A stretch of DNA of 64,000 bases from Prorocentrum cordatum (GCA_963575745.1 CAUYUJ010000026.1:124001-188000); one strand, 5' to 3'. Positions 1 to 64,000 are shown, counted from the stretch's first letter. The notes: generated from the sequence alone by a model not told the origin. Numbers and translations are program-made.

Positions 1-189
1 GGTCCTTTGCCTCATCCCCTGAGCCTCAGTCCTCCATCCTGAGGATTCTTTAAGGGGCCTGGACCTCGAGCTCTCACATGTCTTGGCGCATGCCCTCTTG
101 GGCGCGTCGCGTTTTGGCGCGTGCCTTCTTCGGGAACCAAGAGGGCCCCACGACCGGCCAAGAAGGCCCCGAATCGTCGCACGATCGTT

Positions 190-660
190 CCAAGACGCCC
201 AAGATGGCCCCAAGAAGCCTGTGTGGCGCCCTGAGAGAGCCTTCCCAAGAGGGCCCCGAAAGGCCAGCATCATCTGCTTCCTCTAGGGCTTTCAAAATGT
301 TTGTTGGGTCCTCGACTCTCCGAGGTTCCGACGCTCCAAGACGTCCCAAGAGTCCCCCAAAGCCGCCCCATGACGGCCCAAGAGGCCCTCAGGAGGGCCC
401 CAAAGATGGCCCAAGAGGGCTCCAAGACGGCCCCAGAGAGAGGCGCCCAAGACGGCTCAAGAGAGCCCCAAGCACGAATCGATCATCCGAGTCGTCCGCT
501 CCAAGAGGCCCCCAGAGGCTCCATGAGGGCCACACGAGGCCACCAAAGGGCCCCAAGAGATCCCCTAAGAGGTCCCCAAGACGCCCCAAGAAACCTCAAA
601 ACGGCATCCAAAAAGCATTAACCCGGCCTCCTGAAGGTCTCCGAGAGGCCATGAGAGGCC
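190..660 (-). repeat. Inverted copy of the GGCC(G/A)TCTTGG-type low-complexity dispersed repeat
   Basis: Repeated CCAAGA(C/T)GGCC(C) units, the reverse complement of the units that dominate 43.6-54.2 kb. Confidence 0.8.
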
Positions 661-2363
661 TACCACGACATCCGAACGAACATCCTAGAGGCCTACGACC
701 CGTGACGAAAATATTGTGGCGGGATGGTCCGACGGCCATTAGATATATGTACGCACGCGCGCATTGGCCAGCATAACTGGCTTCGGTTTTGCAAAGGATT
801 TCTCACAGCCAGTGGATGAACATGTATGTCATGGGCAAGTGCCTTGTCGATGTTGGTGTTTATCTGCTTGCGCGGCCTTTCGCATGGACTAGATATAGCA
901 CTTGCAGCGTCATTGCACGCGCGCTCACACTACAGCCGTGGCCTCTGGTACGAAGGAGTTGCTTCACGATGCGAAATATTATGAATGATTCAGAAACTGT
1001 ATGTTCGGGTGTGTGCGTGGAAGTGTCCCCGCCGCGCACGTAGATATATGCTACTCTTACTCTACTCGACCCTACACTCACTGCTCTTTTCTTTTGGGCT
1101 CCACCTCACTATGCTCGACGCAACTCGAATAGGTTCGAACGAAACTGCTGTACTCGACTCGACTCTGCGCTATTCTACTCTAGCTTGCCCGACACTGCTC
1201 GACAGGCGTTCACAAGCATGCCTAGGTCTGCCAGACTAGCCATACGTATACTGGTCCCGCGGGGGCGGGTACCCAACTGACCCTGACGGACAAGTAAGAT
1301 CTCGTGAAGCTGCTCGCACATCGCAAGTCTTTCGGAAAGCACCCCAAACAACTTCAACAAATCCTAGTTCCGCTTGGAATCTCTTCCAGACCTCTGCAAA
1401 GACCCTTTGAATTTTCTTGGGCAATCTCGGAATCGCCTGGAACCCTACTGGCCCGTCCGGAGAACTTCCTCGGACGGTACTGACCCGTCTTGGAACGCCG
1501 CTGGAGCACTCTTGGGCGCCTCATGCACCCCAAGAAGCTGAGTGGAGGAGAACAGCGAACGTTTCTTTGCTCGTTCGGTTATGGCGAACACACTCTCTCT
1601 CTCTTTCTCTCCCAACCAAACTGCACCCTCTTAAATCAAATCCAGGCGAGAACCACTTCGTACAGCCCGTCGTGTGAAGAACCTTTCGTTGTTCGAGGCC
1701 AACGAGATCTCCCCCTTCAAACTCGGCATTCGCTCTTATAACCGGATGGAAACCGCTTCGTACGACGAACTGGTTTCATTTCGGGAGTCGGGCTCGCGCC
1801 AGCGAATCATAACAACGAAGACCACCACGCCTTGTGACCAGCGGCGGGTAATCGCAACGACGCGAGCCACCGGGGCTGGGGACCGGCAGCGGCGAACCGC
1901 AACAAGGGAGGCCACCGGGGCTGGAGACCAGCGCCGGCGAATCAGAACAATGATGGCCAACTGGACCCGAGACAAACGACGTCGAATTGTAGCATTAAAG
2001 GCCAGTGGGATCCGGGACGGCGATGTCGACCAAGTCTAGCCACTCCCGGCGCGGGCAAGAGCCCATGGGGGGGAAGCAATGAGAAGGCGGAGGGGGAAGG
2101 GGTCCGACATCACATCGCCGACGGGTCCCCGGTGCCAGCACCGCACGTGCTTCTGGGCAGGCTGGGCCCAGGACCTGCTGGGCGACGCAGGCGCGTTTGG
2201 AAGCCTGTGCTCTTCTCCCCGGGGGGCCTTCTCTCCCCCGCACCCGAACCCGCAGCGCGCCGGAGTTTGCAAGCACAAGCGAGCGGCCGCGGGCGGGTGG
2301 GTTTTCTGCGTACGCGAGCAGGACAAACAGAATGGGCGGCCTCGCCATCGGGATCTGACAGAC

Positions 2364-2553
2364 GTCGGCGACGAACGAGGGGGGGAAATGAGAAGGAAAA
2401 GGCCTTCTCAGACGGCGGCGGGGCTTCTCAGAAGCCCCCGCGCCTTCTGAGAAGTCTTCTGTGGCTTAGAAAACTACCCAGAAGGCCGGGGGACTTCCGA
2501 GCCTTCTGAGAAGGCCCGCCCCTTCTCACTTCCTGCCCTCGCTCGCCGCCGAC
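2364..2553. mobile_element. ~190-bp palindromic MITE-like element, copy 1
   Basis: Left end GTCGGCGACGAACGAGGGGGGGAAATGAGAAGG is a near reverse complement of right end CCTTCTCACTTCCTGCCCTCGCTCGCCGCCGAC; internal CTTCTCAGA/TCTGAGAAG inverted units; second copy at ~32791-32992. Confidence 0.6.
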
Positions 2554-4154
2554 TGACGGATGGGACGGGGCTTCCATGCAACGGAGTGCAGTCCATTGGG
2601 ACTCTCGAACTATCGCATACTCAAGTTCTACCTGTCTTGGACCCTGACGTGCAGCGCGGACACGGGACCGCGCCTAAATTACAGTGAGTCCGCCGGTTTC
2701 GAAGCCAACGCGTTCGGTGCTGACCACGAGAAGGGGCTCGGATTGATGCAAGGGGTGTGCAACTGAGCACATGTATACACACATGCAACCATGTATTTCC
2801 CACCGCTGCTGTCCTACCGGACCCCCGGGAAGGGGGAGTGAGGAGGGGGTCGAAATTAGCCGGGACGAACGAGTCAGCGGGCCCCGCTTCCGACGCCTTG
2901 GCGATGTGAGAACCGCGCGGGCCGCGCAGGGGCGGGAACGGCAAAACTTTCGATGGGCGCGGCGAAGACGAAGCGTGCGCCGCGCAAGAACGCACTGCCC
3001 CTTCTTCTGGCACAGTGCGCGGCACATCGGCAAAGCCAGCACTTCGCCCGCTCTCGCGCGGCCCCGCCGCTGATGCCGCCGTCGTGCGATCCGGCGAACG
3101 ATACATGCGCCGCGCCCGCGCGGGAACGCCCCGTCCGCACGAGATGTGCGCGGAACTCGCGCGAGGGCGACCAGTCGCCCGCTCGCGAGGGGCCGCCAAA
3201 CTTGGCCAGTGACAGGTACAGTCGGGGCGTTGACCTAAGGAACCCTAAGTGAGGAACGAGGCTCCTTTTTTCCCATAAGCTAAACTCCGATTTCCCATGG
3301 AAATTCGCCAGCAAACCCTCGGCTAGCTGTAAGACAATCAAGGAGCACCAAGCCCCTCCCCCATCGAAAAGGGTTCCTTCTTCAGCGCCCCGACTGTGCG
3401 CGCCGCGCCACGGCGGGAGCGCCGCTGTCGGGCGCAGCCTGCGCGGCGCCGAGGCGGTGGAGACACCTCCGCCCGCTCGCGCGTCGACGACTCGGCGCGC
3501 GAAGCGTGGGCGCCGCGGCCCGGAGGAAACTCCAAGCGGGCGCGGCGCCGAGGCCAGAGCGACATTTCGCCCCCGCGCGCGGGCTTCGCGCCCCGTCCCA
3601 TTCCTGCCGCGCGTTTTGCGACGCGGGAAGCAAAAAACGCCCACGTGGATAGCAACGGCGTCGACTTTGTCTTGCTGCCTGCGCGCAGGATGGACTGGCC
3701 CCCCCCCCCCCCGTCTGTGGTGGCCATCGGCGGGCCAGGTGGCAAAGTGTATGAACATATACGAATAGGTAAGGATGGGGAAACGGGGAAAGAGGAAGGG
3801 AGTGGAGGAGCTAGGGAAGAAGTCAGAGGGACGAGGGGGGAGGGATTCAGAGGAGGAGCGGCGGATGAGTGGGAGAAGGAGGACCAATGATGATGACGAG
3901 GCGGATGACAGGTAATGATGAGGACGATGAGGATGATGAGGATGAGGAAGGCGGCAGAGGACGAAGTAATGATGTGGGCAGGTGGGGTGGCTTCCTTCTC
4001 CTCCGCTTATCCTTCTGATTCCTCCTCCCGATCATGACTATTATAGTTATCGCCATCACCATCACCATCAATATCGTCATCACCGACGCCCCCATCACCA
4101 TCGACATCAGAATCACCATGAGCATCCTCATCATCCTCATCCCCCAGAGCTCCT

Positions 4155-4725
4155 TTCTCTGCCAGAAGGCGCGGCACAAGTCGAGCACCTTTTGCGAAGC
4201 AGCAGCCGACGAGACACAGGCTTGTCGAGGTACCCCCGCGAGGCGCGACTCGCAAATCCGTCGGGGCCCACGACCGCCCGATCAGCAGTCTGGCCCTCGC
4301 ACGGCCGCGCACAGTCGTCTGTTGAGAGCTTCGGCCCCAGACGAGGCCCATGCATTGTTAGGGGGAAAACAAACCTACCTCGCTTTTGACCACCCTCGCT
4401 TCCAAGAGATACCAAACGATGCCAAACTACGGCCTGCGCTGGTCAGGCCGCTTGACGAGGAGGCGCGTGGTATAACTTGGTTTTGCCTGGAAGCGAAAGC
4501 GGGGTAGGTAATTCACGCTCTGATTCTCTGCCAGAAGGCGCGGCACAAGTCGAGCACCTTTGCGAAGCAGCAGGTCGACTAGACACGGGCGTATCGAGGT
4601 ACCCGCGAGACGCGACTCCCAAATCCGTCGGGGCCCACGACCGCCCGATCAGCAGTCTGGCCCTCGCGCGGCCGCACGCAGTCGTGTGTTGAGAGCTTCG
4701 GCCCTCGACGAGGCCCATGCATTGT
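4155..4725 (+). repeat. ~200-bp direct repeat, two copies (4155-4358 and 4524-4725)
   Basis: Both run from TTCTCTGCCAGAAGGCGCGGCACAAGTCGAGCACC to GACGAGGCCCATGCATTGT. Confidence 0.9.
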
Positions 4726-4744
4726 AGAAGGCGGAACGCAGTTA

Positions 4745-4892
4745 TGCCTATGCATTTGCCTATGCATTTGACTTTGCATTGTCCTATGCATTATCCGCCT
4801 ATGCATTGTCCGCCTATGCATTTGCAAATGCATAGGCGGACGAGGCCTATGCATTTGCCTATGCATTGTAGACGAGGCCTATGCATTGTAGA
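4745..4892. repeat. Minisatellite of CCTATGCATT (ATGCAT palindrome) units
   Basis: About ten (C)CTATGCATT(T/G) units in ~150 bp, abutting the end of the methyltransferase reading frame. Confidence 0.85.
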
Positions 4893-5560
4893 AGGGGGTA
4901 GGGCTCGGCGATCTTGGGCAGGAAGACCACTTTGTCGCTCTTTCCCTGGGTACTGGAGCGGGGAAGCCCCGAACGCCTGCACAGACCATGTTTAGCTCCA
5001 AGGCAACGAGCACTGGCCAACTCGGCAAGGTTCAGGCGGGTGCTCAGGAACGCGGTCGACTCGCGAAACGGCCCTCCCCACATGCAGAAGTCAGTCACAG
5101 TAGCCGTGATACGTTTGGACCTCTGCAATATCAGCATAGCGGGGCAAACCCAGATACGAGACCGTGCTGGTTTCTCGAGGGATGCCGGGATATTGAGGAT
5201 CATCGCGTCACGCACGACCGCAACTGAGAAGAACATTAGCAGGTTGCCCACGCGAACTTTGTCATAATCGATGGGGCTCAAGCCTTCCAAGCCCATGGGA
5301 TGAGTATCCGCAAGTAACGGCGGCGGCCCTGGGCGCGCATCTCGCGCCCTGGAGAAGGAAGAACACGGAGTCCCCAAGTGCGCACCGATCACGTTCCCTG
5401 AACTGATCCAGCCCTGGATGCGGCTGCGGTTCCGGGCCAGGCGCAGGTCGTACTCGGGCCCCTGCTCGATGTCCCACAGGAGGACGTTCACGCCCTCTCT
5501 CGAGACGGCTTGGCCGAGCCGCCCAGGGCCCGAGAACACCTCGAGGCAGAAACGGGCTTG
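4893..5560 (-). pseudogene. C5 cytosine DNA methyltransferase domain carried by the DIRS element
   Basis: LEVFSGPG (motif I, FxGxG), WDI..G..YDL, HLGTPCSSFSRAR (motif IV, catalytic PC), SLEKP (motif VI, ENP altered), DFCMWG, AEPYP. Confidence 0.8.
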
Positions 5561-5619
5561 GGGCTGGGCGCTGCCTGACAAGGCCGGCCGAGGACGATGG
5601 CGCTCCGCGAGCGCTCGCG

Positions 5620-6250
5620 ATGCAGCGCGTGGGCGAGGAGCTCGTCCGCCAGCCCGTGGAGTATCTGGCCGATCCGACTCCCTTTCGAGCCCTGCCGGAC
5701 CGAAACCCGCGATCGCCGGCGCCCTCGGGGCCTCGCGTCCTCGAGGGCCCTCAAGCCCGACGCGTAGCCGTGCGAGGCGCCGCCGTGCCTGAGCTGGTGC
5801 ACGTGGGCGTCTCCCAAGTGCTTGTCCAGCGCGAGGCGCTGCGCGCCCCCCTTCAGCACCGGCGCCAGCTCCTTGAGCGTCTGGCCGAATGGCGGAGAGC
5901 TGGGGCTGCGACCTCGGGCCAGCGCCTGTAGGGCGGGGCCGATGGGGGGCGTGGCGGCTGAGGTTTAGCCTCGGCGAGTTGTCGAAGACGTTGGTCTTGG
6001 ACGGCCTTCCCCCCTCCGAGGCGTGCAGCGCGATCGCCCGGCCGGGCGTGCCTGCAGCGCCGGGCACCGGCGGCGCCAGGGCCGTCGCTGGACGCGGCGG
6101 GTCGAGGCGCCTGAAGCCCTGGAGGGCCCTGTGGCTGCGCAGCTTCAGCGCCTCCGCTGCCTTCTGGAACCCCGTGAAGAAGGCCGCCGCCGCGACCTCC
6201 GCCTTCTTCGGCGCCGGCGTCCGCGCGCCTGGGTGACTGGCGCGCGAGGC
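5620..6250 (-). pseudogene. Tyrosine recombinase fragment (frameshifted, catalytic Tyr apparently lost)
   Basis: RALQGFRRLDP, RPSKTNVFDNS, HVHQLRHGGASH (HxxR box), RGRRRSRVSVRQGSK where RGRW...SVRRY is expected. Confidence 0.7.
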
Positions 6251-6514
6251 TCGCGTGCCCTCCAGCCCTGACTCGCCTCCCGCCAGCGTCGCCGCGGCCG
6301 CGGGCCGCCGGCGAGTCGCGGGAGACCCAGTCGCCCCGGCCAGCGCAGACGAAGAGAGGCTCGCCGTCAAGCCTTCCCGAGCCGACGCCCGCCACTGCGA
6401 CCGGCCCCCCTGCGGGGGCGGAAGCGCCACTCCAGCGTGGGCGACTGCCGGGGTCGCGGTCCGAGTATGGAGGAGCATGCTTCGCGAAGTCGAGCGGGCC
6501 TGGCGAAGCTGGAG

Positions 6515-7385
6515 CCCAAAGGCCGCGTGACGGGGAGTCCGCGACGTTCCACTCGGAGGGGGGCCAGCGATAGTGTAAAGAGGGCCCTGCGGCGAGCGAG
6601 AGAGCAGCGATCGACTGGGTCACCATTGTCGTGCTCTTGCTCTCACTTCGGAACCTAGTGACGGCCCCCGCCGTCGACTGCGAGCTCCCGAGAACCAGAG
6701 CGCGTTCCCCCAAGTTGTTCGAAACTCGGAGCAGATGTCGGAAACCATGCAGGGTAGCCTGGGCCTCGTGCGCCGCGATGCCCCCCCCCTCCTTGCGCCT
6801 CCGCGGGAAGTGCCCGACGACCGACCAGTCGAGCTCGATCGTGCTCCTCGGGGCCCCTGGGAACTCGACAACCCGCTTGGCGCGCCCGAAGCCGCGCGCG
6901 TCCCCGGGGCTCTCCAAGACACCTGATCCAGCTACGGGGGGCTGAGGGCGCTCGGCAGAGTCCAGCCTAGACCCCGGGCCGTCGTGGGCGGCGGCGATCC
7001 AGGGGGCCGCCTCGCGCGACCCCCCCGAGAGCGCAGCGGCCGCCTCAGCTTTTCGAGCGAAGTCCAACGCGTGGCGACGAGGTCCGAGAGCCGCGCCGGC
7101 CCCCCCCATCTCCAGCGCTCCGAGGTCCTCCCGACGCTGCGCGCCAGAGGGGCTCCGCAGCGTGCGGCGCGCGCCCCCGGCCCCCGCTCGCTGGCGTCAA
7201 CGGCCGCGACGGACTCGCTCCACCCAGCCAGAAGATCTCGCCAAAGAAGAGGGGCCAGACCGTCCCACAGAGCAGGCTCGCGACGAACTGACCCCATAAT
7301 CGGACCTCCTGGGTGTAATGCTCCCTCACGAACGCATGACAGGGCCAGAAGAGCGATGGCCCCTCCAGGCGCGCCACCCTGAGGG
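6515..7385 (-). pseudogene. DIRS-type RT connection/RNase H fragment (frameshifted)
   Basis: AGWSESVAAVDASERGPG (first catalytic Asp), HEAQA, ALVLGSSQ (expected D lost), RWPPSEWNVADSPSRG; spread over ORFs 7045-7404, 6932-7438 and 5853-7109. Confidence 0.75.
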
Positions 7386-7715
7386 TGGATCTGCGCATTT
7401 TCACAAAGAAATGCGCATTTCATTTTTCGGTGTTTCATCTGCGCGTTCCGGGGCCGCTACAAACGACAAATGCGCATGTGTGTTTGCTGTTCGAAATGAA
7501 ATTTGCGCTGTTTAACCATATCGTTGGAACGGCGACGCCGCTTAAAATGCGTACGGCTTGCGCTTTTGGTGAAACGGGAATCCGCAAACCAGAACCATCC
7601 TTGCGCATTCTCGAACACAGAAATCCGTAGATTGATCGGACAAATGTATATATATACGTATGTATGTATGTATGTATGTATGTATGTATGTATATATATA
7701 TATATATATATATAT
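7385..7715. repeat. AAATGCGCAT-rich tract followed by (TATG)n/(TA)n microsatellite
   Basis: Repeated (AAA)TGCGCAT(TT) units at 7390-7610; (TATG)n and (TA)n at 7645-7715. Confidence 0.7.
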
Positions 7716-8099
7716 TAAGGTATACGCCTTGTGACTGGACGAGGCCCTGCCGTGCAGGTCCCATCAGGTGTTCCAGCGTGCACGAAAAAACAACAACTCA
7801 ATTTACCCTTTCCTTCCCTCCTCCATCCACACTCGGTGTTCCCCTTCTCTCCTCTTTCCTCGAGGCTCCTCCTCCCCTTCCCCATCCTCCCTCCTCTTCC
7901 TCCTCTTCCTCCTCCTCCTCCTCCTCCTCCTCCCTCCGTGGGGGGCCACCCTCTTCGTGCCGATTTCACCCGCCATCTCGGACCCGAGGTTCCTAGGAGT
8001 TGCGTGGGTTCTGCCTCCTGGCCTCCAGAGCTGGCGGGATCTGGGGGCGAAGGTGGCATCGGCTCGGCGGCGCGTGGAGGAGAGTCACTGAAAGAGGGG

Positions 8100-8112
8100 C
8101 AGACGAGCAGAC

Positions 8113-8150
<38 letters not shown>

Positions 8151-8460
8151 CAAACAGACAGACAGAGACAGACAGCCAGACAGGCAGACAGACAGACCAA
8201 CAGACAGACAGACAGACCGACAGACAGACACACAGACAGGCACACACACACACACACTTTTTACCGCCCAGCGAAGCACAGACACAGACAGACAGACAGA
8301 CAGCCAGCCAGCCAGTCAGCCAGGCTGGCAGACAGACAGACCGACAGCTAGCCAGCCAGCAAGCCAGCCAGCCAGCCAGCCAGCCAGCCAGACAGACAGA
8401 CAGACAGTCAGCCAGCCAGCCAGCCAGACAGCCAGACAGGCAGGCAGACAGACAGACAAT
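8100..8460. repeat. Compound (ACAG)n/(AC)n/(CCAG)n microsatellite
   Basis: Directly visible. Confidence 0.95.
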
Positions 8461-8514
8461 GTCGGCCACGACAGCGAATCGCGCAGCCCATTAGGGCCCA
8501 GGGTTTCGGCAAGG

Positions 8515-11500
8515 ATGCCCGCTCGCGCGGGCTTCACAGATGCAGCTGTGGTGGCGTCTGTGATCAAGGCGAACGTGCAGCGTGCTGGGTTTGTGAAGGC
8601 TTGTCGTCCTCCCCCTCTTCCTCCCAGTCCTCCTCCTGTTTCTTCTCCTCCTCCTTCTTCTCCTTCTCCTCCTCCTCCTCCTCCTCCTCCTCCTCCTCCT
8701 CTACCCACTCCTGTCCTCAAGCCCTCGTGTCTGGCCGTCGTCGTCGCCGTCGCCACCGCAGAACATCAAGCTCACGGCTGAGAACGCGAAGAGGGAGCTA
8801 GAGAACAACAGGGCGTTCTTCAGGTCACTCGGCGAGGCCAGCGCGCAAATTCAGAAATCTCACCAGAGGCCTCAAACGAGTTCGGAAAGCTTCTTGGGAC
8901 CTGGAGGGGAGAGAGATGGGGAGGGAGGGAGGGGGGGATCAAATGAGTGGGGAGGGAGAGGGGAGGGAATGAGGGATGGAGGAGGGAAGAGGGATGGATG
9001 GAGGGAGGGAGGAGAGAGGAGGGAGGATGACGGGAGGAGGGATGGAGGGCACCAATCATGCCGCCACCAGGCGACTGGCGGGAACTTCTACATCAAGGTC
9101 GATTGCTTCAAAGAGGCCTTGCGGGAGTGCTGCAAGGAGCATTTCAAGGCGATATGGCCTACTCGTCTCTTCCCTGCCCCCCTCCCATTCGTCATCGTCG
9201 AGTCGACATCGTCAAGGTCGTCGAAGTCGAAATCCTCAGCCCCCCGCCCCCCTCGTCATCGTCGCCGTCGACGTCAGTCGTCGAAGTCGATATCCTCAGC
9301 CCCTCCTCCCACTTCGTCATCGCCACCGTCGCTGTCGATTTCGTCGTCAAGGTCGTCGAACTCGAAACCTTTAAAATCGAGTTCACATTCGGAAGTCTCC
9401 TGGACTTCGTCCAGGAGACTGCCCAAGGGGTCCGGGAGCTTTTGGCGACATGCTTTTTCAGCCCTGGAACCTTGTGGGGCATCTGCGGGCCCTGGGTGCT
9501 CTAGACGCGATGAGGTGCCGAAGGCGATTTCCCGATCCCCAGCAGGTGAAGCAGTCGGAGAAGGGCAGATACATCAAAGACATGAGCCAGCGCCTCGTCT
9601 TCTTGCGTAAGGATCCGGGGGGTCGAAAGCGATTGAGGGGAGGAGAGTTCGCGGAGGAGGAGGAGGAGAAGGAGAGGGGGGGAGGAGGAGGAGGAGGAGG
9701 AGGAGGAGGAGGAGGAGGAGGAGGAGGAGGAGGAAGAGGAGGAGGATGAGGAGGAGAAAGAAGAAGAGGAGGGGGAGGTTCTGAAACCTACCTCGAAAAC
9801 CGCTGGCCCTCGCTCGCCGCCACCGACGCTCCCACGGCACACGCCCGGAGGAGGAGGAGGAGGAAAAAGGATGGGAAGGAGGAAGAGGAGGAGGAGGCGG
9901 AGGAGGAAAATGAGGATCAGCATGAGAAGGAGGATGAGAAGGATGAAGAACAGTAGGAAGGTGAGGAGGAGGAGAGACCCCCAGCAGGATCTGCAGACGC
10001 GCCTGCGCTCGCAGACCAAGTGGGCGGTTGATATCGTCGGCAAGGCCGCCTGGCGATCAACGCTTGCCAATACCCCATCTTGATCGGATCCAGAGGAGCG
10101 AGGAGGGAGAAGGGAGAGGGGAAGGAGGGGGAAGAGAGGAGAACAGGAAGGGAGGGAGGGAGGGAAGGAGGGAGGGAGGGAGGGGGGAGCAGGAACAGGA
10201 GAAGAGAATCCCCCTGCGGTCCCTCCCCCTCCTCCTCCTTCTCATCTTCCCCATCCTCCACGACCTCCTACTCCTCCTCATGTTTCTCCTCCTCCTCCTC
10301 CTCCTCGCGTTCCCCCTCCTCCTCCTCCTTCACCTCCTCCTTCGCCTCCTCCTCCTCCTCCTCCTCCTCCACTCCAGCCCAAGAGCGCGGAGGAAATCGT
10401 GCTTCGCGCCTCGGCCCCATCTAGATTTGTTCCAGAGTTCATCCAGAGTCAATCGAGACTCATAGCCCTGTTCTCTCACAGGTCAATGAATCGTTGGATA
10501 GCTTGGACGTGGCGACCGACTCGCTGCCGCCCGACGGCATAGCTGAGAAAGATGGCGGCGCAGCAGAAGACAGCTGGGAGGAGCAAGAGGAGGGCGAGGA
10601 AGAGCTCGACGACGAGGCGAAGGACGAGGAGGAAGAGGCTTCGGAGATCGCGACGGGCGCCTGGGATGAGGAGGCGGCTTCAGAGGTGGCGAGAGGCGCG
10701 GCGCAGACACGGACCCCACCTTTGAAGAGGCCTGCCAGAGCGTCGTCCAGCGATGGGCTCGCGGACCAGACGAAGGAGACGGGGAGGGGGGATGATGGCG
10801 ATGCCAATTCGGATGATGAGTCGAGATGGTCGTCGATATATTCTTATTTGTTAACGCGACTCGCACGTGCACGTACCAGCTGATGATGCATCGACGCACT
10901 CGGCTACATGTCATGACTTAGTGTAGGTTCGGCTTGGGGCTGCATGTCATGACTTAGGTTCGGCTTGGGGCTCGGCGTTCGACGTGGATTCGAGCGTCGA
11001 CGAGCAGAGCGATGATCAAGAGGAGTGTGTCGTGGGAGAGGGAAGGTTCAGTCACCCCTTCCTCCTCTTGATCCTCCTCCTCTTCCCCCTCTTCCTCCAT
11101 CTCCATCCTCCTCCTCCTCCTCGTCTTCCTGCTCCGCCTCCCGCTTCTCCTCTTCCTGCTCCTCCCCCTCCAATTCTTCGTTCTCCCAACCCCTGTGAGG
11201 CCCCGCATCCATCCACCTTTGGGGCCAGGGCCTTTTAGGGAATTCGGCGAGGGGGGAAACTTGTCTGACGACCTGGACCCCCCCCCCCCCCTCCCCCCCG
11301 AAGACTCGGAACTGGCCCCTCCAGGGCGCCCAAGGACCTGGGTACTTGGCCTATTACGTCCACCCCCCTCGGGCTCATCTGTCTGCCCCCCCTTCTGGGA
11401 GGACGGCCCTGGCACGGTGTACGAGTACGACAGCGAGCTCGATTCGGCTTGGCGCCAGCGTCCGAAGGGCATCAAGGAGTACACGGACAACCTCGAGCAC

Positions 11501-14460
11501 ATTTTCGAGAATGGCCAGTCGGTTTGGCGTGCGAGGTTTTTCCTCCTTCTTCTGCTCTTCCTCCCTCCTCCTTCCTCCTCCTTCCTCCTTCCTCCTTCGT
11601 CCTCCTCCCTCCTCCTCCCTCCTCCTTCCTCCTCCATCCTCCTCTTCTTTGTCCTCCTTCATCCCTTTCTCCCTCAACCTCCTATCCCTTCCCTTTCTCC
11701 TTCCCTTGTTCTTCGCTCCTGCTGTCCTTCCTTCTTCCTTTCTGTCCCATGCCCTCCTTCCCTCCGGTGGCCCGACGGCGACATTTGGAGGGTCGAGGGC
11801 AAGCACGTGTTCTTCTCGCCGCCCCCGTCGCCGAAGAAGGCCAAGCGGAACAGCAAGGGCAAGGGCTCCGGCAACAACGGCGACGTCAGCGCGGCGACGA
11901 GCGACGACAAAGGCAAGGGCAAGGGGGCCGACAACAACGGCGAGGTCGGCGCGGAGACGAGCAACGGCAAGGGCAAGGGCAAGGGGGCTCAGAACAACGG
12001 CGAGGTCGGCGCGGAGACGAGCAAGAAGAAGGGCAAGGGCAAGGGCAAACGTAAGTTGTGGACCTTCATGGTGGACGGGTGGTGGCTGAAGATCCTTCGC
12101 AAAACGAGCAGGCACAACAAATTGCTCGTGCTGTACGACGAGTCGGAGGAGAGGGCAACTCCACAGGCTCCGGGGATCAATGAAAGGAGGGGGGAGGCTG
12201 GAACAACCACGACGATGAGGAGGAGGCCGAGGAGGAGGAGGCTGAGGAGGGGGGGAGGAAGGATCCAGGGATCGGGCTGGGTTCAGAAGTTGACTTCGGC
12301 CTTGGGCCCCCGGGCGCTTGGGGCCCCGACAATTGAGGAAGGCGGGGGGGGGGGGGCCTTTATTGGGGGGTCCCCTTTCAAATTCTTTCTGAACGCCTCG
12401 AGGCTTCCTTCCCTGTGGCCCTCACCCCGCATGAACGTCAAGAGGAGAGAGGAGTAGGAGGAGGAGGAGGAGGAGGAGGAGGAGGAGGAGGAGGAGGAGG
12501 AGGAGGAGGAGGAGGCCAAGGAGGAGGAGGCTGAGGAGGAGGAGGAGGAGGAGAGGACGGATCCAGGGATCGGGCTGGGTTCGGAAGTTAATCTTCGGCC
12601 TCGGCCTCTGGGGGCCGATTTCGATCCCTGAGGCCCTCTGGTGGCCGATTGGGATTGCCATGCCCCCCGCTACGCCTCCAGGTGACGCAAGTGGACGCGC
12701 AAGACTTCGACTCGGAGGGGGACGCAGAGCAGGTCTTGATCAAGCTCGCTGAGATGCACATCGGAGGCGCTGCAGGAGGATGAGGAGGAGAAAGGTGAGG
12801 AGAAATAATGGTGGAATGAGGACGAGAGATGAGGAGGGAGGAGGGGGGGAGGGGAGGAGGGATGAGGGAGGAGGAAGGGGGAAGGAGGAAGGAGGAATGG
12901 GCAAGGGGGAGGAGGAGGAGGAGGAGGAGGAGGAGGAGGAGGAGGAGGAGGAGGAGGAGGAGGAAGAGTATATCGCTCAGCCATCCTTGAAGGCTGTTCC
13001 AAAAGTGAGATCGAGGAGGAAAAGAAGCGGATCTTGAACGGTGTGCCGAAGTATGTCGAGAGGATGTTGTCGAAAGGCAAGGGCAAAGGTAAGAAACGCA
13101 AGGCGCCTGAGGATGATGACGATGAAGAAGAAAGCGAGGAGAAAGCAGCAATCGATGCGCTGCCCGAGGAGAAAAGTGTTGAAGTAGCAGTCGAGACGCC
13201 GCCGAAGACGGGCACGAGGAAGGTAAGAGGCAGCGGCAGGGGCAGAGGCAAAACAATGAAGCGATCCAAAAAAAAACGCAAGCGGGCATCCGGCCCCCAC
13301 GGCCATGAAGAGGAGACTCCTGAGAAGATCCCGAACGATGAGGCTCAGTCGATCCCAGAGGAGGCCAAGCCGATGAGTGTGAGAAAGAGGAGGCGTCAGA
13401 AAGGCCCAGAGAATTGCGACGCAGCCGATGGCGAGGGCGCAGACAAGAAGCCAGGAGAGGATGGAAACGAGACCAAGCCAGGCGAGGGCGAGGACGCAGA
13501 CGCGAAGCCAGGAGAGGATGGAAGCGAGAGCGAGCCAGCCGAGGACGAGGGCGCAGACAAGAAGCCAGAAGAGGATGGAGACGAGACCGAGCCATCCGAG
13601 GACGAGGACGCATTTGCGAAGCCAGGAGAGGATGGAGGCGAGAAGGAGTCAGCCGATGATCAGGCTGCAGACGCGAAGCCAGGAGAGGATGGAGTCGCGG
13701 GCGAGCCAGCCGAGGACGCGGGCGCGGATGAGAAGCCAGGAGAGGATGGAGGCAAGAGCGAGCAAGCTGATGACGAAGGCGCAGCCGTGAAGCCTGGAGA
13801 GGATGGAGGCGCGGGCGAGCCAGCTAATGATGAAGGCGCAGGCGCGACGCCAGGAGAGGAGGGAGGCGCGAGCGAGCCAGCCCAGGCTGCTGGCATGAGC
13901 AGCAGGCCAGGAGAGGATGGAGGCGCGAGCGGGTCACAGGCAGGAGGTGCGAGCACGGCTTTCCAGATCGCGCGCTCGAGTCCCTGCACGCCCCCGCCGA
14001 GGAACATGAGGATGCCGCAGCACGCCACCGAGATCGACACCATTGCAGCCGAGGCTTTGAATGGTCGCAACACCGCCACTCCACTCCACTCCCTCCTCCT
14101 CCTCCTCCTCCTCGTCCCCCTCCTCCTGTTCCTCCTCGTTTTCATTATCCTCTTCCTCCCATCCCCCTTCTCATCTCATCTCCTCCTCCTCCTCCTCCTC
14201 CTCCTACTTCTCCTCCTGCTCCTCCTCTCTGCCGCCTGAAGGCCTTGCGAGACTGGTCACCTCCAACGGGTTCGTTTACTTTGCCCGATGGTCCTTCCCC
14301 AGATCGCCGACACCTCGATTTCGATAGCGCGGAAACACCCGAGCCAGATCTCACCAACGTTTGCAACGCATTCTGCAACCTCTCTATCCAGGCCTGGCCG
14401 CCGATGCCTGGTCCGACGAGCTTGTTCGACACGGGCGAGTCCGACTCGGAGGCGAGGTGA
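8515..14460 (+). CDS. Multi-exon gene A, hypothetical protein with acidic/Lys-rich low complexity and 19-aa repeats
   Basis: Predicted exons 8515-8598, 8762-8836, 9071-9148, 9546-9611, 9988-10044, 10482-~10830, less certain exons at ~11.0-12.15 kb, then 12682-12766, 12981-~14053, 14242-14460. The first six join in frame: MPARAGF...GFVK|NIKL...SLGE|ATGGNF...EHFK|VKQS...FLRK|DLQT...IVGK|VNESLD. AG acceptors, GC/GA donors. Confidence 0.7.
12304..12555 (+). repeat. Intronic ~140-bp repeat with (GGA)n tail, copy 1
   Basis: GGGGCCCCGACAAT...TTTATTGGGGGTCCCCTTTCA...CCCTGTGGCCCTCACCCCGCATGAACGTCAAGAGGAGAGAGGAG then (GGA)n; second copy at 18199-18342. Confidence 0.85.
13448..13940 (+). repeat. 57-bp coding tandem repeat (19 aa, KPGEDG...), 9 copies, inside gene A
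   Basis: AAGCCAGGAGAGGATGG recurs every 57 bp, in frame with ORF 13034. Confidence 0.95.
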
Positions 14461-14954
14461 GCTCAGAAGTGTCAGGCGGCTGCGCTTTTCGGGGTAAGCG
14501 GGGCCCCTAGGAATCGATCGGGAGCCTGCGTTCATAGGGCCTCGGTGATTCCAGGAAAAAAAACTCGTCAGATGAAGGATGCAGCTCGAACTGCTGCGAG
14601 GTCAGTGGAGCCCGAGTTTCGGATCAGAGGGTGGAGTAAGGGAAGGTAGGGTGGATGGGGCAGGGGGATAAGTATTCTGCACATAGATCCAAAGCTCGGG
14701 GTTGCACGTTCGCGTCGCGTTGACTCGGTGTTCACGGTTGGAAGCCATATGTTTGAAGATCTCGAGTTTCGGAAAATCTACTGCGTATCGTTCAAGGTTC
14801 AACGGTCCATGCGATGTCAGATCAAAAAACCTCGGACAAGTCGTCACGTCGCGAACTTGTCGAGACGTCTCGGCGAGAGGCATTTGGCCACTCGAGGTTT
14901 TATTCAGGGCCCGAGTGGGCAGCCCCCTCCGGCCCTCCCCCCACGGCAGCGGCA

Positions 14955-17900
14955 ATGGCGTCGAGTTCAGCTTCGTCGGGGCCTCCCACCTGGTTCGCAG
15001 GCAGTCAGGAAATCCTTTCAACGATTGGTGCGGATGATCAACGACCAGTCCCCCAGCCGAACGACTTTCCCGTCGCCGTCGATTCGCCCACCGTGGTCGA
15101 GGACTCCCTGCCGCTTGATGCGACGATGGGCGAGGAGCACCCGGACGCCTTCCTGCACGACTCCCAGATCCCCATGGGCGCCAACCCCTCTCGGCCACTG
15201 CCGCGTTTCGGATCGACTCCAGTCGCCTAAGCCACCCTACACATTCTGTTTTCCTTTGCCCCCCCTGCCTCCTCGACCCATCCTCCTCCTCCTCCTCCTC
15301 CTCCTGCTGCTCCTCCTCCTCCTCCTCCTCCTCCTCCTCCTCCTGCTCCTGCTCCTCCTGTTCCTCCTTCTCCCTTCTCCTCCTTATCGTCCTCCACCTC
15401 GTCCTCTTGCTCACCCTGCTCGTCCTCGCCCTCGATCCACGCTCCCCATCCCCCTCGTCCTATAAGAACCCCCTCAGAACCTGCTGCCCTGCCGCAGTTC
15501 ACCGCGAACACATTTGAGGAGGCGCTGAAAGAGAAGGCGGCGGGCATCACGCCAGAGGCCAGAACGGGAGTGAATCAGAAGATTTCCAGGGCACCCCAGA
15601 CCTCGGAGCTTCCAGGAGAGTTCCAGTGCATTAACAGGGGACTTCCAAGGGGCCCCCAGTGGATTGAGACTTCAAGGGGTTGCAGAACATCTAAAAGCTG
15701 TCGGGGTGAGGGATGGTGAAGGAGGGTGAACAGGTGGAAACAACTTTCGAGGTGGTTAACGAGCTCGCTCCAGAGACCCCGGGGCTTCCAGGAGAGTTCA
15801 AATGGATTGCACTTCCAAGGGGCCTCCAGGTGATTGAAACTTACAGGGGGGCCAGAACCTCTGAAAGCAGTCGGGGTGAGGGATGGCGAAAGAGAGTGAG
15901 AATGAGCGAGTGCGGAAGCCACAGGTGCCTCCAGAATTGCTGAAGACGCCCGTCGCGGAGATGAAGGGCGGGGACGCAGAGGAGGATCCGCTTTTGGAGG
16001 AACTCCCAACGAAGGGCTACAAGTTCTTGATGGACTCTGCGCTGGGGGGGAGGTTCCGCAGGCACATCGAGAGCTTGAGCAAAAAGCAGCAGAAGCAGTG
16101 GGGGGACAAGAGTGCCGCGCAGAAGAAAGCCTTCAAGAAGGAGTGGGCCATCGAGAAATACAAGGAGTATCAGGCGGAGAGGTCGCACACTGTGAGCGAG
16201 ACCAACTCGCGCAAGGAGTGGGCCGAGCTCGCCAACTTCGACGTGATCGTCGACAGGGAGGGCGGGGCCCACTCGCCAGCGGCAGTTCAGGGAGCGTACA
16301 ACTATTGCTTGAAGGCGCTGTCGATTGGATGGTGCCCAGGGTTAGCAGCGAGTAGGAAGAGGAAGAGGCGAAGAAGGAGAGGGAGACCGCGGAGGAGGAG
16401 GAGGAGAAACAGGAGAAGGAGGAGGAAGAGGAGAGGGGTACGGATAAATACGAGGAAGAGGACAAGGACGAGGAGGAAGAGGAGGAGGAGGAGGAGGAGG
16501 AGGAGGAATATGATCACCAAACGAGGGGAGGAAGGTGATGAAAGGAAGGCAACAACAACACGTTCCGACACCAGAGGAGTAGGGGTGAGGAGTTTCAAAC
16601 GCAGGTTTGCCTTCAACACGTGGACCTTGAGGATGGAGTTCGTCTACAAAAAAGTCGGGTGGGAGAACGTCTTCATGGAGAGATGGGCCAAGCAGGAGAG
16701 GGAGTACACCAACAAGAGGGCCCCGCACGCGTTGCGTGATCCGGCATCGAGGGGCCAGCTGGACCATCCGCCGCAGGTCAGAATGAGCAAACAGGGGCAG
16801 AGGGAGGAAGGGAGAGGGAGGGAGGAAGAGGGAGGGATGGGGGTAGTGATTGGGGGGGAGGGAGGAGGGGGGAGGACAGGGAAGGAGAGGGGGGAGGGGA
16901 GGGAAGTGAGGGCACGGAGGGAAGGAGAGAGTGAAGAAGAGGGGGAAACGAAACTGCCCCCCCCGTACACACGCCCCGAGGTTGGCGCGCTCTGCGTCGC
17001 GGCCCCTCTGGAGACCATCGAGGTCGAGGATTCCCAGACCCCGCACAAGACGGCCAAGGTGGCAATTCAGCGGGCTCCAGTCGAGGAGGCCTCTTCGGCA
17101 TGCGGGTCTTCGATGCAGACGGCAGCTGTCGATGCTGCGCGCCGTCAGATGGCAGATGCGGCTGCGGCCGCGGCAGAGGCCCGCCTGCGCAAGGAGCAGG
17201 GTGCCCAGGCCTGGCTCATGCGCCATGCGGCTCAAGCGGCTGAGGCGCGCCAGGCTTCGGAGCAGAAGGCGGCCCAGGCGGCTGTGATGCGCCAGGTTGC
17301 GGCTCAGGAGGCTGCGATGCGTCAGGCTGAGGGGCACGAGGCGGCTGCGATTCGCCAGGCTCAGGAGCAGAAGGCGGCTGCGACGTGCCAGGCTGTGGAG
17401 CAGAAGGCGGCTGCGACGCAACAGGCTGAGGAGCAGAAGGCGGCTGCGACGCACCAGGCCGTGGAGCAGAAGGCGGCTGCGATGGGCCAGGCTGAGCAGA
17501 GGGCGGCTGCGACGCGCCAGGCTGAGGGGCAGAAGGCGGCTGCGATGCACCAGGCTGAGGAGCAGAAGGCCGCCGCGATGCGCGAGGTTGCGGCCCAGGC
17601 AGAGGCGCGCCAGATGCACCAGGCTGAGGAGCAGAAGGCTGCTGCGATGGGCCAGGCTGCGGCTCAGGGCGAGGCGCGCCAGGTTGAGGATCAGAAGGCG
17701 GCAGCGATGAGCCAGGCTGAGGGGCAGAAAGCTGCTGCGGCGCGCGAGGCTGCGGCTCAGGAGGCCGAGGCGCGCCAAGCTGCGGAGCAAAAGGCCGATG
17801 CGATGTCCGAGGCTGCGGAGCAGAAGGCGGCTGCGACGCACAAAGCTGAGGAGCAGAAGGCGGCTGCGACGCCCGAAGAAGCGGCTCCAAGCAGCGGCGC

Positions 17901-19502
17901 TGTTCTGGCGGCGGCGGCGGCTCCGGGGGGGAGGAGGGGCCGCGGCGGCAAGAGGCCCGCGCCCTCCGATGCAGGCAGTGAAGGCCAGCCGCCGCCAGCC
18001 AGCAGGTCGCGCAGGCAGCGGCCTCAGGAGACCCCGACGCCAGAGACAGAGACGGAGAAGGCGGAGAGGCTCGAGGCGGAGAGGTTCGAGGCAGCCAAGG
18101 CGGAGAAGGTCGAGGCAGCCAAGCAGGCGGCTCTCAAGTACTCGGCGATCAACGGCAAAGCGAAGATGATCTTGAAGAGGATCGACGAGAGCACGTCTGG
18201 CCCCTGGGTGCTTGGGGCCCCGACAATGGAGGAAGGAGGGGAGGTCATTTATTGGGGGTCCCCTTTCAGATTCTGTCTGACAGCCTCGAGGCGTTCTTCC
18301 CTGTGGCCCTCACCCCGCATGAACGTCAAGAGGAGAGAGGAGGAGGAGGAGGAGGAGGAGGAGGAGGAGGAGGAGGAGGAGGAGGAGGAGGAGGAGGAGG
18401 AGGAGGAGGAGGAGGAGGAGGAGGAGGCGGAGCGGGAGGGGAGGAGGAGGAGGAAGGAGGAGGAGGAGGAGGAGGAGAGGAGGAGGATGGAGGAGGAGGA
18501 GGAGGAGAATTAGGAGGAGGAAAACGGCGACGACGACGAATATTTGCCCTCCCCTGAACTGCCTCAGGTGCACTTCCGGGGCGGGAGCGAGGTGGCCCAG
18601 CTCAAGAGAGCCTTAGAGGCGATGGAGAAGAAGTGCACCGACGACAAATTCGCGGAGCTGGCCACCACCATGGACATGGAGACTGCTGAGGCCGTATCCT
18701 CCTCCTCCTCCTCCTCCTCCTCCTCCCTCCTCCTCCTCCCTTTCCTCATCCCCCTCCTCCTCCTCCTCCTCCTGCTCCTCCTCCTCCTTCTCCTCCTCCT
18801 TCCAACTCCTACCTCCCTTTCTCCCCTCTGCTGGTCATCCCTCCTGCCCTTCTTTCTGATCTTGTCGATTGGCTGCTCCGTACTTCAGCTCATCCATGCT
18901 TACCCTAGTCTGCTTTTGCCGAATCCTTACCCCCACCTCCTCCTTCTCCTGCTGCTGCTGCTGCTCCTCCTTCTCCTTCCCCTCCTTCTCCTCCTCCTCC
19001 TCCTCCTCCTCCTCCTCCTCCTCCTCCTCCTCCCTCTCTCTCCTCCTCCTCCCCGCCTCCTCTCTCTCCTCCCTCTCCTCCCTCTCCCCCTCTCCTCCCC
19101 TCTCCCCCTCCTCCTCCTCTCCTCCCTCCTCCTCCTCCTCCTCCTCCTCCTCCTCCTCCTCCTCCTCCTCCTCCTCATCCTCCTCCATCTCCTCCCCCTC
19201 CCCTCCTCCTCCACCTCCTCCTCTCCTCCGCCTCCTCCTCCCTCCTCCTCCTCCTCCTCCTCCTCCTCCTCCCCTCCTCCTCCTCCCTCCTCCTCCTCCT
19301 CCCCCCCCCCTCCCCTTCCCTCTACCCCTTCCATATTTCCTCTCCTCGCCCGCCTGCCCCGCAGCTCATGTACGACGGGGACGTCCAGGCGGCAATCGAG
19401 AACTTGCCCGCGCAGGTGGGCCCCGAAGTGCAGAGGTGCTCCCAGATGTGCGACGGCCTGCTCGAGATGTTGCGCGCGAGGAAGGCGTTCTTCGCGCAGT
19501 AG
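14955..19502 (+). CDS. Multi-exon gene B, hypothetical protein with an Ala/Gln/Glu coiled-coil repeat
   Basis: Probable ATG at 14955; protein-like exons from 15925 (VPPELL...FDVIVDREGG...AYNYCLKA), ~16606 (FNTWTLRMEFVY...FMERW), ~16980-18207, 18568-18690 and 19365-19502 (LMYDGD...KAFFAQ*). The last three join in phase 0; 5' exons are uncertain. Confidence 0.65.
15596..15890 (+). repeat. Diverged ~120-bp direct repeat, two copies
   Basis: GCTTCCAGGAGAGTTC...ACTTCCAAGGGG...GTCGGGGTGAGGGATGG at ~15608-15717 and ~15784-15886. Confidence 0.8.
17230..17875 (+). repeat. 33-bp coding tandem repeat (QAEEQKAAAxx) inside gene B
   Basis: CAGGCTG(A/T)GGAGCAGAAGGCGGCTGCGA recurs at ~33-bp period. Confidence 0.9.
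18199..18520 (+). repeat. Intronic ~140-bp repeat with (GGA)n tail, copy 2
   Basis: Closely similar to 12304-12454; fills the predicted intron 18208-18567. Confidence 0.85.
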
Positions 19503-19578
19503 GACCCGGGGGGGGGACTCGGAAGCAGGCCCGCACGTCCAGGAACACACGATTTCGAACCTTGCGACGCCGAAGTCG

Positions 19579-20828
19579 CATCCAGATTTCATCCAGATTC
19601 CATCCAGTTTTCATCCAGATTTCTGGGGCGACCCTCGAAATAGCTGTGAAATCACATGGTTTCCTTACATCAAGATTTGATCAACTTTTTAGAACCTTGA
19701 CGAAACCTGAGAAAACACAATAGGAAAATCCGTAAGCCAAATCTCAAGAGAAGACCTGAATCCGTAAGGCTCACGAAACCTTGTGAAAACACAGTTATTA
19801 TTGCATCCAGATTTCATCCGCTTCTGAAAACCTTCACAACACCTGTGGAAACACATGAGAAAAATCCGTAAGCCTAATCTCAAGAGAAGACGCGAATCCG
19901 TAAGGCTCACGAAACCTTGTAAAAACACAGTGATTATTGCATCCAGATTTCATCCATTTCTGAAAACCATCACAAACCATATGAAATTACAATAGAAAAA
20001 TCCGTAAGCCTAATTTCAATAGAATGCCAAAATCCGTAAGGCTCGCGAAACCTGTGAAAACACATAGGTTTACGCATCCAGATGTCATCGACATTGCATC
20101 CAGATTCAGAATCACTGTGAAAACACATGGTGAAAATGCGTAAGGGCAATGAAACCTTGTAAGAACACAGTGATTATTGCATCCAGATCTCATCCAGATT
20201 TCATCCAGATTCAGAATCACTGTGAAAACACATAGAAAAAATGCGTAAGGTCAAGGAAACCATGTAAAAACACAGTGATTATTGCATCCAGATTTCACCC
20301 AGATTCAAAACAACTGTGAAACCACATGTGAAAATGCGTAAGGTCACGAGTGAAAATGCGTAAGGTCAAGGAAACCATGTAAAAACACAGTGATTATTGC
20401 ATCCAGATTTCATCCAGATCCAGAATCATTGGGGAAACACATAGTGAAAATGCGTAAGGTCAAGGAAACCATGTAAAAACACAATGATTATTGCATCCAG
20501 ATCTCATCAAGATTTCATCAAGATTCAAAATCACTTTGAAAACACATAGAAAAAATGCGTAAGGTCAAGGAAACCATGTAAAAACACAGTGATTATTGCA
20601 TCCAGATTCCATCCAGATTCAGAATCACTGTGAAAACACATAGAAAAATGCGTAAGGTCAAGGAAACCATGTAAAAACACAAGGATTATTGCATCCAGAT
20701 TTCATCCAGATTCAGAATCACTGTGAAAACACATGGAGAAAATGCGTAAGGGCAAGGAAACCCTGTAAAAACACAGCGATTATTGCATCCAGATTTCATC
20801 CAGATCCCATCAAGATTTCATCTAGATG
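19579..20828. repeat. AT-rich tandem satellite (~90-120-bp units)
   Basis: Recurring AAATGCGTAAGG..GAAACCATGTAAAAACACAGTGATTATTGCATCCAGATT with CATCCAGATT sub-repeats. Confidence 0.95.
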
Positions 20829-21326
20829 ACTCCTGGTTACATCTAGATGTCTCGTGGGTTCCCCCGCGGCGTCGGGCAGAGGCGGGGGTGGCAGTGTGGT
20901 CCTCCTCCTCCTCCTCCTCCTCCTCCTCCTCCTCCTCCTCCTCCTCCTCCTCCTCCTCCTCCTCCTCCTCCTCCTCCTCCTCTTCTCCCTCCCTCCCTCC
21001 CCCCCCCTCCCTCCCTCCGCGCCTCCCTCCGCGCCTCCCTCCCTCCCTTCCTCGCCCCCCCCTCCTCCACCCGTCTTCCTCCTCCTCCTTCCTCCTCCTC
21101 CTCTTCTTTCTCCTCCTCCTCCTCCTGCCCCCCCTCACCGCCCCCCTCCTCCCCCCCCCTCCTCCCTCCTCCTCCTCCTCCTCCTCCTCTCCTTTCTCCT
21201 CCATCTCCTCCTACATCTCCTCCTCCATCTCCTCATCTCCTCCTCCTCCTCCTCCTCCTCTTCCTCCTCCTTCCTCCTCTTTCCTCCTATTCCTCCACCT
21301 CCTCCTCCTCCTCCTCCTCCTCCTCC

Positions 21327-21361
<35 letters not shown>

Positions 21362-21909
21362 CCTCCTCATCCGCATCCTCCTCATCCGCACACTCGTTCT
21401 CCTTGAATCGCCACCTCCCCTTGCAAGGAGGAGTTCATCACGACGCTGGGCCCGGGTGTCCTGCAGTCGAGCTCAACGCCAAGCTGGGTCAGGCTCTAAC
21501 CCAGAGGGGGGGGCCCTGAAAGGTCAGAACGCAGAGGCTTCTCTCGGCGGCGGACCGAGGGGGGGGGCATGAGAAGGAGCAGGCCGCCTCGGAAGGCCGC
21601 AGGACCTCTCGGAAGTTGGAAGCCCAGGGAAATCAGAAGCGTCCTTAGCCAATTTCGAAGACAGGAGAAACCTCCCAGGAGTCCAGGGACATCCTCCGAC
21701 GCCTCGGTAGAGGAAGAGGGGGAGGAAGAGGAGGAGGAGGAGGGGGAGGAGGAGGAGGAGGAGGAGGAGGAGGAGGAGGAGGAGGAGGAGGAGGAGGAGG
21801 AGGAGGAGGAGGAGGGAGGAGGAGGAGGAGGCGGGGGAGGAGGAGGCGGAGGAGGAGGAGGAGGAGGAGGCGGAGGCCTTTTCATCTCCCCCCCGCGCCC
21901 GCCGCCGAG

Positions 21910-22382
21910 TCTCGAGTGCGGAGGCGACTTCGGTCGGCCGCTACAGGGTGCCCCTCCGCCCCGATGTCGGGTAAGGTCGCCAGCGCAAATATAAGGGTCG
22001 GGTTGGGCCTTGGGGCCCCAGTCCTTGTGTTGGGGCGCGTAGCCCGACTTCGAACCAGGGGGGTATTCGTCGCCACGAAATTCTAGAACGCAGGGGTGTC
22101 TCGAGTGTGGAGGCGACTTCGGTCGGCCGCTACAGGGGGCCCCTCCGCCCCGATGTCGGGCAAGGTCGCCAAACATACGTTTCGGGGTCGGGTTGGGCCC
22201 TGGGGCCCCCATCCTTGCGCTGCGGTGCGTAGCCCGACTTCGAACCAGGGGGGTATTCGTCGCCACGAAATTCTAGAACGCATGGATGTCTCGAGTGTGG
22301 AGGCGACTTCGGTCGGCCGCTACAGGGGGCCCCATCCGCCCCGATGCGTAGCCCGACTTCGAACAGGAACGTATTCGTCGCC
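21910..22382. repeat. 189-bp tandem repeat, ~2.5 copies
   Basis: TCTCGAGTG(C/T)GGAGGCGACTTCGGTCGGCCGCTACAGGG starts at ~21910, ~22099 and ~22288. Confidence 0.95.
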
Positions 22383-23983
22383 CACGTTTGGATTCGATGG
22401 GGTCCCTCCTCTGGCAACGGATCCTGAGTTCGACGCGCTGGACCTGTCAGTAGTGCAATACGCTACAGGTCCCGCCTACCATTCCCTTCCCAACTCCTGA
22501 CCCTCCGTGGGGCCGTCTTGGGAGCCTCCTGGGTCGGCTTGGAACCTTCTTGTGTCAATTGTGGGCCTCCTTCGGGAAGCCTCTCCGGTTGTTTGATGGC
22601 GATCTTCGGGGCACCAAATCAATCTCTCACATGTGTTGCATTGAGGGGCAGCATTCTGAAGGTTCGTTGATCACTCCACCCTTCTCAATCCAACCTTGCT
22701 CGGTCAATCGTCTGAACTAAGACTGTTCGACTAATTATCCCCCTCCGCTCAGCCCTTCCTCCATCCTGTCCCAATCTGTCTCGGCCCCTTCCACTCTTGC
22801 ACGCCAGTGGGGGCTGCCCGTGTCCGGGCCGCGGGCCGCGGGCCAAATTGGCACTAGGGGCGACGAGAAGAGGGAGTGGAGGAAGAAGGGTGGAACCTAT
22901 GCTCCGAGCAAGTGCCACAGGCCGACCCCGCAATTCCTGATGATGGTGGGATTGCGGGTGTAGTTCGTTCGACTTTCAGACGGCTTGGGCAAGCCGCGAC
23001 CTGTTCGAGGGCGCGCTCGACGGGGCACAAGACAAAGCTGCGTGACACGATCGAGGAAGGAGGGAAGGAGGGAAGGAGAACGGGGGAAATGCGAGGGCGA
23101 GGAGGGAAGAGGAGGAAGAAGAGGAAGCGGAGGCGGCAGAAGGAGATGGAGGGACGGGGAGGAGAACGAGGAGGAGACGCGACGGGAAAGAGACAACGGA
23201 GGAATGAGGAGTGCCAGCGCCCCCCCCCCCCCACCTTTCCCTTTCCCTCCTCATCCCTTCGCCCTCTCCTCCCTTCGCCCTCTCCCTCCTCGTCCCTTCG
23301 CCCTTTCCCCTTTCCCCATTTCCCTCCTGCCTCTCTCCTCCGCCCCTCTCCTCCTCATGCCTCCGCCCTTGCCCCTGCGGCGCGGACCTGTTGCTGCAGG
23401 TGCCGCGCGCGAGTGTGGAAGGGCGTCTTGCGAGCAAGGCAAGAGTGTTCTGACATGCTCGGATATGGCACTCCTCCCACTCCCATCCATCGCTTCATGT
23501 TGTTACACTTTTTTCGGGTTTGCTCTGGGTGGCCTGGGTGGCTCTGATGGGCGCCAACTAGTTCCAGGACCTGCGCGGGCCCTGGCAGGGCTCCAAACTC
23601 CTGGCGCCTTGAGGGCAAACCGAAAACCATTCCAACACCTCTTTTGCTTCCTCCTCCTCCTCCTCCTGCTCCACCTCTTCCTCCATGGCCCCCTCCTTCC
23701 CCCCCGCCTCCGCCCTTCCGCCAGGCCTCCTCCCTTTCCCCCCATCCCCTCACCTTTTTTATCAATATGATGACTCTGTCATCGCGCCGCCCGTCGGCAG
23801 GTCACCCGCAGGGGCGCGAAGATGGCGTCGCATCTCGCGCTGCGGCCTCGGCCACCACTGCACGCCACCTCTCTCGGCGCGCCCCGCGAAGTCCCGAACG
23901 ACAGTGTTCTTTGCTTTATAGCATGGGCAAGCCCTCGTCTGTGAACATTCGGCTCGAAGCGCCACGCGCACCGTGCCGGCGCC

Positions 23984-26131
23984 ATGCCTCCAAAGAAGCG
24001 GGCCCGCCCTTCCTGGGAGCAATCGCAGAGCGACGACCTCTGCAGCGATGCTGGCGATGACAGTTCATGCGTCAATGAATCCGATGGTTGGGATGACTGT
24101 GACGCCTCCGAGGACGGCGACTTCACCGATTGTGAGGATGATCAGTGGGAAGAGTCAGACCATGCTGACGAAGAAGAGGCGGGCCATGTTCTTTGCGAGC
24201 GCTGGCTTCGCCTGTGCGCTGAAGGCAGGATGTCCGCCAAGGACTTGTGCCTGAACTGTTTCTGGGCAGAGAAGGCGGGCGCTCGTGGCCCATTCTCTAC
24301 CTACGCGTTGGGGGACACGAAGCACACGGGCAATTACCAGAAGAAACTGAACACTGCCTTCAAGCTCACAGGCGAAGTGAGGCAGATACAGGTCGACATC
24401 CCCCTAATGAAAAATAAGAACGACAGGGTTCTGACGCCGACACTGGTCACACCTCCTCAGGAAGCGCTTGCTGCCGAGTACTTAGCGAGCAAAGAGCTCC
24501 GGGACGGGTGCGCGTCGTTGGAGACGTCGCGTGAGTGGCAGGACGCTTACAGAGACCACCCAGTTGTAAAGGTTGCACGTGACAACGACGAGCATGTGAT
24601 CCCGTGCGCCCTGTACATGGACGGCGTCCGATACACCCGCGCGATAGGAACAGGGCGCCAAGATCAGTTCATAGGTTTCTTTTTATATTCCCTAGTAACG
24701 AGAAAAAGACATTTATTAGCCATGCTCCGCAAGTCGCGCCTATGCAGGTGCGGCTGCAAAGGGTGGTGCTCCCTGTGGCCGTTGTTCCAATTTTTCCATT
24801 GGGGGCTCGTGGCTCTCGCGAACGCCGTGCGACCCGCACGCCAATGGAACGGCGTAGCTTGGCCCGACGAACACCCCCTTGGCCAACTTCAGCAAGAACG
24901 GCCTCGACTGCCCGCAAGGGCAGCCTTGGTGCAGCTCAAGGGGGACTGGGCCGAGTTCTGCCACAGCCTAGGCTTCCCCACGTGGCAAAGCAAGTATGCG
25001 CCGTGCATGTTCTGTCTCGCACGTAAGTCAGAGTTATACGATTTTGAGGGCATCACTGGTGTAGGTGCACACAGGTGGGGTACAGAAGGCCCACTCGCAT
25101 ATGCAACTAGCTGTAGGAAGTGCGAAAACAGCGTGACTGTAAATTCGCGGGATGACTTGATTGCAGTATTGACAGCCCTGAGGTTTGAGAACAAGAAATC
25201 CAGAATTGGAGGCCGCATTTTGCAACGCAACATGGTTTTAAATGGCGTGCGATTGATGCGGCTGGACAGACTAGAACCTTCGCTCAGCTTGCCCGACACC
25301 CACCGCTTAGAACACGTGAGAGAGTTCCCGATTCGCCTGGTTTTTTGGCGGAGAAACCTCATTCGGAACGCGTGTACAGACAGGGTTCTCCGGAGGAACC
25401 CCCTCCTGGACCATTCAATCGTGGGGGACCCACGGTCGATCCTTCGAATCGACACATTACACACACTTTACCTAGGTGTACTTCAAGGGTACTGCGCCGC
25501 TGTAATTTGGAAGATCGTTCGCGCCAACCCATTTCGGGCTACAGGCACAGCAGATGAAGTGATAGAATTTTGTTTTCGGCGCCTTCACAATCATTTGAAG
25601 GAGTGGTACCAGGGCAACCCAGATGTGAAGTCCAGGCTAGGCGATTTCACACCAAAAATGTGGGGCCACGGCAAGAAGGGCCAGATCTCGCTCAAGGGGG
25701 CCGAGACGGCGCCGCTGGTCAGATGGTGCTTGTCCCTGCTTGATAAATATGAAACCGTCGGCGGGAACGCAGATTTGAAAAGAGCTGGTAGGTCTCTCGT
25801 CTGCCACATGCGCATCATGAAAATGAACGGCCCCCATTTGACTAACGAGCAACACGGGGAATTGCTGTCATCGTTTAAAGAGCACGTGCTCGCCTTGCGT
25901 GACTGTGCAATTAAATATAAGCCAAAACACCATTTATGGGCCCACTTAGTATTGCTGTCGAAACGCAACGGGAATCCTAGATTCCACAGTTGCTTCCTAG
26001 ACGAGTCGCTGAACGGGATTGTCGCTGTAGTGGCGAAATCGTCTCACGCTGACAGCTGGGAGAAGCACATATTTACAAGGTTGCGCCTGGGACCAGCTGT
26101 CAACCCCAATTCGTATTTTGCAGCTGTGTGA
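23984..26131 (+). CDS. CMC superfamily (EnSpm/CACTA/Mirage/Plavaka-like) DDE transposase, 715 aa, intronless
   Basis: LYMDGV (D1), LKGDWAE (D2), PCMFC, IDTLHTLYLGV (DxxH), KPKHHLWAHL, GNPRFHSCFLDESLNG (E); acidic N-terminus with PPKKRAR NLS-like motif; visibly lower GC than the flanks. Confidence 0.75.
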   Translation: MPPKKRARPSWEQSQSDDLCSDAGDDSSCVNESDGWDDCDASEDGDFTDCEDDQWEESDHADEEEAGHVLCERWLRLCAEGRMSAKDLCLNCFWAEKAGARGPFSTYALGDTKHTGNYQKKLNTAFKLTGEVRQIQVDIPLMKNKNDRVLTPTLVTPPQEALAAEYLASKELRDGCASLETSREWQDAYRDHPVVKVARDNDEHVIPCALYMDGVRYTRAIGTGRQDQFIGFFLYSLVTRKRHLLAMLRKSRLCRCGCKGWCSLWPLFQFFHWGLVALANAVRPARQWNGVAWPDEHPLGQLQQERPRLPARAALVQLKGDWAEFCHSLGFPTWQSKYAPCMFCLARKSELYDFEGITGVGAHRWGTEGPLAYATSCRKCENSVTVNSRDDLIAVLTALRFENKKSRIGGRILQRNMVLNGVRLMRLDRLEPSLSLPDTHRLEHVREFPIRLVFWRRNLIRNACTDRVLRRNPLLDHSIVGDPRSILRIDTLHTLYLGVLQGYCAAVIWKIVRANPFRATGTADEVIEFCFRRLHNHLKEWYQGNPDVKSRLGDFTPKMWGHGKKGQISLKGAETAPLVRWCLSLLDKYETVGGNADLKRAGRSLVCHMRIMKMNGPHLTNEQHGELLSSFKEHVLALRDCAIKYKPKHHLWAHLVLLSKRNGNPRFHSCFLDESLNGIVAVVAKSSHADSWEKHIFTRLRLGPAVNPNSYFAAV

Positions 26132-26550
26132 GGGGGACTGTGCCTATGATATTGGGCGGGATGGGTTGGGCAACAAAAGCAACAACATACAAAGGGGGAA
26201 AGGTGTGGTGAAACCAGAGTCGCAGGCACACGGTCTCCAACTCGCGTGATAGCCAGTCGATTTAGGGCAGAGGCGGTGGTGTGGCAGCAAAAAAATACAC
26301 GATTGCGCGTCTGGGCTCCATTTCGGGCCCCTGGGCTTCCGGGCGCAGGACGGCGCAGGTCGTTCGAACCCCATCGGTTTCGTTCTCCCCCCAGCCTCCT
26401 TCGCAGGAGCACCTGATCGAGACCCCTTGCAGGCCCGAGTGAGTAGCAGGCGGGAGTGTGGGCTCTACATGGGGACCCTGGGCTTCTGGGTCTAGGTCCT
26501 TAAGGTTCAGGCTCCTTCGCAGGGACACCAGGTCCCGCCGCGCTGCCGCG

Positions 26551-28312
26551 ATGCCCAGCAAGCGGAAGAGGTCGCTGACGCCGATCCCCAAGTGGCTTGA
26601 GAAGCAGGCAGGCCGTCCAACACCAGTTGGTCAACCAGCTGCAGGGATGAAAGCATGACGAGGAGGGAGGTTTTAGAGGCACCCCGATCCTCCTTCCCCT
26701 CCCGGCCCCCTTCTCCATCCAACCCCACTCGAGTGTGGTGCAGACTCCTCATCCCTCCTTCTTTCCTCTTTCTCCACCTCCGTCTACTGGGCCAACAGGG
26801 GCCCCCCGTAACCCTTCAAGGCTCACGAGGGAATACAGCCATGGAGTGGCTCTTTGAATTCCTTACCCCACCACCCAGACTGATAATCGGCGAATGGTGC
26901 CTTCCCTTCCACCGCCACCAACGCCCCCTGACGATGATGACGTGGCGTCGCTGCCATCTTTATCTTTACCTTCTGGGACTTTCACCTTGCCAGATGGAGA
27001 GCTCTCTCCGCGCTCAGATCCAGAACTTCCCCCTGGAATTGATGATGCCTGAAGTCCTCGGGCCAACCGTTACTCCACAAACCCTTTGTCGTCCCCCTCG
27101 TCCGGGGCACGTCGCTCAGAGAGGCGCCAGCTCGATTTTGTGAAGTGCTGCCTCAACTCATCACTGTTTTGGACCCCCTGAGTTCCGAGAGGGCCTTGGG
27201 GGAAAAAAAACATATGCCGTCCTAGCCGCCCCAAGACATCTAGACACCCCCGCAGGAGAATGAGAAGAGTAATGAGTATGAAGAGGAGGAGGATACGGAT
27301 AAGGAGGAGGGAGGAGGGAGGAGGAGAGGGAGGGAGGGGGAGGTGGAGAAGGAGGAGGAGGTCGTGACCCCCCTGGGTGGGGACCCCTGGGCACTGTCCA
27401 ATATTGCTCTCCCTCCCGAGGCTGCCAGTGGGCCCGACGAGTGGATGGTTAACTGGATCGACGAGCAGCTGCACGGCATGGAGGGCAAACTCACGATCGA
27501 CAAGCGGGACTCCATCACTCCTCCAACCAGAATTTACTCCCATGTCATCCTATTCCCGCGCTATCCTGGTCACTCCATCTCCTTCTCCTCCTCCTCCTCC
27601 TCCTCCTCCTCCTCCTCCTCCCCCTCCTCCTCCTCCTCCTTCTCCTCTTTCTCCCCTTCCTCGACGTCCTCCCTCCGCCTCCTCCCTCCAATCCAACTCG
27701 CTCAAATCCAACTCAAGCCATCCTGTCACCTTTGGCCCGACTCGCTTCCATCCTCTACCCTTCCTCCTACACATCCTTTGTCCCTCCCCTCCTCCCTAAA
27801 TGTCATGCTGCTGCTGTTGCTCCTCCTCCTCCTCCTGCTCCTCCTCCGCCTCCTCATTTCCGCCTCCCTTCCTCCGCATCATCCTCGCACCGACCCACTT
27901 CCCTCCTTCCACGTGCGCTCGCCCCCCTGCCGCTCCTCCATTGAGGACACCATCGAGACGCTCATGGGGATGATTCGCAAATTCTCTGGGCGCTGCAGGC
28001 CACGCCGTGGGCGGGAAAGGAGGAGGAAGAGGAGGGGGGGGAGGGGGGGGGAGAGGAGGAGGAGGACGAGGAGGAGGAGGAGGAGGAGGAGGAGGAGGAG
28101 GAGGAGGAGGAGGNNNNNNNNNNNNNNNNNNNNNNNNNNNNNNNNNNNNNNNNNNNNNNNNNNNNNNNNNNNNNNNNNNNNNNNNNNNNNNNNNNNNNNN
28201 NNNNNNNNNNNNNCTCCTCCTCCTCCTCCTCCTCCTCCCCTCCTCCTCCTTCCCCCCATAGCCCTCCCCTCCCCCGCGCAGGTCTACTTCCGCGTGCAGC
28301 ACCGCTCGTGGG
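26551..28312 (+). CDS. Possible multi-exon gene C (partial), unknown function
   Basis: Protein-like islands between microsatellite tracts: MPSKRKRSLTPIPKWLEKQ, EAASGPDEWMVNWIDEQLHGMEGKLTIDK, SIEDTIETLMGMIRKFS, and CAG|VYFRVQHRSW; spans an assembly gap. Confidence 0.35.
28114..28213. other. Assembly gap (100 N)
   Basis: Run of N flanked by (GGA)n on the left and (CCT)n on the right. Confidence 1.
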
Positions 28313-28384
28313 CCTTGGGCGGCCGGCCCGCGGCGGTTTCGGGCGCGCTCCGGCCGGGCGGATCAGCGCGATCCCGTCGTCGTG

Positions 28385-28435
<51 letters not shown>

Positions 28436-28635
28436 GTCGCCGTCGTCATGGTCGTCGTTGTCGTCGCCGCCGCCGTCGTCGTCGTCGTCGTCGCCGTCGT
28501 CGTTGCCGTCGTCGTCGTCGTCGCCGTCGTTTTGGTCGTCGCAGGAGGAGGGGGAGGAGGAGGAGGAGGAGGAGGAGGAGGAGGAGGAGGGGGCGGAGGA
28601 GGAGAAGGAGGATGAGGAGGAGGAGAAGGATGACC

Positions 28636-29288
28636 AGTGTAACCCAAGATGCATCAACGATGTTGGAATAAACCCTCCCGAATGTTCATGTCCACTGAGG
28701 GGAGTGCCCCGTTGGGAGACAAGCGTTGGAGTATCCTGACGCGTGCCAAAACACCATTCTCGGAGTTTCAACGCCACGAATTAACTTGACTGTTGCGTGG
28801 TCACGGTCCTGAGTCGTGCCAGAACACCATTCCTGCGACTTCAACACCGTGAATGAATGTAACGGTTGCGCCCTGACAAGCCTGAATCGCTCCAGAACGT
28901 CAGCCGTGGTACGTTAGCCATGGGAATCCGTGAAATTCTTGTAATTAGTTAAGACGAATGTGCGCAGCGCCAAGGCGAGAGTCACATTTTAAACATGAAT
29001 CGCCCTCAATCCGTGAAGCTAGTTTCATTTTAGAGACGAAGAACGCGGCGCTAAGGCGATAGGCACACTTTGAAAACGGCCTGCCTTCAATCCGTTTTTT
29101 TTTTCAAGACGTATGTGCGCGGCGCTGCGGCGAGAGCCGCGTTTTGAAAATCGCCCGCCCTCCATCCGTGAAACTGTTGCAGATGCCAACCGTCAGTCTA
29201 TAAGGTGAGAGGAGGTTTCGTATTAAACGCCCGCCCCGCCCTTTCGACCAGCCTCGGGGCGCGACAGGGAGGAGTTACTTATAAGGGA
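28636..29288 (+). repeat. ~650-bp dispersed repeat with ~80-bp internal units, copy 1
   Basis: Aligns end to end by eye with 39937-40629; internal ATCCGTGAA...AAGACGAA...GCGGCGCT..GGCGAGAG..CA..TTGAAA units. Confidence 0.8.
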
Positions 29289-29609
29289 ACGGAGGAGGCG
29301 GAGGCGGAAGCGGAGGGGGAGGGCGAGGAGGAGAAGGGGAAAGACCAGGAGGAGAGGGTGGGAGGAGGAGGCGGCGGAGGAGGAGGAGGACGAGGAGGAG
29401 GAGGAGGTGGAGGAGAAGAAGGAGGAGGAATACGCACATTCCCGATTCTCCTCTTCCTCCTTGTCCTTGCCTTCCCCATCCCCCCCCCCCCGGATTTCCG
29501 ACGTCGTGTTTTTCCTCCATGGCGTGAGCCTTCAGGAGGTCTCGACCCCTTCTTGGGACGGGCCTTTTTTTGCGGCCTTCGGGGCCCTGCCAGACCCTGG
29601 CGTGATTAC

Positions 29610-31117
29610 GGGCGGGAATTTTGGCCCACCGCGCTTCGGCGCGACACGCTACTCAGTATTTTCCTGGTGCCCGAGGCGCCTCCTGCCCTGCGGAGCGGAG
29701 CGATACGATTTCCGCTCGCAGGGTACAGCGTGTCGCCTGGGCCGCCGCGGCGACGTTACGCTGCCCCGAACTTCCTGACCGTGTGGTCACGACGCGAGGC
29801 GGCCCGAAGCCTGCGCCACCCCATTCCCCCGACGCTCCATCGGCACCGCCTGAACACACGCTCATACCCTGTGTCCGGCGGCCCCTGGCTGCACCGACCC
29901 GCTCTGCGCGGAACTCTTCCACGTCTGAGCGCTTTCCCTTCCCCCTCCCCCCGCTCTCCCTCCACCTCGGCCTTCCCGGCGGGCCCGCCTTCGCGCCTCC
30001 CTAGATATGCAGGGCTGGCGGGAGCGGACCCCGGGCGAAGATTCCCCTTCCTCTTCCTCCCCTCCTCCTCCTCCTCCTCCTCCTCCTCCTCCTCCTCCTC
30101 TTCCTCCTCCTCCTCCTCCTCCTTCTCCTCCTCCTCCTCCTCCCCCTCCCCCCGCGCGGCCGCCCTCGTCTTGTTTCCTCCCTCTCCCGCGCCGGACCAC
30201 TCGCCTATCGGTTGCCCCGACCAGCCACGCGCTGGAGCGGGCTGCCTCTGCCTCACCGCCGCCGAGGCAGAGCGCGTCGGCCCCTCCGTGGCGACGCGCG
30301 CGCTCCGGCATCTCGCAGTGTATGCTCGGCGGCGGGGGCTTTCTGGCCGTGCCACCCTCGCTCGCCTCCTCCTCCTCGCTCCTTCTCCTTCTCCTCCCCT
30401 TCCTCCTCCCCTCTCCTCCTCCTCCTCCTCCTCCTCCTCCCCTTCCTCCTCCTCCTCCTCCTCCTCCTCCTCCTCCTCCTCCTCCTCCTCCTCCTCCTCC
30501 TCCGCTATACTGTAGTGCTGTGCTAGAAGGCTACGGTGGGGGTGCTGGTCAAGGAATGTGCCCAGGAGGCTCCAGACCCTGGAGTATTCCTTATGTTATG
30601 AGGGCGGTGGCGATACCCACGGCCGATGCACAACTGGAGTTCCGCTGGCTTCCAGACCCCGGATTCCTTATCCAGTGCTTCCCCAATGCCTCCGCCGTGT
30701 TTGCTTGGTTCGGACGTGCGCCTGCAAGGGGGGTCATAGAAGTGGTATGTCCTTCTCCCCCGACGCTCCAGCCCCCATGTGCGCCCTTGCAGGTGGGGCC
30801 GCATGCGGGACGAGGGCCTCTTCGCGGGGCCAGAGGGCATGTCGGGTGTTGCCAGAGGTGCCACCTGGCCCACGGTTCTAGGCCTCCCAAATGGGGTCAG
30901 AGTGCGGTCAAGAACTTTCGCTTCGCGTGTCGCGGCGGCGGTCCTGGCGACACGCCATGCCCTGCAAGCGGGTAGTGTGTCGCTCCGTTCCGCGGGGTGG
31001 AAGGCTCGGAGAAGCTTGGAACGTTGACGCTTGGGGACCGGGAAGTGGATAGCGTGTTGCGCCAAAGCGTGGTGGACCAGAACCGGCGACGCGACACGCC
31101 GTCCAAAAATTCCCGAC
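29610..31117. repeat. Diverged inverted repeat pair (29610-29782 versus 30902-31117)
   Basis: GGGAATTTTGG..CCACCGCGCTTCGGCGCGACACGCTA...CGGAGCGA...CAGGG...GCGTGTCGCC...TTCCTGACCG matches the reverse complement of 30902-31117. Confidence 0.75.
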
Positions 31118-31719
31118 CGTAGATGGTGGTCGGAGGGTCGCGCCGCATCGCCGAGGTATCGGCGACGCAGTCGATGTGGAGCCCAATTTTCTCCACGCCG
31201 ACGTCGCCGATGCATCACCGCCGTCGCTGGTGCGTCGCTGATGCATCGGCGATGCATCGGCGATGTGGCGTGATCCCCCGACCCCATCTACTCCGACCCC
31301 ATCTGGAAGGCTTCTAAAGGTGGATCCAGGATTTCCGATGGAGGCTCGCGCAGCCTCCAGAGCACCCTCTCCTTGGAGTTAGCTGGGGTTCAGAGGTGTC
31401 CCAGCGCGGGTTCTGGCCGAGACATGGGGCACCCTCGTCGCCATTGCGGGACGCGGTCGGAATAACTTGTCAGTTTCGACCCCGGGAGGGGCCCGGGGAT
31501 TGATTTTCGCTTCCAACCCTCACGATGCCTGCGCACGAGGCCCCAACAGAATGGTGCGAGGAGCTGGGGGCACCTGGGGCCAGGGGCACCTCTGGCAGCG
31601 CCCGAGCATGTGGTGCGACCTGGAGGGGCTGCCACCGGAGGCCGTCGCGGCCGCGACTGCGGAGGCGCTGAAACAAAGGCAGCGCGCGCGCTGCGCGAGC
31701 GTTGTTTTAATCAAAGAAG

Positions 31720-32170
31720 AACTGTTGTTAAGTGAGTTGTGTTGTCTTATGTTGTATTTTGTTGTGTTGTTTCGTGTTGTGCTGTGTACTGTCGTGTTGT
31801 GTTGTGTCGTGTTGTGCTGGATTGTGTTGTGTTGTGTTGTGTTGTGTTGTGTTGTGTTGTGTTGTGTTGTGTTGTGTGGTGTGGTGTGGTGTGGCGTGGC
31901 GTGGCGTGGCGTGGCGTGGCGTGGCGTGGTGGTGTTGTGTGTGTGTGTGTGTGTTTGTTTGTTTGTTTGTTTGTTTGTTTGTTTGTTTGTTTTGTGTGTG
32001 TGTGTGGGTGTGTGTGTGTGTGGGTTTGTGTGTCTGTCTTTTGTTAGTTCGTGTTTTTGATTGCCTGATATTTGTAATTATTATTATTGTTGATGTTGCT
32101 GCTGCTGCTGCTGTTGTTGTGGTTGTTGTTGTTGTTGTTGTTGTGGTTGTGGTTGTGGTTGTGGTTGTGG

Positions 32171-32234
<64 letters not shown>

Positions 32235-32329
32235 GTTATCTTGTGTGTGTGACTCCTGACTTGCGACAGTGGTGCCACTTCGCTGGCGGATAAGTGTATG
32301 TGTGTGTGTGTGTCCGCGTGCGCGCGCGC

Positions 32330-32417
<88 letters not shown>

Positions 32418-32460
32418 GCGCGCGCGTGTGTGTGTGTGTGTGTGTGTGCGTGTGTGTGTG
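31720..32460. repeat. Compound microsatellite (TGTTG/TGTGG/CGTGG/TG/TTTG/TTG/TGCG)
   Basis: Directly visible. Confidence 0.95.
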
Positions 32461-32790
32461 GTTGGGTCGCCGGCCGCACGGCACTCGCCCCTTGCCGCCG
32501 CCTCGTGCTGCCCCTGAGCGGGCTGCCGGCGTCGCTGCACGTGCTCGACCGTCGGGCACGCTCTTTTTTCTTCTGCGCGCGCAGCCCCTCGTTGGTCCCC
32601 ATTTCGGCGGCGAGCGAGGGTGTCGAGATTCGAAATTCCAGGTTTTCGAGCGTCTTCCTACTTCTCTCGGTGGCTTTCCAGTCTGGAGATGCTTGCCAGC
32701 AGCTGCGCTTCGCCGAAGGCGTTCCTGGGGGTGCACGGATCGTCCCGAACGGCCGCCAGAGACCCGAGTTGTGACGCAAGCACCGATTTC

Positions 32791-32992
32791 AGCGGGGCGC
32801 CCAGGGGGGAAGCGAGAAGGAGAAGGCCGTCTCAGAAGGCGGTGGTGGGGCTTTTCAGTAGCACTCGCGCCTTCTGGGAGGTTTTTCGTGTCTTCGGGGG
32901 AGCCTTTGAGATCTTCTCAGACGGCTGGGGGACTTCCGGGCCCTCTGAGGAGGCCCGCCTCTTCTCACTTCCCCCCCTCGTTCGCCGCCGAC
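32791..32992. mobile_element. Palindromic MITE-like element, copy 2
   Basis: GGGGGGAAGCGAGAAGG...GGGGACTTCCG...AGGCCCGCCTCTTCTCACTTCCCCCCCTCGTTCGCCGCCGAC, similar to 2364-2553. Confidence 0.6.
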
Positions 32993-33933
32993 CACCGGCA
33001 CCCGCCGACCACCGGCACGCGCTCGGCGGTACTCAGCTGAGCGCAAGCCGCCGACGCCCTCGCCGAGTCGGACCGCCCAGCCGCGAAGCAAGAAGTGTGT
33101 GTGTGTGTGTGTGTGTGTGTGACGGCGACAGCGACCGCGCGACGCCCCTCCGGACCCGCGGGCGCCGCGCCGGGGCCACAGCCCCGAAGGCTCGCTCGGC
33201 CTCCGCGGCTCCAGCGGCTCCAGCGCCCTCCGTTCGGCTCCAGCGCCCTCCGTTCGGCTCCGCGCTCTCGGCTCCCCGCATCCCCGCCGGGCTGCCGGGC
33301 CGCTCCGTGCCCTGCGCCGGGCCTGGGCCGCGGCCGCTCCCGCCTGGGCCTTGCCGCTCCGGTGTGCGGCGCAGCTCCGCGCCCGCCGCACTGCAACGCC
33401 GCGTCGCCGCGGGCGTGGCCGCCGAGGACGTAGAAGACTGCGCGTGGGCCTCGCCGCTACAGTCGGCCCTGAGTAGCAGGTCGACCCTGCGACATCAAGG
33501 GCGCCCTTGTGTCCTGTGCCTCGCGACCCATAAATGCCTCTTGCAATGCGGCCCTGGGCGGGGTCCTGTGTCCTCTCGCGTGCCCTCTCCAATCAAACTC
33601 GACTGCATTGATTCCTCATCAGACCTTTGCACGACTCATCTGCTTACCCATATGTGCAGTGCTTCTGCAGGCGCAGTGGCAGCTTCGAGGATCGGAACCC
33701 GCCCCGGGCACAACCCGAAACGCTTCACGCTCTGAGCGCGCTCTGGCCGTCCGGCGGCCCCCCCTTCAGAAAAGGGAAAGGTACTCACACCCTTTTTTGG
33801 GGCCTCCTGGGAGTCGGAGGTTGATAGACCTCGTACTCTGACACGGCGACTAGCGAATTGGCCGTTTTCGGTTCGCGAGAGGGCGTCGCGGTCGTCATTT
33901 TTGCGGGACCAGGTCCGTCGGCTTCGGTCCTAG

Positions 33934-33955
33934 TCCGTAGCCATTTTGGCTCAAG
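33934..33955 (+). other. Dinoflagellate spliced leader (DinoSL), perfect genomic copy 1
   Basis: TCCGTAGCCATTTTGGCTCAAG matches DCCGTAGCCATTTTGGCTCAAG; not followed by GT. Confidence 0.97.
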
Positions 33956-34138
33956 TTCCCAACGTCGCGCCCGCGCTGGGAGCTTGTTTGCAGCCGAGGG
34001 AGCGGCTCAAGGCTCCCAAGACTTCGCACCCCAGGGGTGCACGGCTGTCGCGGCCAAACTTTGTGAGCTCCTGCTGGAGCAGACACCGCCTCTTCTGAGG
34101 CTTCCGCATTCCACGGCCCCGCAGGGGGCACATCGCTC

Positions 34139-35367
34139 ATGTCTGATGGCGGCGCCGCGGTCCTTCCTGGTCCTCGGACGCCGTACTGGTCTTGCAGCGG
34201 GCGTGGGCTTAGCACGAACTATGCAAGCAGATTGGTGTGCAGGTGCGGGAGATCAGCACCAGCACATGTCGCGAAGGCCGCTCGCGACAAGGCTAAAGGT
34301 CTGTCTCCTAATCATGCTGGTGGCCCTCGTCAGTCAGGTGGAGGTCCCCCCCGAGCTGGAGCCAAGACTCGACCCACCTCAGCAAGCAGCTGGCAGATTT
34401 GCAGAAGAAGTACGACAAGCTGGTGGGCAGCGCTGGCAGTGGTGGCTCTTCCCCTCCTGGCGGGCAAGTGCAGTCTGGCAGTGCAGCACCACCTTCTCCT
34501 GAGGACGTCCAAGCGCAGGCCTTGCGAGACACCATCAAGCATCTTGAACTGGCCAGAGCAGCGGTTGACAAGGTCGCAGGAAGTGAGTTCACAAGGGCGG
34601 CCTTGGACATGCAACTCCAAGAAGCTCGGAAACAATTATCCAGGCTCAAGCCAGAACTCACGGTTCACACCAACGTGGGTCATCGGCTTCAGCGTGCTGA
34701 GCAAAAGTGTGAAAGGATTCGTTTGCAGGTTGAAGAACAAAATGAGGTACTACGAAGTGCACAGGAGAAGCTGGGCAGTCTCGAGTCACAGCATATCCTG
34801 GCTACCAAAGAAGTTGAGCAGCTACGCAGAGAGCTGGTGGAGACGCTACCGTCATCTGCGGCGGCGAAGCCACAGCTCAACACGGACACGGACGAACTTA
34901 CCGACAACCCCGACGAGCAGGCTCTGCTTGAGCAGTTCTCTGCGTCGGACGGTTTCAAGTTGTACAAACAGGCGCTGGAGAGGAAGGAGGCCAGGAAAGC
35001 GGCCCCCAAGAGTCCTTTCGACGCTGATGGCGATGCACGCATGGCAGGCGACAGTGAGTTTGCTGATCCCATGGGTGCGAGAGTTTTCGGAGGTCATGGG
35101 GCAGGTGGTCCAGAGGCCGACGGACAAGAACTCGATCTTGGAGCAGGTGGCCCAGATCAACGGCAGGACGATCGTGGAGCAGGTGGCCCAGATCAACGAC
35201 GTGATGCTGCTGCGTCCGCAGGTGGTGGAAGCGGGGCACGGTCGGACATGGACTTCTCGGACCAGGAGCTCGAGGCAGTTTACCTTTCGGCGCAGAGGGT
35301 CGACAACAGGGCCTTCGGTGAGGCCATCACGGCCGCGCTCGTTGCCAAGAGACTGCGGCATGGGTAA
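34139..35367 (+). pseudogene. LINE-a ORF1 (N-terminal Cys finger, coiled coil), one frameshift near 34390
   Basis: YWSCSGRGLSTNYASRLVCRCG, then the helical E/Q/L-rich frame 34399-35367. Confidence 0.75.
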
Positions 35368-38130
35368 CAGACCCATGCTGCCCAGATGCTCAGGACTGCC
35401 CATGTCCAAGCATGGCACGGTTCAGCCCCCCTGCTCCGCCCCACATCGACCCCGACAGCGAGGGTCTGCTTGGCAACGGAGAAGCGGTTGAATCCTACAA
35501 CGGCAACTCTTGGGGAACCCTGAAGGAAAGGTTGGCCGTCTCGACGGCTTTCATTTTCCTGGCTCAGGAGGTTGGTTTCTCGGAAGATCTCGTGGTCGAA
35601 AAGCAGGACGCGGCTCGAAAGCTCGGATGCAAAATGTTGGCCTCCCCCGCCGTCCTGGGGGCCTCGGGTAGGCCAAAGTGGGGGTTTGCGATCCTGGTGC
35701 GACCCCATCTCGGTATTAGATGGCCCAACGAGGGCTGCACAGTTATCCCTGCTGGAGTCATGCGTGCGATTGTCGACATACCCCACTGGCCCCCGATCGC
35801 TGTGATGTGCAGTATTTGAAGTCAGGCACGGGCCTTTGTCAGCGTAATGTGTCGTACTTAGCTGCCATTGGGAAGGCTTTGGACAATGCCCACATGTTCG
35901 CTTGCGGAGGGGACTGGAACCTCGATCCCCCCCTCGTTAAAATGACTGGAGTGGTTCGGGGATTGGATGCCTTGTTGTTTGTCCCCAAAGCCCGAACTTG
36001 TGTCAGTGCGAAGTCGCTTAGCACGATCGACTTCTCAATGTGTAATTCGCCCTTTTCCAGAGCTGTTGAAGGCATTCAGTGTGATTTACAGTGGCGAGGA
36101 CGTCCTCGCCACCCTGTGCGTCTGAGTTCGAAGGAGCGCGCGATTCGCATGTATCAACTCGTTTATCCTAGCCACCAGAGACTCCCAGTCGAATTGCCGT
36201 TCGGGCCCTCTTCCGGGCCACCTGACTGGGCGGTCGCCAGAGACATGGCCAAGTGTGCTGCGGAGGCTGCCGCGAACAGGGCCGTCGGTTTCGCTTGGGA
36301 ACTCCTCAGCAAGGCTTGGAGAGTACTTTCCAATCGCCTCGAGGTCGAACTGGAAGCGTCTCTGGGGGTCAACATAAGGAATAAAGGGCTTAAAGGAGTT
36401 TCTCCCCGTCCTTCGTGGGCCTCCATTTTTGCCACCCTAAGAGTGCTTGCACCGAGTTGGTGTATCAGGGGTGGGTGTGGCTGGCCCAGCTTTGTTCTGA
36501 GACGACGGGGGTTGTGTCTAGGCTTTCAGAGGCTGTCGCAGATCTTTCCACCTCGCCAGCCAAGGGCGAGGAACTTGCGCAGGATGCGCAACAACAGGTC
36601 CAGCATATTTTGTTGCAGCCATGCCCTGGAAGGGGGCTTCGCTGCCAGGCTTGGTGCCGCTGTCGCTAGTGACAGGGAGCTGATGCGACGTTGGCCACCG
36701 TCTTCGCTCGAGGACTGGTTGCAGGAGTCGCGCGACTTCCAGGCCTCGCGGGAGGACGACCGTGATCTGGCTGAGAAGGGCCTCAAGAAGGCCAATCAGG
36801 ACTCCTGGGGCGAGTGGCAAGAAAAAGCATTCAAGAAAGGGGCTAGGGCGATACATCGGCTTACCAAGTTAAAACAAACATGGAGCCCCGCGATCGTCCA
36901 GGTCCACCCAGGAGTTTTCAGCAGTGACCCTCAAGAGCTATTGAGAGCTGAAGGGGGCACGCTTGCTCGTTTTTGGCACGCTTCTGCTAAGCCAGACCTG
37001 GTGGAAGTGCCCGACCGTGCGCACTTGCCGAGGGCTTCGGCCCAAGAGACCAGGAAGGCCAGTGCGAGCTTCTCTGCTGACGCACCTCAATCGTTGGATG
37101 GGCTCCACCCCAAGCAACTGTCGCTGGCGTCGGACGCAGCTCTTGAAGCGTTGGCGGCCTTGTATCAGGCTGTCGAAAGCCTGGGGCTGTTTCCGAAGCA
37201 ACTTTTCTGGATGCTTGTCCCCCTCCTGGAAAAACCAGAAGGGGGCTTGGACCCATCTTGTTGTGTGCTGGACTCGTCAGAGTTTGGGAACGATTGAGAA
37301 GACCGCTCTTGTTGAAGTTTAATGGTGAGTGCCCTCGTAGGTTCTGGGCCTTCGGACCAGGACGCAGCGCCGAAGATGCTGTGTGGCACCAGGCGGCGCG
37401 TTCAGAGGTTAGTGCGTGTGAACATCGAGTTACGTGTAGAGTCATTTGGGACGGGACCAAGTATTATGAGAGTTTTGATCTCGAGCTCCTCAGGGGCAGA
37501 GCGTTGGCCCACGGATTCCACCCTGTCATTGTGAAGACTACGCATAATTTTTGGAGAGGCCCAAGGCTGCTGCTTTTAGGAGCCCAATATGGGGCGAACC
37601 CACTTTTTGTTCGGTCAGGCTTGCCAGCGGGTGACATCTTCAATGATCTGTATGTGAGGGTATACAGTACCGAAGGTTTTGACCAGTTCTGTATGGATCA
37701 CCCGCGGGTCCACCTGAGCTCGCACGTCGATGACGACTCCCTCGCGACAGAAGGTGAGACGGAAATCGAAGTGCTCGACAGGATGTCCAAGGCCGCGGCG
37801 GCCATGTTCATCGTTTTTCGAGATTATTTGCATGTGCAGCTGCAAGCGGACAAGCTCACTACCTTCGCGAGCTCGGTCCAGCTCGCGCGCAAACTCGGCA
37901 AGTTGCTCGGAAGACTTGCGGGGAATGTTACCAACAGTGCTGTCGTTTTAGGGTCTGGCCTAGCGGTTGGACAAAAGAGGAGATTCCAGAATGCCCTCTG
38001 GAATCGCAAGCAAAGGTTCAAACACATGGGAGCGAGGCATAAGATTTTGAGAAGGTTCCGTGAGATGCCTCCCCGTAGCAAAGGTAGGATTGGTCAGATT
38101 TACACTGCGGGAGCGCATCCCTTTCTGGCC
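35360..38130 (+). pseudogene. LINE-a ORF2: APE endonuclease + reverse transcriptase
   Basis: SYNGNSW, FLAQEV, GFAILVR, QYL, GGDWN, TIDF (APE); SLDGLHP, LLEKPEGG, VIWDGTKYYESF, GLPAGD, SHVDD (RT); at least three frameshifts. Confidence 0.9.
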
Positions 38131-39936
38131 GCCGCCGCCGACAACGGACATTTTCAGGAGGTGTCCTAGAGTCCCCAAGGGCCCCTGGAGGTTTTCGGAG
38201 GCCTTTGTGGGATTTGGGGTGCCAGGGGCCTTTGTGGGCCTTTTGCGTTGAGTGGCAACCCTATCTTGATTGTAGATTACTGGCGCGCTGCTGCCGTCCG
38301 TGACCCACGCGGACTGACGAGCCCTCTGGCGAGACAAGCCTCAGCGCTGACTGCTCCTGCGCCCTGAGACCGCCACATAAAAGAAACGCGGGACCAAACA
38401 TGCCCCCTAACCCTACATGGGTTTTTTCGATTGATCGGCGTCTTTGGTTCCTCCGGTCGTGCAGCCTTTTGGCCCCATTGGTGCGCAGCCGCGCCGCTTG
38501 CCCGGTCCGCCCCCGCCTGGCCGCCGCAGACCACTTAGTCTCGGCAGGGCGGGGAAAGAACGGTTGTCGTCGTCGTCGTCGTCGCTGTCGCTGCTGCTGC
38601 TGCTGCTGTCGTTGTCGTTCTCCTCGTTGGCACGGCTGCGAGTTGCGCACAGGCAGCCCCGAGAGGCAGTCCTGGCCAGCTCCGACTGGTCTTGGGGAAG
38701 TTTTGGACTCTTCTTTTCTGGGCTTCCAGGGGGTCCTCATCGCGCGAAATTCAATTCAGAACGCGTTTCAGCTGATGCTGGGGGAATGCTATTGATTTCC
38801 AGCTTCCTCGTAGGAGGAGGACGACGGGATCAGGAGGGTCACGAGAAAGGGGAAGTGGGGTCGGCGGGTCAGGGAGGAGTAATGTGACGGCGAGGAGGAT
38901 TGACCTTTGAGGAGGGAGGGATGCAGCAGAGAGAAGGGAGGGGGTTCAGCAGGAGGAGGTGGACAAGGAGGAGGAGGAGGTGGGCAAGGAGGAGGAGGAG
39001 GACGAGGAGGAGCAGAAGCAGGAGGAGGAGGAGGAGGAGGAGGAGGAGGAGGAGGAAGAAGAGGTGGGGTAGGGATGGGAAAGTGGGGGGGGGAGGAGTG
39101 AAGAGGAAATCTTGAAGAATGGGGAGGGGGACCAGTGGAGGCTGGAGGAGGAAAAGAAGGAGGAGGTATGAATTTCTCATCCCCCTTTCTCCAAAGCCCC
39201 TTGCTGCCTTCTTCCCTCTTCTTGCCTCGTCCCTCCTGCTCCCCTTCTCCTGCCCTTGTGGCCACGTCTTCAGCAGCCGTTCTGGAGGGACCAGCAGGTT
39301 AGCGCCGTGACAGGGAGGCTTTGTTCGGACGAGGCGGCAATTACACCGTTGTCATCTTTGAACAGATCTTTTCTCTCGGACGTGTCCTCCGTTGCAGGCC
39401 GTTGGTGGTAATGGCCCACCATCAGGATGCAACACGCTCCTCTGCGACGGGCTGCATCTTCTGATGTTCGCTTCGCCTCTTCCCCGCCCCCCACAGAGGT
39501 TAACGGATGCTTCTGGAGGTCCCCAGAGGTCTCTCGTAGTCTTCGGATGTCTCCAGGGATGCCCACGGAGGCCCCCAGAGGTCGCCGGAAGCCCTTCAGG
39601 CCCCAAGAAGCCCAGAGAGGGTCACAAATGCAAAAACCTGAATCCTCGATTCTCCTCCTCGTCGTTGTCCTCCCTCTCCTCGTCCGTCTCCTCCTCCCTT
39701 TCGGCCTTTCGGCCTAAATCTGTTCAAGACCTACTCCCAGAACAGTCTGCAGAGGCCACATGTGGATTCGGAAGGAAGCGGATGGGGCAAGGAGGACTGG
39801 TGAGGGGGAAGCAAAGGGAGAGGGAAGGTGCGAGGCGGAGGAGGAGGAGGAGGAGGAGGAGGAGGAGGAGGAGGAGGAGGAGGAGGAGGAGGAGGAGGTG
39901 GCGGTGAGGAGGTAGGGGAGGAGGAGGAGGAGGAGG

Positions 39937-40629
39937 AGTGTAAATCCAAGACGCAATGACTATGTTGCAACCAACCCTCCCTCCAAGTTTCCTAACCACA
40001 GGCTCCTATAAGGATCTATCTTCACTACGGGAAGAGCCCCATTGGCAGATAACCGTTTGAAAATCCCCGACCGTGCCAAAGCATTACTCCTGGGACTTCA
40101 ACGCCGCGACTCAACGCTACTGTTGCGACCATACGATCCAAAATCGTAGCAGAACGCCATTTCTGGGACGTCAACACCGCGAGTCAACGTGCCTGTCGCG
40201 CCCTGCCAATCTAAAATCTTGCCAGAACGCCGTTTCTGGGACGTCAGCCATACTAATCCTTGATTCAGCTGTAAACTGTTACGCCGAATATGCACGGCGC
40301 TGAATGGAAAACCATATTTTGCAAAGGAACGGCCCTCCATCCGTGAAGCTCTTGCGAACTTTCAACACGATGGTGTGCGGCGCTGAGGCGAAAGCCACGT
40401 GTTGAAAACGACCCGCCCTCCATCCGTGAACCTGATACAATCTTTTAAGACGAATGCGGGCGGCGCTACGGCGAGAGCCACATTTCGAAACCGGCCTGCC
40501 CTCCATCTGTGAACCCGTTGCAGTTTTCAAGCTTCAAGATCAGAAGTGGTGAGGAAGTCTCAAGCGAAACGCCCGGCCCGCCCTACCGACCCGTCTCGAG
40601 GTGCGACATGGAGGAGCTGTTCATAAGGA
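39937..40629 (+). repeat. ~650-bp dispersed repeat, copy 2
   Basis: Similar to 28636-29288; again flanked by GGA-rich tracts. Confidence 0.8.
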
Positions 40630-40849
40630 AGAAGGATGGAGAAGGAGGAGAAGGAGGGGGAGGAGAAGAAGAAGGAGGAGGAGGAGGCGGACTTGGTTGA
40701 GGAGGAGGAGGACGAGGAGGAGCAGCAGGAGGAGAGGGAGAAGGAGGAGGAGGAGGCGGAGGAGGAGGAGGAGGTGGAGGAGGAGGAGGAGGAGGAGGAG
40801 GAGGATTTTTCCTCGCAGCAAGGAGCGGACGGTCTGCAAACACCCCCCT

Positions 40850-41625
40850 AGGCGACCCCGAAGCGCTTGGCCACGTTGGCCCCTTGCCGCTTCTTTCTGT
40901 CCTCCTTCGAGACGGCGCCCTCGCCCTCGAATTCCTTCGCGGACGCCCCTGTCTTTGCCTGCCGATGTCGGGCTCTCTTCTTTCTCGTCTTGTTGAGCTC
41001 CGCCCGCTCGGCCTTCGAGAGCGTTGTGGCTCTTTCCCCCTGCCAATCTCTTGGCTGAGCTTCTTGCTGCCTCCGGAGCCGTTTGGCTTTGTGTCCAGGA
41101 GGAGTTCTGCGATTCTTCTCTGCATCTCCGCCTGCGCGTACTCCTCGTCGTCCTCGCTGTCCTCTTCCTCTTTCTCCTCCTGCGCCTCCACTGGCGCCGC
41201 GGGCGCATTGATGGCATATCTTCGCGTGGACGCGCCGTTCTCGTCGCAGCCGTCGTACGGGCCCACGCAGTCTGGGTTTAAAAGCAGCAGCTTGGTGAAG
41301 TTCGCCTCGACCCAGTCGAGGGTCTGCGGGATGCCCCACGCGGGCGCCTTCTTGCCCGCATACTTTCTCTACATTTTAAGCACCTCCTCTGCCATCTGCG
41401 TCTGCAACACCGCCAGGATCTCATCGCCGCTTACCTTCACCTGGGTCTACCCAGGCTCGAGGCCGTCCAATTAAAGCTTCACCGGGATCTCGAGCACGTC
41501 GAACGCAGCCGCCGCGGGCGGCTGCTGCACGCTGCACGGCCAGGGACAGCCAGACGGGATACGGGAAGGTCTCCGACTTCTTCTTGGCATTGCCGAGCTT
41601 GGCGTCGGGCCACTTATCCTTCGCT
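40850..41625 (-). pseudogene. Protein-like fragment of unknown function with a stop and frameshifts
   Basis: VKVSGDEILAVLQTQMAEEVLKMYREKYAGKKAPAWGIPQTLDWVEANFTKLLLLNPD...AQAEMQRRIAELLLD reads as real coding sequence but is interrupted. Confidence 0.35.
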
Positions 41626-42276
41626 GCGGAGGAGGAGGAGGAAGAGGGCGAGGAGGAGGAGGAGGAGGAGCAGGAGGAGGAGGAGGAGGAGGAGGAGGAG
41701 GAGGAGGAGGAAGTAGGAGATAGCATGGGAAGCGGAAGAGGAGGAGGAGGAGGAGGAGGAGGAGGAGGAGGAGAAGGAACAGGTGCAGCCGGAGGAGGCG
41801 GAGGAGGAGGATGAGGGATGAGGTTTGAGGATTTGATGATGGTATGATGATGTGATGATGACGATGATGATGATGATGGCTGATTGATGATGTGAAGATG
41901 ATGATGAGGATGATGTTGATGTTGTGATGAGGCTGCGTGGAGGCGGAGGAGGATGAGGAGGAGGAAGAGCAGGAGGAGGAATGAAGAGGAGGAGGAGGGA
42001 GGAGGAGGAGGAGGAGGGGGGGAGAGAGGAGGCGTGGAGGAGCGGAAGGAGGAACAGAGGAGGAGGAGGAGGTGGAGGGGGAGGGCGAGGTAGAGGAGGA
42101 GGAGGAGGAGGGAGGAGGAGGAGGAGGAGGAGGAGGAGGAGCAGGGGGAGCAGGATGATGATGGGGATGATGATGATGATGATGATGGTGATGATGATGC
42201 TGATGATGACGATGATGATGATGATGCTGATGATGATGATGATGATGGATGGTGATGATGCTGATGATGATGATGC

Positions 42277-42325
<49 letters not shown>

Positions 42326-43120
42326 AATGATGCTGAGGATGCTGCTGATGATGATGCTGATGCTGATGCTGCTGCTGATGATGCTGATGATGAGGATGCT
42401 GCTGCTGATGATGATGCTGATGATGAGGAGGAGGAGCAGGATGAGGAAAAGTGAAGAGAAAGAGGGAGGGGGAGGATAGAGGAGGAGAAGGAGGAGGAGA
42501 CGGAGGAGGAGGAGGTGCAGCAGGGGAGGGGAAGGAGGAGGCGGAGGCGGAGGAGGAGGAGGGGAGGAGGAGAATGAGGGGAAGGAGGAGGCGGAAGAGG
42601 AGAAGCGGGTAGGCAAAGGGAGGGTGGAGGGAGGGGAGGGAGGCAGCAAAGAAACGAGCAGGTCGCGTCTCCTTGGGCTGTGAGCACGGTGGGGCCGTTG
42701 TGTCGTCGGCGTCGTCTTCGACGACGTCGTCGCCGTCGTCGTCTTCGCCGTCGTCGTCGTCGTTCTCCTTCTCCCCCTCCTTTCTCCTATTTTCTCTTTC
42801 GCACCTCTCCCTCATTTTCTGTTCCTCCTATCTTCTTCTCCTCATCTCCTTCTTTTTCTTTTCAACCTCTACCTCGTTTCCTTTTCCTTCTTCTCACTTC
42901 CTCCGTCTTCCCCTTGCCCTTCTCCTTCTCCTTCTCCTTGTCCCTCCCCTTCTCCTTCTCCTTCTCCTTTTCCTTCTCCTTCTCCTCCCCTTCTCCTTCT
43001 CCTTCTCCGTCTCCGTCTCCGGCTCCTTCTCCTTCTCCTTCTCTTTCTCCTTCTTCTCCTTCTCTTCCCCATCTTCATCTCCTTCTCCTTCTCCTCCTTT
43101 TCCGTCTCCTTCTCTTTCTC
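41625..43120. repeat. (GGA)n/(GAT)n/(GTC)n/(CCTTCT)n microsatellite complex
   Basis: Directly visible. Confidence 0.95.
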
Positions 43121-43272
43121 TTTGTCACCCCCCCCAGCGAGGCTTTCTTGCACACGGGGCCAGGCTACAAGCAGCCTCCCGCGAACCGTTTCCCGTGGCG
43201 ATTGGCTGATGCCTCCCTCTGGGCCAGGACACCGCACCCTCTTTCCATGTCGTCTGCTGGGCACTGCATATC

Positions 43273-43530
43273 ATGATTACGCTTGTGCATTGGAGCTGCA
43301 TTGCTGCGGATGAAGCTCGGTTGCGTGACATGGGTGAGGAAGCCAAACAGGTGGACGTCGCCTCCAGGGAAATGTGTGAACGATCTTGTGGTATAGCGCT
43401 CCTTCTCAGGACACGGGTCTTCAGGAAGAAGCATGTTGCTGATGCACCAGTGATTCCAGTTTCTCTTCGTGGTCGTGTTGTTGTGTATCGGGTGCGCTCT
43501 GGCAGATTCGACTTACAGGTTTCCTCCCGA
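43273..43530 (+). pseudogene. Possible LINE endonuclease fragment
   Basis: WSCIAADEARL...SCGIALLLR...IPVSLRGRVV resembles the APE xxxQETR...GVAILV region. Confidence 0.3.
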
Positions 43531-43559
43531 AACCGTCTGGGCGTCGGTCCGCCGAGAAC

Positions 43560-46500
43560 ATGAAGTAACTGTGTTGGGCCATCTTCGAGCTATTTTGGGC
43601 CGTCTTGGTGGCCTCCTGGCCCGTCTGACGCCGTCGAAAGCTGTCTTGAGGGCCTTTCTGGGACGACTTGGGGCCCTCGTGCCCCAGTTCCGTTTTGGAG
43701 TCCATCTTGGGCGTCTTGGAGGCTTCGTGGGCAGTCTTGGGGCCCTCTTGGGGCAGTCTTGGGGGCATCTTGGGCCGTTCTGGGGCCATCTTGGAGACCT
43801 CTTGGGCGATCTTGGGGCAATCATTCGGGACTCTTGGGCCGTCTCAGGCCGTCGGAAGATGGAACAGAGGCGTATTCCAGAATCCTTCAAAAACTCACGA
43901 ATATCAATGAATTTTGTATCTTGGAGCCTTCCTGGAGGGCTTCTTGGAGACCTCTTGGGCCGTCTTGGAGGCCCCTTGGAGGCATCTTGGGCCGTGTCGG
44001 GCCATCTTGAGGCTATCTTAGGCCGTCTTGGCAGCATCTTGGGCCGCGTTGGAGGCACCTTGGGGCCATCTTAGCCGTCTTTGAAGCCACCTTGGCAATC
44101 TTGGAGGCGTCTTGGGGGCCAGCTTGGGCCATCTTGGCGGTCTTGGGAGCTCTCTTCACCCGCTTTGGGAGTTCTTGTATGAGAATTGGGCGCCTTCCGG
44201 GTGGCCGACGGGACGGGCCAGAGCCCCAGGGGAGATTGTCTGTTGGAGAAAAAACCAAAACCCAAACTGGCAGGGTCTAGCACGCCAGGCACCCCTTCAC
44301 CGCCCACCAAACCACCCCAACCCAACCCGAAGGCCCCGCTTTGCTCTCTATTTCCAGTGTGGGGGTTGGGTCAGGGAGCACTGAAAAAAACACATATGGA
44401 ACCCGTACCCCCCCCCAACCCGAAATTCGGGCAGAGTTTCTTCGGGTTGGGTTTGTGTGGTCTGGTAGGTAGTCACCCCTGTGGCAAGCTAGCAGGGGGC
44501 GGCGGCTCGAAGATGCCTGCGACGAGTCACCGCCGCCCCCTGCCTTTTGAGATCGCCAATGTGACCGAGCGTTCAGGAGAAGGAAGAGAAGGAGGAGGAG
44601 GAGGAGGAGGAGGAGGAGGAGGAGGAGGAGGAGGAGGAGGAGAATGAGGAGGAGGAGGAGGAGGAGGGGGCATGAGGAGGAGGAGGAGGAGGAGGGGGCA
44701 TCTTGGGAGCCTGGGGGCACTCGTGGGGCATCTTGGCATCCTGGGAGCTTCCTGGGAGCCTCTTGGAGGCATCTTGGGGGCATCCTTGGGCCTCTTGGAG
44801 GTCTTTGGGGGCTTCTCGGGAGCCTCTCTGGCCGTCTCAGGGCATTCCTGGTCCGTCTGACGCCGTCGGAAGCTGTCTTGGGGGTCTCTCTGGGCCTACT
44901 GGGGGCCCTCCTGGGGTGCTCCAGGACCGTCTTGGAGGCCAACCTGGGTCGTCTTGGAGGCCTCTTGGGTTGCCCGGGGGCCTGGGCCGGTCTTGGGGGC
45001 CTCTTGGGCCGTTCTGGGGCCATCTTGGAGACCTCTTGGGCGATCTTGGGGCAATCATTCGGGGCTCTTGGGCCGTCTCGGGTTGTCGGAAGATGGAACA
45101 GAAGTAAATCGAGAATCCTTCAATAACCAAAGGAAAATCTATGATTCTAGTCCCTTCGAGCCTTCCTGGGGGTCCTCTTGGAGGCCTCTTGGGCCGTCTT
45201 GGAGGCCTCTTGGAGGCATCTTGGGCTGGGCCATCTTGAGGCCATCTCAGGCCGTCTTGGCAGCATCTTGGGCCGTCTTGGAGGCATCCATGGGCCATCT
45301 TGGCCGTCTTGGAGGCCATCTTGGCCGTCCTGGAGGCATCTTGGAGGCCCCATCTTGGGCCACCTTGGCGGTCTTGAGTGCCATCTTGAGCCGTCCTGGG
45401 GACTAAAGACGGCACAGTGGGTGCCTGCCGGTCCCTTCCAGGTGGCCGGCGTACTGGGCCGGAGCCTCAGGGGAGAGCTCGTTTTGGGGGTGGACAGACC
45501 TCCTACCCTGACGCGTCGAGTAGCGAATTGGCCGTCTTCGCTTCGCGTGAGAACGTCGCGGCCGTAGCTTTGCGGGTCCAGGTCCGTCGGTTTCTGTCCT
45601 GGGCCGTTTTCACTGAAGGGTGGTTTGCTAAAGGGAGGTTTGTCCACCGCCGATCTTTGGGGCAAAAAACCAAAACCAAAAACGGTAGGGACTAGTACGC
45701 CAGGCACCCCTGTGGCAAGCCAACAGGGGGCGGCGTATCGAAGACGCCTGCGGCGAATCACCGCCGCCCCCTGCCCCTCTGGAAGCGCCTCTGTGGCCGA
45801 CAGCTGGGCCAGGGCTTGGCCAAGCTATCGGGTCAGTTGTTCAACGAGTCGATTTGGAAAGACTTCCGGGAACGCATGGGGGAGCAAGAAGAGGAGGAGG
45901 GGGAGGATGAGGAAAAAAGAGGAGGAGGAGGAGGAGGATGAGGAGGAGGAGGAGGAGGAGGAGGAGGAGGAGGAGGAGGCCTCTTGGGGCACTCTTGGAG
46001 CCTCCTGGGAGCTTCCTGGGGGCCGCTTGGAGGGTTTTGGGGGGCCCTTGGGGGCTTCTTAGAGGTCTCTTTGGCCGTCTTAGGGCGTTCCTGGCTTCTC
46101 TGGCGCAGTCGGAAGCCGTCTTGGGGACCTGTCTGGGTCGTCTTGGGGCCCTCTTGGGGCATGTCAGGGGTTCTTAGAGGCCATCTTGGGCGTCTTGGAG
46201 GCCTCTTGGGCCGTTTTAGTGCCCTCTTGGGGGCCGTCTTGGGGGCCTTTTGGGCCGTCATGGGATCTTGGAGGCCTCTTGGGCGATCTTGGGGGCCTCT
46301 TGCGCCGTCTTGAGCCGTCGGAATGACGAGAAGAAGCAAATGCCAAAATCATTCAACAACTGTAGGACAATTAGTGATTTTGGCCTCTTCGTGCCCTCCT
46401 GGAAGACCTCCTGGACGCCTTTTGGGCAGTCTTGGAGCCTCTTGGGGGGGCCTCTTGGGCCGTCTTGGACCATCTTGAGGCCATCTTAGGCCATCTTGGG

Positions 46501-48741
46501 TGCATCTTGGGCCGTCTTGGAGGCATCTTGGTGCCAGCTTAGCCGTCTTGGAGGCCATTCTGACCGTCTTGGAGGCCTCTTGGGCCCTCTTGGGGCCGCC
46601 TTGGGGGCCTCTTGGACCGTCATGGGGCCATCTTGTAGGCCTCGTGGGCGATCTTGGGGGCCTCTTGGGCCGTCTTGGGCCGTCGGAATGCCGAAACGAA
46701 GCAAATGCCACAATCCTTTCAACACCCCAGGAAGCTCAATGATTTTGGCCTCTTCGGGCCCTCCTGGAGGACCTCTTGGAGGCCTCTGGGGCCTTCTTGG
46801 AGGCCTCTTAGGGGCCTCTTGGGCCGTCTTGCGCCATCTGGAGGCCATCTCAGGCCGTGTTGGATGCATCTTGGGTTGTGTTGGAGGTATTTTGGGGCCA
46901 TCGTAGCCGTCTTGGAGGCCACCTCGGCCGTCTTGGAGGCCTCTTGGGGCCCTCTTGGGGCCGCCTTGGGGTTCTCTCGGACCGTCATGGGGTCATCTTG
47001 GAGGCCTCTTGGACGATCTTAGGGCGATCTTGGGGGCCTCCTGGGCCGTCTTGAGCAGGCAAAAGGCCGATAAGAAGCACATGCCAACATCCTTCAAAAT
47101 CCGAAGGAAAATCGAGACCCTCCTTGAGGACCTCTTGGAGGCCTCTTGGGTCGTCTTGGGCCGTCTTGGAGGCTTCTTGGGCGAACTTGGAGGTATCTTG
47201 GACTCTCTTGGGCCGTCTTGGAGGCCGTCTTGGATCATCTTGGGCGGACTTGGAGGCCATCTTGGAGGCCATCTTGGGCCAACGTGGCCATCTTAGAGGT
47301 CATCTTGAGCGGTCTTGAAGGAACAAACATGGGATTGAGATTTCTTCTGGGACCCCGGCGGGGCGCGCCGACGCCCCAGGGGGAGTTCCTTCGGAAAAGG
47401 AAGCAACACCAAAACATCTTGGGCCAACGTGGCCATCTTAGAGGTCATCTTGAGCGGTCTTGAAGGAACAAACATGGGATTGAGATTTCTTCTGGGACCC
47501 CGGCGGGGCGCGCCGACGCCCCAGGGGGAGTTCCTTCGGAAAAGGAAGCAACACCAAAACCGAACGGATCTAGCATGCCCCTGTGATGAATCAACAGGGG
47601 GCGGCGGATCGAAGACGCCTACGGCGAATCACCGCCGCCCCCTGCCCTTTCGGAAGCGCCTATGTGGCCGAACGTTGAGGCCAGACCTGCCAAGCTATCG
47701 GACCATGTGTTCCCCGAATCGGTTTGGAAAGCCTTCGGGGAACACGTGGGCATCTTGAAGGTCATCTTGGCCGCCTGGAGGTCATGCTGACCCTTTCGGG
47801 CCTTCTTGGATGACGTCTTGGAGGGCTCTTGGGCCGTCTTGGAGGCCTCTTGGAGCTGTCTTGGGCCTCTTGGACGATCTTTGGGGGCACTTGGGCCGTC
47901 TCGGACTGTCGGAAGGCCGAAAAGAAGCAAATGCAGAACTCTTTCAACAACAAATTGAAAATCAATGATTTTTGGTTTCTTCGGGCCTTCCTGGAGGCTC
48001 TCTTGGACGTCTCTTGGGCCGTATTGGGCCATCGTAGTGCCATGTTCAGCTGTCTTTGTGGGCTCCTGGTCCGTCTGACGCCGTCGGAAGCCGTTTGGGG
48101 GGCCCCTATGGGCCGACTTGGGGCCCTCTTGGAATGCTCCAGGGCCGTCTTGGAGGCCATCTTGGGCGCCTTAAAGGCCTCCTGTGCCGTCTTGGGGGCC
48201 TCTTGGGGCCGTCTTGGGGGCCTCTTGGGCCGTTCTGGGGCCATCTTGGAGGCCTCTGGGGCGATCTTTCGGCGATCTTTGGGGGCTCTTGGGCCGTCTC
48301 GGGCCGTCGGAAGGTTGAAAAGAAGTAAATGCCAACGTCCGTCAGAAACCTTAGGAAAATCAGAGTTTTTGTCGTATTCTGGCCTTCCTGGAGGCTCTCT
48401 TGGAGGCCTCTTGGGCCGTTGTGGGTCACTTAAAGGCCATCTTGGGCGTCTTGGAAGCCTGTTGGGTCGTCTTTGTGCCCTCTTGGGGCCGTCTTGGGGG
48501 CCTCTTGGGCAGTCCTGAGGCCATCTTGGAGGCCTCTTGGGCGCTGGGCGATCTTGGGAGCTTCTTGGGCCGTCTTGGGCCGTCGGAAAGCTGAAAAGGC
48601 GCACATGATAATTATATATATATATATATATATGTAAAAGTTATATGTGGTATATATGGTATATAAGTTAAATTTATGATCTATATATATATGTATTTAT
48701 ATACACAAATATGTATGTATATTTTTTATATATACATGCAT

Positions 48742-48784
<43 letters not shown>

Positions 48785-51700
48785 CATACAAACATACATA
48801 TGCATATATACATGTATATATATATATATAACTCCAGAAAAAATGAGTTTGGCCTCTGCGGGCCTTCCTGGAGGACCTCTTGGAGGCCTCTGGGGCCTTC
48901 TTGGAGGCCTCTTGAGGGCCTCCTGGGCCCATCTAAGGACGTCTTGGGTGCATCTTGGGCCGTCTTGGGTGCATCTTTGGCCGTTTGGGAGGCATCTTGG
49001 GGCCATCTTCGCCGTCTTGGAGGCCATCTTGTCGTCTTGGAGGCCTCTTGGGGCCATCTTGGAGCCGTCTGGAACGGAAAAACCCTTTGCAACCACCTCT
49101 GAAAGATCTTTCGGCATCCTTCCTGGTGGCCGGCGGGACGCGCCGGAGCCCCAGGGGGAGTCCTTTTGGAAAAGGAGCAACAACCAAAACCGATAGGATT
49201 CGGCACGCCAGGCACCCCTGCGCTGAATCGACAGGGGGCGGCGGATCGAAGACGCCTACGGCGAATCACCGCCGCCCCCTGCTTTTTTGGAAGCGCCTAT
49301 GTGGCCGAACTTTGAGGCCAGACCTGCCAAGCTATAGGACTATGTGTTCCCCGAATCGGTTTGGAAAGCCTTCGGGGAACACGTGGGCATCTTGAAGGTC
49401 ATCTTGGCCGTCTGGAGGCCATTTTGACCCTTTCGGGCCTTCTTGGAGGACGTCTTGTCTTGGAGGTCTCTTGGACCGTCTTGGAGGCCATCTTGAGCGT
49501 CTTGGAGACATCTTGGGCCGTCTTGGGGGCCTCTTGGGGGCCTCTTGGGGCCGTGTCTTGGGCCTCTTGGGCGATCTTTGGGGGCACTTGGGCCGTCTCG
49601 CGCCGTCGGAAGGCAGAAAAAAAGCAAATGCCACAATCCTTCAAAAAGCCATGGAAGATCAATGATTTGGGCCTTTCGGGCCTGCCTGAAGGCCCTCTTG
49701 GAGGCCTCTTGGGCCGTCTTGGGCCATATTAGGGCCATGTTCAGCTGTCTTTGTGGGCTCCTGGTCCGTCGGAAGCCGTTTGGGGGGCCTCTATGGGCCG
49801 ACTTGGGGCCCTCTTGGAATGCTCCAGGGCCGTCTTGGAGGCCATCTTGGACGTCTTAAAGGCCTCCTGTGCCGTCTTGGGGGCCTCTTGGGGCCGTCTT
49901 GGGGGCCTCTTGGGCCGTTCTGGGGCCATCTTGGAGGCCTCTGGGGCGATCTTTCGGCGATCTTTGGGGGCTCTTGGGCCGTCTCGGGCCGTCGGAAGGT
50001 TGAAAAGAAGTAAATGTCAACATCCGTCAGAAACCTTAGGAATATCAATGTTTTTGGCCTCTTCTGGCCTTCCTGGAGGCCCTCTTGGGGGCCTCTTGGG
50101 CCGTCTTGGGCCAGCTTCGAGCCAATTTCGGCCATCTTGGTGGGTTCCTGGCACGTCTGACGCCGTCGGGAGCCGTCTTGGGAGCCTTTCTGGACCGACT
50201 GGGGGGCCCTCTTGGGGCGCTTCGGGGCCGTCTTGGAGGCCAGCTTCGAGCCAACTTCGGCCATCTTGGTGGGTTCCTGGCACGTGTGACGCCGTCGGGA
50301 GCCGTCTTGGGAGCCTTTCTGGGCCGACTGGGGGGCCCTCTTGGGGCGCTTCGGGGCCGTCTTGGAGGCCATCTTGGGCGTCTTGGAGGCCATCTTGGGC
50401 GTGTTGGAGGACTCTTGGGCTGTCTTCGGGCCCTCTTGGGGCCGTCTTGGAGGCCACTTGGGCCGGCATGGGGCCTCTTGGGGTCCTCTTGGGCGATCTC
50501 GGGGGCCTCTTGGGCCGTCTTGAGCAGGCGGAAGGCCGATACGAAGCAAATGCCAAAATCCTTCAAAAACCTGAAGACAATCAATGATTCCCCACATGTT
50601 TCGTGGGGTTCTGGTTTTTTCCCTGCCGCGCCGCACCCGCGTCTCAACTGCTCCTCCCTCCTCCCCTCCTCCGCTTGCTCGCAAAGCGTGGCAGGCGTGG
50701 CACATCCTTGACACCACAGGGGACGCGCTGGGGGTGGGGTCGCTATCCGTTTCGGGCTCGCAAAGCGTGGCAGGCGTGGCACATCCTCGACACCACAGGG
50801 GGCGCGCTGGGGGTGGGGTCGCTATCCGTTTCGGGCTCGCAAAGCGTGGCAGGCGTGGCACAACCTCGACACCACAGGTGGGCGCGCTCGGGGTGGGGTC
50901 GCTATCCGTTTCGGGCTCGCAAAGCGCGGCAGGCGTGGCACATCCTCGACACCACAGGTGGGCGCGCTCGGGGTGGGGTCGCTATCCGTTGCGGGCTCGC
51001 AAAGCGTGGCAGGCGTGGCACATCCTCGACACCACAGGGGGCGCGCTGGAGGTGGGGTCGCTATCCGTTTCGGGCTCGCAAAGCGTGGCAGGCGTGGCAC
51101 ATCCTCGACACCACAGGGGGCGCGCTGGGGGTGGGGTCGCTATCCGTTTCGGGCTCGCAAAGCGTGGCAGGCGTGGCGCATCCTCGACACCACAGAGGGC
51201 GCGCTGGGGATGGGGTCGCTATCCGTTTCGGGTTCGCAAAGCGTGGCAGGCGTGGCACATCCTCGACGCCACAAGTGGGCGCGCTGGGGGGGTTTCGGGT
51301 TCGCACAGCGTGGCAGGCGTCGCACATCCTCGACACCACAGGGGGCGCGCTGGGGGTGGGGTCGCTATCCGTTTCGGGCTCGCAAAGCGTGACAGGCGTG
51401 GCACATTCTCGACACCACAAGGGTCGCGCTGGGGGTGGGGTCGCAATCCGCTTCGGGCTCGCAAAGCGTGGCAGGCGTGGCACATCCTCGACACCACAGG
51501 GGGCGCGCTGGGGGTGGGGTCGCTATCCGTTTCGGGCTCGCAAAGCGTGGCAGGCGTGGCACATGTTCGACACCACAGGGGTCGCGCTGGCGGTGGGGTC
51601 GCTATCCGTTTCGGGCTCGCAAAGCGTGGCAGGCGTGGCACATTCTCGACGCCACAGGGGGTGCGCTGGGGGTGGGGGCCCTATGCGTTGCAGGCTCCCA

Positions 51701-54250
51701 GGGCGTGGCAGGCGTGGCATGTCCTCAACGCCACATGGGGTGCGCTGGGGGTGGGGGCTCTATGCGTTGCAGGCTCCCAGGGCGTGGCAGGCGTGGCATG
51801 TCCTCGACGGGGGCCTCTTGGGCCGTCTTGGGCCAGCTTCGAGCCAACTTCGGCCATCTTGGTGGGTTCCTGGTACGTCTGACGCCGTCGGGAGCCGTTT
51901 GGGTGGCCTTTCTGGGCCGACTGGGGGCCCTCTTGGGGCCCTTCGGGGCCGTCTTGGAGGCCATCTTGGGCGTCTTGGAGGCCATCTTTGGTGTGTTGGA
52001 GGTCTCTTGGGCCCTCTTGGGGCCGTCTTGGAGGCCACTTGGGCCGTCATGGGGCCCTCTTGGGGGCCTCTTTGGCGACCTTGGGTGCCTCTTGGGCCGT
52101 CTTGAGCAGTCGGAATGCCGAGAAGAAGCAAATTCCAAAATCCTTCAAAAACCTAGGAAACATAAATGATTTCGGCCTCTTCGGGCCCTCCTGGAGGACC
52201 TCTTGGAGGCCTCTTGGGCCGTCTGGGAGGCCTCTGGGGGGCCTCTTGGGCCGTCTTGGGCTGTCTTGGACTCTCTTGGGCCGTCTTGGAGGCCGTCTTG
52301 GACCATCTTGGGGGGACTTGGAGACCATCTTGGGCCATCTTCTAGGTTTTTTGAGGATGTCCTGGGCGAAACGGCAGTTTTTGGCGACGACAGACGGGTT
52401 TTCTGGGTGGCCCGAGCGAAACGGCCGTTTCAGGGAGGAGTGTTTGTGTACGTTGGGGTCCTGGGCAATCCTCCCGGGACTCCGGCGGGACGGGCCACAG
52501 CGCCAGGGGGAGTTCTTTTGTAAAAAGAACCAACACCAAAACCGAAAGGGTCCAGCACGCCAGGCACCCCTGCGATGCTGCGATGAATCGACAGGGGGCG
52601 GCAGATCTGGTGGCTTCGGCCCATCCCGCCACTGTGCCGGGGTTGAGGGTCAGAGTCCAAACAGATGCTTCTTGGGGTCTCTTCGGAGGGCTCTCGTGGG
52701 CCTCTGGCGGGAGCAGTTTCGAGGCCTCTTGGGAGCCTCTTGGGGGTCTCTCTGGTGCCTCCTGGGGCTTCCTGGGGGCCTCTTGGGGGCATCTTGTGGC
52801 CTCCTCGGGCTTTCTTGGGGGCCTCTAGTCTTGGGGCCGCACGCTCGAACTGCCCGATCGCGAGAGGGGGTTCTTTGAGTTTCACAAGCGATTGCTGGGG
52901 TCTGTTTGGGCCCCTCTTGGGGACCGCTTGGAGGCAGTTCCGAAGGCTCTTGGAGCCTCATGGGGGTCGTCTGAAGGCCTCATGGGGCTTTTGCTAGGCC
53001 CTTGGGGCATCTTGCCTGACTTGTGGGTCGTGGGTGGGAGTGGGGATTGTTCTGAGCCTCCTGGTGGCCTTTTGCCTGGGTCGTGGGTCATAGGTGAGAG
53101 ATCTCATGGGTGCTTCTTTGAGTAGTTTCGGATGGCGCTCGGGGGCTTCTGGGGGGCAGTCTTGAGGCCCCTTGAGAGTTTCTTGGGGGCCTCTTTGGTG
53201 CCTCCTGTTGCTTCCTGGGGGCCTCTTGGGGCCATCTTGTGGCCTCTTCGGGCTTTCTTGGGGGCCTCTAATGTTGGGGCCGCGCGCTCGAAATGCCCGT
53301 TCATGAGGGGGTTCTCTGAGTTTCAGTTCTCTCAGATGATTGTTGAGGTCTGTTGGGACCCCCCGAGGGACCGCTTGGAGACAGTTTCGAAGGCTCTTGG
53401 AGCCTCATGGGGGCCGTTTGAAGGCCTCATGAGCCTCATGGGGCTTCCGCTGGGCGCTTGGGTTGTGGGTCGTGTGTGAGAGTGGGGCTTATTCTGAGCC
53501 TGGCCTTTGGCCTGGGTCGTGGGTCGTGAGTCGTGGGTGAGAGTTCTCATGTGTGCTTCTTTGGGTATTTTCGGAGGGCTCTCGGGGGCTTCTGGGGGCG
53601 CAGTTGTGAGACCCCTCAAGACTCGGGGGCATCTCCAGTGCCTCCTGGAGCTTCTTGTGGGCCTCTTGGGGGCCTCTTGGGGCCTCTTCGGGCTTTCTCA
53701 GTGGCCTCTGAGGGCGTCCTTGGGGCGTCTTCGGGCCGCACGCTCGAAATGTCCTTGCGGGTTTCCCCACTGGAGCCTCTCGTGGGGGTGTCTTGGCTTA
53801 GGCTGCCTTGGGGGCCTCTTGGGCTCTCCTGGGGCCCCTTGGGCCGTTTTGGAGCTCCTGTTGGAGCCTCTGGAGCCATCTTTGGACGATCTTCGGGGCC
53901 GCTTGGGGCGATCTTGGATGTCTTCTGGACCTTCTTGGGCGCCGTGAAATCGCAAAAGGCGAATTTGATGAACATGTACGTTTCCCAAATGAAATGGCAC
54001 GACTTGTTGCTTCTCTGGGCCTTCTTGCGGATGCTCTTGGGAACTTCTTGAGGCGTCTTGTGGGCCCCTTGGGCCGTCTCGGGGCCACATCGGGTCGTCT
54101 TGAAGCTGTCTTGGACCGCCCCCGGGATCCGTGTAGCCATCTGAGGCAGTTCTGGAAACGATCTCGAGGGTTCGGGAGGTCGCCTGAGGCTGGCTGAGCA
54201 GCTGCCAGGAGCTCCCAGGAGCAACCGGGAAAATGGGCGTCGGGGCCCTT
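43560..54250 (+). repeat. Large array of GGCC(G/A)TCTTGG(A/G)-based modules with local duplications
   Basis: Dense 10-11-bp units; 145-bp tandem duplication at 47270-47559; ~0.8-kb duplication 47590-48420 versus 49226-50100; (TA)n at 48605-48830. Confidence 0.95.
50677..51808. repeat. 79-bp tandem satellite, ~14 copies
   Basis: GCTCGCAAAGCGTGGCAGGCGTGGCACATCCTCGACACCACAGGGGGCGCGCTGGGGGTGGGGTCGCTATCCGTTTCGG repeated. Confidence 0.97.
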
Positions 54251-54627
54251 ACGAACATTTCCCCCCTTCATCTGAGGGCTGCAGGGCTGCATGAGCCTTG
54301 GGGCACTCCACCACGTGCTGAAGGCACGGTGGCTGATAAGCATACATCGGAGTCTGGGTGGTAAGATCGCAGTGAAACGGAGAGCCCTTCACTATGAAAT
54401 CGGTTTCGGTTTAGTGTCGTGCGCGCGGGTGAGGCGGAGCTGCGTGAGCGGGCGAGAGGAATGATCCCGCCCTGACTAGGGCGAAACTGGGCTCAATGTC
54501 TCTCCTCCCCCCCGGTTGGCCGGCGGTGGCCTGGGGGTGTCCCGCCGGTATCCCGTGGTGTCCCATTGTGTCCGGTGGTGTCTCGTGGCGCGGTGACCCG
54601 CGGTGGCCTGTGGTGGCGCGTGGAGGT

Positions 54628-55040
54628 CGATTGGGATCGATAGTGAGATCGATAGTGAGATCGACAGTGAGTTCGGCGGTGAGGTTGACAGATAGTGGGA
54701 TCGCTCGATAGAGGGAGATCGATCGTGGAATCTATAGACGTGTTTGTCCGTGGTGTCCCGTGGTGTTTCGTCGTGGTGCCCTGCGGCCTTGTATGCTGTT
54801 CCGTGGTGCCCAGTGGTGTCTCGTGCCGATAGATGTATCGTAGGACTGGCGATGGCGGTGGTGGCGGTGGTGGCATTCACTTGCCCGCGATTGCGTTGAT
54901 GACGCAATCGCCGACTGATCGTGACATTGATAGGATGTGTCGCGAGATAGACCATGATATCGCTATGCAGATAGTGAGATCGATTGCGCGGTGGATAGCG
55001 AGACCCATAGATAGTTAGATTGGTAAATCGATAGTGGGTC
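54628..55040. repeat. GATCGATAGTGA-type low-complexity repeat
   Basis: Repeated (GA)TCGATAGTG(A/G)G units. Confidence 0.75.
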
Positions 55041-55252
55041 GCGATGGTGCCATTTATTTGCCTCAGCAGTGAGTTCAGGTGCTACGTCCAATGGCATTTC
55101 GATGGTATCCCGATGGTGTCCCGATGCTGCCCCAGTGGTGCCCCAGTGGTCCCACCAGCGTCGTCAGTACGTATCGTCGCCGCCTCGTACGCGCATCACC
55201 CGCATCGTCACCATCACAGTCGTCGCAGTTGCCACCAGCAGCCCCCCCCCCG

Positions 55253-55353
55253 ACACACACACAGACACAGACACAGACACAGACACAGACACAGACACAG
55301 ACACAGACACAGACACAGACACAGACACAGACACAGACACAGACACAGACACA
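55253..55353. repeat. (ACAGAC)n microsatellite ending immediately at a DinoSL
   Basis: About 15 perfect units, then ACA and the SL. Confidence 0.97.
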
Positions 55354-55375
55354 TCCGTAGCCATTTTGGCTCAAG
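55354..55375 (+). other. DinoSL perfect genomic copy 2, followed by a probable relict SL (CCATTCGGCTGAG)
   Basis: Exact 22-mer; the next 13 nt resemble CCATTTTGGCTCAAG. Confidence 0.97.
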
Positions 55376-55451
55376 CCATTCGGCTGAGCTGGCTGCGCCC
55401 GGCGCCGCTTCTCCGGGGCTTCCCGTGCCCTGCGCAACTTCGCCCGCCGGC

Positions 55452-56459
55452 ATGGAGCTGGAGGCACTGTTGTCCAGGTGCCCGGTGGCCGCCGCGGCCT
55501 TCGGCGCGGTGGCGGCGGCGCTGTGCGCGCCGAGCGCGCCCGGCCGCCAGGTGGCCATGGTGGCAGCCTCCGTGGTCCGCGCCGCTGGCACGACGCCCCA
55601 CGGAGCGCGTGGAGGTGAAGGCGTCCCGGTGTGTGGCGAGGGTGTCACGGCTGCGGCGCACATCAACATCCAGGAAGACCTCTTGCTGGCCGCGCAGGCG
55701 TCTTTGGGTCTGAAGCAGAGGCCAGGCGTATCGGACGTCAAGCGCGAGCTTCGGCGGAGAGGATGCAGCTCCTTAGCCTCGAAGTGCGGTCGGCTCTCGA
55801 AGCTGCGGGACACCGAGGCCCACATGGCGGCGAGCCTCCCGGCGGCGGTGGCGGCTGCGCTGATGGGCTCGCCTGTGTCGGGCGACCAGCAGCCCGGCTC
55901 GGTGGGCCGCTTGGTGCTTGACACGGTGTCCAGCGAGGAGTTCGCGACGGCCTCTGACTCCCAGCACGGCTCCTTGCCGCTGGAGAAGAAGCTGGTGTCG
56001 TCCCAGTCGCCGGCCTCGGACTTCCTGCACGACCCCGAGAAGCAGGAGGTAAAGTTGGAGGAGATCAAGTTGCTGGTCTCGGACGAGCAGTTCGTCAAGA
56101 GCGGCAGCGCCACGCCTACCGCTGCCTGCTTGGGCGGGCGCATGGGCGGGGCCAAGTTCCCTGTGGAGGCCGAGGCGCCGACGGAGGCCGCGCCGCCTAT
56201 GAAGCAGGCCTCAGCTATGGGAACCGCCGCGTACGACGAGGATGAGTTCCGTGAGGCGACCAAGGGCCTCAGCGAGCGCCAGTCCTTAGTCCTGGCCGTC
56301 GTCGACGGCATCGTGGAGGGCAATGTCGATGTGTCCCTGTCTGAAGTCCTCAGGCTGCTGGACGGCATGGGAGTGCTTCATGTGCCCCAGGGACCTCGTC
56401 TTGTCAGGGGCCGTGTCGCCCTCCTGCGGAAGCGTGGGCCTTCTGAGGTGCTCGTCTGA
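55452..56459 (+). CDS. Intronless hypothetical protein, 335 aa (ORF X)
   Basis: First ATG after the SL; open to TGA at 56459; GC3-rich codons; contains LASKCGRLSKLRDTEAH. Confidence 0.75.
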   Translation: MELEALLSRCPVAAAAFGAVAAALCAPSAPGRQVAMVAASVVRAAGTTPHGARGGEGVPVCGEGVTAAAHINIQEDLLLAAQASLGLKQRPGVSDVKRELRRRGCSSLASKCGRLSKLRDTEAHMAASLPAAVAAALMGSPVSGDQQPGSVGRLVLDTVSSEEFATASDSQHGSLPLEKKLVSSQSPASDFLHDPEKQEVKLEEIKLLVSDEQFVKSGSATPTAACLGGRMGGAKFPVEAEAPTEAAPPMKQASAMGTAAYDEDEFREATKGLSERQSLVLAVVDGIVEGNVDVSLSEVLRLLDGMGVLHVPQGPRLVRGRVALLRKRGPSEVLV

Positions 56460-56890
56460 ATGATTGCAGTTGATATGTTCGTCTTGTGAGGCCTTCTGTT
56501 CTGTGCAGTCTGCGCCCGCACGAGGTGGAGTGTCATGAAGTGATTCCCTCCTGTATTTGTACGGGTACGTGCCAGGCCGCCTCTCGTTGGTTTGCGCGGA
56601 TCCATCATGCAGTCGAGAATGTTGTCTTTATGTTTCAGCCTCCTGCTCTGCATTCTGTGCACATGCAGGAGTTGACCCGAGTCGGAGGTTGAGGGTTTGA
56701 CGTGTCGAGCGTGCTCTCGGGGCCGATGTGCCCTGGAGGTGTTGGTTCCGACGTCGTCGATGCGCTCTGGGCCGAAGCGCCCCTTTCGTGTCTTGGGAAG
56801 GCCCCTGTGGGCCGTGGCTTCTCAGTGAGGCCTTGGCCCACGGTGGGCTCCTTTTGCCTTTATAGGCCCCGCGTCGCAGACACAGACACA

Positions 56891-56912
56891 TCCGTAGCCA
56901 TTTTGGCTCAAG
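56891..56912 (+). other. DinoSL perfect genomic copy 3
   Basis: Exact 22-mer at the 5' end of LINE-b. Confidence 0.97.
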
Positions 56913-57073
56913 GCCATGGAGCACCCGACGACCGCGAGTCGTCCGCGGCGCTCTGAGCGCGAGGGGCTCTTCGCTTTGGGCCAGCTCACAAGTGATTTTT
57001 CTTCGTGCCGACAGCACGGGCCGCCAGGCCGCAGTTTTGGGCCGCGAGGCCACACGTCGGGGTCAGCCTTGCC

Positions 57074-58054
57074 ATGGTGGCGTACGGACAGGCAGCTGGA
57101 GGCCGCTCCTGGGCCAGCGTCGCGGCGTGCGGCAAGGCCAAGGGCAACTGGGGCTACTGGGTCTGCTCCAGCGGCCAGGGCAGGGAGTGGAACTGGTGCT
57201 CGCTCTGGAAGTGCCGCAGCTGCGGCCGAGTGGCCCCGCCTTGGGTCGAGGCAGCCCAGCCGCCCGCGGCTGCCGCTGGCCAGGAGCCGCCCGTCGCCGA
57301 CGCCGAGGGCTTCGTCGTCCAGCCCCGTGGGAGGAAGGCGAGGCGCCAGGCCAAGCGCACTGCTGCCCGCGCGGCCAGCGCTGGGGCCGCCAGTCTGGCA
57401 GGCGTCAGCGAGGCCAGCAGCGCGCAGCCGTCGGCCGTCGAGCGGCACCGCCAGGAGGTCAAGCGCATCGAGGACTTCCTCGCGGCCCCTGGCGGGTCCA
57501 TCGGCGATGGGTGCCTGCAGTCGCTGCGCGCGGCCCTCGACCGCGAGCGTCGCAGGCTCTCGGCAGCCGAGGCGGCGCTGGCGGGGCGCAGGAGGGCCGA
57601 CATCCCCCTGCCCAGGGCGCTCCACGGCGCAGGCAACGCCCCGGGGAAGCTGGTCAGGCAGGGGCGGGCCAAGGAGCAGGCGCTGCTCAAGGCAGAGGAG
57701 GCGCGCGAGGCCGCATGCGCTGAGGCGGTCGAGGAGTGCCGAGTTGCTCTCGAGGCTCACCGCGAGGGGCAGAGGGCCGCGGAGGCCAGGCAAGCCAAGG
57801 AGGTCGGCGCGGCCTTCGTCGGCACGGACTTGCTCGGGATGGTCTTCGGCCTCATCCAGCAGGTCGAGGCCTTGCCCCAGGGCTTCGCCGCGGGCAACGG
57901 GGAGGCCGCCTTCGCGGAGGTCGCCAAGCAGATCGCCGCGGCCCGCAGGCATGCACCCCCCGAGGCCAAGGGGCGCTCATCCTGGGCCGACACCCCCCTC
58001 GACGTCTCGGACGAGGACCTCGACGGAGATGAGGAGGAGCGGGTGCGTGCGTGA
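57074..58054 (+). CDS. LINE-b ORF1 (Cys finger + coiled coil)
   Basis: ATG at 57074; GYWVCSS...WNWCSLWKCRSCG; helical Ala/Glu/Arg-rich region; acidic C-terminus after SWAD. Confidence 0.8.
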   Translation: MVAYGQAAGGRSWASVAACGKAKGNWGYWVCSSGQGREWNWCSLWKCRSCGRVAPPWVEAAQPPAAAAGQEPPVADAEGFVVQPRGRKARRQAKRTAARAASAGAASLAGVSEASSAQPSAVERHRQEVKRIEDFLAAPGGSIGDGCLQSLRAALDRERRRLSAAEAALAGRRRADIPLPRALHGAGNAPGKLVRQGRAKEQALLKAEEAREAACAEAVEECRVALEAHREGQRAAEARQAKEVGAAFVGTDLLGMVFGLIQQVEALPQGFAAGNGEAAFAEVAKQIAAARRHAPPEAKGRSSWADTPLDVSDEDLDGDEEERVRA

Positions 58055-58343
58055 CGCGGCCGAGCGCGGCCAAGCTGCGCGGCGAGGAGAGGCGCACGGT
58101 GCGTGGCCCTCAGCCCAGCCGCTGGCTAGGGACCTGGCCAACGCTGGGGCAGCCCTCCTCGACGACCAGCCTTTGGCTACTACGGCTGCTGTGGGCCGCA
58201 GTCGGGTTTGACGTCGATTCGGCAGGCCCGTGTTCGGTTGACAGCAGGAGGGTCAGACGGCGCCTGAGCGAGAGCGGGGAGCCCAATGCCTTTCCCTGGG
58301 CCTGGGCAAGCCTGCGAGTGCGGCACCTGGCCGAGGGGGAGCG

Positions 58344-61300
58344 ATGAGGGCCGCCGACGGGCGGGTGGCCGATGCCCCTCACCCCCCCGCGCTCCCCGTC
58401 GAGGCCGCTGACGAGCGAGTGGCCGAGACCCTCGACGGGCGCAGCGGAGCCAAGGTGTCAAGTGTCCAGAGGACGAGGATGACGGCGCAGGAGGCCTGCA
58501 TTGGCGAGGCTCGCCTCGGGCCGCAGCCTGCCCTTGAGTCCGACCCTCGAGGACATTGCCCCCTGCGTGCTGGCCTGGAGGTCCTGGGCTGCAACGGTAA
58601 CGTCTGGAACAGGAGCGCCGAGGTCCTCGAGGCCTTCTTCCACGCCCACCAGCACTGGCCGCAGCTGGTCCTCCTTCAGGAGACGAGGCTAACCCACGAG
58701 CGCCTTCCTGGGGCCAGGGCGCTGGCACGCCGCCTCGGCTACACCGCCTTCTTCCACGAGGCGGTGGCCACGGACCAGCCTGGCCCGAACGCCGCGTCGG
58801 GCGGCGTCGCGATCCTGGTGAGGGCTGGACTCCAGGCCGAGGAGTCCGCGTGCCAGCTCCCTGCGGCCCTGCGCCACCGCCTCATCGGCGTAGAGGTGAC
58901 GGCGCCGTCGGGCCTCCGCCTCCACGCCTTGGCTGGGTACTTCCAGCACTCCTTGGGCCCGCGGGGGATCAACCTCGACCTGTTCTCCTCGGTCTCGGAC
59001 CTAGTGGCATTCTCGCTCGACTTGCCCTGGGTCCTCCAGGCTGATGTCAACATGGAGCCCGAGCCCCTGCAGGAGTTGGGCTGGCCTGCAGCGGTTCGCG
59101 GTCAGGTGCCCGGACCCTCTGAGGCGACCTGCTGTGCCCAGGGCTTGGAGCACGTCTACGACTGGTTCGTCGCGTCGTCCGACCTGGCCACGTGCACGGC
59201 GTCCTGCGCGACCACGCTCAACGACTTCGCGTCCTGCGCGACCACGCTCAACGACTTCGGGCTGCACCCGCACTCTCCTGTGCTGCTGCGCCTCCAGTGC
59301 GTCAGGTGCGATGCCCTGGTCGAGGTGCCCTCCCGTCCTGCTCGGTTTCCAGAGGTGGAGGTCAAAGGCCTGCGCTCCCGCGAGGACGCCCTGGCCCAGG
59401 CCTTCACTGTCGGCAGGCGCGGGAAGGTGTCGCAGAAGGATGTAGCTTGGTCATGGGCTCAGGGCTCGCGCCCGACCTGTCTCTCTGCTGCCTTCGGCGA
59501 GTGGATCGAGGCGGCGGAGGGCACTCTCACGGGCATCCACGGGATTGCGCCAGGCGACCTGCCGCGGTACCTTGGGCGAGCAGCAGGGCCCAAGACCAGG
59601 CGCATGCCCTTCAGCGCGCTGGTGCAGCGCGAGGCCAGGTTGAAGTACAGCATGCTGACCCACCGCCTGAGGAGCTGCCTAGCGGTCGCCCTCCAGAGGC
59701 TTCGCGCCGAGCAGGCCAGCAGGTGGCACCCGAACCACTCTTGGTGGTATGAGCAGGAGGCTGCGGCGAGGGCGAAGCCCCTGGACGAGGCGACCCAGGA
59801 GGAGGCTGGTCTGCGGAGCGCGCTCCTCCCTGGGGCCTCCGACGAGAAGTGGGGTGACCTCGCCTTCCACGCGGGGGTGAAGGGCTGCCCCACGGCGATC
59901 GCCAAGCTGCAGTCGTGGCTCTTGGCGTCCCAGAGGCGCGATGCCGCTCGTGGTCAGCGGCGCCGACACTGGGAGGCCCCTCGTCGGCATGGACGCCGTG
60001 GACCAGCTCACGCGCACGTGGCAGCGGCTCTGGCTCCAGGAAGGCTTCTCCAGCGGAGTCGGAGCCCACCGGTGGGATGTTGGCTCCTGGACGTTGCCGC
60101 CCATCACCCTGGAGGCCTTGCAGCAGGCGTGCAAGCGCTACGGCCCGTCGGTGGGGCTGGGCTGCGACAACCTGCAGCCTCGCCAGCTTCTTCTGCTGCC
60201 AGTGGCGCTGCAGCTTCGCCTGATTGACATCCTCACGGCGTTCGAGGACGAGCCCTCTTCGATCAGGGGACAGGTGACGCCCATGGTTTTTATTCCTAAA
60301 GCTGACGGAGGGACGAGGCCCATCGCGCTGCTCCCGCTGGCCTTGCGGCTTTGGTCTCGCCTGAGGCAGCCGTGCTGTGCCCGATGGGAGTCAGACCACA
60401 GCTTCCCCTTCTTCTGGGGTCGCGATGGCCGTGATTGCGAAAGAGCGGGTTGGATCCACAACTGCTTCGCGGGCTTCGCGATGGCCTCCCCGCATTTCGA
60501 GGTGGCCAGCCTGTTCCTGGACATCCGCAAGTTCTACGAGCACGTGCGCCACGACGTCCTCTGGACGTCAGCCCAGCGCTTCGGCTTCAACCTGAAGCTG
60601 CTGCGCGGCCTCCTCGCCATCTACCAGGCCCCGGGGATCGTGCTGGCAGGTGGCATGGCTTCGGCCCCCTTTGGGGCCAGTGGCACAGTGCTGGCGGGCT
60701 GCGCGTGCGCGACGGCTGTTGCTAAGCTTCCCGTACTTGGAGGCCTCCTCGCAGCTGGGGCTCAGCGGCCTCTTGCCACCCTGCGCAACTTGGTGGGCGA
60801 CGTCTCGCTCCAAGCTGTCGGCTCGGCGAGGCTGGTTGTGGACCAGCTCGCGGGGGCCAGTGGGGAGGTGCTGCGACACCTGCGGGCCCACCACCTCCCG
60901 CTCAATGAGGGCAAGTCCGTGTTCCTGGCCTCGTCGGCACAGGTGGCGGACGGCCTCGCCGCCAGCTGGGCCGCCCTCGGCTTCGAGGTCAAGCGTGGCT
61001 CCCAGGCCCGCAGCCTGGGCACCGACGCCAACGTGACCCGCAGAGGGGTCCACGAGGGAGGCGCCCGCGCCGTGGGAGGCCTCTCCCGCGCCAGGCGGCT
61101 GAGAACCCTGGGCTCGGCGGGGGCCGCGGTGGTGCACATGCACCGCGCAGGCCCAACCGCCGCCATGCTGTGGGGCAGGACGGTCACAGGGGTGCCCGAC
61201 GGCGAGCTTCACTCTTGGCGCCTGGCGGCTGCGCGCTCGGCAGGGAAGCTTCCCAAGGGCGCCTCCCTTGGGCTGAGGCCCAGGGCGATCGAGGTGCAGC

Positions 61301-63583
61301 GCTCCACCGACCTGGACCCGAGCCCAGCCCTGGTGCGTGCCGCGGTGCAGGTGGCAGCCAGCCTCCTTCAGACGGGCGAGGTTCCCCTGATGATGTTCGC
61401 TACCTGCCTGGCGGAGGCCGAGCGCAGGCACGACAGCATCAGGGCGCCCTGGGTGAACTGCAAGAACCCCGTCGACGCCCTGGCCCTCTCTCTGTTGCGG
61501 GTTGGGTGGCGTCTCTCGGCTGGGCACATCCTGCACACCGACGGCGGCCACACCTTGGACATGCTGATCATGGCCCCCCGCGAGCTCGGGCTGCTGGCTG
61601 CGGCAGGTGCCCGCAGGGCCTCCGACAGGGCTGAGATGACGCGGCTTGGGCACGGAGCCGCCCCCTCCATGCCTTTGTTTTGGGACGCACTCGGCCAGGT
61701 CATCGGCCCGCGCGGCAGGTTCAGCTGCAGGGAGAAGGCCGCGGTGGTGAGCTACCTGTCCAACGCCCACTGGCCGCAGACTCGCCTTTTCGCGTCTGGT
61801 GAGCGGGGCCACCCTCGCTGCTGCGCCTGTGGCGAGGTGCGTGGCAGCCTCTGGCACTGGCTTTTCGAGTGCCAATCCCTGGCCGCTGAGAGGAGGGACT
61901 CGGTGTCAGCCCGCCTCCTTCGCTGCGCCACTCGAGTGAGGCAGCGAGGTGAGGAGGCGGGGGAGTGCTTCTCTAGGTGCTGGCTGCCGCAGCCCCCGCA
62001 GACGGCCTGGAGGTCGGACGCGATGGCAGCCATGTGGGTGAACAGGCCTGCCGACGGGCTGCTAGGCGGTCGCTTTTTCCTCGACGGCTCGGCGCTCGAC
62101 CATGAGTTCGAATGCATCCGCAGGGCTGGCTGGAGTATCGTGCAGTGCGACGAGTTCGGCAACATGGAGGCGGCGGTGTACGGCACGGTCCGCCTCGACC
62201 TATGCCCCTTCCAGACGGCGAAGGACGGCGAGGACCTCGCGGTCTGGATGCTGAGCCGCTACCTCGGGCCTTCGATCATCGAGATCAACATCGACTGTGA
62301 GTCCACAGTCAGCTGCTTGAAGCTCGGCAGGAAGTATGCGACGGCGGCCACCAAGCCCAATGCACACCTGTGGTCGGCCGTCTACGCCTCGCTGGACGTC
62401 GACTCGCTCAATGTGAACAAGGTGGCGGCCCACTGCACCGAGACCGATGTCAGCGAAGGCAGGATCTCGGAGTATCAGTGGCTTGGGAACGCCCACGCCG
62501 ACACCTCGCTGGACGTCGACTCGCTCAATGTGAACAAGGTGGCGGCCCACTGCACCGAGACCGATGTCAGCGAAGGCAGGATCTCGGAGTATCAGTGGCT
62601 TGGGAACGCCCACGCCGACAGGCTGGCGAAGGCGGGGGCGGCCCTCCACAGGGCCAGCGCGGCGGCCAGGCGCGAGTTCTTCGGCGCGATGGAGGTCGTG
62701 AGAGAGCTCTCCAGGTGGATCGCGCAGGCCTCGATCGTCTGGCAGGACAGGGCCTCCAAGGACTGCGAGGGCCTCCCTGAGCGCGACGAGCGAAGGACGG
62801 CTGTCACCTTCGCGGTCCCGCTGGAGGAGCGTGCTGACGGCCTGCGGGCGGCCCCCGTGAGCGAGTCGGGTGCCCCGCCCGCCGCCGTGGGGGCCCGCGG
62901 GGAGCAGGCAGGCAGCCGCCCCGCCGCTGTCGGCGCCTGGGCCTCGGCGGCGCGCGACGGCGGAGCAGCGCTGGGCGCCCTGGTCTTCGCCGTCGCTGGG
63001 CACGCCCTCGCGCGCGCCAGGTGCGGTGAGGACGGCGACCAGCAGGAGATCATTGCGTGCACCAGGTGCGGAGCGTATGCGAGGCTTGGCGGACTCCCCG
63101 GCCCGCAGCCCAAGCTCAGGGAGCGCTGTCCTGGGGCAACGGGCCTCCCCAGGTCGCTGCGGGACCAGAAGTCGCGGTGGGAGCGTGGCCTCCACCCTGG
63201 GCGCGCGCCGCACGCCCGCGACGCGCGGAGGAAAGGGGGCGGAGGCCACCCGCCTTCGCAAGGAGGCCGAGGTGCCGCAGGACGCCAGGGTGCGTTTCCT
63301 GAAGTGGCTCGGAGTCCAGCCTGATGCCCCAGCAGGCGTCGAGGGCAGCGCCTCGGTGGCCGACGCTGCTGGGGGCGACGCTGGCTGCGCGGCCTCCTCC
63401 TCGACGGAGCTGCCCGCGGCGGCTGGGGGCGCCGCGGCGGGAGCGGGATCGCGGCAGGCCTGGCTGGAAGCCGACGGCCTCGATGAGGAGAGCCTGCTGA
63501 GCTGGGCTGAGGAGGCTGAGGAGGCCCGACTTGAGCGCCAGAGCAGGAAGCGGCGCAGAGATGACGGAGATGGAGGTGATTGA
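58344..63583 (+). pseudogene. LINE-b ORF2: APE endonuclease, RT, CCHC-like finger, RNase H; frameshifts near 59950 and 63250
   Basis: GCNGNVW, LLQETRL, SGGVAILVR, QADVN, YDWFV, HSPV (APE); FIPKADGGTRPIALL, FLDIRKFYEHV, LAGC, LVGD in place of (Y/F)xDD (RT); CCACG...HWLFEC; FLDGSA, GEDLA, IDC, KVAAH, GNAHADRLAKAGA (RNase H). Confidence 0.92.
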
Positions 63584-64000
63584 GTCCGCGCTGGCCCCAG
63601 CCTTGGGGCGCTCGGACCGCGCGAACGCGCGTGTGCCGAGCCTTGGCTGCTCCTGGCTGTGGAGCGCCAGCCTGCCTCTCCTCCTGTCCTCCCTCTGCGT
63701 CCGTCTCCTGTCCGCCCGTGCGTTTTGGACCCCTGGTGGCCGCGGGCCTCGGCGTGTGGGCGTTAAGCTTCCTGCGCCTCGCCTGCCTCGCCGTGCCGCT
63801 TGGGGCTGTGCAAGCATGTTTGGGGCGTCGCCCGCCGCTTGTCTGCGCGGTTGTATATATTCCAGCGCTTCGCGCTGATGCCCCTCGACGGGGGTCTGAG
63901 CTGACAGGCCGAGCGGTGCCTCGGGGCCGATGTGCCCTGGTGGCAGCCTTCTGCGGCTCGTCTGGGCTCTCGGGATCCCTTGTGGCCCGCCCCCTGTCTT

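Follow-up and report, generated by a model that had tools for sequence, protein, structure and literature searches.

How do the mRNAs of dinoflagellates return to the genome as genes? Roughly a fifth of the genes in surveyed dinoflagellates are reported to be leader-tagged retrocopies (PMC6050394, PMC5585692), the DinoSL-tagged "recycled" cDNAs of Slamovits and Keeling (2008; as cited in PMC6050394, PMC5585692 and PMC12014239), and the available parts of these three papers state that the retroposition machinery is unknown. Leader-tagged reverse transcriptase (RT) genes are already implicit in this literature, since DinoSL retrogenes, according to the available text of PMC5585692, show enrichment for the GO term "RNA-dependent DNA replication". 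A locus in a 64,000-nt stretch of DNA, which is called the window here, hints at a route. It displays both ends of a retrogene, ORF X, set against a LINE, LINE-b, whose 3′ UTR holds a matching block and whose repeat junction is the same. Named protein relatives of the locus belong to Prorocentrum cordatum in every case. An earlier note had read the locus as a leader-capped, microsatellite-targeting LINE with a protein-coding, non-autonomous partner. Part of this interpretation is supported, by the leaders at microsatellites, by the endonuclease (APE) and RT signatures of a multicopy LINE, and by a multicopy ORF X that is not part of a LINE; the reading of a 14-mer as a target-site duplication is not supported. 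The coordinates that it gave for the repeat, the two leaders (SLs), ORF X, the 14-mer and the 21-mer are all reproduced by sequence reading and pattern searches.

Anatomy of the locus and copies of ORF X

All parts of the locus lie on the + strand. Upstream, the ORF X unit is bordered by a CA-rich microsatellite, (CA)4 and then (GACACA)n, at 55252..55353, with an exact (ACAGAC)15 at 55261-55350; it is probably the insertion target of the unit. The exact DinoSL 21-mer occurs in the window at 55355-55375, 56892-56912 and 33935-33955 (pattern search; matches in 0 of 100 shuffles). Adding the preceding T gives the full 22-nt leader at both the ORF X site (55354..55375, 22/22 nt, with the T at 55354) and the LINE-b site (56891..56912), where sequence reading places this genome-encoded leader at the 5′ end of LINE-b. 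All three DinoSL copies head a retro-unit, two being LINEs and one ORF X. The other LINE, LINE-a, is the second SL-capped LINE of the window and is preceded by repeat Y1, with no microsatellite flank. The ORF X and LINE-b leaders both adjoin the repeat in one phase, the repeat ending in ...GACACA and the leader opening with TCCG.

Between the ORF X unit and LINE-b lies a short microsatellite, (CAGACA)2.3, at 56877..56890, either a tail or a remnant of the target. This is the 14-mer that the earlier note took for a target-site duplication. A pattern search of the window finds it throughout 55262-55353 and once more at 56877-56890, and the repeat measures 102 nt upstream, 14 nt between the units and at least 28 nt in another ORF X copy. 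Because its length differs between copies, a classical 14-bp target-site duplication is rejected; the 14-mer is a microsatellite tail or target of variable length. Rfam searched over 54500-64000 gives nothing relevant, the lone match being a miRNA at chance level (E 0.066).

SLACS, CZAR and CRE are trypanosomatid LINEs that insert into SL RNA genes, splitting the leader. LINE-b resembles them in lying beside SL sequence and differs in that a complete 22-nt leader caps it and a non-mobile gene copy alike. Insertion of the LINE into an SL RNA gene was also considered and rejected. What lies ahead of the full leader is a microsatellite, or repeat Y1 in the case of LINE-a, rather than an SL RNA gene, and a non-mobile gene headed by the same leader arrangement contradicts such an insertion as well.

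Downstream of its leader, the ORF X unit comprises a 5′ UTR (55376..55451), an ORF of 335 aa (55452..56459) and a 3′ UTR of 417 nt (56460..56876). The first 13 nt of the 5′ UTR, CCATTCGGCTGAG, may be the decayed relic leader of an earlier round of retroposition; compared by eye with the final 15 nt of the leader, it matches at 11 of 15 positions when 2 gaps are admitted. Sequence reading finds no A-run between the ORF X stop and 56876, and the absence of poly(A) from the unit is as the earlier note described. The terminal 140 nt (56737..56876) are predicted to be strongly structured, forming a long stem-loop of -69.7 kcal/mol (z -4.0; shuffles folding equally well, 0/200).

ORF X is multicopy, with repeat at its junctions, which speaks against a single-copy gene devoid of repeat association. 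Further copies, 90-99% identical, are P0001, P0002, P0003 and P0032, which lie on contigs 1.5, 45, 100 and 539 kb long. The P0002 gene model runs on into an unrelated downstream gene. Together, the varied contigs and this different neighbor indicate that the copies are dispersed rather than members of one duplicated block. A second copy is represented by a 1528-nt contig of run X2, which departs from the window at 22 letters and in 2 insertions. It is collinear with the window over 55379-56888, the whole 3′ UTR included, without joints, and then continues CAGACACAGACACAGA. Its 3′ junction lies at the same base and is followed by at least 28 nt of (CAGACA)n, which bears out the microsatellite association of ORF X. 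Compared with other copies, the window ORF X is frameshifted over the final ~8 codons; relative to the window, two C are inserted behind 56435 and 56438 in 4 of 4 sequencing runs. The gene models of two distant paralogues, P0033 and P0058, begin with PFWLK, the translated leader, which indicates that the ORF X family has been retroposed repeatedly.

The ORF X protein and the LINE-b family

ORF X encodes a member of an uncharacterized dinoflagellate family whose N-terminal domain looks HEPN-like. In HEPN domains, according to the available text of PMC3710099, the R of an Rx4-6H motif is followed by a polar residue (N, D or H). Every row of a 19-sequence alignment of the family (A6) has R128 and H133, and at least 90% have N129; the motif of the window ORF X reads RDTEAH. 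The AlphaFold model predicts helices at 75-94, 102-111, 115-126 and 138-146. Residues 128-133 hold the motif, which thus closes helix 3 of a predicted helical bundle, as in the HEPN arrangement. Its pLDDT is 92-98 across most of 80-150 and 78-79 over 121-140. The region of residues ~67-152 gives structure matches to 5yep and 1ufb (both Z 4.9), which we take to be HEPN domains, and to 1wwp (Z 5.6), 3o10 (5.1), 8xdj (4.9) and 1wol (4.6), all in a Z range common for helical bundles. The last four, along with 2hsb, a weak Foldseek match to the same region, were counted as HEPN by title or by the naming in the available text of PMC3710099. Searches with ORF X return no Pfam family, no Atlas match, no PDB sequence match and no Foldseek match at E<=0.001, and PADLOC gives only coiled-coil-type noise for some members of the family. 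A protein search of metagenome contigs yields one weak locus, L001, which was dropped as unrelated AT-rich sequence.

The possibility that ORF X is the remnant of a LINE ORF1 was checked and rejected, as ORF X and the profile of the LINE family show no likeness (hhalign probability 0.2%). HAL1 ("half-L1") is a non-autonomous, protein-coding LINE derivative that encodes the LINE's own ORF1. The ORF X unit is likewise non-autonomous yet protein-coding but, unlike HAL1, carries a gene of a separate, HEPN-like family.

LINE-b is a degenerate, now-defective copy of a multicopy non-LTR retrotransposon family with an APE and a probable RT. The earlier note's reading of it as a LINE is supported by APE domains in relatives, by RT signatures and by the many copies of the family. 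The 5′ UTR (56913..57073) ends where the family proteins begin, at 57074. ORF1 (57074..58054, 326 aa) contains a Cys-rich finger and a coiled coil; its relatives are named "RanBP2-type domain-containing" in the source databases, and coiled-coil-like PDB matches fall at positions 107-274 of its profile. The endonuclease (APE/EEP) part of ORF2 occupies 58344..59954 in frame 3 and matches Pfam Exo_endo_phos with E 1.3e-3. At 19 bits, the window copy is below the Pfam cut-off of 24.5, which is exceeded by three of the five relatives tested (P0009, 31.4 bits; P0026, 30.0; P0011, 24.9). The RT and downstream part follows at 59941..63237 in frame 1, out of frame with the APE part because ~30 codons that are present in P0004 and P0006 are missing. 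The C-terminal part of ORF2 (63233..63583) is shifted to frame 2 by one extra base at 63232, which is missing in most other copies and is left out at depth 33.4/45 in run X1 (2 contigs). Two tandem duplications add to the irregularities of this copy, one of 30 nt and exact within the APE part (59199..59258), the other of 117 nt, in frame and 116/117 identical, within the RT and downstream part (62384..62617). In LINE-b and its relatives, the RVT_1 match reaches 21.9-22.8 bits where the gathering score is 29.6, but spans positions 1-192 of the 205-position profile. RVT_1 is carried by 6 of the 6 Atlas neighbor clusters listed, and zf-RVT is detected in the relative P0026; the RT part has no PDB match by sequence or profile.

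An ORF2 piece of LINE-b gives 28 matches at E<=1e-3, each of them named as Prorocentrum cordatum, on differently sized contigs. The family profile finds no locus in the genome or viral contigs searched, and a tblastx comparison of LINE-b with the LINE-a region was overwhelmed by low-complexity matches. DNA run X1 covers 30 of 30 bins of the stretch with many variant contigs; in seven of its contigs, position 56880 and the SL are preceded by CA-rich repeat. Runs X2, X5 and X12, whose kind is not on record, leave most of the LINE body uncovered, which says nothing on expression either way, nor do contig depths give a ranking of genes. One X2 contig begins at 56895, within the leader, with 12 loose letters ahead that are presumably a sequencing-adapter end; contigs cannot show RNA starts.

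The LINE-b 3′ UTR (63584..64000) is cut off by the end of the window, and minus-strand translation of it gives no candidate ORF that extends beyond that end. One X2 contig continues for 115 nt beyond position 64000. Its final portion, a 3′ module at 63857..64000, recurs behind other upstream sequences (X2 records 15-19, X12 record 11). Contigs from X2, X5 and X12 join the last ~140 visible bases of LINE-b to at least two unrelated upstream sequences, with loose ends before 63826, 63849, 63856 and 63857. The loose-end sequences are not found within the window, and contigs that share the module have 1 other letter in 69 and in 102.

A 3′ UTR block shared by the two units

Even when as many as 3 mismatches are tolerated, a 21-mer, CTCGGGGCCGATGTGCCCTGG, occurs exactly twice in the window (56716-56736 and 63920-63940); two matches were obtained in 0 of 100 shuffles. 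The earlier claim that it is identical in both 3′ UTRs is thus confirmed by pattern search. Local alignment of the 3′ UTRs extends the likeness to a single block of 43 columns, 37 of them identical, at 56698..56739 in the ORF X unit and 63902..63943 in LINE-b. The block scores 52 as compared to a mean of 22 and a maximum of 32 for dinucleotide shuffles, of which 0/500 reach the observed score. The flanks of the 21-mer alone are not significantly alike (231/500 and 218/500 shuffles reach the observed scores), and the 60 nt visible behind the LINE-b block have no significant alignment to ORF X (218/500 shuffles).

Within the ORF X block, the 21-mer is predicted to fold as a 6-bp hairpin with a CGAUGU loop, extended by 3 more pairs. 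The same 6-bp hairpin is predicted for the LINE-b block, in which the lower stem is different yet still paired (CUC:GAG vs GCC:GGC), a comparison of two sequences only. The stability of the hairpin is ordinary for this G+C content (z -0.96 and -0.07). The block has two instances only, and that of the ORF X unit stops 137 nt short of the unit's 3′ end. When Y1 and Y2 are aligned with ORF X and LINE-b over their 3′ regions, the four-way result is not convincing. The motif TGACRNGNCGAS has 5 matches vs 0.57 expected, a count that is circular because the motif was derived from four of the five matching sites. Exact matches to the 21-mer number 0 in JGI metagenome contigs, GTDB genome contigs and IMG/VR, which is expected for a eukaryote and lends no support.

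As described in the available text of PMC3747384, PMC1636434 and PMC4176376, stringent-type pairs of a LINE and its partner, such as eel UnaL2/UnaSINE1 and those of the zebrafish L2 LINEs, have a conserved 3′ UTR stem-loop common to the LINE and the RT-less unit, to which the predicted hairpin of the present pair would correspond. The pair may also be similar in having a short tandem-repeat tail, TGTAA in UnaL2 and CAGACA in the ORF X unit (same sources). The candidate partner is not a short pol III SINE but a 1.5-kb, protein-coding, leader-capped mRNA copy, and whereas the common part of classical LINE/SINE pairs reaches the very end, it is here an internal block of ~42 nt, 137 nt off the end.

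Proposed route of copying and its alternatives

The reading that we favor, and to which we give an even chance, is that target-primed reverse transcription at CA-rich microsatellites inserted both units as full-length cDNA copies, the shared 3′ hairpin serving as recognition element; as part of this joint reading, and with the same even chance, the ORF X unit would be a host-type gene retrocopied from its mRNA. The anatomy, the multiple copies of both units, the shared block and the recurrence of the 3′ junction in the second ORF X copy are observed; recognition, priming and mobilization in trans are inferred. The locus would consist of two cDNA copies of SL-capped RNAs, head to tail on the + strand in one CA-rich microsatellite. 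Trans-splicing would supply a defined 5′ end to the LINE RNA, and the leader would be copied with each insertion, so that the LINE would need no promoter of its own; if this is true, a LINE can depend on trans-splicing in place of an internal promoter. The LINE endonuclease would nick (CAGACA)n or (CA)n tracts, and the nicked bottom strand would pair with the CA-rich run in which the RNA ends, priming reverse transcription. Such priming would account for a simple-repeat tail in place of poly(A), and for the microsatellite that flanks the ORF X unit on either side and precedes LINE-b, the 3′ flank of which is beyond the window. The reverse transcriptase would select its template via the 3′ UTR hairpin, the 21-mer inside the 42-nt block, and an mRNA that has the block and a repeat tail, such as that of ORF X, could be mobilized in trans.

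Two groups of known elements bear on this proposal. Like the DinoSL retrogenes, as the available text of the papers cited above describes them, the ORF X unit has a genome-encoded leader directly 5′ of an intron-free gene copy, its paralogues are tagged too, and a possible decayed relic leader follows the first. Unlike them, it has a visible 3′ end, which is without poly(A), bears a simple-repeat tail and has a block in common with the adjoining LINE. The microsatellite-targeting APE LINEs Waldo (ACAY), Mino (AC), Kibi (TC), Koshi (TTC) and Dong (TAA), as presented in the available text of PMC3812793, may be comparable to LINE-b, an APE-type LINE in a CA-rich microsatellite that, judged from a handful of junctions, would share their fixed orientation and repeat at the junctions. 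They differ from it in organism group and repeat unit, and LINE-a is without a microsatellite flank. The repeat junctions observed comprise two 5′ junctions and one 3′ junction in the window, one more 3′ junction in the X2 contig, and the seven X1 contigs in which CA-rich repeat leads into the SL. In the literature searched, which left most subscription journals outside, no description of dinoflagellate leader-capped LINEs with a repeat tail or coding partner was found.

A wider proposal, which we offer tentatively as a possibility that may well fail, is that an SL-trans-spliced LINE family that primes on CA-rich microsatellites and picks its templates by a 3′ UTR hairpin is the machinery of large-scale DinoSL retrogene recycling. 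Host mRNAs that bear the hairpin, here those of a HEPN-like putative RNase family, would be recopied with their leader, and protein-coding mRNAs would take the SINE role. The proposal makes a countable prediction for any dinoflagellate assembly: the block, a fixed distance, a CA-rich repeat and the next leader.

The alternative that survives best, although we think it rather unlikely, is that an ordinary DinoSL retrogene lies beside an SL-tagged LINE by chance. The shared block would then be passive, with no mobilizing role, and the locus would be an ordinary retrogene next to an ordinary LINE. The block could be the remnant of a 5′-truncated related LINE or another small repeat, once inserted into the ORF X gene within its 3′ UTR, and ORF X could have spread by unspecific retroposition or DNA duplication, CA-rich repeats being merely common in the genome. 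DNA-encoded leaders are indeed reported for about a fifth of dinoflagellate genes, in the available text of PMC6050394 and PMC5585692. The window is rich in simple repeats (208 TRF rows), the two 3′ UTRs have only ~42 nt in common with unlike flanks, and the hairpin is of ordinary stability. Contigs in which the LINE-b tail lies behind other sequence equally fit 5′-truncated copies, possibly in other transcripts. However, the 3′ boundary of the ORF X unit is the exact start of the repeat in two copies, both without poly(A), and the 5′ junctions of ORF X and LINE-b are in identical repeat phase, with CA-rich repeat before the SL in seven further contigs. Coincidence is also unlikely for an exact 21-mer in a block that beats 500/500 shuffles, in two adjacent 3′ UTRs.

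The adjacency of the units could instead reflect one composite event, which we regard as improbable. LINEs are known to switch template at RNA 5′ ends, and the RT, on completing the LINE-b RNA with its leader, could have jumped to an ORF X mRNA at the repeat tail; alternatively, a transcript reading through an older ORF X/LINE-b arrangement could have been copied whole. The 14-nt repeat meets the first leader base of LINE-b with nothing between, as template switching would have it. However, the other ORF X copy goes on into repeat and not SL at that place, and a different gene lies downstream at the P0002 locus, so ORF X moves without LINE-b. A full internal leader is also not expected to persist in a mature read-through mRNA.

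Separate insertion of the two units, as we favor, also has to be set against an assembly misjoin of two unrelated loci at the 41-nt repeat formed by the 14-mer and leader, where 55340-55379 and 56877-56917 are 97.6% identical over 41 nt. The adjacency of ORF X and LINE-b comes solely from the assembly, since none of the 27 contig pieces listed, from a set with 715 others, bridges 56876-56913; contigs of X2 and X1 leave the window sequence at 56888 and 56880, and the scaffold has a 100-N gap elsewhere. A misjoin is nevertheless very improbable, in that the diverging contigs also differ from the window elsewhere and are therefore other copies, and even then each unit would keep its own leader and repeat junction, which are the core of the finding.

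Locus layout and the shared 3′ block

The layout of 55252–64000, read directly from the sequence, is exactly as the earlier note had described it, with both units on the + strand. A CA-rich microsatellite, (CA)4 followed by (GACACA)n, occupies 55252–55353 (+) and contains an exact (ACAGAC)15 run at 55261–55350. The ORF X unit, a leader-capped retrogene copy, consists of a full 22-nt leader (55354–55375), a 76-nt 5′ UTR, ORF X itself (335 aa, 55452–56459), and a 417-nt 3′ UTR that has no A-run. The 14-mer CAGACACAGACACA lies between the two units (56877–56890, +), and a second full copy of the dinoflagellate spliced leader (56891–56912, +) heads LINE-b, a LINE that continues beyond the window end. 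The leader without its first T, a 21-mer, matches exactly at three window sites (33935, 55355, and 56892), and 0 of 100 shuffles had any match. Exact copies of the 14-mer in the window are confined to the microsatellite and 56877; permitting one mismatch adds two sites near 8100–8300, both within an (ACAG)n tract. Directly upstream of the microsatellite lie approximately 10 kb of nested satellite arrays (43700–53900). These comprise, among others, ~11-, 21-, and 32-nt units (TCTTGGGGCC-like), and 50677–51809 is occupied by a ~79-nt array. Other long CA/GT-type microsatellites occur at 8113–8458, (ACAG)n on the + strand, and 31736–32460, (GTTGT)/(GT)n; neither has the leader or the shared block alongside. 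A scaffold gap, a run of 100 N at 28114–28213, shows that the assembly behind the window is scaffolded.

The 3′ UTRs of both units carry the 21-mer CTCGGGGCCGATGTGCCCTGG, as had been claimed; even at three mismatches it has exactly two sites, one per 3′ UTR. When the two 3′ UTRs are aligned locally, a single block emerges, 56698–56739 versus 63902–63943, with 37 of 43 columns identical and a score of 52, compared with a mean of 22 and a maximum of 32 for 500 dinucleotide shuffles. The sequences on either side of the 21-mer show no significant likeness when taken alone (231/500 and 218/500 shuffles reach the observed scores). In both contexts, the 21-mer is predicted to fold as a 6-bp hairpin with the loop CGAUGU, and in these two sequences the pairs under the hairpin are kept despite differing sequence (CUC:GAG in the ORF X unit, GCC:GGC in LINE-b). 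The hairpin folding energies are ordinary for this composition (z of −0.96 and −0.07). Strong structure is predicted for the terminal 140 nt of the ORF X unit (z of −4.0; 0/200 shuffles).

Junctions in public runs and a proposed target-primed insertion

Run evidence consists of contigs from four public runs: X1 is DNA, X5 and X12 are putatively RNA, and the kind of X2 is unrecorded. A 1528-nt X2 contig spans 55379–56888 without joints and differs by 22 letters and two insertions, which indicates that it comes from another ORF X copy. It runs on as CAGACACAGACACAGA where the window has CA and then the leader; therefore, the same 3′ junction exists with a repeat of at least 28 nt. To the earlier note, the 14-mer had looked like a target-site duplication. 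Because the repeat in the X2 copy is at least 28 nt long, the 14-mer is instead a variable repeat tract, and that part of the earlier interpretation is rejected. The observation itself holds, and the interpretation as a whole has partial support. Seven X1 (DNA) contigs have a CA-rich repeat before 56880 and the leader.

The LINE-b 3′ module (63857–64000) is nearly unchanged in contigs of three public runs. Short X2 and X12 contigs fit 63857–63997 almost perfectly (a single difference over 69 and over 102 letters), and the sequence preceding the module in them is unlike the window; X5 provides a fifth such junction, at 63826. Two or more unrelated sequences thus precede the module, an arrangement that fits further partners and, equally well, 5′-truncated LINE copies inside other transcripts. 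Three upstream sequences before the module are variants of one T-rich-plus-hairpin motif. At the 5′ end of LINE-b, the initial 28–72 nt behind the leader (56913–56984) are common to other contigs that then diverge, four from X1 behind 56940 and one from X2 behind 56984; one X1 contig skips 56941–57173.

Target-primed reverse transcription is the most economical reading of the ORF X unit and LINE-b. The anatomy, the copy numbers, the shared block, and the second junction are direct observations. Each unit would be a full-length cDNA copy of a trans-spliced RNA that entered the CA-rich microsatellite by this route. The CA-rich repeat would provide both the tail and the site where the primer anneals, and the LINE protein would choose its template by the shared hairpin. 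We infer recognition, priming, and trans-mobilisation, and support for the key functional step is thin. The mechanism has several weak points: the shared motif occurs twice, the block lies within the ORF X unit, 137 nt short of its end, LINE-b ends beyond the window, and LINE-a, a second leader-capped LINE, has no microsatellite. Further, the ORF X/LINE-b adjacency rests on the assembly, with no contig spanning 56876–56913 among the 27 pieces listed (beside 715 others) from the four runs.

The proposed mechanism agrees with stringent-type LINE/partner pairs such as UnaL2, which ends in a TGTAA repeat and has a 3′ stem-loop in common with its SINE (parts of PMC3747384 and PMC1636434). It also agrees with the microsatellite targeting of the APE-type LINEs Waldo, Mino, Kibi, Koshi, and Dong (PMC3812793, in part). 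Leader-tagged retrogenes of dinoflagellates are well known and show enrichment for RT-related functions (sections of PMC5585692), so that leader-tagged RT genes are not new in themselves. Passages of PMC6050394 and PMC12014239 state that the retroposition machinery in dinoflagellates is unknown; the former, a review, favours LTR elements, and the latter holds that retroposition "may be mediated by retrotransposons". Within an incomplete coverage of the literature, limited to main texts, we found no dinoflagellate LINE described as having a simple-repeat tail, a 3′ block common to a retrogene, or a microsatellite insertion. The real interest of the locus is that it gives a countable prediction for the open question of the retroposition machinery.

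The ORF X and LINE-b families

That ORF X might be ORF1 of a LINE, one of the refuting cases of the earlier note, is rejected by profile comparison with the LINE family (probability 0.2%). Copies of ORF X were found at 99% identity (P0001, on a 1507-nt JGI contig), 97% across the last 98 residues (P0032), 94% (P0003), and 90% (P0002, a gene model fused with an unrelated downstream gene). The C-terminal ends of P0001 and P0003 are unlike that of the window copy. Two additional C, behind 56435 and 56438, are present in all four runs examined; thus, the window ORF X is frameshifted in its final few codons. An exhaustive HMMER search yields 24 cluster representatives at E ≤ 1e-3; ten of these were examined, and all six that are named are from P. 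cordatum, as are all named protein relatives from the ORF X and LINE-b searches. The distant paralogue models P0033 and P0058, located on other P. cordatum contigs, begin with PFWLK, which is what the last 15 nt of the leader encode; other family members are therefore also leader-tagged in DNA.

An N-terminal module common to the ORF X family has invariant R and H four residues apart, with the residue after R being N in the family and D in ORF X itself. This motif fits Rx4-6H, the signature of HEPN domains in the part of PMC3710099 that treats it. In an AlphaFold model built from a 19-sequence alignment, the motif is found where the third helix of a confidently predicted helical bundle ends. 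The pLDDT is 92–98 for most of residues 80–150, 78–79 for 121–140, and 62.8 as a whole-model mean. Structure matches include 5yep and 1ufb, which we take to be HEPN domains. A non-Foldseek search with residues ~67–152 gave, besides these two, five matches titled HEPN or named so in sections of PMC3710099. All HEPN matches have Z of 4.6–5.6, values that are common for helical bundles. We consider, with moderate confidence, that the ORF X protein is probably HEPN-like, and its uncharacterised dinoflagellate family may be a putative RNase family outside Pfam. The best structural matches of the predicted bundle at residues ~60–145 are HEPN domains.

The RT piece of LINE-b has 28 matches at E ≤ 1e-3, with 44–96% identity, on contigs of unequal size. 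Relatives mapped back to the window place ORF1 at 57074–58054 (+), followed on the same strand by endonuclease, RT, and C-terminal parts that lie in frames 3, 1, and 2, respectively. Exo_endo_phos (Pfam) exceeds its cut-off in three of five relatives tested, zf-RVT is present in one relative, and RVT_1 covers 192 of 205 profile positions but stays below its cut-off (22.8 versus 29.6 bits). All six of the nearest named Atlas clusters listed contain RVT_1, mostly with Exo_endo_phos. Neither sequence nor profile searches of the PDB returned an RT, indicating a very divergent family. Several defects mark the window copy. Some 30 codons near 59950 that are present in P0004 and P0006 are missing from it, and it has an extra base at 63232 that is absent from most X1 contigs (depth 33.4 of 45). 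It also carries tandem duplications of 30 nt (59199–59258, +) and 117 nt (62384–62617, +).

LINE-a and the repeats Y1 and Y2

LINE-a (33934–38200) begins with a full DinoSL at 33934–33955. Its ORF1 starts at 34139 and contains a Cys-rich finger resembling that of LINE-b. Its RT region (37228–37896) is only 25–28% identical to LINE-b relatives, and there is no nucleotide similarity between LINE-a and LINE-b. The 3′ part of LINE-a seems to be lost in low-complexity sequence. In place of a microsatellite, a ~120-nt repeat, Y1 (33816–33933), precedes LINE-a and ends exactly at its leader start. A paralogue, Y2 (45486–45607), is 82% identical and is followed by unrelated sequence, so the Y1/Y2 likeness stops where the LINE-a leader begins. 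Y1 and the ORF X 3′ UTR have in common the exact 14-mer GAGTCGGAGGTTGA, which in the latter lies just upstream of the shared block, and 3 of 1000 shuffles reach the score of this match. Y1 might represent the 3′ terminus of a further retro-unit, or it may be the preferred target of LINE-a.
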